Shown here: piece by piece, positions 1 to 64,000 of the stretch
Layout of the letters: each line of letters opens with the position of its first letter
How positions within the stretch are numbered: the first letter of the stretch is position 1
Assembly: GCA_965644265.1 (NCBI GenBank)
Contig: OZ286461.1
Coordinates: forward strand, 106,144,001-106,208,000
Origin: Glycera tridactyla
Lineage: Eukaryota
Reading direction: 5' to 3'
DNA length: 64,000 bases
Made by a program: the position numbers and the translations under genes
Notes under the pieces: generated by a model
The model's input: the letters and a program-made list of their open reading frames with translations, nothing else
Told to the model about the DNA's origin: nothing
The model's database searches: none

Positions 1-1032
1 TATGCTCCTGTTTTTAAGGATTTTAGCCCTCTAAAATAAAAATAGAAAATAAATAAAATGATGAAAAATGCACAATTGTTATCATGAAATAAGTAAAATT
101 ATTTCGTGATTTTTGATATCCTTCTTTCCTTATTACTCCTTCTTTAAAGAAGACTGCCCCAGCTGTCTCCATGTCAATTGAATGTAAAACGTCTCTGTCT
201 TGTGTGTACCTCCTTTTCGAAGCCGCTCAACCCGAGTAATTTATTTTGATAATACAACAATAAATATATGAATAAATATGTGAATAATACATGCATTTTA
301 TTCACAACATGTGTACGGCATGTCTCAAATCATCGGGTCCAATATTCATACAACATCAGAATTTCACTCTTCATGCGTGTTTGTAATCGTGGCGTATGTA
401 TTATGCGTGTATACGTGTTTTCATGCTGTATATAACCATTAATAATAGAATTCACACACTACAAATATATTAACCAAATCCGACAATTTTGTAATTTATC
501 AAGAGTGTACCCCGTCGACACATCGATTTTTCACCAAGACACCGCCTAGAATCCGCGACCGTGATTGGTCTATTCGGATTTGCGCGTGTGTCCGTGGGGG
601 TAACTTCTTCAAAATTAAAACAATGTACTTGGATTCAATAAAAAACGCCGATTATGTGGCAAGTTGTCGAGAAACATTCCATATATTTGGTATTTCCTAA
701 CAGAATCATTTTCACACTGCAACTATCATGATAATGATGACTCAATCCTCTTATGGTAGCTGCTAAACTCATTCGTACGCAGCTGACTCATATGTTTGCC
801 GTCATCACCCGAGAATAAAACTAATGGGTTGTTTGGCACACAACATCTGTAACACATTCATGGTTTCACTTTCGTGACTAATGTTTATACCTCGTGTCAA
901 ACAAGGGTATCTTTGGTATATAAACGTCAATGTAGATTCAATTACCATCTGGGGTAGTTTATCAATATACCCTACCAAACTTTTCGTGGTATAATACCCC
1001 AAGTTCGGAGACTTGAGTCACACTTTGCAGCC

Positions 1033-1302
1033 ATGGATTGCCATTACTGTTTGCTGAAGCTGATCCTTGCTGGATTCCATAACGAAACTTATGTCCATTG
1101 CGTAAATGAGACATCTACGCCTACTATGCCCATTCTATCTACTGAGCATCCTCACATGGACAACGACCAGTCTGTTTGGATATGGGCAATAATACCCATA
1201 CTACTATTGCTGATCATGTTCGCCCTCGTCACATGGCGGGCGTATAGGAAGTTTACTATGGGTAAGTACCCTTTTTGCCAGTTAAAGCTATCAAATAAGT
1301 AA
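1033..1302 (+). CDS. Antisense small single-pass membrane protein (89 aa)
   Basis: Kozak-like GCCATGG; two N-E-T sequons; TM VWIWAIIPILLLLIMFALVTW followed by RAYRK; TATATAAA at 917-924; donor G|GTAAGT at 1261/1262. Confidence 0.55.
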   Translation: MDCHYCLLKLILAGFHNETYVHCVNETSTPTMPILSTEHPHMDNDQSVWIWAIIPILLLLIMFALVTWRAYRKFTMGKYPFCQLKLSNK

Positions 1303-1348
1303 CAATAAGTAACTATAAGTACTGATTACCCCTAATCTGTGTTTCTGC

Positions 1349-1780
1349 ATGTGTGTTATCTGGCATGGTGAATGTGATATGGCGGGTATAATCGTACTTG
1401 TATATTCAGACTTCTTCAGGATTTGCTTCCGAACTGATCTGACTACTAGCCAGTCGTTCGTACTAATTGTCATTGAAACTATCACCGTTACGAGCGGCTC
1501 GTGCCAATGTCTGTGTTATGACTTGTATATCGGGTTTCACGCGTTACCAGTCAAGCGTGTAATCGTAGTCGCCCAGACCTTGCCTGGCTTTCCCGCCGTC
1601 CGTAACATGATCGTTTCACTCTGCGCTGGTTCACTAGTCTCTAGGCGTTGTCGCCGAAACCATTGGATCAGCTTCGTTATAGTAGTAGAAGTCATATCCG
1701 GTATTTATTTTCTTCGCGCTTGCGAGGCGAGCATGATGAATGCTGAATCGGTCCCCACGGCTGTTCGTAACTCCATTTAG
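1349..1780 (+). CDS. Second antisense ORF downstream of env (143 aa, doubtful)
   Basis: Open for 143 codons and followed by AATAAA at 1939-1944. The V/I/C-rich composition resembles a shadow frame, but the in-register minus frame has 7 stops. Confidence 0.25.
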   Translation: MCVIWHGECDMAGIIVLVYSDFFRICFRTDLTTSQSFVLIVIETITVTSGSCQCLCYDLYIGFHALPVKRVIVVAQTLPGFPAVRNMIVSLCAGSLVSRRCRRNHWISFVIVVEVISGIYFLRACEASMMNAESVPTAVRNSI

Positions 1781-1956
1781 CCGAGGCGATCGTTAGGGCG
1801 ATGTTTGCATTGCTCGCCCAGCAGCATCTCCCCATGGGAATAAGTATTAGAACATGTATCTCAGTGGTAATCTATTTCTCGATCGTATTTCAATGGAAAC
1901 AATTGCTTGTGAAACAGAATAAGTTTTAATGATAAGATAATAAATCGTAAATCCTT

Positions 1957-2904
1957 CTATTGTGGACTAATAGCAGGCCTATTAGTCGTTTGCACCGCGA
2001 TTTCCCGTCTTTCCATTATTTCGTAAGAATCTTCATTATCAAGAGATGGTGGTGGTATATTCCTTAGAGCTGTTACTAGCGGCTCTATCGCTCGCGGATT
2101 TGATATGGGTGGTGGTAATGGCCTTTTCGCGAGTTTGTTCCAAGTAGTCTTCTTGTATCTGTATAGAAACCAGGCAGCTATCAATATAGCCGCTAGCAAC
2201 GATACTGCTATGACTAGCACAATGAGTATCGTTAACCAGAGACTTCTCTGCTTTCTCTGGTCGGTGTGGATCAGATTAAATGGATTAAGGGTCCTCCCTT
2301 TTAATATTTCGTCCATCGCTTTATCCAGATCCATTCCGAAAGATATCATATCATCTAGGCCCAACCTTTCATCTTCTGTAGTAATATCCAAGGAAGGTAT
2401 TGGGATGCTATCTATTGATTTCGCATACCTGTTCTTCGTGTATTCTACTAATAAATCCATATTTAGCAGTCTCGATAATGCTGGGAAATTTACAGGAAAA
2501 TCGATTTCCTGCGACATCTGTCTGTCTGTACATCCATGTATAATGGGTGATACCGATAATGTCCTTCCTTGTCCGTCTGTCAACGTAACCTGACATGCAC
2601 AATCCTGGCTGACCACACAAAACCTACATCCTTCCCTAACCATTAACGCTCTTGTTGGACAACCTATGGAAATGGTTTGAGCATTCATGACCAGCAACCT
2701 GCCTGGAGCCAATGAATGCACATCCATTATATCTTCGTCCATTTCCAGTCGGTAGGAACAGTGTTTTGTAATCTTTTCGTTGTCCCCAAGATATAAGCTC
2801 ATGGCGCATGTAGGGTGGTAGGTATCATGGATGGTGGTCATTTGTTTGCAATGCACTGTGTGTGATTTAGTACATTGGATGAAGTCCATTTCACTCATTT
2901 CCAA
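1957..2904 (-). CDS. env: Envelope glycoprotein, C-terminal part (Cys-rich ectodomain, TM anchor, cytoplasmic tail); continues the upstream env ORF in the -1 frame
   Basis: Cys pattern CTKSHTVHC...TCAMSLY...HC...CRFCVVSQDCAC; TM LWLTILIVLVIAVSLLAAILIAAWFLY followed by RYKK. Adding one T to the T4 run (2903-2906) gives ...NTRFLEMSEMDF... and one ~910-aa Env from ATG 4691. Confidence 0.9.
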   Translation of the reverse strand: MEMSEMDFIQCTKSHTVHCKQMTTIHDTYHPTCAMSLYLGDNEKITKHCSYRLEMDEDIMDVHSLAPGRLLVMNAQTISIGCPTRALMVREGCRFCVVSQDCACQVTLTDGQGRTLSVSPIIHGCTDRQMSQEIDFPVNFPALSRLLNMDLLVEYTKNRYAKSIDSIPIPSLDITTEDERLGLDDMISFGMDLDKAMDEILKGRTLNPFNLIHTDQRKQRSLWLTILIVLVIAVSLLAAILIAAWFLYRYKKTTWNKLAKRPLPPPISNPRAIEPLVTALRNIPPPSLDNEDSYEIMERREIAVQTTNRPAISPQ

Positions 2905-4748
2905 AACCTAGTATTGTCTATGGATATACCAAAAATCTTGTTGGGGGCCACAGGCCTAGTGACCAAACTTGCATTTAATGTGGCAGGTACGCTGAAAGTG
3001 GTTAGCTTGAATAGTTTGAAACTCGCATCCGTTGAACGTAGAGGGACCGTGATATGTATTACCAGCTTATTATTTCTCCATGAGTATTCTGGCTTTGCAT
3101 ATTTATAATACGATGCTGGCCTCATATTCGCAACCCTAAACACAATAAATTCCTTCCTTACATGCTCATCAAGGTCCACTAATGCCTTAAATAAGGTTTC
3201 CTCCGGTATTATTGTGGAAGATAGCTCATTTCGTAGCAAAGAACGTAGGCCGGTCATGAAATTGTTCATCTCCCTTTCTACGATTGTTAGGTCCTGTAGT
3301 AGGGTCGCTATCATTGAAACTGCGAATGATGTATATTGTACACTCGCATATAGTCTTTTGTTCAGATTTTCTATGATTGTTGAAAATTTGGTGTCCACAT
3401 GGTTAATAGCTTCTCCCATCTTTATGAGATGTTTGTTGTTGGTTTGTGCGAGTGCAACCGCTTGTTTTTGGAAGGTAATCACTTTGTCCGCCATATTAAA
3501 CTGATTTTCTTCGAGTGTTTTCAATGCCTTGTGTATGTGTTTAGCCTCATCTTGGGTTACGACGCCAAATAGAGAATTCAGAATTTTTCCTCCAAAATTG
3601 AACAATCCTCGTTCCTTCCTTCTTCTTGTATCATCCGGATTGTATTCTGTGGCTTTAACTTGTTCTACGATTATTCCCATTTCTCGTATGTCGGTTTCGG
3701 TTGTTTTCATGGCAAATACTACTGAGTCAATCAGTTCGATGAAGTCCCTATCGTCTGGTTTGACTTCCGAAGTCTCTCGTCTTTGCCTTCTCTCCTGCCT
3801 TTGTTCTGAAGTCTTGATTTTATTCAGTTGATTTACGTAGTATGTACGTAGCTCATTTGCCATGGATTGGAATCTCTCTGTCAAGTAGTGAACATGACCG
3901 CATATATAGCTTCCTTGCGATTCCCATTCAGAAGTACCTTTCGTTCCATGTCCTTTGCATTTGCCATCGTATGCATGCCTTATGTTTCTTAGGCTTCTCT
4001 CAGCTTCTTCTAATGTAACATTCCATCTTCCCCTGATAACTTCAGCTGGCGTTATCCTAGGATCATAGGGGTTTGTAATATTTTCTAATTTAGCTAGGGC
4101 TGTCCCAGCTTCCCATATACCCCTCATAATGATATTGTCCTGTCTGGGAGTATCTTCGACGTATAGAGCTTCCTTTAATGTATTCAAAGCTGCTTTGAGT
4201 GAGGTGATGGACCTTCCCATCTTGATTTTCTTCATTGTCGTAGATCTCTTCGTTCTGATTCGTGCATTCGCACCGTATTCCCATCGTGCGTTAGTCATCA
4301 TCTCATGTAGTAGATCCATGGATATGGCGGTTCTGGTTGCCTTGATTTCGTTCAAAATTCCTTTTAGGTACATACATGTTTCGTTGTTTGTGTCTTCTTC
4401 AATGTTTTCACCCAGACACTGATGCCATTGAAGGCACTCTCCATCCTGGTTTGTCGCACATTGAGTATGGTTGTTCACGTCTGTGAACATAGTAGGGATG
4501 TTCACAATGAACATCAGGTTGAAGGTAGCTGTAGTAGGGATATAGTTACCCTCTATAGGTGAAAAGTGAGCCCCATAGTTTAGCCTTTCAACCAGATTCA
4601 TTCCAGTTGAATCAAGAAAATCCTGGTTTTGGTCCACTTGTTGAGCATTTCCCATAGCTCCACACCACGAGAGTATCATAAGTAACATCATCAAAGAGCA
4701 ATCTTCTCCAATGATTCGTCTTTGGTGCCGTCTTGGTTTAATCACCAC
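2895..4748 (-). CDS. env: Envelope glycoprotein, N-terminal ~600 aa (class I fusion protein, baculovirus F/errantivirus Env type)
   Basis: Signal-like MMLLMILSWCGAMG (first ATG 4691); basic site followed by fusion-peptide-like RRRKER|GLFNFGGKILNSLFG; heptad region; ends at a TGA caused by a frameshift. Confidence 0.9.
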   Translation of the reverse strand: MVIKPRRHQRRIIGEDCSLMMLLMILSWCGAMGNAQQVDQNQDFLDSTGMNLVERLNYGAHFSPIEGNYIPTTATFNLMFIVNIPTMFTDVNNHTQCATNQDGECLQWHQCLGENIEEDTNNETCMYLKGILNEIKATRTAISMDLLHEMMTNARWEYGANARIRTKRSTTMKKIKMGRSITSLKAALNTLKEALYVEDTPRQDNIIMRGIWEAGTALAKLENITNPYDPRITPAEVIRGRWNVTLEEAERSLRNIRHAYDGKCKGHGTKGTSEWESQGSYICGHVHYLTERFQSMANELRTYYVNQLNKIKTSEQRQERRQRRETSEVKPDDRDFIELIDSVVFAMKTTETDIREMGIIVEQVKATEYNPDDTRRRKERGLFNFGGKILNSLFGVVTQDEAKHIHKALKTLEENQFNMADKVITFQKQAVALAQTNNKHLIKMGEAINHVDTKFSTIIENLNKRLYASVQYTSFAVSMIATLLQDLTIVEREMNNFMTGLRSLLRNELSSTIIPEETLFKALVDLDEHVRKEFIVFRVANMRPASYYKYAKPEYSWRNNKLVIHITVPLRSTDASFKLFKLTTFSVPATLNASLVTRPVAPNKIFGISIDNTRFWK

Positions 4749-4770
4749 TGCAACACATAAAGTGGGGATA
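4748..4770 (-). promoter_or_regulatory. Candidate env splice acceptor
   Basis: Minus strand CCCCACTTTATGTGTTGCAG|TGGTG lies at the start of the env frame. Spliced env mRNAs are established for gypsy-type errantiviruses. Confidence 0.5.
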
Positions 4771-5354
4771 GGGACCCATAAATTCCTGTGCCTAGGCCGA
4801 CTTAATTGACAATATAATGGATATTATAATTGTCTAGAACTTTTCTAACAAACTGCGATGTAATGTAGGGCGTTGTTATACAACAAGGATAACCATGAAT
4901 TATTTTATATAATAATTTATGATTTCTACTGTGTGTTTGGATCCGCTTCAATGGAATGTCGGCCTAATGCGGCATTTTTACAGGTTCCCTATTTTTCCCT
5001 ATTTTTCATAGGCGTTCGCCCTTCTTCTTTGCTCATTGACTTTATTGTTTCTTTCTGTGGCAACCGCTCCGGCTGACCACTACCCTTTGCGCGTCCGCAT
5101 TCCTACAAGTTGGTGAATTCACACCTTGACTTGTATATTTTCTGATACTCTCTCGTAATTCCCTGAGCTCCATTTGCTCGAAGCTGCTCCATCATTTGTT
5201 AATATGGGGGAGGTATGGGGTTACCTCCCTCTTCTCCCACCTCTTGGGCTCCCGTGGGACCTTCAGGCTTATTTCCTGGGGTTGCTCATCCCCCTTTACC
5301 CCTGATTTTCACCACTTGTGAATCTTACTCCGAAGAGTCAACATCGCATTTATC

Positions 5355-5975
5355 ATGTCTTCCCAAAATATTGTAGTGGCTTGTATCAGCCAGTTTTGTT
5401 CGAATGGGATAGTGGGTGTCCACTATGACGAAGAGCGAAGGGAGCTTCGCATTTATAGTGGAAGGGTCTCTACTAGTTACGACGACCACATTCTGGACGA
5501 AATTCGCAATTTCATCAGAACAAGGGAGATAGTGGGGTACTACTTTGATCAGGAACAATGTCGTGCCTCTCTAATCGTTAGGTTCAATGGTGGCATTGTT
5601 CTCAACAATGCCAGAGCCGGTGCCTATAGGCACAACGATGGGTGCTCCAATTCTTCTGAGGGGCACGAACATGAGCCTGATAGCCATGACCCACCATCTC
5701 CCCTTGTTTCGAATCAGGATCCCAGAAGGGTTCCTGTTCGAATGTGGCCGAATTTCGTTCACAGAAATTCAGCACCACGTATAGTGGTGCGTCCCAACAA
5801 CTTGTCCCGTTCTGAGGGACGCAACATCGTTGGTCGTGAGGTGAGTGTCTCTTTTATACTCCTTTTTGTCTTTATTATCGTGCTTTCAGCTCCTTCAGCA
5901 TCTTCCTCTTCTCTATACGAGCATTGTAGTCTCTTATGTGTTCTATTGGCACGATATCCGCCCGTAGCCATGTAG
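5355..5975 (+). CDS. Antisense accessory ORF of the retroelement (206 aa, unknown function)
   Basis: ATG-initiated. Internal repeat IVGVHYDEE / IVGYYFDQE with several third-position synonymous differences in this frame. Consensus donor GAG|GTGAGT in phase 0 after codon 162 (5840/5841). Confidence 0.5.
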   Translation: MSSQNIVVACISQFCSNGIVGVHYDEERRELRIYSGRVSTSYDDHILDEIRNFIRTREIVGYYFDQEQCRASLIVRFNGGIVLNNARAGAYRHNDGCSNSSEGHEHEPDSHDPPSPLVSNQDPRRVPVRMWPNFVHRNSAPRIVVRPNNLSRSEGRNIVGREVSVSFILLFVFIIVLSAPSASSSSLYEHCSLLCVLLARYPPVAM

Positions 5976-8900
5976 GCTTCTTGTCGCGCCACTCGCACAT
6001 GTATGAAACCTTTCCATTCTTCGTTGTGGACGTTATGACTTTTACTAGTTTCGACATGTCCGGTGCGCTTGCCTTGCTATCATTCTTCGTTTTGAAGCTG
6101 ATTTCTGGATCCATACTGACTGTATCCGTGTTTGACCTATTGTTTCTTTGCGCATGTTCTCTATTCACAAATGTTCTGCCTCGCTTTCGTCGCCTGGTTA
6201 CAGGCGGTATGTTTGGAAGGGTAGAAGTTTCAGATTCCACACTTTCTTTGTCTTTTTCTCTTCGCGATTCTGTATTTTTCTCTCTTTCTTCTGTATTTTG
6301 CGTATGTCCAATTGTCCGCTCCGAATTTGCATTCTGTCCGTCCTTCTTGGTCCTTTCGGTCCCTCTCAGGGTAGAATCAGCCTCCGGTGTGAATTTCTTC
6401 AGTCTGTTTTCTGGTATTAGATGTTTGAGGTTATGGTTGTGGATTTGCAGTGAATGAAATCCTGGCTTTGGTGTTGAGACTATGATGAAAGGCCCTTCAT
6501 ATTTCTGACTGACTTTGTATTGAGAGGGAACCCTAGGGGTTACTATTTTTGCCCAAACCATATCTCCTGGCTTGAAACCTTTGTATGTAACCTTCTTGGC
6601 TGTGTCATGACGCATTTTCATGTTCTCCGCATTTTTCCTGGCATTTCTGGCTGCTATGTGTCGTATAGCCATTAAATCAGGCCATATTGAAGGGAAAACT
6701 TCTTGTGGTGGGACATCTCGAATTAATGGAGGTTCTTTCGTTATGTCACCGGAGAGGGTTGGTTCCAGACCATACATGATTTCGTAGGGTGCAAATCCAT
6801 GAGATTTGATGGAAATATCATGAGACCAACGAACATGAGGCAAAAATTCCGTCCATGATTTTTCAGGAAACTCCATCATACATGCTCGTAGTGAGCAGAG
6901 AATACTAGAATGTAGTCGTTCTACTGCTGCATTGGCTTGAGGGTGCCAGGAGGTTATATACTGTAGTTTGATACTAAATTGTTCAGCCAAGTATTGGAAG
7001 GTTTTAGACGTGTGAGCTGCTGCTCTGTCTAATACGACCACCTTCGTAGGTCCAAATCGTTGAATCCACATCTTCATAAAATATGTAGCCAGGGTTTCAG
7101 CTTTTTCATTTGGAATGGTTTCAATCTCAAAGTGTTTTGAAAATCTGTCTACGATAACAAGTACTTTCAGTTCCTTATCTTTCGTTGGTGCAACCTTTAA
7201 GACATCCATGTGGATTATTTCAAATAATGAAGCTGGTGGTCTTAATAAAAGGGGTGTCTTTTTATTATTGTAGTCTCTTTTGGCTTGACCGCAGGCTTTG
7301 CAACTAGCCACAAATTTAGCCAAGTCTTCGTACATTCCTGGCCAGTAGAATCGTTGCCTGACGATTTGTAGTAGACTGTTGAAACCTCTGTGGGATCCAT
7401 GTGTTCCATGGTGAAATAATGCTGCTATTTCATACCTCCTAACATGTGGTAAGTATATCTGGTGAAATGTTTTATTGCTCGTATTGTCGTGGAATTTTCG
7501 GCATAAAATTCCGGAATTTGTAAGCAAATATTTGTCCTCCTCTGCCATGATTTTTCTTGCATGGGCAAGAGTCTCTGGCAGAGACTTATTCAATTTATAT
7601 TGATATAGGAATGACGAGTCTTTGTCAGTGGCTTGTTCCAGCGCCATTTTTCTTTCGTCTATCATATATTCTGTATACAACTCGATGCAAGAAGTTTCAT
7701 CCAGTAGTAAGGCTTCCTCGTATGAAATATCATCTGAATCCTCCAGGCCCAGTTGTTTTTCCTCTTTGTCGTACGATGAATCACCCTCACTGTCGGCTAT
7801 GTTTTCGATATCCGTCTCGGACATAACGTTCCCATCAGCGTCTTCCTCGCTGCTGGTACATGATTCTTCCGCGTGGCGGCGAGCGTCTCGCTGGAGGCCG
7901 GTTTTGGCGGGAAAGGTGGGCGTGGCACTTTTCTCTCTTTGACCATGTTGTTTATCCGTTGTGTCGAACATATCGAATCGCCGCTCTGTGGCTTCACACT
8001 CAGATGAATCTATTTCATTGCTGGGCTTGTATGGCTTTGTCCTGATTCCCATTAAACACTCCTTCTTTGTTACTGGTGATTCCAAGAATTCTGTAGTATT
8101 GATAAGACAATGGTTGTCACCTTCTTCATCCATTGATAACATGGGTTGTTCTACGTAGGTTATTCTAGATAAGGTGTCAGCTACAACATTTTCTTTGCCT
8201 GGTTTGTGCAGTACACGGATATTGAATTTATTCAAAAACATTTTATAACGAAAGAGCCTGCCGGTTTTAGTGGCCAGATTGTGTAAATATACGTTTGTCA
8301 AATTATCAGAAAATACTGTTATGTCTGTTTGAGAGCCCAACATTAATTCACATTGTTTCAATGATTCTACGAGTGCCAGGGCTTCTTTCTCATTTGAATG
8401 GTAATTTGCTTGTGATGGATTTAATGTTTTTGATATGAATGCTACAGGCCTGGTTACGTTTTCCTCGTCTTCCTGTGATATAACTGCTCCTACTGCTCTA
8501 CCGCTAGCATCTAGGTATACTGTAAATGGCTTGGCAGGGTCAGGATAGTATAATACCGCATTTTGGAGAAGGGAGGTTTTTATATTGTCTAATGCTTCCT
8601 GGCATTCCTCGGTCCAGATAAATTCATGATCTTTCTGTAGGAGTTTGTTTATTGGTGCAGCTATGGCCGCATATCCTCTTACAAATCTGCGATAGAAGTT
8701 GAGCGTACCCATCAACTGTCTGACTTCTTTGACATTATTAGGGGCTGGGAGCTTTATTAACGCTCCTAATTTGTTAGGATCGGCCTTTACCCCATCTTTG
8801 TTGAAAATATATCCCAGATATTTAACCTCGGATTTCATGAACATGGCCTTTGATGGCGATATACGTAGTCCCACTTGTCTAAGTCTCCACAGAAGTTGAC

Positions 8901-10812
8901 TCATAACTTCTAAGTGTTTTTCATATGTAGGGGTTGTAACAATAATATCGTCCATATATGATGTGACGTATTTTGAGTCCAAAGTGGCTAAACACCTAGA
9001 AATGATGCTTGAAAATATTTCTGGGCTTGAATTTAGGCCCATAGGTGTCTTTGTAAAGGAGTATTTTGCATTGCTGGTATTTATTGTACAAATATCAATA
9101 CTATCTGGTGCCAATTGAACTGCATAGAATGCTGAAGCCAGATCGACTACGGAGAAGACCTTGTTTTTCCCTGCCGCTAAAGTGGCTATAATATCGTTAA
9201 TCGTCGGTATTGGTGATTTTGAGGGAACTATCATTTTGTTCAAATTGGAAAAATCAACCACTAATCTGGGTTTGATGGGTTTACCATCATCATCATACTT
9301 GTATACTACGAAGGTGGGTACACCCAACATAGAATGTGATGGTTTCAATATTCCTGCCTCTACTAATTTTTGAATTTGTTCATTCAAGTCCTTCTCCTGC
9401 TGTGGAGGTAACTTGTATGCCCTCTGATTCACAACTGTTGCTTCTGGCTTTAGTTCTATTCTATGATACACATCTTGTATGACTGCCAACTCGCTCAGGT
9501 CTACGGCAAATGCCTCTCTGTTATTATCTAGAATAGACACTAATTCTTCTCTATACTCGTCAGCCGCAGGTTCCAACGATAATATATCGTCCCAAACGAT
9601 AGGTTTGAAAGTTCGAATCCTAGTCTGGTTCGAAATGTCTACTTCTGTTTGAGTTGATATTTCTCTACTGTTATCGTTTTCTTCCTCCACAACGAAAGGG
9701 GCAGAATAGTCCTGCCGTGGCCATAATACTTGTAATGAGTTTATTTGTTCACCGCTACATGGAAGTGGCGCTGATGGTCTCGCTAATGCTGACCGTTCGC
9801 CTATGTATACAGAACCTGGCATTCCTCTCTCATTAGATGCAGGTCTGGCCACGTTGGCTTGCGCAATGGTAATCCGCGCATCTGAGTCTATATATACGTT
9901 CTTTGAAGTTGGATTCGAAACAGATACCAAGAATGTATTCTTCTGGCTTCTGAAGGCGATTCCCGGAACCGTTGATAGTTGTGGGGTGTTTGTGATTATT
10001 TCATACGAAATATCTAAGGAATCTGGTTCTTTCATGTAATTTGGGGTTATTGTATTCTCACTATCAGCAGTCATATCGATATAACAAGAAATCATTGCGA
10101 TCTCCATAGGTTTCATAATCGTGGAATCTGATGCTCTCAATGTATACGAGCATTCTTTTACCGTTGTCATCAATACGCTGGTGATACCTCCTTCTAAATG
10201 CAATCTGCTCTCTGAATAGTCAATTTTCGCCGCAGTTTGCTGGAGAAATGGTACACCTAAGATGACTTGTAAGGGTATGGCTTCCACTACGAGGAATCTG
10301 ACTAATATTTCCTTACTATTGATAGTTATAGGAATGCTCACTGATCCTATCACTTTCATTTTCTGTGCCTGCGCATCGTATAGTTCTACCTCGTGTTTCG
10401 TGTCTATCTCTCCTCTCAAATCTAACTGTTTCAGCATGTCTTCTGTGATAAGATTAGTTGTAGCTCCTGTATCTACCATAGCCGCTATTTGTGTATGTTT
10501 GATATATATTTTAATAGAGTTAAGTGTACCCAACTTCTGACGTATTCGATTCCTATCACCTGTAGAGAGCGTCAATGATGAATTAACCGTTTCTCTTTTT
10601 GTTATGTTATCATCATTTATTCTTCTGACACTATACACATGCCTACTACTGTTTTCTACATTACTGCCACTACTAATATTTTTCTTATAAAATTTCACTA
10701 CAAATTCTAACAGATCGCAATGATCAGGGAGCGTATGCTCACAATCTATCCCTAATGGACAATCTACCCAATTAAATGCACTCGTGACCCTATTTATGAC
10801 ATGCCCTCTATC
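5875..10812 (-). CDS. pol: Pol polyprotein: aspartic protease, dUTPase-like domain, RT, RNase H, integrase, chromodomain-like C-terminus
   Basis: Uninterrupted frame of 1607 aa in the track plus 38 open codons back to the gag TAG. Motifs: VDTGA (PR), VVDLASAFY/TPMGL/YMDD (RT), DASG...NEKEALA...SDN...VADTLSR (RNase H), H-H-CKAC zinc finger, D-D-E triad (HMDV/VLDR/VERL), KYEGPF. Confidence 0.97.
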   Translation of the reverse strand, partial: DRGHVINRVTSAFNWVDCPLGIDCEHTLPDHCDLLEFVVKFYKKNISSGSNVENSSRHVYSVRRINDDNITKRETVNSSLTLSTGDRNRIRQKLGTLNSIKIYIKHTQIAAMVDTGATTNLITEDMLKQLDLRGEIDTKHEVELYDAQAQKMKVIGSVSIPITINSKEILVRFLVVEAIPLQVILGVPFLQQTAAKIDYSESRLHLEGGITSVLMTTVKECSYTLRASDSTIMKPMEIAMISCYIDMTADSENTITPNYMKEPDSLDISYEIITNTPQLSTVPGIAFRSQKNTFLVSVSNPTSKNVYIDSDARITIAQANVARPASNERGMPGSVYIGERSALARPSAPLPCSGEQINSLQVLWPRQDYSAPFVVEEENDNSREISTQTEVDISNQTRIRTFKPIVWDDILSLEPAADEYREELVSILDNNREAFAVDLSELAVIQDVYHRIELKPEATVVNQRAYKLPPQQEKDLNEQIQKLVEAGILKPSHSMLGVPTFVVYKYDDDGKPIKPRLVVDFSNLNKMIVPSKSPIPTINDIIATLAAGKNKVFSVVDLASAFYAVQLAPDSIDICTINTSNAKYSFTKTPMGLNSSPEIFSSIISRCLATLDSKYVTSYMDDIIVTTPTYEKHLEVMSQLLWRLRQVGLRISPSKAMFMKSEVKYLGYIFNKDGVKADPNKLGALIKLPAPNNVKEVRQLMGTLNFYRRFVRGYAAIAAPINKLLQKDHEFIWTEECQEALDNIKTSLLQNAVLYYPDPAKPFTVYLDASGRAVGAVISQEDEENVTRPVAFISKTLNPSQANYHSNEKEALALVESLKQCELMLGSQTDITVFSDNLTNVYLHNLATKTGRLFRYKMFLNKFNIRVLHKPGKENVVADTLSRITYVEQPMLSMDEEGDNHCLINTTEFLESPVTKKECLMGIRTKPYKPSNEIDSSECEATERRFDMFDTTDKQHGQREKSATPTFPAKTGLQRDARRHAEESCTSSEEDADGNVMSETDIENIADSEGDSSYDKEEKQLGLEDSDDISYEEALLLDETSCIELYTEYMIDERKMALEQATDKDSSFLYQYKLNKSLPETLAHARKIMAEEDKYLLTNSGILCRKFHDNTSNKTFHQIYLPHVRRYEIAALFHHGTHGSHRGFNSLLQIVRQRFYWPGMYEDLAKFVASCKACGQAKRDYNNKKTPLLLRPPASLFEIIHMDVLKVAPTKDKELKVLVIVDRFSKHFEIETIPNEKAETLATYFMKMWIQRFGPTKVVVLDRAAAHTSKTFQYLAEQFSIKLQYITSWHPQANAAVERLHSSILCSLRACMMEFPEKSWTEFLPHVRWSHDISIKSHGFAPYEIMYGLEPTLSGDITKEPPLIRDVPPQEVFPSIWPDLMAIRHIAARNARKNAENMKMRHDTAKKVTYKGFKPGDMVWAKIVTPRVPSQYKVSQKYEGPFIIVSTPKPGFHSLQIHNHNLKHLIPENRLKKFTPEADSTLRGTERTKKDGQNANSERTIGHTQNTEEREKNTESRREKDKESVESETSTLPNIPPVTRRRKRGRTFVNREHAQRNNRSNTDTVSMDPEISFKTKNDSKASAPDMSKLVKVITSTTKNGKVSYMCEWRDKKPTWLRADIVPIEHIRDYNARIEKRKMLKELKAR

Positions 10813-12522
10813 CTAGTGAGAAAAAGGGTTATTTGACCCTGTGTTTCCTGTCGGCCTTGGTCCCTGGGGAGCGTAACCCTGGGAATAGCCTTGGGAATAT
10901 CCTTGAGAATATCCCTGCTGATTTTGCCCATTATATTGTTGGCCTTGAGAATTAAATTGTCCCATGGTCTGGGTCTCTCTTACTCTATTGATGGCTTGAG
11001 CCATAAATCCGTCATGGTGCTGGGGATTAGTAATGTTGACATACGTCTTCATTACTTTGAAACAATTATTTGATGTATGCCCCGGCTTCAAACATGCTTC
11101 ACAGACAGGTGTATTTTCATCTATTTTCTTATTATAATTATTATATGTTCCAGGCCCAGGCGTGCCCCAGGAGGGAGGATCGGACGACGAGTTCGAACTC
11201 TGAGTCAAACTGGTGAGTCTCTTTTTACAGTCCCTGGCTATATGGCCTATCTTACCACAATGGTAGCATGTGATTTTTCTTCTAGTTTCTTGGTCCCCTG
11301 TTGGTCCATTATTTATTAACTCCCTTATTGCGTTCAAAAGTTCTTTGTTTTCGGGAGGTTCTTTCTCCTGTTTCTGAGGGACCTTTTGGTCCTCTTCCCT
11401 TTCTTTTATTATTGGTGTAGTTGATATGGCTGCAACTTTGTCCGTCAATTGCTGCATTTGTTCTGGTAAACTGGATAGTGCCTCTGAACTGGGCAATCTT
11501 TTATCCAATTTATCCATTACTACACTGATAGTCGCATCCATTGTCGACTCCGTAGCTATTTCTTCTAAATTTCCAGCGGTTTCTGCTGCTTCTAATACTG
11601 AATCCACGGTTAATGGATTTGCCATCAACATGTAGTTTTTAGCAACTGGGTTCAACCCAGATAATATAATACTTTTGTATTCACCAAATTGCGCTTGATT
11701 AAAGGCTTGTCCTTGTTTCAATTTGAATAAAAACCTACATTTATTCACTATTCTCATACAAAATTGTTTAGGTGTTTGTGCTGCACCCTGTTTGGTTTTA
11801 TACAATTTAGCCCTAAAGGCAGGCTCACTGTTTCCTTGTACACAGTATTCTGCAAGAAATCTTCTTTCTATTTCCTCGAAAGAAGTGTCTTTTGTCACAT
11901 GGACAGTGCAGTACCATTGCTTCACTGTGTCACTAAGGTTAAATGGAAAGTGTCTGACCTTTTCATAGTCAGACAGTCCGTGTAATGCACAGTATTCATT
12001 GAATAAGTCCAACCATTCAATGGGATTGTTTTTGGCTTGAAATTGCTGTACCTTGACTAGACTCTTATCCTTCACTACGAAGGTATGTTGAGCTTGAGGC
12101 ATAAAATTCGGTGGTTGTGAAGAAGGTGGGCCATGGATGGCCATGTTATGTTCCACCAGTCCTGTTTTGGGACGGGTACCTGCCCCTAATGGGACGTCCC
12201 TAGGCGTGCTTGTCCTTGCACCAAAAGATGTGTGATCAATGTTTGACAAAAATGGATCATAAGTTTCTGGTATATTATATGTGTAGCGAGGGGGAGGGTA
12301 ATATGCATTGTCAAAAGAATGTAATTCACCTGTTCTTTTTTGAGATGGGTTCCTTCTCGTGAATTCCCCTGGCGTAATTCCTTGATTCATATTCTCCTGT
12401 GTCATAATCCCTGTATTTCTGCTTTCTTGTAGTGTAATCCCTGAATTTCCTTTTTCTTGTGGTGTAATTCCTAAATTCCTGTTTCCCTTTTGTTTCAGAG
12501 CCTTCGAAAGCCGTCTATCCAC
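10813..12522 (-). CDS. gag: Gag (capsid-like domain plus two CCHC zinc knuckles)
   Basis: 569-aa frame. Retrotransposon-gag-like segment NNPIEWLDLFNEYCALHGLSDYEKVRHFPFNLSDTVKQWY; knuckles CYHCGKIGHIARDC and CEACLKPGHTSNNC. The track start is GTG, so the true start is uncertain. Confidence 0.92.
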   Translation of the reverse strand: MDRRLSKALKQKGNRNLGITPQEKGNSGITLQESRNTGIMTQENMNQGITPGEFTRRNPSQKRTGELHSFDNAYYPPPRYTYNIPETYDPFLSNIDHTSFGARTSTPRDVPLGAGTRPKTGLVEHNMAIHGPPSSQPPNFMPQAQHTFVVKDKSLVKVQQFQAKNNPIEWLDLFNEYCALHGLSDYEKVRHFPFNLSDTVKQWYCTVHVTKDTSFEEIERRFLAEYCVQGNSEPAFRAKLYKTKQGAAQTPKQFCMRIVNKCRFLFKLKQGQAFNQAQFGEYKSIILSGLNPVAKNYMLMANPLTVDSVLEAAETAGNLEEIATESTMDATISVVMDKLDKRLPSSEALSSLPEQMQQLTDKVAAISTTPIIKEREEDQKVPQKQEKEPPENKELLNAIRELINNGPTGDQETRRKITCYHCGKIGHIARDCKKRLTSLTQSSNSSSDPPSWGTPGPGTYNNYNKKIDENTPVCEACLKPGHTSNNCFKVMKTYVNITNPQHHDGFMAQAINRVRETQTMGQFNSQGQQYNGQNQQGYSQGYSQGYSQGYAPQGPRPTGNTGSNNPFSH

Positions 12523-12528
12523 AACGTT

Positions 12529-12885
12529 TCATACGGACTCCTCATCGTCACCATCATCACTGCTTAGATCCCCACCATCCTCTGCTTCCGTGTCCTCTTC
12601 ATCGTCTTCTTCAGCCGCTTTTTCCCGATCTTCTTCATTTTGCCGCTTGCCAACGTCTTCTGCAGCTTCTTCGCCATCTTTTCCTGCAATTTCTTGATTT
12701 TTGGACAATTCTTTCCCTGCTTTCTTCGTATTTTCGTCATCAGACATGCTTGCCTGCGCTGCTTGACTTTTAAATGTTACCTCGCCGCTACTATCACCTT
12801 CCAGATCACCTAGCTCTCTTCCTCCAGCCCGAACGATCGTCGTCGAACGTGGCGTGTCCGTATACGTTTTTGAAGACTGTTCCAT
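12529..12885 (-). CDS. Acidic 118-aa ORF upstream of, and in frame with, gag (separated by one TGA)
   Basis: ATG start, D/E-rich (EEDDEEDTEAEDGGDLSSDDGDDEESV*); continues in frame as *NVVDRRLSK into gag. Confidence 0.45.
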   Translation of the reverse strand: MEQSSKTYTDTPRSTTIVRAGGRELGDLEGDSSGEVTFKSQAAQASMSDDENTKKAGKELSKNQEIAGKDGEEAAEDVGKRQNEEDREKAAEEDDEEDTEAEDGGDLSSDDGDDEESV

Positions 12886-13187
12886 ATCATACCCGGATTC
12901 TCCACCATATATTATGATGGGCTACCGGTCTGTTGTAGTGTATGCTGCGTGGGGCGGTCGAAGGTACGGATCACCAAATTGCTCGCGTTCTCCTACGTTT
13001 CCTCCCGATGCCAATATGCTTGCAATAAACGATGTGGAGTCCACTTCTTCTTCTCGGTTTTCACTATGAATGACTAGTGTTAGAGTGTCACTATAATTCA
13101 CAAGAGTTCCTGTACGTGGGGGTAAGGTGTATACGAAGTGTAACACAACTCGCTCAAATAGTGATGTATAAAGCAGGCCGTTAAGCT

Positions 13188-13724
13188 CTACTCAGTGAGG
13201 TACTGGATCTTCATGGAGTCGATGTCGTAGCCGTCTGTCTGGTAGTCCGTCCCCTTCCTTGCCCCTGGGTATAACGTCTGGTAGTGCCCGAATTGCAGTA
13301 CCCCGATTTCTCGATTTTCTGGGGATTTTATAGTAAAGTGAGGTATGCCGTTTCTAAGCATATCTCGGCCAATTCTGACGTGTGAGTGGCATGAGTCGTA
13401 TTGGTGACTAATAAGGTGTCCGACATGATCGGGAGGTGCATTCCTCACCGTCTGGGACCATTTTTGGGTTCCTGGGACCCGGCAGTGCCGAGATTTTGAC
13501 CTACAAAACCTACGTCACTTGACTACAGTAAATAGGTCAATTTTGACGTAGGACCGGCAATTTGGCTTGTTCAATGCCTTATATAGAATGTTCTTGACCA
13601 TTTTCCAAGAAATCCGGTGGTTCTGGCGCTTGTAGCTCGTATGATAGCCGCTACTGCGCTTTGAACGTGGTACCCCCTCTAGGAAGTATTGGTCTATTAA
13701 TATTTGCAGCATCAGACTGGCCAT
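13188..13724 (-). pseudogene. Upstream leader ORF(s) of the retroelement, interrupted by a TGA at 13515-13517
   Basis: Track ORFs 13515-13724 and 13188-13448 share a frame and the gap between them is open. The distal part has coding-like codon usage (GTDYQTDGYDIDSMKIQY). Confidence 0.3.
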
Positions 13725-13810
13725 GGGCTAAGCCGCGCTCAGTCTTTTGCCCGCTAGCTTTCGTTCCAATCGGACGTATGTATTGCTAGTTCTACAGGAA
13801 TCATATATAT

Positions 13811-14663
13811 NNNNNNNNNNNNNNNNNNNNNNNNNNNNNNNNNNNNNNNNNNNNNNNNNNNNNNNNNNNNNNNNNNNNNNNNNNNNNNNNNNNNNNNNNN
13901 NNNNNNNNNNNNNNNNNNNNNNNNNNNNNNNNNNNNNNNNNNNNNNNNNNNNNNNNNNNNNNNNNNNNNNNNNNNNNNNNNNNNNNNNNNNNNNNNNNNN
14001 NNNNNNNNNNNNNNNNNNNNNNNNNNNNNNNNNNNNNNNNNNNNNNNNNNNNNNNNNNNNNNNNNNNNNNNNNNNNNNNNNNNNNNNNNNNNNNNNNNNN
14101 NNNNNNNNNNNNNNNNNNNNNNNNNNNNNNNNNNNNNNNNNNNNNNNNNNNNNNNNNNNNNNNNNNNNNNNNNNNNNNNNNNNNNNNNNNNNNNNNNNNN
14201 NNNNNNNNNNNNNNNNNNNNNNNNNNNNNNNNNNNNNNNNNNNNNNNNNNNNNNNNNNNNNNNNNNNNNNNNNNNNNNNNNNNNNNNNNNNNNNNNNNNN
14301 NNNNNNNNNNNNNNNNNNNNNNNNNNNNNNNNNNNNNNNNNNNNNNNNNNNNNNNNNNNNNNNNNNNNNNNNNNNNNNNNNNNNNNNNNNNNNNNNNNNN
14401 NNNNNNNNNNNNNNNNNNNNNNNNNNNNNNNNNNNNNNNNNNNNNNNNNNNNNNNNNNNNNNNNNNNNNNNNNNNNNNNNNNNNNNNNNNNNNNNNNNNN
14501 NNNNNNNNNNNNNNNNNNNNNNNNNNNNNNNNNNNNNNNNNNNNNNNNNNNNNNNNNNNNNNNNNNNNNNNNNNNNNNNNNNNNNNNNNNNNNNNNNNNN
14601 NNNNNNNNNNNNNNNNNNNNNNNNNNNNNNNNNNNNNNNNNNNNNNNNNNNNNNNNNNNNNNN
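13811..14663. other. Assembly gap (others: 15534-15705, 22038-22528, 22890-23096, 43024-43222, 60023-60219)
   Basis: Runs of N. Confidence 1.
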
Positions 14664-17600
14664 ATATACACAGGTAAACAAAACGAACATCGTTGTGGGT
14701 AGATTATTGATCAGCTCATGGAGTAGGTGAAGAAAAGCTTTGCAGGTATGGCAGCGTGACATACGAGGTTTCCTCACAAAAAGGCAGATGCTGCCTGGTG
14801 ATTGAGTGTGCCTCGATGACACACATTCCTGTGATACCCATAATTTGCCTCTGTTGTTCCTGCCTAATGAGGATATATGTAAGACAGATGTAAGACAGGA
14901 TTGCTGGTCTTGACCTCATTTCATGACTGGATGAATACGATAATACTTGGGTAATTCATTCATGCTAGAATTGTCTGTGATGGATCAGATTAGTATAATA
15001 ACATTACCTGACTCTTTCGTCCCTATTTCCATCATCCGCGGTATATAAGTCTAGCGTACGATTCATCAGGTAACGAACAAAGTATAGCGTCCTAGATTGA
15101 TATGAAACGACCACTAGTTGATACGGCCGTTAGTGCAAAAGAGATGAATAGTGACATTCGGATGAGGAGTTTCAGGTTAATTGGGTAGACTACAGCCATC
15201 AGGAGTGCCAGATGGTGGCATGAATGTGAAAGTGTCGCATGATGATTGTACATGTACTCGGTGGAATGTCACGTGAGCCTGTCTAGCCATTGTCGCTTCC
15301 TCACCCACACCCACAATCCCAGAACACACGAACCCAAAAACAACCAGTCTACACTGGACACCAACCAACAACAGGTGCCACCCACAGCGTAAGCCAATAA
15401 ACAGACCATGCTAAGTGTGCCAACCACAATCTGTCTCTACTTGTGCCTACTTTTGCCAACAATTCCAGAATTATACAAACGAATACACTAAAGCCTCAAT
15501 AAACATTGGGGACCCTCTCCATTGTGTTCGTTCNNNNNNNNNNNNNNNNNNNNNNNNNNNNNNNNNNNNNNNNNNNNNNNNNNNNNNNNNNNNNNNNNNN
15601 NNNNNNNNNNNNNNNNNNNNNNNNNNNNNNNNNNNNNNNNNNNNNNNNNNNNNNNNNNNNNNNNNNNNNNNNNNNNNNNNNNNNNNNNNNNNNNNNNNNN
15701 NNNNNTAGCGTGTTTTCCTCCTGGAGCTCATGGGCACTTCACATAGGCGTGTTCATCAAAACCTAGAAAGAATTGAGGTCATAAAGTCAAGGTGGAAAAG
15801 CCAGGCTGGACAAACATGTCTTGGTACTAGGCACTGAACGAAGGTGCAAACCTAAATTTCGGAAGGAGAGAGTCGTGTCGTATGAGGTTGGAGCAGCCCA
15901 AAAATTGGGAGGCGTTCCTATTTATGAGAATGTATTCAAGTGTGAGAGGGTGTTTCGCCGAGAAGACTGTTTTTATATGTAGCCCTCTTGGCTATGTTTG
16001 CGCACGCCGAATGAATGCAATAGCAAATAGAAGCGAGATGATCCAGGAACTGTCTATAGAGATGTAGGGGGAGCCGAGATCGGAACCCTCTTGTAGGCAA
16101 GCAGCATGCACAGCGAGCTCTAGTTTACAAGTCTGTTATTCCTTCAACCATAGCAAACATGGTACAAACAGTACAAACAAGTTACAAACAGGCTATGGGA
16201 AAGAATGAGAAGCTGCTGGATGAATCTACCTAGTTGACCACGTAGTAGAGACAGATGATCTGCCTGCTCTGTCTCTCTCTCCTCATATTCATAGGTTTCA
16301 CTAGGGGTTGCAGCACCACCACATCTTAAATACAATGGAATCAATAGAAATCGCCCTCCGGTGTTTCAGCGTTAGGGAAAATGCCACATAGATGTGAGTT
16401 TACCCATGAATTTCGTTGTGATATAGAGCAGTTGCGTCAGGTAGCAGGGCAAGCCGTGGGGAGCCTTTAGGCGAGGGGTGGGATCTCGAATATTATTCGG
16501 GTTTCAACAGGAAGCCAGTGAATTTATTCTCAGGATAGATTGTTAGTCATGAGCAGCCTTTCTTGCTGAAGGTAATTGTAAATCCAGTAGACCCAGGAAA
16601 ATTAGTTGGATATATCTGCATTGACTATTCAGGGGTATCGTGATAGGGATTCTGACGAAATCTTGACGGATTTGTTAGATATCATATGGATCAGATGCCC
16701 TCTAGAAATCAATACCAGATGTTGTTGATTGTGCCTATGAATCATCGTGATTAGTTGGGGATTAGTCTGGATCAAAATGTGTATAGGGCGCCTATGTGGG
16801 GACGTCCTGCAGCTAATCAGATGATGTCATACAACTGAAGACCTGACATTCACCATATTCTGTATGTGAAGTTGCTGGATGTGTTCAAGCACGACTCATC
16901 GGCACAGAATTCGTAGTACGAAATGGAATAGACGGAGAGACATTTGTCAAATCAATTATGATCGAACAAGATGCCATGGTCACGGCAAAGTTCGACACAT
17001 TCTGAGCCTCTGTCCAGAGTAAATATTGGTACACAATGATGGATTTGTGTATGTGTGGGAGAGGGGGCAGAACTCAAGTGCAACAATATAAACACAATAG
17101 GGTTGGTAGATGAATATGGTATCAAAATTACGACAAGGTCATAGAAATATGTCATGCAAACCACATTCCTCATTCTATACATATGATGCACATTTGTTTC
17201 TAGTAACGGAAAGACGACTGCTCCATTGTTACACTGGTAATGTCGAGAGGCCCAACCCTCACAAACCTATGATGAAATTGATGATTTGCTATGCGATTTC
17301 ATAACTGTATGACATTTTTTGTCACTTCCTTCCAAACTTCAATGACAGTATATAATATCCCTACTCATGCACATGTTGCGTTGTTGAATGTGTAAGACAT
17401 ATGTGAATATTGTGATGATGATTTGTAGACATATTATATGATGGCGGAATGAGATAGTATGATATAGATTGATGAGCTTCTCCTCAACTTTTCCCTCCAG
17501 GCATCGGCTCGTAATGAGTTGCTTGTGATTGAGACATCAATGCACAGGATTTGCGTAGAAAGACTCTATCACGGATCACAAAAGCGTTGTATCAAGTATA

Positions 17601-19480
17601 AAACCAGTATAATTCGCCATCCCTCACGTCCATTTATCTGTCTTTACAGTCGTATCCTCCAATTCGTCCTCATTATCTGGAGTAGACCACCATGAACATA
17701 TTGCTTTCCGCGAACGTGTACGTGTTGGTGATGGTATTGGTGATGGTGCTGGAGTCTGGATGGTAGTGCTTTCGGTGTTGTGTATGCTGTCGGTGTTATC
17801 ATTGGTGGTTGGTTTGGTGGTGATGACAGTGGTGGTAGTGGCCATCAAGTGGTGTGGTTATAACTAGGCAGTGTTGGTACACATGATGCCGGGCTCGTGT
17901 ATTCGACCCACACCTTGATGTATTTCAACAGTAGCACAGCATGAACTCCACCGAGTAATCTATGAGGTCAATGACGTGAGCACACCATGTGGGTGAGATC
18001 TGTAAAGCAGATGAATTGAATGAAGACGGGTGAATCAAGCATTCAGTCCATGGCCAGACTCAAGAGACGTGTAAGATACCTTGGATGAACTCTCCATCAC
18101 CTGCGAAAGCCTTTTCACCATCCAATTCAGACAGAAAACGCCCACAGTGCAGTACATATATATCATTAATTTCCCAGACGTGATCTCGTTGGGGGCTTGT
18201 TTGACAGATTGGTTGGTATCCCATATTTCATCCTTTCCTGCTTAATTACATGACTGATGAAGCATGGATCATTGGTGAAGATGTTTTCTCCTGAAATTAT
18301 TGACTTTTTCGCATGCATGTGAAATACGCATCAAACACACAGCTGGAATGAGATGATGTTTTTGATCGCACTAGAAAAACCCTGAAAAGTCGAGGGTACA
18401 AATCACCCTAATAGGAGTCATATAAGTGAGATATTACCTGTCACCTGTGTAAATTATCATGTTTCGCGATATGCCATGAAACTCTGAGGACGAAATCACG
18501 TTGTTGGAGAGAATATCGATATGATGTAGAGTGTTATGGAGAAGTCGCTACGAGACAGTTGTTATGCCTGAGGGCAAGATTAGCATTGCCTTTGTTGTCA
18601 GGATATTACATCTTCTTTGCTCTACCTAGACGTGCCGAGACAAAACGCCGCAGACTTATAATAATAACTACGCCGAGGGTGAAACCAGTCTAGTCTCATA
18701 TTCGATTTAATCGGACAGAGTAAGCGCAATACGACCAGTCCTTATCTCGACGACTGACTGTGTTTATTCGAGGCGAGGAATTATGGCACGTGGACTAACC
18801 CACCAGGAACTAGGGTCATGCTTTTCTCGATGGTGATTTTGTAACATTCAGATATTATCTGGTTCGGAGTGTCTCTATCTGCATCTTGAACCACAGCGGT
18901 TCATCCGTGTGATTCATTTATCTGACTAGCGGGAATGTTCAATGCTCGCATCTTTGCCTAAGCTCCTTAACAGTGACATATTGCTGTCTTCGGGTTGTCG
19001 CCATCTACTTGGCGTCCCAAATACCACTTTGAAAGCATACACCTCACTTGCAATAACATTTAGGCGATAGTTCCGGCGAATAGGGATGAAATTCCAAATC
19101 AGACTGATCCGTCACATCTGGGTCAAATGATGGTACGATCGCAACACGAGTCCCAGAGCAAACGCTAGATGTCACTTCTGATTCATCAGCGTCACCTGGT
19201 GACTTACAGATAGGTCACAGGCGCCGATGGTGAACATTTCATTCATCCCAAATCATAGATAAGATAGAGACAAACAGGCCTTGCAGTATTTGACTTGTTC
19301 ACGTGAATACGCCATTTTCCGAAAATTCGAAAATGGATAGACCTAGAGCTTGATCCCGAATGATGCTGATTCATCATATTTTGTAGCTGTGGCACTGATC
19401 ATACAACATCTAGAAATGCTGATATTCAATAGAGGATTCACCTAGTTTAGCCTCATTGCACCTGATACATATACATTACC

Positions 19481-19523
19481 ACACATACACACAAACACAC
19501 GCATGCACACATGCACACGCACA

Positions 19524-19562
<39 letters not shown>

Positions 19563-19572
19563 ACACACACAC
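19481..19572. repeat. (CA)n microsatellite
   Basis: Directly visible. Confidence 0.95.
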
Positions 19573-20049
19573 GCTGACCCCGGGATGGCCTCCATCCCAC
19601 CGTGTGATTGACCATTCAATCAAGAGCCTTTCAATTACAACCTGCCATCAGGGAACGGGGTCACTAACGGCAACAGCATCATGTCAGATGGGCCATCTTA
19701 ATTGGAAAGTACCCATAGCGAGTGTAGATTTCCTATGAAATTCCTTGAGATATTGTTCTACGTTTCAATTCTCGGATAACCAAATAGGGGCACTTCTGTA
19801 CGTATTGGCTGTATGCTTCTTGTAGCAGAAAGGTCGCTGCGGGATTCTGTTGACTATTGCCATTCACCTAAATTATCCTTCCGTTAAGTGCAGCTGAATC
19901 CACGCTTTCACGTTTGACCTAGATTCATACGAGTTGAACTTGATTTCCAGCTGCAACAAGTGATCATGTCCCTCAAATCCAATTACTATCTCGCTTGGAC
20001 ACCCCAAATTCATTCATCATACGGGTATCCCTTTACCTACTAACATTAT

Positions 20050-21900
20050 TACTTCCCTGCCGGATCCGGATCCGGAAAGAGGAGGGATTAATAGATGGAT
20101 AAGTTGTAGTTGAATCTGTTGATGGTCATTCACCATGATCTGCGGCCTAGGAACTGATCGAAATACCCCAACCACATAGCCACACAATTGATTGCATTAG
20201 AGTCTTCAATCTGGTCAGAAACAGGACAGTCACTTGATAATTCATTCTCGAGCATTTCATGACAAGAAACAATAATCTTCATTTGTGACAGAGCGGTTTT
20301 TCTAATTGGGGATTCCTATATATCCCTCATCTGGCCATATTGGATACGAGTCTTCTTGGAGAAGAAAGTCATTTGCATCACTCTCATGCCACATCCGGGC
20401 ACCAGATTGTAGGATTTGTGAGACCGGAACAGTGTGCTTGCAAGTTCGAAATGTATATTTGTTGGAGATGATAGGGCTGCAGATTCCCTACAATTCCCCA
20501 TGACCTGCACATATCCAGTATTGCTATAGTGGGATGGCGACCAGAAATTTGGATTCACTATACGTATACTTGACTGCAAACCAAACACGAAGATGCTCCT
20601 GCAAACTACCATCCTTTGTTCATTTAAGAAGTGTCCTTGAAATACATCAGGCTTTCGGATTCGACTTTTCGTCGTGAACCAGGGTCAGCATCGGAACACG
20701 ATCTGGGGATTGGCATTGAAGGAAAATAGGTCACTTGCGAACACGTTTGAGCCGTAGAGAATTGAAAGGAATTGCATTCAGTGTCTGTCGTGAGCAATTG
20801 GACGGTAATGGCGCCAGTTTGAATGCTATCAGGCGGGTTGCATGCGACCCCATCGTATATGTTGATGACACCTAGACAGCCCCATTAAGTCTTGGCACAG
20901 CCCAGTGAAACCCCATGCTGAAAGTGAAGCGCTTGATCGGATTCTCATCATGAAAGATGTCGTGGCTTACGGGGCTGGTTTCCTTAACAAGTTCACCTGA
21001 TTTTGAACCAGATATTAGACAGTACCCATGTCTGAACACTTACAAAAAGGGAAGTGCTCCTTCAACTAACACGCGGTACTGACAAGTAGCTTGAGGCTCC
21101 ATAGGAATCACGAAGAGTGAGGAGAATATTGAGAATATCATGAATATATCACCTGATATATTCAGGATATGATTTGCTGAGACCTTCTTCGCGGATCAAC
21201 TCGTATCGCCAGTAATCTCTCAAATCTTTGACTAGAATACACTTAAAAACACATTCTTCCGGAGAAAATAACGTGTTTGCGACTTTTCTCATATACTGTA
21301 CGTTCCTGTATGTTCTGTCCCGTTTTGTATGAAGGAGAGCACAAGTATAGATCCAGAGTTCATGGCATGATGGTAGAGCCAGGCAGGGGCCAACATCCAA
21401 GACATGGGTGAAGATGCTGCCATACACAATGCTGCACCATAGGAAAATAACAAAAATCATGAGCAACCCACCAGAGTACAAGTACTATATTTGGAATGAC
21501 GCTGGTCGTTAGGGCATATGATGGAGGTTGGTGGTGGGAGGTTAGAGACCTCCGGCAGTGTGTCATCTATTCATAGCTCTCACCCAGCCTGTTTCGGTCA
21601 CAGCTTCGCTGATTCTCTTTCTGGAGCCAGATAAAGCTTATTAGTCAGGTATGACACATTGGTACCAGCCTCAAGCCCCACTCAAGGGGGACTGGAGTAC
21701 ATAAAAACATAACACTGCTGGATAAAAATTCATCTGGTGCCTCTCTCGACCTGCTAGTCTTGACACTTGTTCTCATTGTTTTCATCTGCCTCAAAGACTT
21801 CCATCAGGGCAATGACTATCATACCCTACCTGACCGTGCCCGAACACCATTGTAATCACTTTATTTGGTTTCGTTTAGTTGACGGTTTCGACTAATCAAT
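20050..21900 (-). pseudogene. Unidentified decayed coding-like tract
   Basis: One frame from ~21040 to ~20050 (~330 codons) has about 5 stops; adjacent protein-like ORF at 21149-21481. No recognisable motif. Confidence 0.3.
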
Positions 21901-22787
21901 TTCATCTCGGCCCAGTAGCACTGAACGGCTCTGGTGAGTTCTGTTATTGCCCCATTGCTGCTATCACACGTATACTTGGGTGAGAGATCCCGATGAGGCA
22001 CAATCATCAACATGTGAGTGAATTTTGATCTCTCCATNNNNNNNNNNNNNNNNNNNNNNNNNNNNNNNNNNNNNNNNNNNNNNNNNNNNNNNNNNNNNNN
22101 NNNNNNNNNNNNNNNNNNNNNNNNNNNNNNNNNNNNNNNNNNNNNNNNNNNNNNNNNNNNNNNNNNNNNNNNNNNNNNNNNNNNNNNNNNNNNNNNNNNN
22201 NNNNNNNNNNNNNNNNNNNNNNNNNNNNNNNNNNNNNNNNNNNNNNNNNNNNNNNNNNNNNNNNNNNNNNNNNNNNNNNNNNNNNNNNNNNNNNNNNNNN
22301 NNNNNNNNNNNNNNNNNNNNNNNNNNNNNNNNNNNNNNNNNNNNNNNNNNNNNNNNNNNNNNNNNNNNNNNNNNNNNNNNNNNNNNNNNNNNNNNNNNNN
22401 NNNNNNNNNNNNNNNNNNNNNNNNNNNNNNNNNNNNNNNNNNNNNNNNNNNNNNNNNNNNNNNNNNNNNNNNNNNNNNNNNNNNNNNNNNNNNNNNNNNN
22501 NNNNNNNNNNNNNNNNNNNNNNNNNNNNGTATGTTATAGATGACAACATGTATCATGAGATCCAACAAAGAACATCAACGAACAAGTGAGTGGTCAAAGC
22601 GTTCAAGGTATGGAAACTTGTATGGACATTGTTCGATGTCCACGTGCGAACCAGGCCTTCAATTGTAGGATCTGATCTGGCTCATTGTCTTCTTTGGTAT
22701 TCTGCATGAGGGATTAGGAGAAATGATGGAATAAACTAGTGGGAAGGAGGACAGAGGAAAGACGGACAGATAAATGAATAGATAGTT

Positions 22788-22813
22788 GGATGGAGGGATG
22801 GATGGATGGATGG

Positions 22814-22877
<64 letters not shown>

Positions 22878-22879
22878 CA
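22788..22879. repeat. (GGAT)n-(GGCA)n microsatellite
   Basis: Directly visible. Confidence 0.95.
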
Positions 22880-23099
22880 CAATGACCGTNNNNNNNNNNN
22901 NNNNNNNNNNNNNNNNNNNNNNNNNNNNNNNNNNNNNNNNNNNNNNNNNNNNNNNNNNNNNNNNNNNNNNNNNNNNNNNNNNNNNNNNNNNNNNNNNNNN
23001 NNNNNNNNNNNNNNNNNNNNNNNNNNNNNNNNNNNNNNNNNNNNNNNNNNNNNNNNNNNNNNNNNNNNNNNNNNNNNNNNNNNNNNNNNNNNNNNNCAG

Positions 23100-24370
23100 C
23101 CTGGTGGTGAGCAGAAGGTGGTATCACGATCAAAATGCATGTCAGCTCTAATTGGCTTGGTTTAGTACACAGACACAGACCTGTTCTCCCCCAAGATGCT
23201 TCAACAAAGCCCGGCCATATATAACGCTGGATAACCTATATCAACACCATCGCCATCCATGCTCTGTCTATTGCTCCAGGGGATCATCCGTAATTAACTC
23301 GGCTTTCTTGTGCTGATTTCACCAAGGCTTTGATGGCACCTTACCTTCCCTGCAGCCATTCTTCTTGCCCGATTTCCTGGAGGTACGATGGTCTCAACAT
23401 GCCTGCCAATTCGATCCGTCTTTTCAATTTCGAACTCAAATCTAGCATTCCCTCGACGGAAAGGTCAAGAAGTGAACTTTTAAGAGACAAACTTCCCATC
23501 TTTGCATCCTCCTCAAACAGACTTGTTGATTGGGCCTGGATATCGCCATCAATTCCATCCCACATTTTGCCCCTCGAAAAATAAAATTTCATTGGATTAC
23601 ATGCGAAATTTGTTCATTGTCCTATCAGAGCACCGGGAGATAGATACCCTGATGGAATTTTCAAGGTCGGATCAAGCTTTGAAATGAACATTTTTATTCA
23701 GCTCCGATCTTTAGGATGATGACTTTCTCTACTATATAATAAATGATCATGTACATTCAAACACTGATTCCCTTGGGTAGGTTTGGAGTCCGGGGTCTCT
23801 ATAGATGGGAGCCAGCAAAGGGCGCGGGACATTGCTCGGAAGTGTTGCCATCGGGGATGATGTGGCCCAGGTGTAGCATCATCCCTCCTCTTCCTCTCAA
23901 TATATTACGGAGCGGGGAGTTGAATGAAAATATACCTTAGAAATTCTCTATCATCTGTCTTTAGGCATTTTTTTAACCAAAATTGCACTATCACCGATTT
24001 TTTTTGTTTCACGTCTTTCCTATTCCCTGAAACTCTTTCTTATTTCTTCAGTGAAACGGTTTACAGTTCGCTTATAGCAGATATCGTCACTTTGCAAAAC
24101 GCGGGTATCAGGCACATCAGTTCTGGGTAACTAGGACTGCAACTAGGTTATTTAGTTGTAGCACTGTACAGCAGGCATAAGGCACCAATTACTGTAAAGC
24201 TGGTTTGAAGTTGACAGTTCGTAATTGGATACATTGGTTGAATATTCTCAGAACCCAATGATTTTCCTTGCTTCCAAGCATTAACATAGTTAGATATGCC
24301 ATTGTGAAGTTCGATATGTCCTGCAAGTATACCGGTGGTCAGAGGTGTGAACCGTCATCTACTTCCACTT
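23100..24370 (-). pseudogene. Unidentified decayed coding-like tract or host exon(s)
   Basis: One frame over ~425 codons with 9 stops, including track ORF 23341-23592, which ends at a donor-like AG|GTAAGG. Confidence 0.3.
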
Positions 24371-27348
24371 GACAACCTTCAAGGCTCCCTATTATCTTGT
24401 GTTCAGGGTTTATGAGAGAGAGTGATGTCTGCAGGAGAGAGGACATCTAGCTTTCATTGACCAGTAACACATGGCATACATGATCCTGTGGGTTGATACA
24501 TGCCTCGGACGAACAAACAAACAAACTCAGTACAAACCTTCATCACAGAACATTTGGAAATCACAGAAATTTTGATCAAGAGATCCACGTCGATTGAGGA
24601 TCAAGTACAAGGGTAAATTTCGACTGAATATATCTTACTCTGTGCGGTTAATAGAAAATCTTCTTGCGAAGATAAAGTTTTATATCTCTGTGTAATGAAA
24701 AAGAGCTTTCAACCATAGGAACAATGCACATGTGATGTATCATTCGTCCATTCAATGACCTTTGACCGAGGGAAAAACTGCAGCTCACCGTTAGCACAGG
24801 GAATACCTTATGTCGAGAGTTCGTATACGAAAATCCCATAAACTTCTTCTCAACTTGATGAGAAACATTTTCTAATTTCTGTCTGCCATCTTTGCAAGTG
24901 GGGTTGGTTGAGTATATGTCAGGAAATATATGCCAACAATTTATTTTCAGGTGTGTCAGAACTTTGCATTTACATATAAGGTTAAATATGGAATGAATGC
25001 TTCACATTCACCGGACTTGTCGAAGTACTCCCGACGGGCTTCTGTCATTGATTCGAAAATGATGTCTCGGCTTTCAACCCATCATGTGACATGTCTTCGG
25101 TATGTATAGATAAACTTTGTTGTCAGAACTCACATCGACTGTCAACCATCCACTCCGATGGACTGTGATGAGATGGCACGTCCTTTCGAAACAGTTTTTA
25201 ATTGGGTAACCACGGTAGTGGTACTGTTGGTGGTCTGGCTAGTGCTGGCTGTGGTATTGGCGATGGATGGTGGTGGTGATTATGGTGATCTTTGTGTGGT
25301 TGTTTGTGTTGAGGGTGATAGTGATGGTGCTGGTGGAGGTGGTGGTGGTGGTAATGGTGCACATCAGCCTTTTCAACTGAAGTTGTCATTATCTTGCTTC
25401 GTTCACGAGACAACTTCCCTCCCTGAGCCCGTCTAACGTCGGCTGGTGTGTGGTTGGAGCATGCAAAGACCCCATAAAATGAAGTTTAATGTCGTTCTAC
25501 AGCTATATGTTCAGGTCAGTCGAATCTAAGTGCATTGGGGCTGTACTTGTACTGCATAATTGTGGTTGATGAATTGGGGACTGGGAGCTGCATCCTTGCT
25601 CACCGCCAACAGTGCTCAATGTTGAGCAATCTCAGGCGCTGTAGTCGCGTGCTCCACCATGTTGAAACTGCCTCATGTGTTCCTTCGGTGAGGAGTTGGT
25701 CATATTATCCTATGTCTTATATAATATGTGGTCTTCGTCCATCGTTGCATCTTCTTGCATTGCATGATGTTCTCGAATGCGAATGCTGTGACTGTTCTAT
25801 CTGTAATTGTGACTGTTACTAGATATCCGTACTCAAGGAGGGGAGGGGAATATGGAAATTTGACTTCCCACTTGAAGTGATTTGATTCTTCTTCAAACTC
25901 AAACAAAATGCTGGGTTACTGGGAATAATCGACGATTCTCTTCTCTCTATTCGACTCCTAGGCACGACCCACTCCATCAGAAGAATTCATTTTATCAATT
26001 TGGGATGGAATTGCAGTTTTTTTTTCTAATACTCCAATTTCTATGGTTGCCACAGCAACGGAAATCTCAGCTAAGGATGTGCATCTCTTGTCACCGATAC
26101 GTCTACACCCCCGTAAAGAAACTACAACTACAATTGAAGGGATTGCTTTCATATTTGATGGATGTCACCAGTTGTAATGTATACGAGAAACACACCAGCC
26201 CGTTCTTCCATGAATCGGTTCCTTGATGGCCTCATACATGTATTGTTATGTTCTATTATGTTTTGTTATTTATTCGTCAATAGACCCCAACTCCTAATGA
26301 TGGTATGTTCAGGGCGAAGCCATGACAGTTCCCACAAATGCTCTCATTTGATGTAATCAATATTTCGATAAATCAATTGAATCATCGATATTCTCTCTAT
26401 AAGGTATGAGTGTCTTATGGTGCATTACATGTGGTTTTGTTTGTATGCATGGCTCGAGTTCTAGACTGGTCTGTGGTTGTTTGACGCTAGTGGCTGACAG
26501 GTGACAGCTGCGATGTGACGTGGCACCATATTTGATGAGCCCGTCCATCGAGTTTTCCTCTCAGTGGATACAATTTAATTTGCCGAAACCATCACGATCG
26601 GACTCACCTATCTCTTTAGATGATGTGCAAACTCATCCTCGAGTAATTAATGATCACCAAAATATGACAATTGTTAATTGCTCATAATTAGAGCAGACTC
26701 TCCCGTTCAAAGCTGACGGGAGATTCCTTATGTTTTTTTTTATGACAAGTTGCATCTAATGGTGGGGTTATGGCACTTCTCGATAGATACTGATTAAGCG
26801 AATGGCTATATCCTACGCTAGGAAAGGAGCACCAGATGTGAAATGGCAATATACACCAGAGTATATCCAACTGTTGGCTGGTCCCATGCCAGTGTAGGAT
26901 TTACAGACATAAGAATCTGTCACGTTGCTACTCACCAGACCCAAACGTCAAATGTACTCTACTTTTTCTCGTTTTGCTTGGTTGAGGCTCGCCAGTATAA
27001 ACGCACACTACCTCACTATTTTACACGAATCCCGATCATTTCCGACACATATTATGTTGAGAATCCTTCGGTTGGGTTATGGCGAACATTTTTTCGTTTG
27101 TAGAACTGAACCTACCGGTGAATCCTGGCAAAAAAAATCGAGCTTCATTTCGGGATTTCAGATTGAAGGTATTTCAGAACTGTCAGCTACTTTTACCCGA
27201 CAACGTTTGAGGTTCCCCGCCATCTTGTGTCCAGGGTTCATGAGAGCGATGTCTGCAGGGCAGGGCAGGGAATATGGCACGCATACTCTGGGTTTATTAT
27301 GCCCCAGAATGCCGTCTGACACAATCTTCACGAAAAACTTTTTCAGCC

Positions 27349-27666
27349 ACTCTCCCATCGGGAGAGTAGAATGTTAAAATCACTCTCCCGAAAATGAATT
27401 CACTCTCCCGAATTTGCGCAAGTCCCAGTAATATATGTTTTCATGAGGTTAGTTCTGCATAATCATACCTGTGCAGGCAAATGCAAAGCCTACTCATAGG
27501 GACTAGGGATTATTGTTGGTGCAATCAAAATTTTGGTGTTCTGTCTTCACAGAAAATCCATCACTCTCACATCAACTGAAAAATTTTCACTCTCCCATCG
27601 GGAGAGAGAGTTGGAAGTTTCACTCTCCCAAAATCAAATTCACTCTCCCTGGATTCGGGAGAGTGC
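27349..27666. repeat. Cluster of CACTCTCCC motifs with hairpins; probable subterminal repeats of a non-autonomous DNA element
   Basis: Six CACTCTCCC copies in two similar blocks (27349-27410, 27588-27666). Hairpins CTCTCCC-ATC-GGGAGAG (twice) and CACTCTCCC-TGGATTC-GGGAGAGTG. Confidence 0.55.
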
Positions 27667-28985
27667 TAAATTCGAAGACTCTGATATCATCAAAATGTTG
27701 ATTGCCTTCGTGTCGATTAAGGTCCCCTCGACACCACATGGGTCATTCCGGAATGACAGATATAATACAGGATTGAGGAGACCGTCCCTTATTGAATCAG
27801 TCAACCCAAATTCATGAGCTCACGTGGCTGTCCGTTCATGTGTTAGTACAAACGAGCATCGCAGCCTGCCTTGGCCAGTAAGAATTACTCGGAATTCCGA
27901 GTAAACTAGTTTTACCTTATGCGACGCCGACTGTTTGTTGCGAAGTATAATTTGGGTGGTTTGATGTACATTTCGAGTGCATATGCTGGCGGACGCGCGT
28001 GCGCTTAGTGGTCAGTTTTTATGGAGGTGAAATGTGATCACAGCTGTCCTCGGATCGCCTCGTCCAATTAGAAGCGATGAAATGTGACCCACTCCCGTTC
28101 AACAGACAAATGGCGGCAGAGAAAGGTCACCTTCGGGTTTGATCTATTCATGTGATCGTATGCCAACACAAAGGCTTGAACGAGCCTACTATGTCAAAAG
28201 ACATGATTTGCTGAGGTCGTTCCGTATCTGGTCTACATACATTGCCCCTCCAATCATCACAGAATCAAGAGAAAGCTAAGTCGGTTTTCGTTCAGCTCAT
28301 CCCTTATCACTAATTGGTATCTGCTGGTGATACATCATATACCGCTCAGCGTCTGTGAATATCGATGGAACGTGTCTCGTCTGTCGGAATCTATAATTGT
28401 GTGAATCATTATGACTAACTGTTAAATCTCTGTTGAATATATCGACAATAATAACTCTGATAATGATAATGTACATACAGTATTTTATTATTTGTGTTAG
28501 ATATTTGAATGTCGGCATACCCCACATTTGTATATATGTATAATCTCGATAACTGTATTGATAATATAGAATGTGTTTAGTATGATCTTGATAATCGTGT
28601 TAATATAATGTAAAATGGGTTTAGTATGTATAATAGAGTAATATAAGTTCATCTGTGTGTCTTATAATATCGGTTGTTGTATATATGTTTGCATAAGCTT
28701 GTAATACGTCGTAGTCCTTATGTAGCCCCTGTTTGAAACTGTGCGATAAACTTGTTCTCATCATATCTTATCTTATATCCATGGAAGTAGCTATGCCCCT
28801 ATGTTGGCGGTCGTTGCAACTAGGATTACTAATAAGTATGATGGTAGAGTACTGCAATCACAGAATACCCTCCAATATAAAGCTTGTCCACAAAGTAACA
28901 CATTGCTCGAATACTGTCTGAGCTTAGTATTTCCCTGTTTCAGCATTATACTTTGCTCAGGATCGAAACCTTACTCTCAGACTTG

Positions 28986-29069
28986 AGTGGCAGCTCCCAG
29001 TGGCAGCTCCCAGTGGCAGCTCCCAGTGCCAGCTTTCAGTGCCAGCTCCCAGTGCCAGCTCCCTGGCAG
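28986..29069 (+). repeat. 13-bp minisatellite (AGTGGCAGCTCCC), ~6 copies
   Basis: Directly visible tandem copies with G/C and CC/TT variants. Confidence 0.9.
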
Positions 29070-32000
29070 ATGGATAGTGGCATACACCCTCCGTCAATCT
29101 GTCTCATCATTTTTCGTCAGAATCGGCGAGGAATCATGGATTCGACTCAGCATGTTTTCCTGATATTCCATATACCACAGCATGGGGTTTAAGAAGATGG
29201 TATTATTTCGGCAAGATAATGACCAGAACTGTATTTCAGAAGACTCCTTGCCTTGAAGCATACGGCAACTTGTCTCTCAGCCAGGTAAAATCACATATCT
29301 AATTAGTTGATCGTTCATCACAAAGAGTAGTGAGATCACTCACGGGGTCACCATTTTGGGTTGCATTCGCCACATGATTCAGCAAAAGAAAAATATTCGT
29401 GGATTGTGATTCTTTTTACTTTCCTAATAGAACCTACCCCCCCCCCCGCACAGGCTCCTGTAGATAACACTGATGACATTCCTTGACATGACTCAACCAT
29501 ATTGCCGATCATGATCCTGCAATGCTGTAACGTACAATTATGCGAATTATTGTTCTCTGTATAGCTTGATTTCAGAATATTGGCTGATATATTACACTCA
29601 TCTTTTATGAAGATCAGGCCAGATTAGTAAAAAGTTTCATCTTCAATGCTAACGTCATTGTGACATTCACGTTCGCTATAAATGCTCTCGAAACTCACAC
29701 GATCCATTCCGCCGAATAAGCCCCTCATTCCTAAATCAATGAAAGTGGTGACGAGACCCAGTTCAGATATCAGCAGTGCGTGGGTGGGTCAGTCTAGATA
29801 CTCGCCCCTCAATCCTCAACTGAAGGTGAAAACTTATGGAAATCAGATAGTGCAAATCAAGATCCATATCGCTTACACTTCTGACTTGCCATTGTTTCAC
29901 AGCAGTCCTATATTTTCTGGGAAATCCCATCACAAAGATTCCATAGACTTCAAGGTCGGGAAAGTCAAACTCAAACAAGAGGTCCATCCTAGGTCATTGA
30001 GATGTAGTGATCACATAATACACTTTTGGACATAGGCCATCAGAGGGTCGATAGAGCAGGTGTTTTTAATCCAACCCAGGACCGATGTGTTTGCATACTG
30101 CTTAGTGGGTATAGCCGATCGACTGCTTGTCCAAGTTTCTAGTTATCGTTCTGCATGCTTCCAGTTCCCTGAAAAAAATCACATGAATTTGTAGGAATAT
30201 AGAATTGCTGCATGTTCATGCAACATTATATGAGGCTACAGGCGATCACGGCGGCAATGTCGTCAGCCAATAGGTGCTTGGTAAACCAAGAACTATGTCA
30301 GGAGATTACAATGAGAGCTCCATAACCCTGACAACTATGTGGTATAAAACCTTTCTGTATTCTAAATGAATGGTTGATTCAATCAATGAGTAGAAACTCG
30401 TATTGAGAACATGTATTCATATGCCTATGAGGCAGTTCCTCTTCTGTGAGGAACCAGGCCCATAGGAGTATCCTCAGTGGGTAGATGAGGGAATTCCCTT
30501 AACAACCTAACTTTAAATCGAATTCTCCCGAAAACGAGCAGTCGATGCCATGCAAATTCATTTTTTGATTGGAAAGAGAGGAAACGTAGTACCATGACAA
30601 GGCAGTACGAATACATCTCAAATTTCGAATGGAATGCTTGTTGGTGGGGGGGGGGAGGGGGTCGACTGATTTAGAATTCCTGTAAATACCAGATGAGTTG
30701 GGTCAATTTATATTAAATAATTCATGGTATAAACACAGAATTGCATCAATATAGAATATTATGATGATGTCACTCGATGAAACACTCTTGATATTTAATG
30801 AGACTGGCAATACAGTATACTCTTTTCGATGACCATTAATTAATATTTAAGAAATGACATTATTCAGGAAAATGCTACCGGATGGAAGATATCCAAGATT
30901 TTATCATTTCTGAGCGGATCGTTGAAGGCCGTCGCCTGATGGAGATGGATGTTGGGCAGACAGGTTGGCCACTAGGGCTACAAGTTAGCAGTGAGCTGGA
31001 AACATCGGCTGGCAATCACAGCACATGGAAGAGGCGGGGCTGGTGTCTGTGTAATAGAAAGAAAGAAGGCAGCTTCGATTTGGCAGGTCCAATGAGGCAC
31101 GCCGACTTCAATACATACACTGGACTCTAGTGTCACCAACACACGCCTGAAATGTCTATTTCATGTTGAATACCGTACCTTCTGCATGATGTCAATCCTG
31201 GTGAAAGTCATACTGATCTTTATCATCGTTGTTGTTGCCATCGTCGTCGTCATCATCGGTAACGTTACAAACACCAGCACCATCACCATCACTACCACTA
31301 TCAAACTCACCATCACCATAATCATCATCAGCATCAGCATCAGAATCGGCGTAGCATGACACTTTCACTTCAACTCATCTCCAGCAACAACTGTTTGCCA
31401 CCAAATTAATTGATCTGAACCAAATATGACCTACACATTTATTGGCATTTCTCGTGACGACAAGTAGAAGCGATATTAGTAGATCTCGCACGCAATGAGA
31501 AATCATGAGCGACATCGCAGACATGACTGTGCGTCAACGCAGCGGAAGTGACTGTCTGATCCAGGTGACTGTCGTGAGGAAGTTAATGGAATGGATGACA
31601 GATGCGGCACTTCACAGCGTAGGGCTTCACAGTCCGCCCTCAGCGGTGTCCTGATACTGAGGCAGTGTGACCTGATTCCAACCAGGCGCTGACCTAATTC
31701 TGAGTGTCAGCTTGGATTCTCGACAAATTGTTTCGACGACAACCTAAAGTCTAGTCAGCAAAAGTTGAGACTCATGAGGAAGAGCTGCACATGCGTATGT
31801 CATAGGGTAGCTGGTGAGTCATTGTGCCTGGTGAGGTCATGGGGTCAATACAGGCACATATGATAAAGGAAATGGTCAGAGGGCGGATGGTATCTTTGTT
31901 TCAGTTCACACCTTATGAATCACATTCCTCTAACACTCAAGTGTCAACTGGAGTTTCATATTTAGTGTAGACAGGCGAAACATGATTTCGGATATTTGGA

Positions 32001-32831
32001 TCTGACACCCATAATCGACCTGTGTGTGATGAATACACTGTAGTCTTTTTTCCTCATCCACCTAGTGGACACTTCCGGTGAACACACCATGGCATACTCT
32101 TTCGCAATTACCTTGAGTGTGATTGACATCCCATCAAAATCATGTGGACTGCTTCATCTCTATCGGTTCATCACTTAGACTCTCCTCTGCTTCACTCTGA
32201 TGAGGAAACCCATTCTGCTGCCAAATTAGATACAGACACGCAGATATTGTTCATTATGACGAGACACAGATTTTAGGAACAAAACTCAGAGCGGTTGGAC
32301 GGGAGAATACTGAACAGTTCTGACATTGGCGACGTTATCTGCTGTGAAAACCCACAATGTGGGATATGTCGAATACCACCAGCTTTGATCATGGATGTGC
32401 ATCATGCGCGACTCTCGTGATCTTCAAATGAAATAAGATACCTCGCATATGATCTGGCAGTCACACTCATATACCTGCTTCCTTGTGTACCTCCCGAATC
32501 ACTGCGTGATTTCATGTATCTGTTGTCGTCACAATCTATTTTTTTCCAACTTTGAACGAGGTGAGCAGAAATTTCAATGGAGCGTGAAATGAGGACGGTT
32601 CAGGAATGAACACATAAGACATTGGCAATCTCACATTTGTTCCATGTTTGAATTCTGAGCAAATTGAGTACTTGACAGATGGATATTTTTGCATGATCTT
32701 CAGCTTGAAGGTAGAAATACGATATCATAAACTCCTGTCTAGTCATTGATTTTGTCTAGTGATTCCGTACCACTATCCGAGGTATTTGTACATCTTAATC
32801 ACCACAGCAAAGGTATTGAATTCCTATGTTC

Positions 32832-32832
<1 letters not shown>

Positions 32833-32915
<83 letters not shown>

Positions 32916-32916
32916 G
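32833..32916. repeat. (TCTG)n microsatellite
   Basis: Directly visible. Confidence 0.95.
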
Positions 32917-33602
32917 CACCTCTCGCCCTATTCATTCATCGATCCACCCATCTATCCAGCCGTCTATCTGTGAGTGTGTATATGTCCGTCCATCCGTCCA
33001 TTAGTCAGCATATCAGTCTGTCCATTCGTCCTTCCATCCGCCACTCGTCCTTTCACCATACATCCATTCGCCCATCATCCTGTCACACATTCCGCTGATT
33101 ACGGACCTAGAAATATCAGACTTGGTGAAATGATTGATGTAGATCAGAATCATCATGAACACCCATTTCATTCAGCACTCATGTATCAAACACCTTTTAC
33201 AGCCCAGTATGCTTTCGAGTTTTCGCCACACTGTGTGATATGTGAAAGATGTTTCCCTCTCTTGATTGTATTCAAGCCAGCGTGTGTCAGAATGCCATCT
33301 TCAATTCACATAGCATCTGAATATGTTGAAATCAATACAGTCGTGTACATCTGTTCCATCGTGATGTGGATGAATTAGAGATAAGGAAGAAAACGAGAAG
33401 GACACAGGAGGACCAAGGCAATCAGTGAGTGAGGTAGCATGTAATTTGCAAGGAGTTCGCGGACTTGTGTGGGTGGGGAGAGGCCATGTCACGCGATGGT
33501 CTTGTCAACTCCAACTAAATCTGAGAGAATGTGTATTACTCTCTTGATATCATATATCGCACAAACACACAGGGGGAGTGCAAAACCCCCACACGACGCC
33601 TC

Positions 33603-33611
33603 CACACACAT

Positions 33612-33683
<72 letters not shown>
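33603..33683. repeat. (CA)n microsatellite
   Basis: Directly visible. Confidence 0.95.
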
Positions 33684-33685
<2 letters not shown>

Positions 33686-34596
33686 CCCCCCAACACAAAC
33701 AACACACAACCTCCGAATCCTCTTCCCTGTCTTTCAATTCTTCCTCTTCCATATTTCGATAATACTACGAGAATATGTCCACAATAAAACATGGCAATAT
33801 CCTATGAATTGAGCGATTTCGCAATATGTAATCCTATTTCAGACAAGAATAGGGGTCGCTGCAAAAGCAAATGGAACAGATTTGCCACGACAGCGAATCA
33901 CGGGCGAACGCAATTTCTCAAAATATTTCAATAGAGGCCCACCCACTTTATTTCCCCTGCGGAGGCCGCACCTTTGACAATACCCTATTACCAACCTCGT
34001 GTGTGTAATCACCACAGCCGAATGGCATGTGTGGCGGAGTACCTGGACACTTAGCATCCATTTAGCACTGACTCTAATCCGCTAATACCCACCCACATGG
34101 CAAGCCCAGAGTGGATCAATGTGATCACCAGGTAGGTGGATGGAAGAGCTTCCCTGAATCCCAACAGAGTTCCCTATTGTAATTGTTGATGGACGTTGAG
34201 GCAGTGCCGTTAACTTTTCCTGTCTCCGTAAATATTCCGTGTCACGATGACATCGTGAGATGTTCTATGTTTTCAGATAGTATAACAGATTCATTACTAC
34301 TACTTCTACCACCACTTCTACTTCTTCCACCACTATTACAACTACTACCAGGTGGCGCCACCGAAGCGAGCGCGCGTACCTTTGAAAAACAAACGGATAG
34401 CGCAAGAAAATTGGCATTTTGGACATGTTAGAGTCATCTACCATGAATGGATCTCAACATGTAAACGTGGGATATACCAGAGAAAAGGAACGCAAACAAA
34501 TGGAGAAGTTTTGGAACTTTCTTGGTGACTTTTCAGTAGTGGTTATGGACCACTGCACAGAGTACATGTAGTCAAGCCTGGCTGCACACAGTCAAC

Positions 34597-35563
34597 ATGA
34601 GTGGGGGAGTAGAGGACAGACTTGATACCATCGTCAAGAGGCTTGACTCAGTAGTGGATCGCCTCGATGACCTCAAGAAGGATATGGCGCAAATGGAAGG
34701 TAGATTGGAAAGAAGGATCGATAAAACAGCAGAGGATCTACGTAGAGAAATGAAGGGCCATATCGCTTCGGAAATAAATCCAGTGAAACAGGATGTACAT
34801 AAGCTTGATTCAAGGATAGCCAACACCGAGTCGAAGATTGGGAAGTTGCGAAAAGACTTGGTAAAACCCTTTGAGCCAGAAAGATCGGTTGCGATATACG
34901 GATTATTCCAGAAAGAAAATGAATCATTAGAGGATTGTGTTCAGAACCTCATTAGGGGCATACTAGAACTGGATATAATTGTGAAAAACTGTGAAAGGAA
35001 AAAAGCATGGGACAAAAAAAAAGGCAGGTGTTGTTTTGGTTGAATGTGAAAGTGAAAATGACAGAACGGCTATACTGAAAGCAAAAAAGCGCTGTGCGGA
35101 AGTAGAAGAGGCCAAACGTATCTCAATAAGAGGATGTGAGTCACATGAAACCAGAAGATGCAAGTCTAATAGTAGAGCAATAGTGTCATATTTTGATATG
35201 GGCAGAGACTATTACGTCACGGCACACGGTTACCTTAGACGCAAAGAAGATGAAAACCGCGACGATCGTAACGTGTTTGCAGACGATCCACAACGAAGGG
35301 CCATGCCCCCTCGGATGGGCGATAATGTAAAACTTGGACATGCACGTGCGGCGAGTAAACAACAACAAGAGCCAAACACACACGAACAAAACCCGAATGA
35401 CTACGGAGATGCCCGAAGTGATGGCCGAAGAAGCAACGGAGAAAGCCGAAGCCCGACCGGACCAAGAGACGACGGTAGATACAGGGGCGGCCGCAATACG
35501 AGATCAAGTTACCGGGACAATCCAGGCCGAGGTGCAAACAATAATCACAACAGAGACAGATAG
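34597..35563 (+). CDS. LINE ORF1 (coiled coil plus RRM/CTD-like, R/G-rich tail); 1-nt insertion in A9 run at 35014-35022
   Basis: Heptad-like N-terminus RLDTIVKRLDSVVDRLDDLKKDMAQMEGRL. Track ORFs 34597-35043 and 34991-35563 join as WDKKKAGVVLVECESENDRTAILKAKK if one A is removed. Confidence 0.85.
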
Positions 35564-38500
35564 AATCATGAGGAGAAGGAAATTAGCGAGTCAATCGCAA
35601 TCGGTGTATGGAATATTAATGGATGGCTAGGTAGCCACCATGAATTCAAAGAAAGAATACTTGAATATTTCAACTCAGATGTGTATGTTTTGACAGAAAC
35701 CTGGGCCAGACAGCATGACATCATTGTAATACCAGGGTACGTGGTATACCAGAACAATAGAAAATTAGTTAATAAAAAGAGTGCACGTGGTTCTGGTGGT
35801 TTTGCGATAGCAATCAAATATACCATTCTAGAGAGGTTTGAGTTGAAACGCACTGATGATGACTATGAAGGTATACTGAGAGTCCAGCTGAAACACAAGA
35901 GATCTGACTGCCTAATAACAGTAATTGGTGTATATATTCCGCCCGAAAATAGCGTTTACGCTACAGCAGCTGATGAGTCATTTGAAATTCTTACGACAAT
36001 GTTATATGAATGTGAAAACGATGATTTCGTGTATGTATGTGGGGATTTGAACGCGAGGGTGGGAAGCAAAAAAGATTTCATAGAGGGGGTGGATGAAATA
36101 GAGGATAGATGTGTGATAGATGAAACCCACAATGATCATGGAATATCCCTTATCAATTTCCTGCTACAAACAAAATGCTGTATTCTAAATGGGAGAATAT
36201 GCCCTTTAAGTGATAACTTCACATCAATCAGTATGAAAGGAAAATCTGTTGTAGACTACGGAATCGTACCCCATGATAACCTATACATGGTGAAAGACTT
36301 CAGCACTATTACATGCTCAGAGCTGGGATTCGCAGTAGAAGGGAATATGAGGGGGCGCGCTTCAGATCACAGTTTGTTGCTCATGAAATGTGTTATCGAC
36401 CACCACTCTAGCGGAGAATGTGAGAACCAGCCTGTATGCACAAGCACGGTAGATGGCGGGGCGGAAGATGACAACGATGCATGTGTAGAACGATTGAAAC
36501 CGCCACGCAGATATAAGAGAAACGAGTTACCAATTTCCTTCATATCACCTGATCTGTTGAAACAAATACAAGAGAGAATAAATGTTCTCGCCATACAGGA
36601 AACCAACCAACAAGCCATAGATATACTATTTCAAGATCTCTGTAAGGTGTATCATGCAGAACTAGGCAAAGTCTGGAAAGTAATTAAAGACACACCTAGT
36701 TCAGGTAAAAGGTTCAAATTCAAAAAGTGTCCATACTGGTCAGATGAGCTGAACTCACTATATGAAAAAATGCATCAAACCGAGAAAATGTTTTTGAGAG
36801 CCAAGAAAAAGAACCAAACCCAGAAACATCTCAGAAGCGAGTTTGCGAGAGCCCAGAGCGAGTTTGACAAGAAACTGAAACAAACTAAACGTAAGTTTAA
36901 TAGAAATCAAGTTCTCAGCCTAGAAAAAACTAACATTTCAGACCAAAATGAATTCTGGCGACAAATCTCGAGAATGGGCCCTCGGAAACCCGCCAAACCC
37001 CCATGGGAGGTATATGATGAAGGGGGAAATGTTGTGACTGAAAAAAAGGTGGTACTGGAAAAATGGAAAAATGAATTTCAGGGTCTCTTGACACCACCTA
37101 TATGTACAGACCAGAATCAATTGAACTTCGAAGAATTTATTGTGGATGAGAATGTGAGAATAGAAGAACTGAATGAGAGAACGAATGATACAAATGCAGA
37201 AATCAATGTATGTCTCACATGTAAAGAGGTTGAAAAGATCATAAAGAAGGCAAAAACTGGCAAAGCGGTAGGCATTGATGGAATCCCCGCAGAAGCATTT
37301 AAAAATCAGGAATCCATAGCCATACTCACTGATCTTTTTAATCTCTGCCTCAAACAACACATGTTGCCCTCAGTCTGGTCCCTGGGGATGATAAACCCCA
37401 TCCCAAAGAGCAAAACCTCTGACCCAAGAGTACCTCTCAATTACAGGGGAATCAGCCTGTTACCTGTGGTCAGCAAGCTGTACACGGCTGGAATATCAAA
37501 TAGACTATCTGATTATATGGAAAAGAATGATCTTCTATCAAATGAGCAAAATGGCTTCAGACCGGAACGGTCATGTATAGATCATTTATATACGCTAAAC
37601 ACAATCTGTAAGGTACGCAAAGAACTAAAACAGGAGACATTCCTAACATTTATTGACTATGCAAAAGCCTTCGATTATGTTAACAGAGATTTCCTATTTC
37701 ATAAACTATTGGCGAAAAAGATAAATGGTGACATTTACTATGCAATCAAAGAAGTCTACAAAAATCCGAAAAGCTGTGTACAGTTTGATGGCAACTTGAC
37801 AGGCTGGTTCCCTGTAACATCTGGTGTGAGGCAAGGTGATTCGTTGAGCCCACTACTGTTTGCGGTGTTTATCGATGATTTAGTAGAAGAGATAAGAGAG
37901 TGCAGAGGAGGTGTATTCATTGGAGGTGAACAACTTCCAATCCTATTGTATGCAGACGATATTGTCTTGATTGCTAGCACGATAGAGGGCGCTCAATCGC
38001 AGTTGAATGTATTGACCGACTGGTGCGATAGATGGCGTATGTCCATAAATGCAAGTAAAAGCCAGGTGGTTCATATTAGACATCACCAAAGAAGCCGAGA
38101 AGAACGCCCGCTTCGTTGCTGTAACCAGGACTTAAAATATGTTGCAAACTATAAATACCTGGGTTTGCTGATAAATGAATTTCTATCGCACCAGGCGGCC
38201 ATTGACTCATTAGTAGCTGCAGCGTCAAGGTCTTTTGGTAGAATTGTATGTATATTTAAAAAGCTGAAGAATCTAGGTATCAAGACGTATGAATCGCTGC
38301 ATGAATCCTATGTTATACCTATACTAAACTACGGTGCATGTGTATGGGGGTACAAGGAGTATCATGATCCTAAGATACTAGAGAACAGGATTATACGATT
38401 TTACTTAGGTGTCCACAAATACACTGCCGTATCTGCAACAAATATTGAAATGGACTGGTTGGATGTAAGATACAAGAGGTGGATGGACATGATTAGATAT

Positions 38501-39133
38501 AGAAATAGAATTGTTAAGATGAAAGGATCGAGATGGCCAAAGAAGATCTTTGCATGGGAAAGATCACTCAAACTGAACACATGGGCCAGAGAAATCGAGA
38601 ATATCCTGTCTTCTTGTCAAATGATACCTGTTGTCCATGAAGATGATGCCATTATTGATCTTGATGTATTGTATGCAAGATTGAAGTGTATGTGGAGAGA
38701 GAAAATATGGGAGGAAGCACTACAGAAACCAAAACTAAGAACTTTCGTAAAGATCCATGATACTTCAAAGCAACAAACCATTGTCTCTTGTAACATATCA
38801 CGGGTCAATAGAAGCAATATCATTAAGTTAAAGTGTGGAGTGCTCCCTCTCATAGTAGAGACAGGAAGATACAAAAATATACCATTGGAGAAAAGAACTT
38901 GTCAGATCTGTGATGCAAATGAAATAGAAGACGAAAGACACTTCCTTCTGGAATGCCCCGGGCTAAAAACAGAAAGAGATACTATGACTCAGGAACTATC
39001 GACTATTGATACATTTGTTAGTGGGGAAGATGTTGAAAGCATCAAACTTATGGTATCAGAACAATGTGTGAAAGTAACAGCCAAACACCTGACTCGTTTG
39101 TTGGAACGGAGGAGAGAACTGATGTATAAATGA
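35564..39133 (+). CDS. LINE ORF2: AP endonuclease, reverse transcriptase, C-terminal CCHC finger
   Basis: Frame is open from the ORF1 TAG: IGVWNING, LTETW, GDLNAR, SVVDY, SDH (APE); QNGFR, FIDYAKAFD, GVRQG, LYADD (RT); ETGRY...CQIC...EDERHFLLEC. Confidence 0.97.
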   Translation, partial: NHEEKEISESIAIGVWNINGWLGSHHEFKERILEYFNSDVYVLTETWARQHDIIVIPGYVVYQNNRKLVNKKSARGSGGFAIAIKYTILERFELKRTDDDYEGILRVQLKHKRSDCLITVIGVYIPPENSVYATAADESFEILTTMLYECENDDFVYVCGDLNARVGSKKDFIEGVDEIEDRCVIDETHNDHGISLINFLLQTKCCILNGRICPLSDNFTSISMKGKSVVDYGIVPHDNLYMVKDFSTITCSELGFAVEGNMRGRASDHSLLLMKCVIDHHSSGECENQPVCTSTVDGGAEDDNDACVERLKPPRRYKRNELPISFISPDLLKQIQERINVLAIQETNQQAIDILFQDLCKVYHAELGKVWKVIKDTPSSGKRFKFKKCPYWSDELNSLYEKMHQTEKMFLRAKKKNQTQKHLRSEFARAQSEFDKKLKQTKRKFNRNQVLSLEKTNISDQNEFWRQISRMGPRKPAKPPWEVYDEGGNVVTEKKVVLEKWKNEFQGLLTPPICTDQNQLNFEEFIVDENVRIEELNERTNDTNAEINVCLTCKEVEKIIKKAKTGKAVGIDGIPAEAFKNQESIAILTDLFNLCLKQHMLPSVWSLGMINPIPKSKTSDPRVPLNYRGISLLPVVSKLYTAGISNRLSDYMEKNDLLSNEQNGFRPERSCIDHLYTLNTICKVRKELKQETFLTFIDYAKAFDYVNRDFLFHKLLAKKINGDIYYAIKEVYKNPKSCVQFDGNLTGWFPVTSGVRQGDSLSPLLFAVFIDDLVEEIRECRGGVFIGGEQLPILLYADDIVLIASTIEGAQSQLNVLTDWCDRWRMSINASKSQVVHIRHHQRSREERPLRCCNQDLKYVANYKYLGLLINEFLSHQAAIDSLVAAASRSFGRIVCIFKKLKNLGIKTYESLHESYVIPILNYGACVWGYKEYHDPKILENRIIRFYLGVHKYTAVSATNIEMDWLDVRYKRWMDMIRYRNRIVKMKGSRWPKKIFAWERSLKLNTWAREIENILSSCQMIPVVHEDDAIIDLDVLYARLKCMWREKIWEEALQKPKLRTFVKIHDTSKQQTIVSCNISRVNRSNIIKLKCGVLPLIVETGRYKNIPLEKRTCQICDANEIEDERHFLLECPGLKTERDTMTQELSTIDTFVSGEDVESIKLMVSEQCVKVTAKHLTRLLERRRELMYK

Positions 39134-39612
39134 GGCATACCATATCTGAATCTAGGATATGACACGAAAGATAAAAACTAATTTTCTTTTCCGACTTTTC
39201 ACTGTATCACAAATTTGTATCGGTATGAATTGAATGTATGTAACACACGCTTACAACCTTTTCGCTTTATTGATTTGGACACATGAGTCAAAGTGTGTGT
39301 GTGAATAGTGTAAATATTGTAAATAGAGTTCAACATATAGTTGTAAACGATTACCCACATGTTATACTATGTTTAAGTCATGTTATATGCCAATTATATA
39401 ATTCAAAAGTATGGTTCGCTTCGTGGTACGCCCTTGGTAGGCAAGTTATGTAAATGATTAATGTGACAAATAGCCTCTATGTAGGGGCGGGAAATATTAG
39501 CGCATGTGCAATTATGGATAGCAATTGAATGAGATGTGTTTAAATTGTATATGTGCATTTCTTGTCACAAAAATGAATTCACAGTTTTACAGTTTTACAG
39601 TTTTACAGTTTT

Positions 39613-39618
39613 ACTACC

Positions 39619-39659
<41 letters not shown>

Positions 39660-39687
39660 CACTACTATTACTACTACTGCTACTACT
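39613..39687. repeat. (ACT)n microsatellite between the two LINEs
   Basis: Directly visible; similar degenerate tract at 34294-34350. Confidence 0.95.
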
Positions 39688-39689
39688 GC

Positions 39690-41845
39690 GGAACCAGAAA
39701 ACATCTCAAAAAAGATACATTTCTTACTTTCATCGACTTTGCGAAGGCTTTCGACTACGTTAAATATGAGTACTCTTCTATAAGCTACAATTATTGAATG
39801 TTAATGGAAAAATAAACAGTGTAATTAAATCCATTCACAAGAACCTGCAAAGCTGTGTCCGGTTGAATGGCCACTTGACAAAGTGGTTCGACATCAAATC
39901 AGGAGTGTGCCAAGGGGATTCACTGAGCCCAATACTCTTCGCAAGCTTTATCAATGATTCAGCCATGGAGATCAGAGATTCGGAGTCGGGTGTGAAGATG
40001 GGTGGAGAGAGCATTGCGCTGTTGATGTATGCTGATGATATAGTACTATTATCACCAAACCCTGAAGAATCACAAACCCAGCTTAACATCATGTCAAATC
40101 GGTGCATGAGATGGGGCATGTGGATCGATGCCAAAAAGAGTCAGTTCGTGCACGTGGGGAATTATCAGAGACCATGTTGTGATGTCACATGAACAAACGG
40201 TATACACCCTAACGATGGTGGCTGCATGGTCTTTTGGAAATTCAATGAATCTCTTTAGATATTTGAAAAATATGGGCATCAAAACCTTTGAAACTCTCCT
40301 AAACTCAAATGTATACACGGTAACCAATCATGCCGCCGGCGTCTGGGGGTTTGCAGAACAGGAACCAGCTCAGATTCTTCAGAACTGGATAGCCAGATTT
40401 CACATGGGTACGCATGGTTTCACCTCCACAGATGCAATTTTAACCTAATTAGACTGGCTAGATATGAGATCACTGAGGTGGTTGGAGATACCCTAAAAGA
40501 ATTAGTACCATGGAACTTATGGAAAATATGGAATTTGGAAAAACAGCTGGACCTGGACAGGTGGAACAAGGATATCTCTCATATTTTAGCATACCTAGGT
40601 ATTGACCCACCAGAGGCTGATACCACCATAGACTGCACTGAATTACTGATAAATAGACTACTCTGCAGACGAGCCCTGAATTGCGAGTCAAAACTCAAAC
40701 TCAGAACATACAATATCATTGGAGACAAAAGTCAAATCAGACTGGTGGTAAGTGAAAACCTGAACTGGTCCACACGTAGTATATTGACAAAGTTCCTGTG
40801 CGGAGTTCTACCATTGCATATAGGAACCAGGCGATACAAAGGAGTCAAAGAGGATTTAAGGGTGTGTCAGGTCTGTAATTGTGGGGATGTTGAGAATGAA
40901 ACTCACTCCACACTACACTGCTCTGCATACAAGAACTCTGGAGATGTGTTCATGGAAGAATCAGTCAAATCGAATACAACATTTGAGACACTCACGGACA
41001 GCAAGAAATCAAGAGCCCTTCTCAAACCAAATCAGGTTAAAAGGTTCGCCAAGTGGCTCAAAGAGTTGTATCTTATCAGAAAGTCGATACTCTACAAATA
41101 ATAGGTTTGGCAATGTCGGCAAAAACCCCAGTATGTACCCAAAAATGTATATGTATCTATATAGATTATATTATATTGACCCTCAGAGACACCCACCATA
41201 AGTGCACCATCATTTCTAACTACTCACTTGCTGAGTCATTGAAATCCCAGCGGTTCTTGACTCAGATTGCGAGAGTAACCAAGTGCATGAGATTACGAGG
41301 TTTCCCCTGATCCTATGAGCATTCGTATAGCTCATTGAAATGAGCCAGATGCTATTTTGTATATAGTTGTGTTTTCACACCTGGTGGCCAAAAGAGAAAA
41401 CCATGTAGGGTGAAATAAGTTCCGGCAATCTCACCAGATTTAACATTAGAAATTGCTCATCTATGACAGGGAGAGAGAATCGAAGATCATACTATGCTCC
41501 TTGTGTTCTTTTGTTGTTTCTGTTCGCTGTTTATTTATAGAAACAGGCTGCCACGTTGAAACTTAGATTATTGGTAACACTTCCCTGAGTTATTCCCGTT
41601 CTCAACCAAATATAGTTAGTTGAACCAGATTGCAACCAGTGGCAACCATCCAAATAATGTGAATTCTATACATTTGGTAAATCACACAGTCCAATAACCC
41701 CCTTGTGGGTTAGGTGTCCAGCTAGAGATACGGAACCTCATGTATGTGTTGACAGTCAACCTATTGCCTTTTTTACGATTTATACCATGCTGTCAAATCT
41801 TCTATGTTCACTGGTCTGTATAATAAGATATGTCTTTACGTCTTC
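39690..41845 (+). mobile_element. 5'-truncated, degenerate LINE related to the element at 34351-39612
   Basis: FIDFAKAFDY, GVCQGDSLSP, LMYADD, KLKLRTY, CGVLPLHIG...CQVC...ENETH; frameshifted; 3' UTR is followed by a long (ACT)n. Confidence 0.88.
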
Positions 41846-42035
41846 ACTACTATTACTAGTATTACTACCACTGCTACTACTACTATTACTACTATTACTA
41901 CTACTACTATTACTACTACTGCTACTACTACTACTACTACTACTATTACTACTACTACCACCACTACCACTACCACTACCACTACCACTACCCCTACTAC
42001 TACTACTACTACTACTCTACTACTACTACTACCAC
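41846..42035. repeat. (ACT/ACC)n microsatellite
   Basis: Directly visible. Confidence 0.95.
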
Positions 42036-42927
42036 TTCTAAAAGATACATCATGGTACGTGTACATACGTATCTTCCTTATACTCCAAATATTCCTCATA
42101 TTTAAAGCTACCATTGTCTTCACTCAAGAGAGGCGAAGATCTATCAAAGTTCATGAATCAGTTGATATGAAGGTATTGGACCGGAAGCAACAGAACATAT
42201 GCAAATCTCGTTGAACATGACTTGTGTGAGTGTAGATGTCCCACAATGGACTCAAGAAATTCCACAAGGGCGGAAATCCATCCATACTCGACGAAGGTAG
42301 AGCCCTATATCGATCCAGATCCAGATCCAGAATTCAGTTGGAACTACCATGCTGCAGCAGAAAACAGGAAAGTGCATTGAGAGACGAGAATAGACTTGCT
42401 GAGACAGAAATGTCATATACATGGCAATTGGAAGTTTATGATCAGCATCATCAGCAGCAGTGATGGTAGTGATCACATAAATTCTCATACTATTATTGTC
42501 CAATCACAATGGCCTGATGTGTGCTTCTTGTTCAGTTGAACATCATCTTAGACGACTAGGATCACGCGGACTCAAACCCTGGAACATGTTATACCTGGAT
42601 ACTGTCGTGAGACAATGAAGCAACCCATGATCTATCTTTGATGTCAGGAAATTTATGTTTTTATATTGACGCCACCGTGAGTGGTCATGCGTGAACTCAC
42701 TGGTAATATGTTGGCACTGAATCGAAAGTCCGCTGTGTGGCGGGGAAAGTGATGCGTGGAATGTAATTCCTTAGATGAAAAAAAAAATCTCCATCTAATA
42801 TTCACCAGAGCAGTCGCTACAATAACACGCTATGTGAACTAGACTTATGCTATCTGAATTGTGGACCAAATGTGTGTTTCATTCACGAGATAGAGAAAGA
42901 GAGAGGAAGAAGAGAGAGAGGGGGAGG

Positions 42928-42982
<55 letters not shown>

Positions 42983-45900
42983 GGTAGACACTAAAATACA
43001 GTAAGACATACCAAAAGACATACNNNNNNNNNNNNNNNNNNNNNNNNNNNNNNNNNNNNNNNNNNNNNNNNNNNNNNNNNNNNNNNNNNNNNNNNNNNNN
43101 NNNNNNNNNNNNNNNNNNNNNNNNNNNNNNNNNNNNNNNNNNNNNNNNNNNNNNNNNNNNNNNNNNNNNNNNNNNNNNNNNNNNNNNNNNNNNNNNNNNN
43201 NNNNNNNNNNNNNNNNNNNNNNTCTGATTTGTAGACATCCATCTTGAATATTAAGGTCACTGCTGCTCGGTCGTGTTTGCGAGGAGTTGAGCACGTCACT
43301 CTATTAGCTCTTTTGCTCCTCATACTTGCGTTGGCGATCTATAGCAAGAGATTTAGCCTGGAGAGATTTTTCTACCATCTAATGATGATGTGTGGATGAC
43401 ATTCGAAGAGATTGCCATAGAAAATCCACATTTTACAAATTTTCCTCAAAAATCAGAATTTCTTTCTGCAAAATTCAGGCTAGTGACATGAGTATTCTTC
43501 ACTTACTTCCAATTTAACACATCATTATACATCTTTTGAGAAAATTCTTGGACAAATTCCTCATCTATGGGTAAAATACTGCTGAAGATACTGCCTTATT
43601 GCTGATCTCGCAACATAACGAGTCCAATTAAAGACGAGTTATGGACATTCTGGCAATTCCTTCCAAACAAAAAGTAGTCTTCCATATTTAGTTGCCTTAA
43701 ACAATTTCTCATCATATTCACTGAGGAAAAACCAAGTTCAAGATTTTCAATTTTTTTGGTGAATATCTCTATTTCTTCCCCATTTCGGGCTATTTTCGAT
43801 AGATTACAGCACGAGAATGAGCCTGGTGAGGAGTATTTTCTAAAAGCTTCTTGCCACCAGCTTGCACTTCAGAGCAATTGTGGAAAATTTTGAAGAGATT
43901 CTTCCACAGGAAGTCTCAACTCACAGCCATGTCACAGGCAAGGCACTCATCTGGTTTCAAACATTAATATACATCAAGTATGAGTCTGTTATCAAATGTT
44001 CTAATCCTATCTCGATAATTATCATTTCTTATGTCCTCATATGGTATCAGCTCGGGGTTTCAATGCATCCAGAGATTACAACTACTTGGTTTTCTTGACA
44101 CGTTTGGAGTCAATATGAGAGCAGCTGATTTTCTCCCTATTGGTGTAATTTGCGAACAGACGTACTTACCGAGATCATTTCTATGCATAATGTATAGTAG
44201 TTGGCCTGAAATGGACCATTCGTGGATGCCATAGGCTTTATAAATGACATATTTGGGCCAATATCCCTCTGCACTTCAGAACATTTATCCACCAACTTCT
44301 ATGATATTGTCTGAGCTAAGAGGAATGCACTGCGAGGACCCGGAACGTGCAACGATTTTCATGGTATTTTCGCCTTGTTTCTCATGTGATAAAATCCACG
44401 AACTATGAGGAAAGAATGGCGTTGGGTATTTCACCCAAATTGCCCTCACAGGGAGCTATCATGCGAGAGTTGACGATTTATACGTTACTCATGTTTGCAT
44501 TACTCCGATGCCACTTATTGCCAATAGAGCTGCCTAGACAGAGCCTCATATAAGGATTGAAATATTTCATCTCATAATGATAGATAAATACTTCCCCAGC
44601 ATGCGTTCCCTCAATACCCGGTTCGATACCAACCAAAGTGATGATCCTCAGTTCAGTGGTTTCAGCAAATTGCACATATTGTGTAGAAGCATCCAGAGGG
44701 CTAGTAATAATTCACCAAGATTGAAATGCCTCTGATCGATCGTAGGGCTACTTTTATCATAGGTATAACACAACTCATAGGACATAGAACTGCACGCGAA
44801 TTGTGTGTGAATGCGGGTCTTCGTGAACTACACCCTTCTCAAGGTTTGATTTCAACCTCCGACTTGGCTACAAATTATTATGAACTCAGGGGTTTGATCA
44901 ATTGTAATTCACCACTGATCTGTGGCCCTCATATGTGCCCCTGTCTCAAGGTAAAGACAATCCCTGGGATAGGTCAGACAAACCGCGAGCCTATTTCTGG
45001 CTTTTGGTTATGTGTCAGATGTGTATGACAGAGCTATCAATAGAAAAGAGCAATGGTTTCCGTTATCCAGCATAAACAGTTAGTCTGGTGCCTGCTATTC
45101 CCGCGGAGCTATAGATGTCAGTCTTAAAGTCGATCAGGCGAGGTCTCTCCAATGCATGTATTAACCTTGATTTCATCCTCTGTATTGATTGGATCTGCAT
45201 ATATACATGGTAACATATGTGAAGCTCAATCAGGATCGTTCGCATAAATCGATTTCTAAATCACGGACGGGTATTAGAACATTCATGAGGATATATGGTA
45301 CGATCCTCATAGTACTCAAGAGTTCATGATGACTGAATCTTCGGTCGATTGATTGATTGATAGGTTGATTGACCAATGCTTGAAATCTCCTCAGTTCATG
45401 CAGAATTATATGAAATTGTAGAAAATGGTCGGTCCTCAAACATATTTTCTGGAGAATATTTGGACTGAAAGATACTCTGTTGAAGTGAATGTGATATCAC
45501 ATTACATCACATTTTGCACCTCAGTTTTCCTGAGGCTCATTTATGCTTTGTCCGTCTATAACATAAGACATTTGGCTCTCACCTGATTGATTGCTGAGTC
45601 AAGTCATGAGTAATTTCATTTTCCCTTGTTTAAGCTACCTCTACCCTCTGATCGCTTCTATGTTTTATATTACTGCATATGCCATTCATCAGACTGAAGT
45701 GAGATCTCACAAAGCTTGATGCACGTTAACCAAATGTCTAGGATTTGTTCAGCTATAACATTTGGTTCTCCCCTGATTTATTGTTATATTCTTGTTTGAT
45801 CTACCTTTCAATCTGACCTCTACTATAGTTTGAATTACTGCATATTTCGTCCATCAGTCTTGGTGCATGTTGACCCCATGTCTAAGATTTCTGAATTATG

Positions 45901-46708
45901 TAGTGCTAGATTGCAGTTGTTTTAGTGAACTTTGATGAACCAGTCGGCAATACTAGATACGTAGAGTAAAGCCAGTGGCTAGAGATGTATCTTTTTAGAG
46001 TAGCAGTCACTGCTGTAGGATGAAGAGGGGTTGAAGAATGGTGCTGGGTCCCTGTAATTGGTCTATCTAGTGTAAAGGATATAATGAGACGTCAGATGGC
46101 TTACAAATGATCTAGCAGTCCAGTCTGCCGCCTATGTATTATTAAAAAGGTCTGCTCATTAAGCCATCCAGACTGTCATCTTCTCCATCAGTCAGATTAT
46201 CCTCGAGGGTCAATTTACATAATGCCGCACTGGTTCTCATTGGTATCATCCATGAACTGTAAAAACCTGGAATTTGCATGCATCAGGGGATCCACCAAAG
46301 GATTCATGATCCCTAGTTTCAAGATTTGGTAAAAGTCCGCCCAGATCTAAAAACCTATTGTATATCCAGGGCAGTAATGCTCACTGGACTTAGTCCGTCA
46401 CATGTCTTCATTATGCCGAAATGGAAGTATTTCTATCAGACATGAGTGCAAGTTTCGAGTCAGGTCCACAGTTAAATATGCCATCTTGAGGTTTAGCATG
46501 TTTATGACAGTCGGGTAGAGGTGTGTTTGAACGGTCATATTCTTCCAATTGACATCCTTTTATCATCATCATCACCTTGTGTTTAGGAGTTGTGTGACTG
46601 ATGTCAGCAGGGGACAGAATATTCGGCTTTAATCGACTAGGTACAACCGAGTTGTCTGGGTACTGATGAATTTAAATCACGAGGCTCTCTGGAATGGGAT
46701 AAAAAAGC

Positions 46709-47528
46709 TGAACATCCAGCGACATTGAGAGCTTCTGAGTGGGTCACTCTTCAACAATGTCCCATATCAACATCAGGAGCTGAACATCCAGCGACATTGA
46801 GAACTTCTGAGTGGGCAACTCTTCAACAATGTCCCATATCAACATCAGGATCTGAACATCCAGCGATATTGAGAGCTTCTGAGTGGGCCACTCTTCAACA
46901 ATGTCTCATATCAACATCATGATCTGAACATCCAGTGACATTGAGAGCTTCTGAGTGGGCAACTCTTCAACAATGTCCCATATCAACATCAGGATCTGAA
47001 CATTCAGCGACATTGAGAACTTCTGAGTGGGCCACTCTTCAACAATGTCCCATATCAACATCGGGATCTGAACATCCAGCGATATTGAGAGCTTCTGAGT
47101 GGGCCACTCTTCAACAATGTCCCATATCAACATCAGGATCTGAATATCCAGCGAATTTGAGAACTTCTGAGTGGGCCACTCTTCAACAATGTCCGATATC
47201 AACATCAGGATCTGAACATCCAGCGGCATTGAGAGCTTCTGAGTGGGCAACTCTTCAACAATGTCCCATATCAACATCAGGATCTGAACATCCAGCGACA
47301 TTGAGAGCTTCTGAGTGGGCCACTCTTCAACAATGTCCCATATCAACACCAGGAGCTGAACATCCAGCGACATTGAGAGCTTCTGAGTGGGCCACTCTTC
47401 AACAATGTCCCATATCAACATCAGGAGCTGAACATCCAGCGACATTGTGAGCTTCTGAGTGGGCCACTCTTCAACAATGTCCCATATCAACATCAGGATC
47501 TGAACATCCAGCGACATTGAGAGCTTCT
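46709..47528. repeat. 72-bp minisatellite, ~11.4 copies
   Basis: Unit TGAACATCCAGCGACATTGAGAGCTTCTGAGTGGGCCACTCTTCAACAATGTCCCATATCAACATCAGGATC; few substitutions and no indels seen. Confidence 0.97.
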
Positions 47529-48779
47529 AGTCTCAGCCCGATGATCCAGAGCTGGTTTGCGTTTTAGCCACCCACAACTGAGACCATTTCACTGAAGAAA
47601 TAAAAAAGAGCTCAGAGAGATCAAAAAGAGGTGAAGAAAAAGATACAGGGGTATTGGACAGGCATAAATCATGAATATATGATAATAATTAAGTGACTTT
47701 GGATGGATTCCTGACATGGTTTCCCTCATATTCCTAAACAAATGGCAAATGTCAGAACCGAGTGAAATCACTGGTATCTTTCGGAATCCTGTATGAGGCC
47801 AGGTCAATGATGATGAACTATCAACCGAAAAGGGAACGTGCAGATGCACTAACAGAAACAATAAGAATGGCAGCTAGTCAGAAGATCTGATTGACAGGCG
47901 AGTAAGAATTACATCAGATTTGTATTCTGTCATCTGCTCATCTCATCACAATGGAGAGAATTCCGAGTGTGATATTGTCTCCACAGTTACAGAGATATTT
48001 ATGATACAGGAAACATGTGTACACGTGTAAGGAGATAGAGAATCAATATATCCAAATTATATACATATAGGACTAGGGATTTTTTTAGAACGAGCTCCAT
48101 GAAAAGTTTGTACGTCTCCACTTCACAAGTTTGTGAATAATGTATATAGGACTTTGTATAATCCTAATGCAAAAGATATCTGCTCAACCTGTAATAGCCT
48201 CTGTTATTCAGCAAAAACTGACCAATTTTAATTCAAATTTAAATTAATCTTCTCGGAATTCCTCGCAATATCTCAGGTGTTTGTGTTCTTTCAAAAAGAA
48301 ATCTATGTTGTTTAATTGTTTCATTCATGTTTGCATTTGCATTTGATCTGACTCGGTCAATGCGAATCGTGAATAAAAGTTTCTCAATCAAATTCAATAA
48401 AATGTATAGACACTCAGTTGTGCAGACTATACCCTAGGACATCTCCGATCAGTATGGCATACACGACGACTATGACACTAGGAGATTCATTCCAATTACC
48501 GCCGCACCAATGAATATTTGATATGCTCCACAATACTGAGAAGCCGGCATATGAGAGATGAGCTCGGTCTAGAAAAAACACCTAGTCATTAGGCTTGCTG
48601 AACACTGAGCTGAACTTGATATCCGCGCAATAATGAATGTAACGGAAAGATCCACACTGTGTCGAGTAATTGCTTCTCGGAAATCCAACCATAGGTAGGT
48701 CGTATTACCACATACGTTGAGAGTCTATTGTCCTATCACAATGAACACGAGTATTTCTCAACGACATTCATGTTGGACT

Positions 48780-48930
48780 TCTTCATAAAGACCGCCTTCG
48801 GTCGCATACAAAGGTGGCTTTCATAGATAGGTCTTTATAGAGAGAACATGTACTACCACAGTTGTAGCTCAAGGTGACCCATGTAGGGAGGTGGTCTCTA
48901 TTGGGAGGTGGTCTTTGGAGGAGGTTCTTT
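48780..48930. mobile_element. Probable Tc1/mariner-pogo-type MITE remnant
   Basis: Inverted ATAAAGACC / GGTCTTTAT plus repeated GAGGTGGTCT motifs, resembling the non-autonomous TcMar-like elements common in invertebrates. Confidence 0.45.
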
Positions 48931-49257
48931 TGGATCGCTATGGACTAGCAACACCCTGAATATTTCACTATGCTAAAAACTTTGGTACCCAAAATTTTTG
49001 TCAGCCAAAAACTTTTAAAGATTGGGGCAATCGTATGAAGGTACAAAATTGTAAGACCAGATAACCATTGAGTATTTAGGGGGTCAGTCATTTTCTCATT
49101 TTCACATCATTCACTTCATGCTCATAACATATCATTGAAATTCCACGCCTCATATTTCATTAGATCATATTTTAGGTACTAAAAAATTTCTTCTCGTCAT
49201 CCTGGGAACATATACTGTTCTCCTTGTATGCATGTTTTGACGAATGTAACTAAAGTT

Positions 49258-49700
49258 GTTTGAGTTTGAGTTTGAGTTTGAATCCCAACCTCAGATACCG
49301 AAACCGATGTGAATCAGGTCTTTGTAATGTGACAGTGGCCATCTAGGTACAGCGGAAGCGTTTGCTAGGATGGTCGGAGTCTCCGCCATGACACCACATA
49401 TGGACATGGAACCGTGCACCGAGCATGGAGTGATGTTACTTTGCATATTGTTGTCAAGGAGACCGTCGTAAGAGGGTTCTGTGAGTTCGTATTTGGGCCC
49501 GGAATGTGAGAGTGTGGTGTGGGTTGGTGACCTGAAATGGCAGTGCAATCCTGGTGTGAGCATAAAGATATGAGTTGGGAGAGATTGAGGAGCCAGATTC
49601 ATCTGAGCATCTCGACTGTGCGGTCGAACCCTGAAAAAAGTGATCTACGGCTTCTCAGTCCTCCTCATACCCTGTACGTAACATGATTGTACTGTTTGTA
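49258..49700 (-). mobile_element. Possible tRNA-derived SINE remnant
   Basis: B-box-like GGGTTCGACC on the minus strand near 49630 and a short (AACTCA)n tail at 49258-49281; no clear A box. Confidence 0.25.
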
Positions 49701-52574
49701 CCATGTTCTGCTGTGATTAGAGGAATAAACGTGTGAACTAGTGCTACGTTAACAAAAACCTGAGACTACATACCTGCAAGTGAAAGTCGATCTTGTATCC
49801 ACGAACGTCCCCACAGAGTGTTATTGTTCTGCCTTGCTACTATTGCATTCATCAGGTGTGCTCCAATATAGCCAAGGGGGCCATACAAGCCTGTGAGATA
49901 TGAGTCAAGTCATTGCAAACAGATTCCCTGTGAGCGGTTTTAACATTATCTCTGCTGCAGTGTACATGTCCCAGTAGCAGATGCAGCACTCCTCTGCAGT
50001 CACGCCCTCAGTTCCCAATTGTATAGAGGACAATTTGACATCACCAATGTAGGCTAGATTTTATTGTCACTTCCTCAGAAATGATTCCTGAGATGTGAGT
50101 TGAAGGCCGGAATCTCATTTCCTGTTGTGAACTGATGGAAATAATGAAATGATAGAGAACATGGTCCTCTGGGGCGGAATCGGATCATATTTGTGATACA
50201 TTTATAATTGAATAGTGTTCCTATCGGTATACATCATGCCAGATAACCTGCTTTATCCGGGCTTCAGAAAATTAGATGAGAAATCTAGTTTTACTAAGCC
50301 ATTGTGAATGAATGAAGCTTCTCATTTCCTCCCTGCAGTCTACCAACTCACTGACATTATGGGGACATCCCACGTTGGAGGAGCTGATAATTTGATTAAT
50401 TATTGTACCACAATACAGTCAGATGACTATGAACTATATTATCTACTGAGATATCACTTTTTCTAAATCTTCTTTAATTGGGATGTGGGGAGAGATAGAT
50501 GGGGTGGTGGTGGTCGATGAAATATTCAAAACCAAAAATATCCACTACCCTCAATCTGTTCTCGATTAAATGATTGATTGATTATTCGGGTGATTGGTGA
50601 TAATCTTTCGATGTTAGGTTGCTCTTTGATTCTTCCAATACGTTTCGGTCCATAAGCAATGACTGGGCTATATTGAGACTCTCATGCAACCGATATGGGT
50701 TAGATTATTCGATTCTCCTTTTTGTAGTTTCCAAGTTAAAGGTGTAAATCAGAGTAGATCCATAGAAATTCAAGGGGTGAATCTTTTTGAAATACTGGCA
50801 GCAGCACAATCATACAATATCTTCAGAGGAATGAACATTCATCCAAATGACAAGACTATCAACTTGGCAGCTGGCTTCCGGTGATAATAACCATCATCTC
50901 ACTGCCATCATTCGACATATTTGGTGAGATCACCTTTGATCGGTATTCCGAAATTATTCATTTCAGCTGTCTCGAATAGTATATTCATGGAGTGATCACA
51001 TGAACATTATTCAAATGTAGATTAACTTTCCAAAATGGACAGGTAAATATAAAAGCTCTATCAGTCGAATGATTGGCAGCATGCAGGTTGTACATGATTA
51101 TTCATGATAATTTTAATTAAGTTTCTCCGTGCGTTCATCATGTAATCATATCTGTAACAAGAAGGAAGAAAGATTGGGGGCAATGACGTTTTAGAGCGAT
51201 CATATGCATGTTGCTGTCGTCAGAACCGAATGGTCATTATGTGAGATTTTGATCATAAGGTGTCCTTGGCTACCTGGGCAACCACAGGATGGAGCATCTG
51301 AACTCCATATGCATACAATTATATAATACGTCATTGCATCATTATTCTTGTCAGAATTGGAAAAACTTCATCACTGACGTGATCATTTTTTCCGGATGAG
51401 AAGTTTTTAAAATCATATCAGTACCTGCTGAACCGATATTGTATGGAATCAGATTGTTCATCCCATTGCATGATGCGCCTCAGGAGGAATAATGAAGGTT
51501 TCAATTTTTTGGTTTATCTCGAGACGGACTGTCAGTTGATCATTTGGAAGCAATTATGTAATACAACCTGTCTGTCTTACACAGCAGCAATAACGGATCA
51601 GTTTGATTCGCCATAACAACACACCATTTCATGAACACAACAATGTACATCAAGTGGACGGGCCAAGGAATGTCTGGAGAAAGGCTGAGGCGATACTGAG
51701 AATACATTGACAAAAGTCAGTAATGATAACACGGAGAAAGTCGCCTCAATAATATACTCCCATACCAGTATCCATATAGGGCCATAATTATTTGGATTCT
51801 GAATCTGTATTGAACTGGAGACAGCACAAATATTTGGAACTAGAAGACAAGGGAATATAGGGGCAAAATCGAATGTACAATTTACAACCATCATAGATAT
51901 ATTTCGTAGGCAGCTAACATGCAAAAAGGACAAGGTATTTTGGGTATTGGTGAAATCCTAGAAAAATCGTAGGACACAGGTATGAATGGTGAGGTCTGCA
52001 TTGTGGCTGACGTGATGAAGATTACTGAAGCACCTGTCATTCTAAGATATGACGTCTGTCGGTCCAATCTGAGGCAACGTCATACTCTGGGCAGGTTAAC
52101 CCGCCCATACTCGAATGCGATGTTCCCCTAGTTTCTCTACCGGTACCATGTACGAAGACCTGCCAATTAGCGCCACATCTCCAAAAGGGCTGCCGGATCG
52201 CATTTTGGGAACTGACTGGAATTCAACCTTGACTGCATGACATGATTGGGTCGGACATTGATGAATTGTCAAGAATTGTGGATAATATATATGTCTGACG
52301 TATGTCAGGCAGTTGAAATTTGTGATGGGTGCCGGGATACATGTATTTTGGGAAATAAATAAGCTCAACTCAGGAATGGCATGCCGAATGCAGCAGGCAA
52401 TCATGTAAAATAAGCGGAGGGGTCTGCTTCACGCTAAGAACGTAGCGAATATAGGAGTGTACATCAAATTTGGCTGATATGGTTATGAGGACAATGCCCT
52501 GTGCATTCTCGACTAACTAAGATGATCACGTCAGTGGAGAGCGATAAGCTATCCCAATATACGCTCATGGCAGG

Positions 52575-53450
52575 TTGAAGATGATGAGTGTCTCCACATG
52601 GACCAGAAATCATGTTGGGTAATCGAGTCAGACAAGTGGGTTGCTCATCAAAAAATGTGAAGCGGAGAGTGACGACAGCATGCCATGAATATCATAGAAG
52701 AAAAGGCCTCGAGCACTCACTGTGATTTGTGATCTCCCTTCTGTTTAAATTTTCCCTCGACCAACCAAATCGAGTGTCCATTCTATTCTCGTGTGTGTTC
52801 TTTTAGAATATCGAGCCACCGCACATTTTGGTAGAAGCAAACATCTCTCTGATATCGATGAACCAACATGCCGGTATTGGCTCAGTACCAATATCTAGTA
52901 TCGAGATGTCATCTCGCCTGTATTGGTTCATGACCAACTCCCAGTTTTGAAATGTCTCATCGGATAGCCCGTCGACTTCATATGCGTTTGTTTCTATGAA
53001 GAGTATTAGGTTCAGGAATTGAGCATCTTGTATCCTGTAAAATGAGTCATAAGCGAGGGAAATACCAATCTTTAGGCCTGTCACCCCATCTGCCATCCGT
53101 ACCGTGCTCCCAGGATGAAGTATACATGCAGGTGCATCGTCATCTTGCTGGTGTGATTATGAGGACTGCAGTGTCCCTTCCTATACCGACCATCTATGAT
53201 GAACTCTTCAGAGAACGACCACCAGTACAAATATAAGCAAAAGGCAGCATTGAGATGGTGATGAGGTGTCTCCACATGAACAAGAAGTTATGTTGAGTGA
53301 TCAAGTCAGACAAGTGGGTACCACATCAAAAATGTAGGGCCGAGCTTGCTATGAATATCACAGTAGGAAGGCCTCGAGCACTTGCTGTGATTTGTGGTCC
53401 CTCTCCGGTATTAGTTCACCTTTAACCAATCGAGGGCTCTTTTTCATTTT
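52575..53450 (+). repeat. Pair of diverged ~220-bp direct repeats (52575-52800 and 53250-53450)
   Basis: Shared blocks GTGTCTCCACATG, AGTCAGACAAGTGGGT, ATGAATATCA, AAGGCCTCGAGCACT, CTGTGATTTGTG in the same order. Confidence 0.8.
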
Positions 53451-53479
53451 GATGTAAGTTCACTCAAAATAATAAGCCA

Positions 53480-53960
53480 TTGTACATTTTTGTATCGCAC
53501 CAATATCTCTCCACTGTTGATGGAGTTATCTGCCGACAGATTCAGTATTAGAAGCATATGTTTGGATGCTATATTCTATGAGCTGTTATCATGGTATTTG
53601 CTCGGGTACAACAACCAGTATTGGGATGTTATATTGTGTATCGAGCCGATATGTGACAAATAGGCATACCTGTGAACATCATACAATCCGTATTGGGATG
53701 TCAGCTCTCGTATTTGATCGATATATGATTGACCATCCCGCCTGTTTTTGCTCAGTACCAGCTCGCCGTATTCGGACCAATATCTCAAAACCATTTTACC
53801 CGTATAGATCTATCACTAACCAGTATCGTGGTGTCATCCTTCTTTGTAACAATGTAACAATATCCATTATGTCTTTATAGGTCAATAATCACCGATCAGT
53901 ATCGAAATATTGAGGAGCCTCATGAGGGCTTCATAAACTCCCATTCTGGCTCAGATACCA
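53480..53960. repeat. Degenerate CCGATAC/GTATCG/GTATTGG-rich repeat (similar tracts at 52840-52940 and 59470-59700)
   Basis: Recurrent short motifs in both orientations, resembling old non-autonomous DNA-transposon remnants. Confidence 0.4.
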
Positions 53961-54158
53961 AGAATGTGCGTCATGGGGTTGACCAAATAGATCAACCAAA
54001 TCAAGTGAACTTCCTTTTCATATTGCTCCTAATCAAGTTTGCTTGTATTAGGCACATCTCCGACAACACGCTCGGAAGCACGTCTCCGGATATACCTGTT
54101 CTTTCACAGCATATTCACAACTCAACTACATGCAGTAGGCATAAAGTTCATGAATGTT

Positions 54159-54173
54159 TGTGTATGTGTGTGT

Positions 54174-54243
<70 letters not shown>
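54159..54243. repeat. (GT)n microsatellite
   Basis: Directly visible; another GA/GT tract at 42903-42982. Confidence 0.95.
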
Positions 54244-54244
<1 letters not shown>

Positions 54245-54794
54245 CGAGGAGTCATCATTACTGGCAGTCTATTTGCAGAAATCTGTGTCGATACATCCTA
54301 TCCACAGTGATGTCATTCCATTATCAAATTGGTTAGATATGCTAGTGATTAATCGCGCCGAATTCAAAATTGTACAAAATTCACATCACATCAACAATAT
54401 ATATATATATATCACCAAAGTATCTCATCGCCGTGATTCAGATAATATTGATTATTTCCATATATAGATGACAGTGTATGATTGATGAGCAGAGCACCAC
54501 ACCGCCCGAGGAGGGGGGGGGGGCTGTCAGAATGGCCAGTGTGGAAGGCCTTCACCAGGCACACATTGACATACAATGATTCCCTAAGCGTTATCTCTGA
54601 CTAGTCCATCAGGTTGGGTCAGGCTGTTGTCCTTATATCCGAGCTGTCCTGTTTGCAGTGCAACTCAACGAACAAGTGCCCCTTCTATGGCTTCTTATTT
54701 GTGATGTACCAGGGCCTGGACATGGTCTGAGTTTCGTTTCTACTCATTCATTGGGGTTGAGTATTAGGTTCTGTCACTGTATCATGGCCATAAT

Positions 54795-56590
54795 ACAGAT
54801 AACAGATAACAGATAACAGATAACAGCAGTTTATTTACTTAATCTTGTGACCGATGGGGGCCTATATTACGCGCACTCCAGCTTCGACACAGTGAAGACT
54901 CGATATATATATATGACTTTACTCCCTTAAAAACTCTGATACATGAAAAATATAACTCGATTAATATGATATTCAATACTGCAACAATTTGCTGTTGTCG
55001 TTCTACAACCCATAAATACTCCTACGGCTAGTAACACAGATAAAAAGAAAGAGAAGGATCATGATAACGCAACAATCAGAGACTTTACATAATCCAGATT
55101 GGTGGCCAAATTCAGAAGATAGTCACAGACTCGGCTTATAGCCTTAGCGTTGAGAAAACTGACACAACTCGACACCAGTATGACATTCACAAAACAGGAA
55201 GAAACTAACAGACTGATTCAATAGGTTTCCTCTTGAGAACAGTTTTGGGGATCTGAGATAACATGGGTATGGACTTGAGATTCATTGGCGTGCAGCACTC
55301 ATGGTACCATGTACAGAGGTTTTCATGTAACTTTGGCAGCATAAAAATGCTTTGAGGCTCTTTTGTAATTTGATGAAAAAGATGCGCCCAGTAGTTCTAA
55401 AGGATGCCCATTCCACGTGTGAATGGTCCTTGTAATAAAAGACTTTTTAGCGCACTCTAGACTGTGGAACGGAACTGTCATAGTTCCACGGGTGCTCGAT
55501 CTAGTATTGTGTGCACGCCCATGCACCTCTGGTATAAATTTGCTCACTTGATCGAAAAGATCCGCAGAGGTTTCCCTGTTGCGGATCTTGAACATTTCAA
55601 GGAGGGCATGGCACTCTCTGTTCTCACTCAAGGAGTTTAGGTTACACAGCTGATAGAGAGATTCTTTCGGAACGAATATGTCAGCCATACAGGCAGTTTG
55701 GAGGAGGGAATGGTAACATCTGTCCAAACTATCGAGAGCACTTGAATTTGCACCTCTATCGATAAGATGGCCGTAATTCATAGAGCTCATTAAAGTTGAC
55801 ATAGCAAGTTTCTTGGCACAGTGCTGACTCATGTATCGACGGTTACGGCGTAGTTGCGCTGTCCGCCGGCGGAGATCCTTTTTCACATCTTCAATATGAG
55901 GTTTGAATGATAGTGTTGGGTGTAACAGTAGCCCTAAGTACTTGGACTGTTCTGACTGAGTGAGGCCTAGTGCCCTGCCAAGTTGGTTCGGGGACACAGT
56001 GCTTGCCTTGAGACGCCTACAGGTTCCAAACAACATGCACGATGATTTGTCCTTATTGAGACTGAGTTCGCGACTGTTGAAAAATTCTTGTGAAGAGTTC
56101 AAATCATGGTTCAATTGAGACGAGATACTATCTACGTCAGTCCCTGTAACATATATGGCCGTGTCATCAGCGTACAAGGATACCATCGAGTATCTCAAAA
56201 TAGTTGGCAGGGCATTTATATAAAGAGTGAAGAACAGGGGGCCCAAAATGGACCCCTGGGGCACACCACACTTCACCTCCCTAAAGCTTGAGATGAATTT
56301 CTTCACTCGGGTCGATTGGTGGCGGGCATCTAAATAACTAACAACCCAGGCAAGAGCATGATTATCCAGGCCAAGTAGAGATAATTCTTCAATTAGCAAT
56401 TTGTGAACAACAGTATCAAAGGCCTTTGCCAGGTCCAGGAAGACCACGCCAACCATCTTGCCTCCATCCATGGCTGCATATATATTCTCAGTGAATGTTG
56501 CAAGGCAGGTGATGGTGGAGTGGTGCTTCCTGAACCCAGCCTGGGCCCTTGAGACGATGTTGTTTACATTTAGATAATGCAGAACAACAT
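54795..56590 (-). mobile_element. 5'-truncated CR1/L2(Crack)-group LINE
   Basis: RT frame QAGFRKHHST...FLDLAKAFDTV...GVPQGSILGP...LYADD with a C-terminus HNTRS...KKSF...WN (stop at 55323). AATAAA at 54830-54835 on the minus strand, then a (TATCTGT)4 tail. Confidence 0.93.
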
Positions 56591-56619
56591 GTCATATATC
56601 TATACCGTAACGTGACGCA

Positions 56620-57205
56620 CCGTACCGTACCATCCTATACCATAGCATACCATACCAAAGCATGCTATAGTGTACCATACCATGCCATGCCATAGGATAC
56701 CATGCAATGAGAGTGGCTACTTCGATACAGTCAATCCGGTTCTCAAATGAACAGCATTGCTGCTTGCCACAAGGAGGGTCCTTCCACTGACCTGCACCAT
56801 TACACAGATCTCTATGATCTTCATTCCCAGGCAGGGAGCCCGTATGTTAGAGGTAACCATTGTACACCTGCTACTGCACTTGACACAGGTTTGGATGGGT
56901 ACTCTTCGACAGGCAGTCGAGGTCATCATAGAAGGCCTAGCTCATGTAGGATAGTCTGTCTTTGTTATTGTGCACTTTCTTGGGAGATGAGAAGGGCTAA
57001 TGGTAGAACAGAACTTTGAAGGACCGAACTTATGAAGTCGAATAAACGTGTCAAGGATATCATAATGCAGAATATCATACCCTACCATATCCTACCATAT
57101 CACACAAAGCTGATCCAAACGAGTCATACCATTTAAGCTTGACCATACCATACCATACCATACCATACCATACCATACCATATCATACCATACCATACCA
57201 TACCA
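56620..57205. repeat. Two (ATACC)n pentanucleotide tracts (56620-56705 and 57075-57205)
   Basis: Directly visible; the second ends in a nearly pure run. Confidence 0.85.
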
Positions 57206-58363
57206 AAACCGCTCACCTGAGACAGCGATAGGGCACACAAGCGAGCGCAAAGACCAGAAGTGAAAGGGGTCCTACTATTGAAGCAGTGAAAGGGCTGAAG
57301 CAGAGGCTGGGTCTGCCTTCTCAAAACAATTGAGTAGAAAAAGTGCGCTGGTCAAACACAGACAGTAATGAGATGCGGGCGCCTCATAAACGATAGTGCT
57401 GGGATTGCAAGCTGTCATCATTATGAAGGGTTCCCTCCCCTGGAGCTGCCTAGATCACCCATTACCAGCGTTAATAGCAATGATAACTCTGCTCAGGTCA
57501 GAACAACGTTTGAAACCTTATACATCTTGTGTTTCTCATCGTTTCAGAACCTCTACGAACTCTGGAGATTTGTTGCAACACTAGAACACTAGATAGTCAT
57601 CTGAATTGCACAATTTTCACAGATGTCAGAACAGTAAGTCTCACGAAATAAGGAATAGATATCAAAAAAGAATCTTAGATCCAAACCCTGCGTAAGAAAT
57701 ACACCGAAACATGACACTCTCAACCCCTGCACAAACGCGCACGCACGCACCCCTCCCCCCCCCCCACACACACTCACACAGACAAACAGTCACATGCCAG
57801 CAGGACTCATCGAGAAAGCCACAGTCCCTCGGATGAATCAGATATCCAGTCCACCCCGCTATCCTTTATTTCACCAATATTGGTTGGATGTTTGATTTCA
57901 GTGATTGATCCCAGTCACACATGCATGTATCCGGAGACGCGAATATGAGCAGGAGAGAAAAACTGAGCAAGAAATTAACGATGTGATTGCATGATCGTAA
58001 GGAAGATGGACAACGATTGCAGTAGAGCAATTCCTGAGTAACAATTTCATAGAAAGATGGAATTTGACCTCAGCGGTATCCAAGAGACTCTCAGCATTAC
58101 TGTCTTCTGCAGATTGCTGGAAGTCACATATAAATGTAACAATTTCCGATTTAATGGGTAGTATTTTCTCCAAACGACCACTACGCACATGCAATGGACA
58201 TCGGTGGGGTCATTCGAGGCTCCTTCTGGCTTTCCGAATGGAGGTTGAAACTGTGCGACATTCGCATACATTTATAAGTTTAGGGATATTAGATTCCGAG
58301 CCGATTGAAGTTGAAGTGAATGTGTACACAAATGTCGTGTTGAGAGAAGGAGGATAGAGGGGA

Positions 58364-58416
58364 TGACGTCAGATAAGAGGCGAGTTGTTACGTCTCACTG
58401 GTTGATGATGACGTCA
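58364..58416. promoter_or_regulatory. Two perfect CRE palindromes (TGACGTCA) 45 bp apart
   Basis: TGACGTCA at 58364-58371 and 58409-58416. Confidence 0.3.
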
Positions 58417-58867
58417 CCGGAATGAACTGCAGATCCCATATGTCACGATATGTCAGGCTCCTATATTCACCAATCACACAGAATGCTAACCTAAGTCATC
58501 ATACAATAGCTCACAATCTGTCAAGGGCGTCTACATTGCCAGCATCGAACAGTGCATCCAGCCAGCCAGCAGCACCAGCACCAGCAACAGCAGCAGTAGG
58601 ATCAGCAGCAGCAGCAGCAGCAGCAGCACCACCACCACCACCTCTACCACCGCTGCCGCTGCCGCTACATTCTATTGCTGACAAAGAAATGATCACTGTT
58701 GCCGTATTAGCGTTCCGGTTGTGTTCCTGAACCACCAGAACGAGGGAGATTAATTTTTAACAACACCAATACTAACAACACTGATACAACTACCATCATA
58801 TCTAGTTTATCTGATCTATGCTGAAAGCTATTGGTAAATAACACGCTTTGACATAATGTATCAGAAG

Positions 58868-59155
58868 CAGTTCGGCTTCAGGAGGAGGCGCTCTGCTGAA
58901 CTCCTTGACACTGCCTATCAAGGAGCTGAGCAGAGTTGTCTCACGGGGGGCTCTCTTCCTGGACCTGGTAAATGCATTTGATATGGCTCCTTCTGAATAC
59001 GAGATTCTTATGAATAAACTAAGATTTTATGGGTTCGAGGATAGTTGTCTGTCTTGGGTAAGACTATGTCCCTGTAGGAGATACAGTCGAATGATACTCT
59101 ACCTTTGAAAACTTTGAATTTGGTGCTCCTCAGGAGCCCATTCTTGGACACCTCA
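58868..59155 (+). pseudogene. Short degenerate CR1/L2-type RT fragment
   Basis: QFGFRRRRS...LFLDLVNAFD...LMNKLRFYGFEDSCLSWV...GAPQEPILG across frameshifts. Confidence 0.75.
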
Positions 59156-61155
59156 GTGCAGTTACCAACAACACGACAACCACCGTCACTGACACTGCAT
59201 CCCCACCACGAACGCCACCACTACCACAACCACCTGCAACACAATCATCATAACCAACAGCACCACTAGCGCCACCGCCACCAACTCCAAGATTGCCACT
59301 ACCACGGACGTCAAAGTCGAGATAGCATGAGATATATCAGCTCTCTTGGTGCAGTGGCACGTCACTACATACGGATTCTGATGACAATAAGCATGGCTTT
59401 GGTATGGGCAGAGATTGAGGCCTCTTCAGGTTTGGTAAACACACCTCTTTCCCAGCAAACATAGTTGTGTATGGCCGATACCAGCTTCATACTGTACTGC
59501 ATCGGTCATAGCGGCACCATTACAAACGGTATAATGCCGATACATTCAGATCAGTCACAAGACGACATGACCTTATTGGGCTGGTGCCGATACCGATATC
59601 CAGCATTTGGCTGGTACCAACTTATCGTTTTGCCTGTATCGGCTCGATAACGTTTTGATACCGTCATGTTTGCTGGGTTATTCCCAGTATGAAAAGTGTC
59701 TCGTGAAGTAGGAATCGGAGGAAACGCAAGTAATGCAGTGAAAGCAACAAAATGCACAACATAATACCTGCATATTTCGAGGTTCAACTTTGGGGTAGGT
59801 AGCATTACTATATAACAGCAAATAAGAATTCAGCTATATACATTGCGTATCACTTCTACCACTCCTACTTCCGCAACGGACACACAAAAACGCAGCAACA
59901 ATAATTGCATTAACAAAAAGCAAACAACGACAACAACAACTAATACTGCTACTACTACTAGCACCAAAACTGCTATCAATACTACTACTACTACTCCTAC
60001 TACTACTGAAAATAATGATAGGNNNNNNNNNNNNNNNNNNNNNNNNNNNNNNNNNNNNNNNNNNNNNNNNNNNNNNNNNNNNNNNNNNNNNNNNNNNNNN
60101 NNNNNNNNNNNNNNNNNNNNNNNNNNNNNNNNNNNNNNNNNNNNNNNNNNNNNNNNNNNNNNNNNNNNNNNNNNNNNNNNNNNNNNNNNNNNNNNNNNNN
60201 NNNNNNNNNNNNNNNNNNNGGAAAGGAGGAGGAGGAGGGGGAGGAGGGGGGGGGGGTGCAGGAGGAGAAGGATGCGAAGGAGGACGAGAAGGAGCAGGCA
60301 GCAGGAGCAGTAGGAGGGGAGAGGGGGGGGGGGGCAGGAGCAAGAGGCAGAGGAATAGGAGCAGAAGCGAGATATATACCGTTTGTATCACGTAGCCTCA
60401 GCGGGAGTGAGCGAACGTTGCTGCAAGAGAACTCACTCACAGCATTTTAGTGATCGACATGTTTTCGAAATCGGCATTGAAATGATGGCAAAAATGATTG
60501 GCGAAACCGGCGTTATTACGTACGAGCTGTTCAAGGTTATTCATTACGTAATAATATACGCACACCATCGGTTCAAGGTCAACCGTGTACTCGCCATGAC
60601 GTAATCATGTGACGGACTGGGGTTCAATTACAACCTATTACCGACGAACACTCCAGTGTTTTTCATGGGACCATGGCCTCGAAATGTGGGAAACTGGTGA
60701 AAATTACTCTCAAACATACGTTCGCTAGTATGCGCGTATGCACGCACGCACCCAAACACACCCACTACACCCAAACACACACACACACCCACCCCCACCC
60801 CCACACACATAAATGAAAGTCATACACACTCAGATATCCGCCCATACTCGTACACACTTGTCAATAATGATAATGCTATTAACAAAATCAACATGAACAA
60901 CGACGATAGCAAAAAACTGCAATAATCACAACATGATCAACACAAGCACCAGAAACAGTAAAAACAAACTGCAATGAAGACACCCAGCGACCTCATTTTG
61001 GAGAATGTCGATGCGACCCGTTGCTGACAATTGATCGTTGGGCACGGAATTCACACAACTCATAGAGGTGACCCTCGACAGAAACTAATAGGCTCTCGCT
61101 TGTATAGAATCATAGGGGTCAAGATCAACGTCCGAATAGAGACTCCGGCATGATC

Positions 61156-61157
<2 letters not shown>

Positions 61158-61239
<82 letters not shown>
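61158..61239. repeat. (GA)n microsatellite
   Basis: Directly visible. Confidence 0.95.
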
Positions 61240-61241
<2 letters not shown>

Positions 61242-61547
61242 AATAAACAAGAAAATGGGAATCGAATGGTTAACATGCAGTCCAAATCACAAGGATGAAA
61301 GCCACAAGAACGGATATACCAGACGTACAGCAGGACCCCGGGACCAGGACCCACCCCGCGTGAAACTGGACCACTCACTGGGACTCTCTAGACTTTCTGA
61401 TGGGAGTGACTCCTTTCTAGGTCGAGACTGGACTCCTGACCCCATTATCATCTAACTAGGTCATGATAGGACCGGTCCGTCTTGCGCACACCACCTCTCG
61501 CTCGGCTTGCTGATCGTTCGCATCTCTATCCCCTCCGCCTCTCGAAA

Positions 61548-61568
61548 ATGGCAGATACCGTAGGAAAG
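61548..61568 (+). CDS. Candidate first coding exon of a host gene (MADTVGK)
   Basis: CpG-rich pyrimidine leader, AAAATGGC start context, followed at once by donor AAG|GTACGT; (GA)n tract ~300 bp upstream. No downstream exon was identified. Confidence 0.3.
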
Positions 61569-63624
61569 GTACGTATCCAATACTTGTTTTACTTCAACAG
61601 AAATCCCCATTGAATCGGCCGTGATCCACAACGGCAGAGATGTCTAGCATTTGACGGTCTCGCGTCTGCAGGTATGGAAACATACCAAAGTATCACAGAT
61701 TAGACCAAGGAACCACCCTATAGACTTCCAGATTTCATTTGAGTGGTAGTGGGACTATACAAAAATCTAGATTACCCCCTACGCCCACTCATTGGCTGAT
61801 ATTCCTCTACATGTAATTTGTTGACCAGGATGCCACGTAGAAAGAGTAGTAATTCCACTTGCCAAGCGTTTTAGCTATCCAGCAACTTATGTAAAGGATG
61901 TTGAGAGACATGCAACACACAGTTGATACATGTTGTTGGACCCATATAACACGACCCATATGAAGTTACCAGATGAGAAAACAGGGCACGTAGCTATCTC
62001 ATCGTATCAATGTGTGTACAGAATGATAACGTACGGGTTCTCCGATAACATCGGGTTGATGCTACAATCTCATGAATAAGCGATATTAGCAGCTCTCTGT
62101 CTGTCTGTGTGTCGGTCTGTGTGTCTGTCTGTCTGTCTGTCTGTGTGTCTGTCTGTCTGATTGCCACTCTAACACTCTTCTTTTCCTCCAGTCTTTCTCT
62201 GCCTATCTGTCTGTCTGTCTGTCTGTCCGTCCGTCCGTCCGTGAAAGTAGCACGATATCTCCCGGTCTGAATGTATCCAGTTGCTGTTTGTGTGCAACAA
62301 ATATTGGTGTGGAAGAGCGGTCTGTGCCGCACAATATTGATTCGGTCTAGCTAGCTTAAGGAGCCCAAAGTAAAACACTATACTTGTCGTCAACCTTTCT
62401 TTGCAGCGGCACCCTCTTACTTCAAAAGGAGAAAGTAGTGCCCTGATAATTGGTGTAATTGGTGGCACTGGTCGGATTACTGACACCCACCCTGGGATAA
62501 ACAGGTGGTTCCTGTCCCCCATCCGCCCCTGACTGTTTTACGAGTGGGTATTACCCCAACGACCATCACTTTATGGCCTTGATTTACCCTCATCCCCACA
62601 TCATCAAGGGACTGTGTAGAATTTAGAACTGTTCTCAAATGTAGAATAATACATATTTCTATAAAAAAACAAACAAATTAGTACCTATTGATCTCACTAT
62701 TTTCAGCGAAGGAAATATGACTCAAGGTGATTCATGATCATTTACGCATCATGAATGTAGTAGAGTTATGAAAGATCCATCTATAGTCTGTATATTGTAA
62801 GAAAAAATCATTCTCCACCGTATGACTCTTTGCACTAAAAGTATAGCTATGAGAATAATTGAATCAAAGAATAAAATCCAGTGAAAGTATAAAATAAAAT
62901 GTATAAAATGGCCGAATTTCCACCCTGGCTGTGACACCTCACTCACTGTAACCCTGCCTCAGATCACCCTAATCTAGGGACTACTTGACCGGCCTTATCA
63001 CTTGCAGTGGTGTAGGAATTTTGTTCCGGTCTCTCACAGCTGGTGATAACAAAGCATGAAATTATGTCCCTGTGAAGTGCCGCTGCAAAGAAAGGTTGAC
63101 GTTGAGTATAGTCATACATCTTGTCATGATACCGACCTACTGTGTAATCTGGGTTGTCTTCACACATACTTGACCTACTCCACTCAGAAAACTCACAGCT
63201 GTTCTATGATTTACCCGTCTAGACGAGAGTTCGAGAGTATTATCAAGCAGAGAGGCATGCTTGGTAAATGTATTACCTGATGGACAACGACATCACCCTG
63301 TCAAGGGAGCAAGGGTTAATTTGCCATAATACCAAGAATCAAAAATTGAGAACACTTATTGCATTGGTCATTCCCGTTTCGCAGCTCTGATTGATGGTAC
63401 GTCTGTGTTCATATTGTAGTTGTTTTTATGATATATTTCTTCATAAGTACGTGATGACACACCTGCTACGTATAGGTCGAAATGCAGGGACTGTCCTTCG
63501 GGGTCCTGACTCAATGTGTGACATTGAACTGATGGTAGCCATGATCAACCCATTACGAAGATGTAAAGAGTCTTATTAGTATATTTACAGTTTTGGGAAG
63601 GAGTAGACGTCCATTCGTTCTGTC

Positions 63625-63930
63625 GTACATCACCACCCCTGTCACCATCACCACCTTCACCACTGGCCACCACCACCACCACCACTGCCACCACCACCAC
63701 CACCACCACCAATAACACCACCACAACCACCACCACCACCACCACCCCACCATCACCACAACCACCACCCACCACCACCTTCATCACCCCCCCCCCCCAC
63801 CACCAATACCACCAACACCAACACCACCATCAACCTCCCATATGACTGCATCCACCACAATCACCACAAACACCACAACAACCCAACAACCAATCACGAT
63901 CACCATAACCGCCATCACCACCACCGATAT
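63625..63930. repeat. (ACC)n low-complexity tract
   Basis: Directly visible. Confidence 0.9.
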
Positions 63931-64000
63931 CGGCGGCGCCACCAGCACCAAATCCACAAGCGCCTTTGCCACCACCAGGATGTAAGAGAACGAATGAGCC

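Follow-up and report, generated by a model that had tools for sequence, protein, structure and literature searches.

An antisense reading frame under purifying selection, predicted to encode a small membrane glycoprotein, in an env-carrying Ty3/gypsy retrotransposon of Glycera tridactyla

Animal gypsy elements that carry an env gene are treated as three-gene elements, and the surveys that describe them read the sense strand. Among the closest described systems are the 'ancient errantiviruses', Ty3/gypsy elements from animals other than insects that carry an F-type env, have gag-pol-env order and paired LTRs and occur in many recent copies; the words 'antisense', 'accessory', 'small ORF' and 'sORF' do not occur in the main text of that survey (PMC13524379). 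The main text of a study of insect ERVs likewise names no antisense or accessory gene (PMC12992720), and rotifer elements are described, in the relevant section of the article devoted to them, as carrying varied third ORFs, some of them transmembrane (PMC5408684). Antisense ORFs have been reported from the plant Ty3/gypsy elements Retand, Grande and RIRE2, in which they occur family-wide in the space that separates the 3' LTR from the main genes, are long, mostly carry the TRP28 domain and, according to the corresponding part of the text, are proposed to encode nuclear regulators (PMC11963269). Among retroviruses, ASP of HIV-1 and HBZ of HTLV-1 are antisense genes; ASP is presented in the section concerned as a membrane protein near Env whose gene overlaps env, is driven from the 3' LTR and predicts two helices (PMC10186651). 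The FAST-like sORF2 proteins belong to env-less insect gypsy elements and combine a single transmembrane pass with an ectodomain of about 30 residues, an amphipathic N-terminal part, a myristoylation motif, a basic patch and an amphipathic tail motif, and all 105 candidates described are sense-oriented (PMC11952523). The CM2 protein of influenza C is described, in the part of the source that deals with it, as a type III protein of about 100 residues, N-glycosylated and with three ectodomain cysteines (PMC6679168). In the literature that we searched, mostly open-access articles and their main texts only, no animal gypsy element with an env was found to be described as having an antisense membrane gene.

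The locus analysed here lies in a window of 64,000 nucleotides (the whole stretch of DNA under study), and its first 14 kb are filled by a Ty3/gypsy retrotransposon on the minus strand, as judged from open reading frames and Pfam matches. On that strand the element carries a gag with zinc knuckles (10813..12405; Pfam zf-CCHC), a pol with protease, reverse transcriptase, RNase H and integrase domains in Ty3/gypsy order (5875..10479; Pfam) and, as third gene, an F-type env (1957..4691; Pfam Baculo_F, E 9.4e-10, over the cut-off). The 5' LTR (12907..13810, minus strand) matches along 905 bp the 3' LTR located directly upstream of the window (L031:9075-9979), with 3 mismatches and 1 gap, that is, 99.6% identity. 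The pol order together with gag, the F-type env and the paired LTRs place the element among the env-carrying Ty3/gypsy elements, or errantiviruses in the broad sense, and its closest relatives by reverse transcriptase are 57-65% identical to it. The env of the window copy is broken into two frames near 2895-2898, and the region around the break is free of stops in 35 of 57 other copies. Since the LTR pair encloses it, the antisense region at 738-1944, which lies within the 2-kb interval between the env stop (1957-1959) and the 3' LTR, is internal to the element.

In this interval the initial annotation had proposed an accessory antisense gene, on account of an 89-aa ORF (1033-1302, plus strand) with two N-E-T sequons, a hydrophobic helix and a basic patch. 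All of these features are present in the window copy, the region recurs in other copies of the element, and the ORF is under purifying selection there. The conserved part, here called exon A, runs from 1033 to 1261 on the plus strand (76 codons plus one base), and more than 100 copies in the genome carry it. A DNA search of the 2.04-Gb genome, in which 40 of 506 candidates were scored, all of them 92-100% identical, gave a closest set of 30 loci, namely the window copy and 29 others; a protein search, in which 150 of 527 candidates were scored, reached down to 41% identity, and 149 of the 150 contained no stop. From these candidates a spread set of 60 loci was picked across the identity range, three of which, with the full region incomplete, were left out of the indel counts (n = 57). 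As this set was picked by exon A divergence and with a protein search, it inflates both the divergence and the intactness of exon A. Env adjoins the match in 59 of the 60 sampled loci and no relative was found outside the element, which speaks against the captured host gene fragment that had been considered as another origin. All copy comparisons were made within one genome, and no related loci were found in the other sequence collections searched.

Purifying selection holds the antisense frame of exon A. In the spread set the ATG is kept in 58 of 60 copies and the frame is open to the splice donor in 58 of 60, with a length of 217-241 nt that is always a multiple of three plus one. Because these copies came from a protein search, we also checked sets that had been gathered blind to the frame, which cover only part of the family: exon A is open to the donor in 28 of 29 DNA-found copies and in all 17 element copies found by a promoter pattern. 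A pattern anchored on the promoter found 98 copies starting with Met-Asp-Cys/Trp, and a looser one for a Met-Gly start gave 43 matches against 6 in the control; among the 20 Met-Gly matches retrieved, 17 were element copies and 3 were chance hits. Fitting a codon model to 59 sequences, with two frameshifted copies excluded, gave a dN/dS of 0.232, with 2dlnL of 306 against a fixed value of 1, although recombination makes such a single-tree estimate approximate; env, at its C-terminus, gave 0.18 (40 sequences). Constraint is uneven along the exon, with dN/dS of 0.07 in the N-terminal 25 codons, 0.38 in the stalk, 0.55 in the helix and 0.22 in the basic patch. The other five frames across exon A are free of stops in only 0-4 of 59 sequences, and the net change in length of exon A is a multiple of three in 55 of 57 copies, versus 22 of 57 for an upstream stretch of equal length. 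In 500 shuffled sequences an ATG frame of at least 76 aa arose in 28%, and such a frame together with a comparable hydrophobic helix in 1. Taken at the level of sequence, these results support an accessory antisense gene that would encode a small single-pass membrane glycoprotein, and we regard this gene as genuine and previously unannotated.

The splice donor G|GTAAGT pointed out earlier at 1261|1262 (1261..1267, plus strand) holds up very well, with GTRAGT found in 76 of 76 copies. Its reading phase is 1 in the main subfamily but 0 in a second, Met-Gly subfamily, and what is kept is therefore a nucleotide signal and not a peptide. Beyond the donor, the read-through tail of the 89-aa ORF (1262..1302, plus strand) is variable, with ORF lengths of 77-111 aa, and is likely intron; one-base indels fall over 1262-1409 in 25 of the 29 closest copies, and since they lie past the donor, the length of 89 aa is held in only 4 of 30 closest copies. 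Splicing to the CAG at 1407-1409 had been suggested to join exon A in frame to a 143-aa ORF (1349..1780, plus strand). It does give a 199-aa frame in the window copy, but that frame is lost in 53 of 58 copies, and we rejected the fusion, as the frame past 1409 reaches at least 110 residues in only 5 of 58. Among the 30 closest copies, 21 have the 143-aa ORF intact; in the spread set, the net indel over 1410-1780 is a multiple of three in only 15 of 57 copies. The ORF is not a conserved coding exon and belongs to a non-coding block (about 1331-1940) that is conserved. As for other acceptors, the candidate at 1409 would add from 9 to 90 or more residues depending on the copy, and two AG sites found in 58 of 58 copies, at positions 1449 and 1453, would add at most 7 residues in most copies (5-7). 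None of the candidates 1409, 1449 and 1453 offers a conserved tail, and the second subfamily is in another phase; a last exon shared through an acceptor at 12498 was also tried as the tail of exon A and discarded for want of a conserved frame. Probably exon A is spliced at 1261 to an acceptor that adds only a short tail. Three unstranded contig sets from one study, whose RNA kind was guessed, leave exon A of the two compared copies uncovered and contain no joint at 1261, and the loose ends of these contigs match the Met-Gly subfamily; the outcome bears on expression in neither direction.

Upstream, every motif of the initial annotation is found at its place (TGACTCA at 738 and 784, TGAGTCA at 1014, TATATAAA at 917, GCCATGG at 1030 and AATAAA at 1939), and they differ widely in age. 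Of the trio of AP-1-type sites, the one at 738..744 (plus strand) is kept in 53 of 60 spread copies, but that at 784 occurs in 0 of 60 (17 of 30 closest copies) and that at 1014 in 7 of 60; the site at 738 is the only old and conserved one, presumably with a regulatory role. The supposed TATA-like box TATATAAA at 917, found in 6 of 60 spread and 9 of 30 closest copies, is a variant of TATACAAA that arose recently. A promoter made up of this box and the three AP-1 sites is not supported; the copies share a different core, predicted to consist of the TATA-like box TATAATA at 990..996 (plus strand; 42-48 nt ahead of the ATG in 60 of 60 copies) and the initiator-like TCACACT at 1018..1024 (plus strand), for which YCANW stands 30-33 nt past the TATA-like box in 59 of 60. 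The TATA-initiator spacing is known in general for core promoters, and because the initiator lies at this distance, the start of transcription is predicted near 1020, 13 nt ahead of the ATG. The TATAATA promoter pattern also picked up the Met-Gly subfamily. Taken by themselves, the motifs of the window copy are mostly weak evidence: in shuffle tests, three AP-1 sites occurred in 0 of 2000 sequences, but TATAWAW in 17%. At the other end, the AATAAA before the env stop stands as a candidate polyadenylation signal (1918..1944, plus strand): it lies at 1939 in the window copy and about 20 nt upstream in older copies, and 49 of 58 copies have one or more AATAAA no further than 65 nt from the env stop; 14 of 16 copies of the second subfamily also carry at least one. 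From these elements, transcription from about 1020 towards env appears very likely.

The protein predicted from exon A has a Cys-x-x-Cys and an amphipathic N-terminus, two sequons, a Ser/Thr-rich stalk, a Trp-rich membrane-proximal stretch, a transmembrane helix at about aa 48-68 and a basic patch. Two N-x-S/T sequons precede the helix in 70 of 74 exon peptides; all 74 contain a hydrophobic 19-mer (best Kyte-Doolittle mean of 2.88 over 19 residues in the window copy), and their last ten residues have a net charge between +2 and +5. Cys3, Cys6 and a third cysteine near position 23 are kept in 59 of 59 peptides of the main subfamily. The structure model (pLDDT 65) is confident for a long helix at 44-75 and little else. 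According to the positive-inside rule, basic residues mark the inner side of the membrane, and glycosylation is luminal; on these grounds the product would be an N-out membrane glycoprotein lacking a signal peptide, and it is quite likely that this topology, with disulfide-linked cysteines, is the correct one. The predicted product is thus a glycosylated single-pass membrane protein of 80-90 residues, with an ectodomain of about 48 residues. Members of the Met-Gly subfamily (L098-L117; for instance L099:1546-1785) have a different N-terminus, 56-95 codons up to their phase-0 donor and in-frame Trp-Ser repeat expansions of variable length; their start is Met-Gly in 16 of 16 copies, several lack the N-terminal cysteines, and their exon A has a dN/dS of 0.53 (2dlnL 11; 16 sequences). 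A pattern search for yet another N-terminal type downstream of this promoter gave one stray match only.

Searches for relatives of this protein returned little. No homolog of exon A was obtained in a word-indexed protein search, and just one of 1.84 billion representatives matched, a protein with a 20-fold tandem repeat that was regarded as an artefact. No Pfam match passed the cut-off, no PDB sequence matched under E 2, and the low-confidence model found no match among viral folds; the best score in the Atlas, 0.90 with 155 shared features and low recognition, is a lead only. Compared with the systems introduced above, the present family resembles the 'ancient errantiviruses' in its gene order, F-type env, paired LTRs and many recent copies and differs from their description by two selected antisense genes. 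As in Retand, Grande and RIRE2, an antisense ORF recurs throughout the family in the interval that leads from the main genes to the 3' LTR, but those are plant elements without env, whereas here an animal env element carries a short predicted membrane glycoprotein, and the TRP28 domain (PF04195) was not matched by either antisense ORF. With ASP and HBZ it has in common an antisense gene in a retro-transcribing element; unlike ASP, exon A does not overlap env and predicts one helix, and its promoter is predicted to lie about 1 kb inward of the LTR.

The surroundings of exon A are better conserved than the exon itself, which has 69% identity versus 83% in the upstream block (560-1030) and 86% in the downstream block (1331-1940), and synonymous difference is 0.60 in exon A versus 0.25 in env (780 pairs), a contrast inflated by sampling on exon divergence. 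In 21 of 94 pairs the flanks are at least 95% alike and yet exon A is less than 75% alike; the reverse, a near-identical exon A between flanks less than 85% alike, is seen in 6 of 179 pairs. The exon A tree and the flank tree reject each other (26 sequences, AU p below 1e-30). These comparisons show that exon A has been swapped between element backbones as a cassette. Its link with the env type is a loose correlation (Spearman 0.60 over 1326 non-independent pairs), and mean protein identity is 63% for exon A versus 91% for the env ectodomain. Regarding the region as RNA, no window within 700-1950 showed a consistently low z-score across five copies, and no Rfam match was found; the two non-coding blocks that exceed exon A in conservation showed no structure signal. 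At three places exon A is, moreover, locally duplicated in tandem, the spacings being 2540, 628 and 902 bp (G000:C18:97309001-97314320, C29:30140290-30141157 and C13:96572741-96573870).

A second antisense gene, exon B, lies in the spacer between pol and env (5355..5840, plus strand). Its 95 codons are open in 18 of 21 copies, with a dN/dS of 0.065, and it comprises an alpha/beta domain of about 90 aa (predicted, pLDDT 68), a linker and a terminal donor GAG|GTGAGT, present in 18 of 20 copies and in frame in 15. Sequence searches gave no homolog of exon B and structure comparison no clear fold match (best Z 4.1). Antisense to gag, a plus-strand GT..AG joint at 11212-12499 is carried by a single contig of depth 3, with 23 letters on the short side and the RNA kind guessed; its sites are conserved, but in or near coding sequence, and the joint is present as a DNA deletion in 0 of 23 loci. 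It is a weak sign of antisense spliced RNA in the family. An 80-aa antisense ORF over gag (11077-11319, plus strand) that spans the 11212 donor has a hydrophobic run and a basic patch, and it may be the shadow of an Asn/Lys-rich gag linker.

As for the function of exon A, we hypothesize that the glycoprotein of an integrated copy would act as a surface exclusion factor, blocking the entry of related particles, and that its transcription likely starts at an internal promoter of its own on the opposite strand. Such a promoter can remain active when the LTR is switched off, as would befit the product of a resident copy, and old, divergent and freely swapped alleles are as expected of a specificity determinant in conflict. 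We give this role a probability of roughly 35%, for several observations oppose it. The link to the env type is loose, since in 3 of 82 pairs env is at least 95% identical and exon A less than 60%, which is awkward for immunity against a cognate env; the most conserved part is the N-terminal tip and not a variable specificity surface; dN/dS is below 1 in all four parts of exon A and so gives no support for adaptive change; and the ectodomain is small, at only about 48 residues, with no similarity to Env or to a known receptor-binding domain in sequence searches. The divergence of exon A with its frame kept, its cassette exchange, the conserved upstream AP-1 site and the second conserved antisense gene, suggestive of an accessory set, would fit a protein that, like the small accessory proteins of lentiviruses, counters host defence at the membrane by removing or masking an immune sensor or a restriction factor. 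We nevertheless consider this unlikely, given that the predicted protein has almost no cytoplasmic tail with which to recruit trafficking or degradation machinery and that no homolog or motif points to a target. It may alternatively be held that the frame has no protein role for the element and is a captured host fragment or the by-product of a non-coding antisense RNA; the flanking non-coding DNA is more conserved than the exon, which makes an RNA or DNA function of the region plausible, but the dN/dS of the frame, its in-frame indels, the in-frame Trp-Ser expansions of the second subfamily and the failure to find a host relative render this explanation very improbable.

Known small viral membrane proteins suggest two further roles. 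The predicted product of exon A is similar in size to CM2 of influenza C and, like that protein as described (PMC6679168), would have a type III topology, N-glycans and an ectodomain with three cysteines; it could be an oligomeric membrane protein in the style of M2, CM2 or NB, a viroporin or assembly aid for Env maturation, particle budding or uncoating. The fully kept cysteines of the main subfamily agree with this, and 1 of 30 exon A members touches the Pfam CM2 model at E 0.026, under the cut-off. Yet no significant sequence match links the two, the CM2 model misses these loci in the genome, and exon A has a longer stalk, a variable helix and almost no tail; its transmembrane part is the least constrained, unlike a pore, several second-subfamily members are without the N-terminal cysteines, and an opposite-strand promoter is an odd route to co-expressing an assembly factor, so that we hold this role to be improbable too. 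A cell-to-cell fusogen of FAST/sORF2 type, which would provide a second route into the germ line, seems still less probable. Exon A is small, with an amphipathic N-terminal stretch and a single helix followed by a basic patch in 74 of 74 peptides, as in sORF2 (PMC11952523), and the Met-Gly start of the second subfamily points the same way. Against it, exon A is antisense, has the longer ectodomain with two sequons and belongs to an element that has an env, and the strict myristoylation pattern fits 1 of the 16 Met-Gly copies and is absent in the subfamily of the window copy. Moreover, the fusogen p14 is stated, in the relevant part of its description, to need its cytoplasmic tail (PMC7244324), and no conserved tail of exon A was found with the candidate acceptors. 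The probability that is left belongs to a function outside all of these readings.

Returning to exclusion of related particles at the surface, we tentatively propose a wider picture, which we think possible but rather doubtful: a 'complex' env-carrying gypsy element with a second programme on the opposite strand, made of at least two selected, donor-terminated genes, one for the exchangeable surface glycoprotein and one for a conserved globular protein, expressed independently of the LTR, in which the glycoprotein alleles would be exchangeable specificities for exclusion or evasion. If true, this would be the retrotransposon counterpart of the superinfection-exclusion cassettes of prophages, which was not found for animal LTR elements in the literature searched. 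As this family shows, screens confined to the sense strand or to long ORFs miss small genes under selection that may lie on the opposite strand, and published element collections could be searched for antisense, short, donor-terminated frames adjoining env. Exon A also constitutes a natural allelic series of more than 100 copies, with two N-terminal types and backbone swaps, which makes cell-surface roles besides Env-driven entry testable by simple expression.

Some minor features of the element and its surroundings were also observed. The LTR ends adjoin (TA)n runs (13803-13810 in the window; L031:9050-9080), which suggests that the element may have inserted into a TA microsatellite. A TGG stretch resembling a primer site stands next to the 5' LTR, at about 12890-12907. 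Upstream of gag there is an acidic ORF of 118 aa (12529-12885, minus strand) whose terminating stop was not seen in the aligned copies, and which may be an N-terminal extension of gag. The rest of the window contains a LINE-like element with long ORFs (34540-39130, plus strand), a second reverse-transcriptase fragment (55326-56591, minus strand) and a 72-bp tandem array (46564-47655).

What the first reader, a model, noticed from the sequence alone, without database searches (positions are those of the whole stretch)
800..13810. Complex, nearly intact invertebrate retrovirus-like element: Gypsy pol, F-type env, chromodomain-like IN tail and accessory ORFs on both strands
Seen: gag with two CCHC knuckles, a stop-free ~1645-codon pol, a ~910-aa env broken by one base, extra ORFs upstream of gag, and two antisense coding units. 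Established: Drosophila errantiviruses have F-type env but lack knuckles and chromodomains, while chromoviruses normally lack env. Inference: this combination looks like a complex-retrovirus-style genome in a Ty3/Gypsy lineage, may be undescribed, and inserted recently enough to stay intact.
Basis: partly seen in the sequence, partly recalled or inferred. Interest (0 to 1): 0.9.

Follow-up and report, generated by a model that had tools for sequence, protein, structure and literature searches.

The report
Envelope-carrying Ty3/gypsy retroelement with chromodomain
This is one nearly complete copy of an envelope-carrying Ty3/gypsy retrovirus-like element, a kind already catalogued across invertebrate animals, and its supposed accessory genes do not hold up.

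Summary
The core observation is real. The element lies on the minus strand. It has a gag with two CCHC knuckles. Pol is a stop-free 1645-codon frame with protease, RT, one RNase H and integrase. Pol ends in a module that folds as a chromodomain. Env is F-type, with Pfam Baculo_F above its curated cut-off. Pol is open. Env carries one frameshift. Gag's frame carries one internal stop.

The "complex retrovirus" reading is not supported. The ORF just upstream of gag lies in gag's own frame and looks like a cut-off N-terminal part of gag. The other upstream ORF scores as non-coding. The plus-strand ORFs have no family or structure match and score like random ORFs on codon usage. Two of them fit the stop-poor antisense frame of coding DNA. 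The 206-codon one has no credible homologue among 1.84 billion representative proteins.

F-type env together with a Pol chromodomain is already described for Cnidaria, Mollusca and Annelida (Chary and Hayashi, PMC13524379).

No LTR pair, PBS or PPT could be shown; an assembly gap, which I did not fill, covers the 5' side. Insertion age and env linkage in other copies are untested. I referred the fetch of the relatives' DNA.

Verdict: a new, divergent member of a known kind (nearest Pol 55% identical).

The parts
10813..12885 (-). gag, given as one part. It comprises a body with two CCHC zinc knuckles (11227-11268 and 11062-11103) and an acidic N-terminal extension in the same frame that starts at an ATG. 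The frame holds one internal stop codon.
   Evidence: Pfam zf-CCHC E=2.6e-9. Two knuckles found by pattern, and the frame relations and stop count were computed. PDB hits only to retroviral nucleocapsid knuckles. The extension has a codon-usage score of 0.28, against 0.14 for known genes and 0.06 for random ORFs.
5875..10812 (-). pol, a 1645-codon stop-free frame that starts directly after gag's TAG stop and is in gag's frame. Domains: protease 10237-10512, RT 8803-9276, RNase H 8170-8541, acidic disordered insert 7714-8109, helical/three-strand module 7456-7698, IN zinc domain 7276-7449, IN core 6940-7221, chromodomain-fold tail 5878-6057.
   Evidence: Pfam. Motifs and coordinates. Relatives align from protease to the last residues in one frame. 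AF2 and Foldseek for RNase H and for the tail.
5878..6057 (-). C-terminal chromodomain-fold module of Pol: three beta strands followed by a helix.
   Evidence: AF2 with an 11-sequence alignment gives pLDDT of about 94. Foldseek against PDB: nearly all of the top 50 are chromodomains or chromo-shadow domains (HP1, Polycomb, CBX7, SUV39H1, Rhino, MPP8, cpSRP43); the close superpositions have target TM 0.66-0.75 and rmsd 1.2-2.0 A; E-values are 0.03-0.14. Weak sequence hit to the cpSRP43 chromodomain, E=0.005. The module is conserved at the very C-terminus of all close relatives. The Pfam Chromo model does not hit.
1957..4748 (-). env, F-type, given as one part and broken by one frameshift. Features: signal-like hydrophobic start 4650-4691, basic cleavage-like motif 3609-3626, hydrophobic fusion-peptide-like stretch 3558-3608, Baculo_F match 2919-3761, transmembrane anchor 2155-2253.
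   Evidence: Pfam Baculo_F E=1e-9, 38 bits against a cut-off of 24.1, profile positions 90-348 of 609. Motifs, hydrophobic segment and coordinates. No Pfam hit for the C-terminal piece.
4749..5874 (-). pol-env spacer of about 1.1 kb with no sense-strand ORF of 80 codons or more. Its composition departs from the rest of the element at about 5400-5800.
   Evidence: ORF table. Composition profile. No terminal repeats or target-site-like duplications that would mark a nested insertion.
5355..5975 (+). 206-codon antisense ORF in the spacer, overlapping the end of pol. Its status is open, and it is probably not a gene.
   Evidence: Its length is unusual under dinucleotide shuffles (P about 0.007). 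There is no Pfam hit. Only one weak hit, made of eight short stretches, among 1.84 billion representatives. No credible PDB hit. Its codon-usage score of 0.06-0.08 equals that of random ORFs.
12886..13810 (-). Leader upstream of gag, running into the N gap. It holds one 86-codon GTG-started ORF (13188-13448) that scores as non-coding.
   Evidence: Sequence. No Pfam hit. Codon score 0.008. N run at 13811-14663, which I did not fill.
800..1956 (-). Region downstream of env: 3' untranslated region and possibly the 3' LTR. The 3' boundary is not determined. It holds plus-strand ORFs 1033-1302 and 1349-1780.
   Evidence: No repeat of this region elsewhere in the window. The A-rich bias of the element's strand fades below about 1000-1300. 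The ORFs have no family hit above cut-off and score as random ORFs.

Best explanation
This is one genomic copy of an env-carrying Ty3/gypsy LTR retroelement, an endogenous retrovirus-like element of the kind that Chary and Hayashi call 'ancient errantiviruses'. It sits on the minus strand of a repeat-rich eukaryotic region.

Shown here:
- gag has two nucleocapsid knuckles.
- pol encodes protease, RT, a single RNase H and integrase, with the catalytic motifs in place.
- The integrase C-terminus folds as a chromodomain.
- env is an F-type (class I) fusion glycoprotein gene with a signal-like start, a basic cleavage-like motif directly before a hydrophobic fusion-peptide-like stretch, and a membrane anchor.

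Inferred:
- Because pol follows gag's TAG in the same frame with no overlap, Gag-Pol would be made by read-through of that stop, as in murine leukaemia virus.
- Env would come from a subgenomic, probably spliced, message spanning the 1.1-kb spacer.
- The chromodomain would guide integration towards marked chromatin, as in chromoviruses.
- Env would allow transfer between cells, as in Drosophila gypsy and ZAM.

As it stands, this copy cannot make a full-length anchored Env because of one frameshift, and gag's long frame is cut by one stop.

The extra ORFs are not accessory genes. The one next to gag is gag's own N-terminal part. The rest are most likely chance ORFs, favoured by the stop-poor antisense frame of A-rich coding DNA.
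For: Gene order and strand. Pfam domains. Motifs. Same-frame gag/pol, with 2337 codons from 12885 to 5875 holding only two internal stops. Close relatives match Pol end to end in one frame. Chromodomain fold. Single RNase H fold followed by a disordered insert and a small helix/three-strand module, matching the 'RNase H + mini domain' bridge described for the ancient group. Baculo_F match and env features. Published catalogue with the same architecture, including chromodomain-carrying clades. Against accessory genes.
Against: No LTR pair, PBS or PPT was found, so the element's ends and LTR class rest on inference. No env relative was recovered: two word-index searches came back blank, so env linkage to this pol lineage rests on this one copy. 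No stable RNA structure was predicted after gag's stop (z=0.7; pseudoknots are not modelled), so read-through is unproven. Four plus-strand ORFs of 140 codons or more were seen, against 0.15 expected under a dinucleotide null. The codon-aware null explains only those inside pol and env.
Confidence: 0.8

Rival explanations
1. This is a complex retrovirus-like genome after all. The 206-codon plus-strand ORF in the pol-env spacer, and perhaps the small membrane-protein-like ORF at 1033-1302, would be lineage-specific accessory genes, the former read antisense like HBZ or ASP of human retroviruses.
For: The ORF's length is unusual under dinucleotide shuffles (P about 0.007). The spacer has no sense ORF. 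The strand bias is locally reversed at about 5400-5800, as an antisense coding region would produce. The 89-codon ORF has a hydrophobic span followed by basic residues.
Against: No Pfam, PDB or credible library homologue, although the relatives' contigs were gene-called into the same library family. Codon-usage scores equal those of random ORFs. The last part of the 206-codon ORF is simply the antisense of pol. Many ORFs were inspected in a 64-kb scan, so multiple testing applies.
Confidence: 0.1
2. This is a chimera: env (with or without the spacer) does not belong to this gag-pol but was joined to it by a nested insertion, recombination or an assembly error.
For: The 1.1-kb spacer is long and compositionally different in part. 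No env relative could be tied to the Pol relatives. The assembly has gaps nearby.
Against: Env has the same strand, the canonical order and the same A-rich bias in env as in gag-pol. Pol is complete to its last residue, and env starts with its own signal-like peptide. No LTR, terminal repeat or duplication lies between pol and env. The published elements show exactly this order, and env co-diverges with pol.
Confidence: 0.07
3. This is an old, decaying relic rather than a recent insertion: the open frames are a chance survival, and the LTRs are lost or truncated.
For: No LTR is visible on either side. There are two disabling changes.
Against: 1645 stop-free codons in pol, plus long open pieces in gag and env, are not expected after long neutral decay. 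All catalytic motifs are kept. The 5' LTR may simply lie in the gap.
Confidence: 0.15

Closest known systems
Chromodomain-carrying 'ancient errantiviruses' of Cnidaria, Mollusca and Annelida (Chary and Hayashi, eLife 2026, PMC13524379; preprint 2023)
   Same: gag-pol-env order, Ty3/gypsy pol, F-type (or gB-type) env with cleavage site, fusion peptide and anchor, a single RNase H plus a small bridge domain, and a chromodomain after integrase.
   Different: I could not place this element in their tree or match it to any listed element, because no supplement text is held. Pol here is unusually long, with a 130-residue acidic insert. The pol-env spacer exceeds the 1000-nt gap of their first filter. 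This copy's env is not intact.
Insect errantiviruses (Drosophila gypsy, ZAM, Idefix, 17.6)
   Same: Ty3/gypsy gag-pol-env with a baculovirus-F-like env.
   Different: According to the paper, the insect group has a duplicated 'pseudo' RNase H; only one RNase H fold is seen here.
Chromoviruses (for example Tf1, MAGGY, Sushi, CRM)
   Same: A chromodomain at the C-terminus of integrase, and Ty3/gypsy pol.
   Different: They normally lack env. The Pfam Chromo model hits true chromoviruses among the search results (P0051, P0070, P0105) but not this tail. The aromatic cage was not assessed.
Bdelloid rotifer LTR retrotransposons with captured extra ORFs (Rodriguez, Kenefick and Arkhipova 2017, PMC5408684)
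   Same: Invertebrate retrovirus-like elements, one lineage with a paramyxovirus-like F env, and small transmembrane ORFs have been discussed.
   Different: Their extra ORFs are recognisable enzymes (dUTPase, GDSL lipase, DEDDy exonuclease) shared among families. The extra ORFs here have no homologues.
Gammaretrovirus gag-pol expression (murine leukaemia virus)
   Same: gag and pol lie in one frame, separated by a single UAG.
   Different: No read-through structure could be shown here, and the likeness is in layout only.

Membership tests
Ty3/gypsy (Metaviridae) LTR retroelements | pol domain order protease-RT-RNase H-integrase | tested here: met
   Pfam domains in that order, with DTG, YMDD and HHCC motifs.
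Ty3/gypsy (Metaviridae) LTR retroelements | Flanking long terminal repeats with PBS and PPT | tested here: inconclusive
   No direct repeat between the two flanks. No tRNA gene in the window to test a PBS against. No convincing PPT. The 5' side is an unfilled N gap.
Ty3/gypsy (Metaviridae) LTR retroelements | RT/IN phylogenetic placement inside the group | not tested
   All 120 listed Pol hits carry the Ty3/gypsy-type Pfam set. No reference tree was built, because reference elements of animals were not fetched.
Env-carrying Ty3/gypsy ('errantiviruses' sensu Chary and Hayashi), ancient group | gag, pol and an F- or gB-type env on one strand in that order | tested here: met
Env-carrying Ty3/gypsy ('errantiviruses' sensu Chary and Hayashi), ancient group | F-type ENV with signal peptide, furin-type site, hydrophobic fusion peptide and transmembrane anchor | tested here: met
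   Baculo_F is above its curated cut-off. The motifs and hydrophobic anchor are read from the sequence. The fold of env itself was not predicted.
Env-carrying Ty3/gypsy ('errantiviruses' sensu Chary and Hayashi), ancient group | Bridge region with one canonical RNase H plus a small 'mini' domain, not a duplicated pseudo-RNase H | tested here: met
   AF2 gives one beta1-3/alpha/beta4/alpha/beta5/alpha fold, then a disordered insert, then helices and three short strands. [quoted passage not shown] I judged the match to the published 'mini' domain from the paper's description only.
Env-carrying Ty3/gypsy ('errantiviruses' sensu Chary and Hayashi), ancient group | All three ORFs uninterrupted, and several near-identical copies in the genome | tested here: not met
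   Env has one frameshift and gag's long frame has one stop. Copy number could not be tested, because the window's proteins are absent from the collections.
Insect Errantivirus lineage (gypsy, ZAM, 17.6) | Duplicated pseudo-RNase H in the bridge; gag without knuckles; no chromodomain | tested here: not met
   A single RNase H fold, two knuckles and a chromodomain fold.
Chromoviruses | Chromodomain C-terminal to integrase | tested here: met
   Met by predicted fold and structure search. Sequence support is weak and Pfam Chromo is negative.
Chromoviruses | Placement in the chromovirus branch of the RT tree; intact aromatic cage | not tested
   No reference sequences were brought in, and Foldseek gave no residue-level alignment.
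Complex retroviruses or retroelements with accessory genes | Extra ORFs that are conserved, have homologues or show a coding signature | tested here: not met
   No family, structure or library homologue. Codon scores equal those of random ORFs. The ORF next to gag is in gag's frame.
Complex retroviruses or retroelements with accessory genes | Transcripts or peptides from the extra ORFs | not testable with these tools
   No expression data are available.

The most novel reading that the evidence does not exclude
The 1.1-kb pol-env spacer, whose strand bias is locally reversed, encodes a lineage-specific antisense protein (the 206-codon ORF). That would make this a Ty3/gypsy element with a genuine antisense accessory gene in an animal host.
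Probability: 0.1. Interest if true: 0.6.

Novelty: new member of a known kind. Interest (0 to 1): 0.3.

Why it matters
It adds a divergent lineage to the recently recognised, animal-wide group of envelope-carrying Ty3/gypsy elements: the nearest Pol is 55% identical, and only a handful of relatives exist among 5.8 billion proteins. This lineage has some uncommon traits: gag and pol in one frame, a very long Pol with a disordered acidic insert, a long pol-env spacer, and a chromodomain that profile models miss. It also shows how long antisense ORFs arise in A-rich retroelement genes and can be mistaken for accessory genes.

Tried and rejected
- LTR search by exact-seed repeats and by self-BLASTN with words of 11 and 7 found nothing linking the two flanks.
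- PBS and PPT by eye: a TGG-started stretch near gag's ATG and several short purine runs were seen, none convincing, and there are no tRNA genes in the window to compare with.
- A change-point analysis of strand bias to fix the 3' end was not sharp.
- Two word-index protein searches with env (the whole N-terminal piece, then its conserved part) were blank. This says little, because the index needs shared 5-mers.
- PDB sequence search with the env piece was blank.
- Env compared with the abalone protein that its source names 'Pol, env' (P0048) showed no similarity.
- Exact look-ups of the window's proteins, to find other copies or the host, found none on record.
- Cluster look-up of the relatives returned no names or accessions, so the host stays unknown.
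- RNA fold after gag's stop showed no more structure than shuffles.
- Rfam over the whole window gave no family.
- The nested-insertion test of the spacer found no terminal repeats.
- The paper's supplements are not held as text.
- My codon-usage score favours any stop-free frame, so I calibrated it against random ORFs from shuffles. It cannot exclude a gene with unusual codon usage.
Full report
**Layout.** The element lies on the minus strand. In its own 5'-to-3' direction the order is:
- the N gap at 13811-14663, which I did not fill or look up;
- a 0.9-kb leader;
- gag (10813-12885);
- pol (5875-10812);
- a 1.1-kb spacer;
- env (1957-4748);
- at least 0.7 kb of further sequence with the same strand bias.

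The element's strand is A-rich from about 1200 to the gap. This bias is absent below about 1000 and beyond the gap. The rest of the window holds a LINE-like ORF2, an RT fragment, a 72-nt satellite and microsatellites. The setting is therefore a repeat-rich eukaryotic chromosome. The host could not be named.

**gag.** Pfam finds zf-CCHC. A pattern search finds two C-x2-C-x4-H-x4-C knuckles. PDB sequence hits are to retroviral nucleocapsid knuckles only. No capsid family was detected by sequence.

One frame runs for 2337 codons from the ATG at 12885 to pol's stop, with only two internal stops. One of these is gag's own terminator. The acidic ORF's codon-usage score is 0.28, against 0.14 +/- 0.04 for chunks of the known genes and 0.06 +/- 0.05 for random ORFs. 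I read it as gag's N-terminal part, cut off by one stop. A true upstream ORF, or a leaky stop, is not excluded.

The other upstream ORF (13188-13448, GTG start) has no family hit and scores 0.008, like non-coding DNA.

**pol.** Pfam gives protease, RVT_1, RT_RNaseH, Integrase_H2C2 and rve, and the DTG, YMDD and HHCC motifs are present.

- Six protein clusters (P0001-P0006) are 49-55% identical over the RT-to-integrase region that was searched. The next best reach 44% or less, over about half of it.
- By tBLASTN these relatives match the window from the protease to the last residues of Pol in a single frame, so pol is complete at both ends.
- pol starts directly after gag's TAG in the same frame, so Gag-Pol by stop read-through is the simplest inference. 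No stable structure was predicted downstream (z=0.7), and the tool does not model pseudoknots.

**Chromodomain.** The last 60 or so residues are conserved at the extreme C-terminus of all relatives. AlphaFold2 on the last 90 residues, with an 11-row alignment, gives three strands and a helix at pLDDT of about 94.

Foldseek against the PDB returns almost only chromodomains and chromo-shadow domains. The close superpositions have target TM 0.66-0.75 and rmsd 1.2-2.0 A, at probability 1.00. The E-values are modest (0.03-0.14), as is usual for so small a domain. phmmer gives a weak hit to the cpSRP43 chromodomain (E=0.005). The Pfam Chromo model does not hit. I did not assess the aromatic cage.

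**Bridge region.** AlphaFold2 on Pol residues 690-1090, with a 36-row alignment, shows one canonical RNase H fold, a roughly 130-residue low-confidence acidic insert, and then four helices and three short strands just before the integrase zinc domain. Foldseek matches the first part to reverse transcriptases that carry an RNase H domain (cauliflower mosaic virus, MLV, foamy virus, Ty3) and to bacterial and archaeal RNase H. This fits the 'RNase H plus mini domain' bridge that the paper gives for its ancient group. It does not fit the duplicated pseudo-RNase H of the insect group.

**env.** The gene is in two pieces in different frames, which means one frameshift, with no stop inside either piece.

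- The N-terminal piece matches Pfam Baculo_F at 38 bits against a cut-off of 24.1, over profile positions 90-348 of 609.
- It has a signal-like hydrophobic start, and a basic motif directly followed by a hydrophobic fusion-peptide-like stretch.
- The C-terminal piece is cysteine-rich and carries the only strong hydrophobic anchor.
- I searched the pieces apart and never joined them.
- No relative of env was recovered. The index behind the two protein searches needs shared 5-mers, so this blank is weak evidence.

**Plus-strand ORFs.** Four ATG-started ORFs of 140 codons or more occur, against 0.15 expected from dinucleotide shuffles. That null ignores codon structure. On the antisense strand of pol and env, one frame has 1.6-2.6 stops per 100 codons, against about 6-8 in the other two frames.

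- With codons permuted, the 173-codon ORF inside pol is unremarkable (P=0.10). The 162-codon ORF inside env is marginal (P=0.018, before correcting for four genes tested).
- The 206-codon ORF (5355-5975) lies mostly in the spacer and remains unusual in length (P of about 0.007).
- The 206-codon ORF has no Pfam hit and no credible PDB hit. Against 1.84 billion representatives it gives a single E=3e-4 hit made of eight short stretches.
- Its codon score equals that of random ORFs.
- The strand bias is locally reversed at about 5400-5800. I cannot explain this, and it keeps a small probability for a real antisense gene or a foreign fragment. No terminal repeats mark an insertion.
- The ORFs at 1033-1302 and 1349-1780 have no supported family and score as random ORFs. 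The former looks like a small membrane protein by eye only.

**Ends and age.** No LTR pair, PBS or PPT could be shown. If a 5' LTR exists, it lies within or beyond the gap. Insertion age is therefore unknown, and 'recent' rests only on the open frames.

**Comparison with what is known.** Chary and Hayashi (PMC13524379; preprint 2023) report more than 1500 env-carrying Ty3/gypsy elements across most animal phyla, with F-type or gB-type env. Env co-diverges with pol in their data. They describe a clade in Cnidaria, Mollusca and Annelida whose Pol ends in a chromodomain. Extra ORFs in invertebrate LTR elements are also on record (PMC5408684). The architecture is thus catalogued. What is new here is a divergent lineage with some uncommon traits.

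The ORF tables, my tool queries for the separate pieces and notebook entry 1 hold ORF bounds that bracket the breaks. I record that slip here and have deleted nothing.
- The alignment tool printed consensus lines of its own accord.
- I took no contig for human.
- I made no spliced model.
- I did not fetch the DNA of the relatives.

Noticed in passing
window 35681-39133 (+) and 55323-56471 (-): A 1150-codon ORF with endonuclease/exonuclease/phosphatase and RVT_1 domains, which is a LINE-like ORF2, and a separate 382-codon RT fragment.
   Followed up: partly
window 46708-47528: A tandem array of a 72-nt unit, 11.4 copies at 94% identity, open on both strands.
   Followed up: no
window 7714-8109 (-): An acidic, predicted-disordered insert of about 130 residues between RNase H and integrase. 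The relatives are longer still in the linker regions.
   Followed up: partly
window 12405-12477 (-): A 30-nt repeat, 2.4 copies, inside the N-terminal part of gag. It gives a repeated short peptide motif.
   Followed up: no
window 5400-5800: The strand bias (AT skew) is near zero or reversed, and G+C rises to 0.49, inside the pol-env spacer. This is unlike the rest of the element, and I have no explanation for it.
   Followed up: partly
window 19480-19572, 33603-33684, 54155-54243, 41846-42040, 32832-32916, 62096-62159: Many microsatellites: (CA)n, (TG)n, (ACT)n, (GTCT)n and (TCTG)n. They account for most self-matches in the window.
   Followed up: no
whole window: There are six N runs (13811-14663, 15534-15705, 22038-22528, 22890-23096, 43024-43222, 60023-60219), no tRNA gene and no Rfam family. 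The long ORFs listed across N runs are artefacts of N being translated as X.
   Followed up: yes

Follow-up and report, generated by a model that had tools for sequence, protein, structure and literature searches.

A putative antisense accessory gene with overlapping predicted RNA structure between pol and env of a Ty3/gypsy element in Glycera tridactyla

Between pol and env of a Ty3/gypsy element in Glycera tridactyla lies a gap of 1.2 kb, and the locus raises the question of whether this gap is occupied by a gene on the opposite strand, by a structured RNA or by both. The element lies on the minus strand and fills the first 13.8 kb of the window, which is the whole 64,000-nucleotide stretch of DNA analysed here; sense therefore refers to the minus strand and antisense to the plus strand. 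A preliminary description of the locus had read a dense array of perfect hairpins at 5200–5820 as a cis-acting structured RNA, such as an export element, an internal ribosome entry site (IRES) for env or a splicing regulator, and had left the overlapping antisense ORF as a bystander. The evidence set out below tips somewhat toward two overlaid layers in the gap, an antisense accessory gene and a structured RNA in its 3′ part, and of the two it is the supposed bystander for which selection is most strongly supported.

The element and its gene content

Pfam matches and the ORF map place three genes on the minus strand. The gag gene (10813–12921) has a CCHC knuckle and an acidic N-terminal part, and gag opens with a long acidic ORF in the related loci as well; pol (5875–10812) lies behind the in-frame TAG that ends gag and encodes protease, reverse transcriptase (RT), RNase H and integrase; and an F-type env (Baculo_F, PF12259, E 1e-9) occupies 1957–4691. 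The gap under study runs from the pol stop at 5875 to the env ATG at 4691. This copy is damaged, with an in-frame stop in gag at 12529–12531 and env split over two frames by a break near 2900, both env pieces being matched by full-length relatives of 860–1029 aa. The 5′ end of the element meets an N gap from 13811, and a search for paired LTRs found no long repeat. No relatives of the element were found in viral contigs or in prokaryote genomes, and a word search with env gave no matches.

As in errantiviruses, gag is followed by protease, RT, RNase H and integrase in that order in pol, with an F-type env after pol. By gene content, the element appears to belong with the F-type-env errantiviruses described across invertebrates by Chary and Hayashi (PMC13524379), with which it shares the gag-pol-env order, a Ty3/gypsy pol and the F-type env. 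The available portion of the main text of that paper contains no occurrence of antisense, intergenic, splice or secondary structure and describes no accessory gene.

Several further features of the element and its surroundings were noted. At the gag/pol junction (10810–10815, minus strand) a TAG closes gag and pol is open in the same frame directly behind it, which suggests stop-codon readthrough over frameshifting; folding immediately behind this TAG is unremarkable. The end of pol (5878–6010, minus strand), which is common to P0001–P0007 and stands behind a long variable linker, presumably resembles a chromodomain, and Pfam gave no match to Chromo there. A chromodomain-bearing errantivirus clade is described from cnidarians, molluscs and annelids (PMC13524379). 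An AATAAA at 5871–5876 (minus strand) overlaps the pol stop, just ahead of the structured stretch on the sense strand, and may be due to chance, the hexamer occurring 24 times on the sense strand in 13.8 kb. Among the more distant relatives, contigs L001 (1–1309) and L006 (1–942) carry env ahead of gag, as for tandem or collapsed copies, and L002 has env fragments only behind pol. Elsewhere in the window are a LINE-like element recognized by translation (34540–39133, plus strand; coiled ORF1 pieces and a 1189-aa ORF with endonuclease- and RT-like motifs), LINE-like fragments at 40292–41101 and 55323–56591, and a tandem repeat with a 72-nt unit at about 46600–47600.

Coding evidence on the antisense strand

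Ten public runs contain parts of the stretch; they carry four organism labels, of which three are coded and one is a sediment metagenome. Four of the 10 runs, all of them contigs, were aligned to 4550–6250 at 80% likeness. The alignment yielded 287 substitutions, 267 pieces, 48 loose ends and 39 indels, and the counts given here rest on the 40 best-supported of the substitutions and on 32 of the pieces, 24 of the loose ends and 12 of the indels. The substitution and piece counts are not independent because the copies are related. No RNA source is on record among the runs, and the contigs, which are unstranded, contained no splice joint, a result that speaks neither for nor against expression. 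Ten of the loose ends, which form 7 distinct groups, were scored as differences at single sites, three of which are also among the listed substitutions; two more gave, by eye, the length before the ATG at 5355, and 12 were excluded (11 outside the region and 1 not alignable). One contig from run X1 departs at 5547, inside the antisense ORF, into 111 unrelated letters, as an insertion or a rearranged copy.

The conserved part of the antisense ORF spans 5355–5840 on the plus strand, 162 codons from an ATG to a splice-donor-like site, and belongs to no known family; an open frame of this length has a chance of 4e-4 per frame and start at the local composition. Among the best 40 of 287 substitutions, 14 fall within it, of which 11 are at third positions, and all 11 are synonymous in the antisense frame, compared with an expectation of 4.3 of 14 under random placement (Monte Carlo P 5e-5; binomial P 7e-4). 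Upstream, at 4800–5354, the 21 listed substitutions split 7/7/7 by codon position and show no codon bias. All 11 codons changed by the listed loose ends in the first 55 codons are synonymous, one through a double change, whereas in 5520–5840 this holds for only 2 of 9 changed codons; the first 55 codons thus appear tightly constrained at the protein level, and the remainder appears to tolerate amino-acid changes. By hand count, the frame is kept in all 11 listed contig pieces that lie in the ORF or slightly beyond it (8 ungapped, 2 with −9 and 1 with −1/+1), some of them at 15–19% divergence, and 8 of 11 listed pieces in the non-coding part are frame-shifted. The pol tail (5876–6250) served as a weak positive control: of its 5 listed substitutions, 2 leave the pol protein unchanged. 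On the minus strand, the frame whose third positions coincide with those of the ORF has 8 stops over 5355–5761, because of which the ORF is not a shadow of a sense gene, and 8 of the 14 substitutions are synonymous in that frame.

The length just ahead of the ATG at 5355 varies by −1, 0 or +1 among relatives (by eye, from the listed loose ends), and the start of the ORF was therefore placed at this ATG. In-frame splicing of an upstream antisense ORF into this one was considered and rejected on the same variation in length. The preceding 5200–5354 is a non-coding leader that carries the stems 5208–5229 and 5327–5338 (the latter a UUCG hairpin on the sense strand) and in which relatives have frame-breaking indels at 5271, 5276 and 5289 as well as changes in the UUCG stem. 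Beyond 5840 the unspliced frame continues to a stop (5841–5975, plus strand; 206 codons in total), with a hydrophobic tail that overlaps the end of pol. Its frame is lost in relatives, and beyond about 5850 the tail lacks conservation, because listed pieces spanning 5820–5920 carry net +13, +7 and +5 letters. The predicted donor-like site at the end of the conserved part, GAG/GTGAGT (5838–5846, cut at 5840/5841), is one of just 3 matches to the strict donor pattern on the plus strand in 1–13800. After env lies a second antisense ORF (1033–1261, plus strand) of 76 codons with a hydrophobic, membrane-like segment and no family at E 0.001; it closes at a strict donor-like site, GG/GTAAGT (1261/1262), and both antisense ORFs end at donor-like sites.

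Taken on this evidence, the ORF at 5355–5840 is very probably a protein-coding gene, a putative accessory gene that runs antisense to gag, pol and env and is under purifying selection. As with the antisense additional ORFs of other LTR elements (aORF-3R), it lies downstream of pol and is kept across copies.

The encoded protein had no homologue in a 5.8-billion search (lengths 113–361 only; 268 candidates), in the ESM Atlas, PDB sequences, viral contigs or prokaryote genomes, in the related loci L001–L006 or among the matches listed for 204 proteins. No family was assigned in Pfam or PHROGs, and the whole ORF gave no Pfam family at E 0.1. Two single-sequence models reached pLDDT values of 44 and 48; both of these low-confidence models predict a helix flanked by strands in the first 90 residues, with disorder beyond, and Foldseek and VIA-align returned no clear match with them, a result that does not show a novel fold. 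A weak internal repeat was seen (E 0.002, 10 residues). The protein may resemble a KTSC-like nucleic-acid-binding domain; KTSC is not listed for it in a Pfam scan at E 10, and the models are too poor for a fold search. The distant relatives L001–L006 (45–60% integrase identity) have neither a homologue of the ORF nor any DNA likeness in the pol-env gap, and the ORF is therefore limited to a subfamily. Post-pol stretches in two of these relatives nevertheless fold beyond shuffles (L002 11050–11499, z −5.2; L003 5450–5749, z −4.2), and L002 has an antisense ORF of 87 codons (11026–11289) unlike that of the window.

Predicted structure in the 3′ part of the antisense gene

All ten stems of the array as first described were recovered, from the sequence and the perfect-repeat list or, for 5327–5338 and 5708–5742, from folds. 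The array is also dense as claimed: 8 perfect inverted repeats with arms of at least 6 lie in 5200–5820 compared with 1.4 in dinucleotide shuffles, 0 of 1000 of which reach 8, and the folding z-score of the whole stretch is −8.3 on the plus strand and −10.7 on the minus strand (20 shuffles each). Set against the rest of the element, it still exceeds shuffles, but its density is not unique, because bins in gag and integrase are comparable. Inverted repeats of the same kind number 8 in integrase (7063–7683) and 7 in gag (11410–12030); in local folding over 21 bins (12 shuffles) a gag bin (z −5.9) is stronger than the array bin (z −4.8), with integrase at −4.1; and among 45 windows of 300 nt the lowest is 5350–5649 (z −4.9), with 7450–7749 at −4.7. 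On the sense strand, 5488–5840 folds at z −7.7 (100 shuffles).

The largest predicted feature was absent from the earlier list. It is an irregular rod of 190 nt (5520–5707, minus strand), in which about 5520–5580 pairs with 5635–5707 on both strands, with apical stems at 5591–5613 and 5620–5633 and with helices at a pair probability >0.7 on both strands. Folds of the adjoining 5708–5833 (minus strand) predict stems at 5708–5742, 5772–5790 and 5794–5833 (which includes 5804–5820), and a stem at 5750–5770 on the plus strand; the last of these and 5377–5392 likewise had not been listed. In this copy, the protein-constrained part of the ORF (5355–5519) holds the stems 5377–5392, 5409–5426, 5435–5450 and 5499–5513 of the inverted-repeat list. 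Nothing credible was found by Rfam in 4700–6300 (best E 5.5, far under gathering scores) or in 4 of 6 related loci. A CUGAUGA at about 5515 was considered as part of a ribozyme and rejected by eye, as it lies in a plain hairpin without the hammerhead partner motif.

Folding was also compared with a permutation that keeps both the encoded protein and the codon set. Under this null, 5520–5708 has z −6.4/−6.5 and 5709–5840 has z −5.3/−5.0, whereas 5355–5519 has z −0.8 (plus) and −2.4 (minus) and the gag, integrase and env controls range from −2.8 to +0.3. The coding stretches 11400–12019 in gag and 7060–7750 in integrase, at z −5.9 and −4.1 against shuffles, come to −2.8 and −1.9 under synonymous permutation.

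The comparison with relatives is more mixed. A compensatory pair at 5598/5606, G-C to A-U, occurs in runs X1 and X5 and is the only one among the listed changes; at nearby 5600, and likewise at 5769, the changed base stays paired in the sense-strand fold but not in that of the plus strand. Loops hold the −1/+1 indel pair as well as the amino-acid changes at 5601/5603 and 5811/5812. C-to-T changes at 5450, 5636 and 5723 keep a G-U pair on the plus strand only. Pairs are broken on both strands in relatives at 5411, 5414, 5709, 5772, 5774 and 5777, and in the UUCG stem too; synonymous changes disrupt the stem 5409–5426, and 5708–5742 and 5772–5790 are partly disrupted. Substituted sites on the sense strand were paired in 4 of 19 cases (unmatched, P 0.004–0.016), and in a test matched for base and codon over 5520–5840 they were again less paired at spans of at least 200 (P 0.016–0.032), a depletion that rests on 9–14 sites, is lost at span 150 (P 0.15–0.18) and on the plus strand has P 0.10–0.18; these stem-avoidance tests were post hoc and rest on 9–19 sites.

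These results lend modest support to a sense-strand structure in 5520–5840, which has a little better than an even chance of being under selection, and the conservation of the structure is weak. The structured-RNA claim thus holds for 5520–5840, which folds beyond the protein-keeping null and shows weak stem avoidance; the stems of 5200–5520 are not supported as conserved structure, the UUCG hairpin and 5409–5426 both being disrupted in relatives.

The alternative that survives best is that the antisense gene is real and the hairpins are an idle by-product of composition and lineage history. That most of the named stems are disrupted in at least one relative, that a single compensatory pair was found and that bins in gag and integrase reach comparable folding against dinucleotide shuffles would all be expected of it, but it does not account for the folding of 5520–5840 at z −5 to −6.5 with protein and codon set fixed, unlike the controls, or for the weak avoidance of sense-strand stems by substitutions. 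We regard it as a serious though minority possibility. Considerably less probable is a structure that acts on the antisense transcript, or that limits sense/antisense pairing and dsRNA-triggered silencing, in a bifunctional RNA like that of HBZ. Both strands fold about equally, the three C-to-T changes favour the plus strand, and bifunctional retroviral antisense RNAs are known (PMC10186651); against this, no significant avoidance of plus-strand stems was seen in the matched test, and the changes at 5600 and 5769 keep their pairs on the sense strand only.

A possible signal on genomic RNA and its parallels

The array had also been proposed as an IRES driving env. Folding upstream of env is indeed strong, and such sequences are reported for some errantiviruses (PMC3383448), but the array is not directly before the env AUG: about 510 nt with 10 AUGs lie between them, and a predicted splice-acceptor-like site (4748–4770, minus strand), the only one found on the sense strand in 4690–5200, stands 57 nt ahead of the env ATG at 4691, all of which makes an IRES very unlikely. 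Codon bias is absent from the short sense ORFs that follow the array. An acceptor-like site was also seen on the plus strand at 5011. Equally improbable is a pure cis-acting RNA in which the antisense ORF is open by chance or shadows a sense frame, a reading that the orphan status and poor models of the protein would suit and that the synonymous third-position bias, the frame-keeping indels and the stops in the sense frame contradict.

Under the two-layer reading, the first layer would be the accessory gene, read from the ATG at 5355 with its frame kept to about 5840, and the second the 190-nt rod and several stems formed by its 3′ part, more likely on the sense strand. An antisense transcript, spliced and initiated from a promoter on the env/3′ side, would supply a small regulatory protein, and env would be translated from a sense mRNA spliced to the acceptor at 4748. 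Since splicing to this predicted acceptor would remove the structure, it would stand on unspliced RNA alone and may flag the full-length genomic RNA for export from the nucleus or for packaging. In retroviruses, signals of both kinds act on unspliced RNA. The modelled structure is probably a signal on unspliced genomic RNA overlaid on the antisense gene, and, given a structure, an export- or packaging-type role is about evenly balanced with other roles. As a separate observation, 4800–4930, flanked by the starts of env and of the antisense ORF, which point away from each other, is AT-rich with TATA-like words and is a candidate internal promoter.

In plant Ty3/gypsy elements (Grande gene23, RIRE2 and Retand), antisense ORFs downstream of pol are kept across copies, their function being unknown, and Grande gene23 has its own promoter (PMC7264820). 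These ORFs lie between pol and the 3′ LTR, and the review, in the portion available, does not describe an F-type env alongside them; the ORF of the window instead lies between pol and an F-type env, over predicted RNA structure and without a Pfam match. Among animal Ty3/gypsy elements, the LTR elements of bdelloid rotifers likewise carry additional genes behind pol, but these are of ORF3 type and of enzyme or env origin, and no antisense ORF is described in the accessible text (PMC5408684), nor in that of an annelid survey (PMC8220671). A literature search that covered few subscription journals found neither errantiviruses nor annelid elements described with an antisense gene.

HIV-1 asp and HTLV-1 HBZ offer further parallels as antisense genes of env-bearing retroelements; asp partly coincides with the RRE, a structured export element, and the HBZ RNA is spliced and bifunctional (PMC8781085, PMC10186651). 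Unlike asp, which overlaps the env coding sequence, the ORF of the window is almost free of sense coding, and it shares no sequence likeness with either gene, has no Rfam match over it and would have only a purely hypothetical Rev-like partner. The likeness to RRE- or CTE-like elements lies in the predicted rod with apical stem-loops, and the placement in an env intron follows from the predicted acceptor. By analogy, the layout may work like an antisense accessory gene, perhaps over an RRE-like element, outside every curated RNA family. A bolder extension would have the antisense-encoded protein bind the RNA structure folded from the opposite strand of the gene that encodes it and thereby regulate the export or packaging of genomic RNA; such a Rev/RRE-like pair, with an origin separate from that of vertebrate retroviruses, is a long shot.

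Accessory genes were not shown for errantiviruses in a 2012 review (PMC3383448, as available), and a 2026 survey of 1512 elements makes no mention of antisense genes in the accessible main text (PMC13524379). Antisense ORFs of retroelements are already known; new here is a putative antisense accessory gene overlaid by predicted RNA structure in an env-bearing gypsy element. Should the structure prove idle, the gene would still stand as an orphan accessory protein, and should it not, its 320 nt would be a candidate for telling unspliced genomic RNA from spliced env mRNA. If the reading is true, surveys built on three sense ORFs overlook genes, and selection on an antisense gene in the pol-env gap would mean that such elements can be 'complex' as the word is used for retroviruses, their two layers resembling the layout of complex ones.

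Follow-up and report, generated by a model that had tools for sequence, protein, structure and literature searches.

A constrained antisense coding exon in the pol-env spacer of an env-carrying Ty3/gypsy element

Does a reading frame that lies antisense between pol and env of a retroelement encode a protein and, if so, what could this protein do for the element? The question is raised by a 64,000-nt stretch of the Glycera tridactyla genome (contig OZ286461.1; hereafter the window), the start of which falls within a minus-strand LTR retroelement. The first-pass annotation had described a 206-aa plus-strand ORF in the pol-env spacer, and this ORF is present, with its ATG at 5355 and its stop at 5973-5975. 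Here, we compared it among copies of the element. Purifying selection acts on bases 5355-5840, which code for protein on the antisense strand of the spacer. The gene was previously unannotated, is common to two element families and encodes an orphan protein.

The element and its sister family

The element is an env-carrying Ty3/gypsy retroelement of the errantivirus type, with gag, protease-RT-RNase H-integrase, an F-type env, an LTR pair and a primer-binding site (Table 1). The primer-binding site adjoins the 5' LTR and starts with TGG, which we take to match tRNA-Ala. The LTRs of the window copy are 99.6% identical, and the 3' LTR ends at window base 3 (loci L061 and L062). In this copy env is split into two frames by a frameshift near 2900 and gag carries a private in-frame stop at 12529-12531; the plus-strand ORF is still intact. 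Among 40 other copies of the same family (family A), 23 have an env frame open over at least 900 aa. Family A gave 491-606 first-look candidates, depending on the query, and it is young, its LTR pairs being 98.9-99.9% identical. A single TAG (10813-10815, minus strand) splits gag and pol, which share one frame, in 10/10 copies, and this suggests stop read-through.

Table 1. Features of the element and of the antisense spacer gene (window coordinates)
Feature	Position	Strand	Remark
Antisense coding exon of 162 codons, from ATG to donor	5355..5840	+	Intact frame; shared silent/replacement changes 108/23
N-terminal globular domain, residues 1-95	5355..5639	+	Predicted alpha-beta-beta twice, pLDDT 58
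First IVG..D.E segment	5409..5435	+	Predicted strand 1
Second IVG..D.E segment	5529..5555	+	Predicted strand 3
Arg/Pro-rich C-terminal block, residues 123-162	5721..5840	+	Conserved; follows looser linker 96-122
Initiator-like motif	5312..5317	+	TCAGTT, or TCACTT in other copies; putative function
Phase-0 splice donor GTRAGT	5841..5846	+	GTRAGT in 89/90 copies; conserved in 20/20 further ones
Likely intron	5841..5929	+	Length 81-116 nt, depending on the copy; 5' part rich in T and in indels; putative 3' end
Best candidate acceptor TAG	5927..5929	+	Only candidate in common with the sister family; partly forced by pol codons
Alternative acceptor CAG/TAG	5896-5898	+	YAG in 86/90 copies
Membrane-protein exon, 76 codons	1033..1261	+	Behind env; phase-1 donor at 1262
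gag, CCHC knuckle	10813..12921	-	ORF list and Pfam
pol: protease, RT, RNase H, integrase	5875..10812	-	Stop at 5875-5877
env, baculovirus-F type	1957..4823	-	PF12259, E=1e-9, above cut-off
5' LTR	12907..13835	-	About 929 nt; its last bases are N in the window

A search with an F-type env profile returned further element families. Family B, a sister family with a related antisense ORF, comprises 189 candidates, whose env is 44% and whose integrase is 72% identical to that of family A. Its antisense ORF has 176-179 codons, occupies the same pol-env position and aligns with family-A residues 11-86 at 21% identity (E=3e-5, pairwise). It is intact in 46/53 copies, its maximum-likelihood (ML) omega is 0.195 (about 0.2), and it ends at a phase-0 GTRAGT in 51/53 copies. 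We regard it as a homologue of the spacer ORF, on a sequence match that is modest and leans on the common position. No homologue was detected in L221, a relative from another assembly with 58% integrase identity, a pol-env spacer and a decayed env; its spacer holds an 88-codon antisense frame (L221:9165-9431, minus strand) without a profile match. The domain profile found no match in four other F-env groups, for several loci of which the sequence available upstream of env spans only about 1.5 kb.

Coding selection between the start codon and the donor

We compared 90 distinct genomic copies of family A (18 duplicate loci were dropped) and 20 further ones. As 80 of these 110 had been picked by similarity to the spacer protein, which inflates intactness and lowers omega, the least biased sample is formed by the 30 copies picked by DNA. 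Sister copies keep the frame, without the stops or frameshifts that would speak against a gene: codons 1-162 are intact in 106/110 copies, that is, open in 88/90 without any indel and in 18/20 of the further ones, where 9-nt linker indels stay in frame. The DNA-picked copies are intact in 29 cases out of 30. The constrained unit is, however, 162 codons long and not 206, since the full 206 aa are found in only 27/90 copies. Codons 163-206 overlap the end of pol, show an omega of about 1.0 and contain many frameshifts.

Over codons 1-162 dN/dS is far below 1. Changes common to at least two copies comprise 108 silent and 23 replacement ones, while 27% silent is expected (p=4e-40); in the 30 DNA-picked copies the shared counts are 21 and 7 (p=1.5e-7). 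ML omega for the exon is 0.23 and 0.115, the value for 29 DNA-picked copies being 0.23 with private decay included, and the fit was poorer by 29 log units in a run meant to hold omega at 1. Private (singleton) changes are near neutral (33 silent, 67 replacement; singleton omega 0.74 and 0.49). Since shared changes bear the mark of selection and private ones are much nearer to neutral, selection acts through replication of the element and not on the host: it acted during element replication and was relaxed after insertion. The constraint is distributed unevenly along the protein. Residues 1-95 have 75 silent and 7 replacement shared changes and an ML omega of 0.07, a value biased low because the copies were picked by this protein; the integrase core of nearly the same set gives 0.117. 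The counts are 8 and 9 for the linker (96-122), and 25 and 7 for residues 123-162. Variation lies almost wholly at third codon positions, a pattern that begins at the ATG and stops at the GT of the donor; past 5840 all codon positions vary and dozens of indel types occur.

Could recent amplification, an RNA structure or a frame on the sense strand produce such a pattern without any gene? In favour of this, the family copies are young, and a low score is also obtained for the mirror frame, which has the same third positions. That frame, however, contains 8 stops and loses the discriminating test, in which changes silent in the plus frame only fall at 17 of 77 possible sites and those silent in the mirror frame only at 3 of 95. 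As had been claimed, the in-register sense frame is interrupted as well (2 stops over 5355-5840, and 5, 13, 8 and 8 in the four remaining frames). Moreover, upstream flanking spacer frames show omega values of 0.55-2.0, and selection also acts on the 21%-identical homologue of family B. We thus consider the absence of a gene extremely improbable. The spacer ORF is almost certainly a real gene, as the first-pass annotation had proposed: the frame is kept, dN/dS is low, the donor appears to be selected, and a distant family has a gene in the same place. Six-frame scans of 9-10 copies per family found no further plus-strand coding signal in pol, gag or the LTR.

In pol itself, silent sites are near-invariant over window positions 5968-6057, where 1/14 fourfold sites vary against roughly half elsewhere. 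Folding of this stretch was no better than that of shuffles (z=-0.89), and the invariance is absent in family B.

Start codon, splice donor and the antisense transcript

The ATG at 5355 is kept in 110/110 copies. The spacer between an upstream AG and this ATG measures 16, 17 or 18 nt in 14, 85 and 5 of the 110 copies, respectively, and these 16-18 nt have no coding pattern. Because this spacer differs in length and does not look like coding sequence, translation likely starts at this ATG. A promoter of its own within the pol-env spacer is also likely, judging from two motifs. In family B, 51/53 copies have a TATAAA about 80 nt upstream of the ATG, between flanks that have diverged. In family A the corresponding place lacks a TATA box, and the copies carry the initiator-like motif of Table 1, which presumably matches the initiator consensus. 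On the antisense strand of the LTR, an AATAAA (13024, plus strand; also in the L231 LTR) occurs in 9/9 family-A and 11/12 family-B copies, and the sense strand of the family-A LTR has none. It is possible that this signal ends long antisense transcripts.

At the other end, GAG/GTGAGT was read at 5840/5841, in phase 0 after codon 162, as had been noted. The donor is GTGAGT in 81, GTAAGT in 8 and GTGAAT in 1 of the 90 copies, is conserved in 20/20 further ones, and varies only among consensus forms in both families. Genome-wide, the exon-end pattern, which covers part of the family, precedes GT in 208 matches and a non-G base in none; a processed retrocopy was rejected on this count. Indels upstream of the donor are in frame and keep its phase, while frameshifting indels appear from within 10 nt after it. 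Judged by this variation among copies, the site evolves as expected of a splice donor under selection. Other plus-strand GTRAGT sites, at 7449 and 11213, are conserved but can be explained by pol or gag codons. Over window positions 1-13810 GTRAGT occurs 5 times antisense and 0 times sense, where base composition predicts about 7 on each strand.

The acceptor side is less clear-cut. The TAG at 5927-5929 is kept in 90/90 and 18/20 family-A copies, and a homologous TAG 59 nt after the donor of family B in 52/52 copies. An acceptor at 5889 was rejected as a universal one, since a stop follows after two codons in 12/41 copies and the site is lost in a subfamily. All three candidate acceptors (5889, 5898 and 5929) lie antisense to the last codons of pol and are therefore partly forced; among comparable pol codons, 10 of 22 show the same invariance. 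No downstream frame past these candidates shows coding constraint, and the length of the open frame after the 5929 acceptor differs among copies (family A: 18 to over 189 codons; family B: 0 to 78). Within the pol linker, a candidate exon at 7839 was rejected because 9/49 copies have a stop at codon 6.

These observations bear on whether the gene is spliced at all. If it were not, translation would read through to the first stop via a free tail, and the GT motif would serve another purpose, e.g., U1 binding. That no constrained second exon was found agrees with this, and so do the read-through products of 178-207 aa available in 88/90 copies. However, a six-base consensus donor in phase 0 marks the end of constraint in both families, indels before it preserve its phase, and frameshifting ones start within 10 nt past it. 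An unspliced gene is therefore quite unlikely, and splicing of the antisense transcript is probable on these sequence grounds.

A different route for the transcript is offered by the second antisense ORF, which lies behind env. In family A this ORF falls into about five strongly divergent types, in which Cys, His and Trp residues are invariant, and it encodes a Cys motif, an N-glycosylation sequon, one hydrophobic helix and a basic patch. ORF and donor are intact in 42/47 copies, and the sequon lies in the ectodomain in 42/42. Its pN/pS is 0.20-0.26 for pairs at least 50% identical and 0.54 below that. A frame from 1410 was rejected as its second exon owing to shared frameshifts. With sORF2/FAST-like fusogens the ORF shares one membrane helix followed by a basic patch; in those proteins an N-myristoylation motif is found, missing in some members, and the ectodomain has about 30 aa (PMC11952523). 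Here, in contrast, residue 2 is Asp or Ala and the ectodomain has about 48-52 aa.

The spacer exon might encode the cytoplasmic part of a membrane protein, with 1033-1261 spliced across env, or act as a particle or envelope co-factor. Both ORFs are antisense and constrained and have consensus donors at their ends, and in the window copy an AG at 5336-5337 would accept the phase-1 donor in frame. Against this stand the interval from AG to ATG, which occurs in three phases and lacks a coding signal, and the ATG conserved in 110/110 copies. Furthermore, family B has the spacer ORF, but a membrane-ORF query against L151-L164 gave a single chance-level hit (E=4.6). An in-frame fusion of the two ORFs appears unlikely on this evidence, and so does the membrane or co-factor explanation as a whole.

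The spacer protein and its possible role

Residues 1-162 contain neither a signal peptide nor a membrane segment. A single-sequence fold model was unusable (pLDDT 36). The model of residues 1-95 from a 21-sequence alignment of both families (pLDDT 58, pTM 0.52) shows helix-strand-strand twice, at a 40-residue offset, and on its basis we assign to this domain, with medium confidence, a two-fold alpha-beta-beta structure. A duplicated motif had been noted in the first-pass annotation. Its two 27-nt segments begin at 5409 and 5529, at a distance of exactly 120 nt, and show the three silent third-position differences claimed; such silent divergence is poor evidence when taken alone. The model supports a two-fold arrangement, with units 40 residues apart, but the sequence signal of the repeat is marginal and missing in the sister family. 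The best off-diagonal score reaches p=0.021 for residues 1-95 and p=0.084 for residues 1-162, while the family-B protein gives p=0.975 and lacks the IVG..D.E repeat (1000 shuffles each). The linker is loose and rich in Ser, Pro and acidic residues.

Searches did not name a family for the protein. Foldseek returned no hit at E<=0.001. The best structural match of residues 1-95 is 2g0i (Z 4.4, rmsd 3.6 over 75 residues, with a model of pLDDT 58), and weak fold matches to the DUF464 protease fold and RNA-polymerase-alpha-like domains do not rise above background. A search of solved structures gave E=0.31 at best. Pfam has no match for the spacer protein of either family, including TRP28 (PF04195) and bZIP. 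A phmmer search of 1.84 billion protein representatives produced one hit, to a tandem-repeat protein, which we judged spurious; word-index searches with the single protein, env and alignment A1, limited to near lengths, were blank, and a metagenome scan with alignment A1 matched 0/140 stretches. Nor did database searches find a sequence match to the Cer1 protein CERV, which is sense-encoded.

What could such a protein do? The N-terminal domain is 95-100% identical within a family and 21% identical between families. Near-identity within and such distance between families fit a co-evolving partner within the element better than a host target. As the partner seems specific to the protein's own family, we favour a family-specific self-regulator of the element's RNA or LTR over an antagonist of silencing or a membrane or particle co-factor, and give this reading a probability of roughly 50%. 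Beyond the coding constraint and the donor, we infer every step of the following scheme. A promoter inside the pol-env spacer would drive the antisense mRNA, and a single splice at 5841 would join it to a short last exon that is free of constraint and overlaps the pol end. The product, a soluble protein of about 165-190 residues, would use its folded domain to recognise something specific to its own family. Like Rev, CERV or HBZ, it could then control export or expression of the intron-containing genomic RNA. The charge of the N-terminal domain (11 K/R and 12 D/E, so no net basic charge) speaks, if anything, against nucleic-acid binding by this part.

The same gene could instead encode an antagonist of host silencing, acting on small RNAs or chromatin. 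From what is known of piRNA biology, an antisense mRNA would escape small RNAs directed at the sense strand. Family A is young and abundant, with its 491-606 candidates, and an orphan accessory protein selected at the level of the element fits such a role. However, proteins of this kind usually change fast, while the domain is near-frozen within the family (omega 0.03-0.07), and no match to any known suppressor was found. We thus regard silencing antagonism as unlikely, and self-regulation as the better reading.

Self-regulation has a precedent in an invertebrate LTR element: CERV of C. elegans Cer1 is a novel accessory protein made from a spliced mRNA and needed for export of the genomic RNA (PMC10309623), and it served as the model for the role proposed here. 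With regard to strand, position and presence in most copies, the spacer gene resembles additional ORFs of plant Ty3/gypsy elements. In maize Grande (gene23), rice RIRE2 and the Retand TRP28 ORFs, these are antisense, lie downstream of pol, occur in most copies and encode orphan proteins (PMC7264820, PMC11963269); Grande gene23 is described as nuclear, with a promoter of its own (PMC7264820). The spacer gene, in contrast, matches neither TRP28 nor any other Pfam family, is placed between pol and a fusion-type env, stops at a conserved donor, and is accompanied by a second antisense ORF, for a membrane protein, behind env. HTLV-1 HBZ and the other deltaretroviral antisense proteins are likewise antisense accessory products of an enveloped retroelement, and HBZ has spliced forms (PMC10186651). 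The spacer protein differs in having no bZIP, a predicted alpha/beta fold and an origin outside the Retroviridae, and its promoter is probably internal, judging from the family-B TATA, rather than in the 3' LTR as for HBZ/APH. The analogy to HBZ and Retand drawn in the first-pass annotation thus holds for position and strand but does not extend to the domains, bZIP and TRP28. LINE-1 ORF0 is also antisense, with its own promoter and donors and no fixed downstream exon (PMC4859970), but has 70 aa and lies in the 5' UTR of a non-LTR element. A further antisense gene after pol is brtn of Boty, a fungal Ty3/gypsy element of Botrytis.

Errantiviruses with an F-type env have the same gag-pol-env order, LTRs and primer-binding site (PMC13524379). 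The word 'antisense' is absent from the main text of that paper, the supplements of which may list the element. Its screen accepted a pol-env gap of at most 1000 nt, while the gap in family A is about 1050 nt or more; screens that limit this gap may skip such elements. Our literature search, which covered main texts and few subscription papers, found no antisense gene described for an animal env-carrying Ty3/gypsy element, and antisense accessory genes have so far been described from plant and fungal LTR elements and deltaretroviruses. Standard annotation misses the spacer gene, which is constrained about as strongly as integrase and yet is without a relative among 1.84 billion representatives. 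The two families and their hundreds of natural copies make the function of retrotransposon antisense ORFs testable. It is quite possible that this animal enveloped Ty3/gypsy lineage became 'complex' in a retrovirus-like way independently, with an antisense unit, a two-fold alpha/beta orphan regulator and, in one family, a highly polymorphic membrane glycoprotein. If so, the glycoprotein behind env may control cell entry or superinfection.

Several minor observations concern the architecture of these elements. TA repeats lie at both outer ends of the element (L061:4050-4080, L062:1830-1850) and also abut several other copies and family B. An acidic, variable insertion of more than 100 residues between RNase H and integrase (window 7700-8060) is common to family A, family B and L221, and a 58-aa block at the end of pol, without a Pfam match, is 53% identical between the two families; one errantivirus clade of PMC13524379 bears a chromodomain in this position. 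Three loci (L125, L127 and L165) are family-A derivatives without pol, in which env follows directly after the start of gag; L165 retains only the first codons of the antisense spacer ORF. Finally, window positions 46564-47655 hold a tandem array with a 72-nt period that is unrelated to the element.
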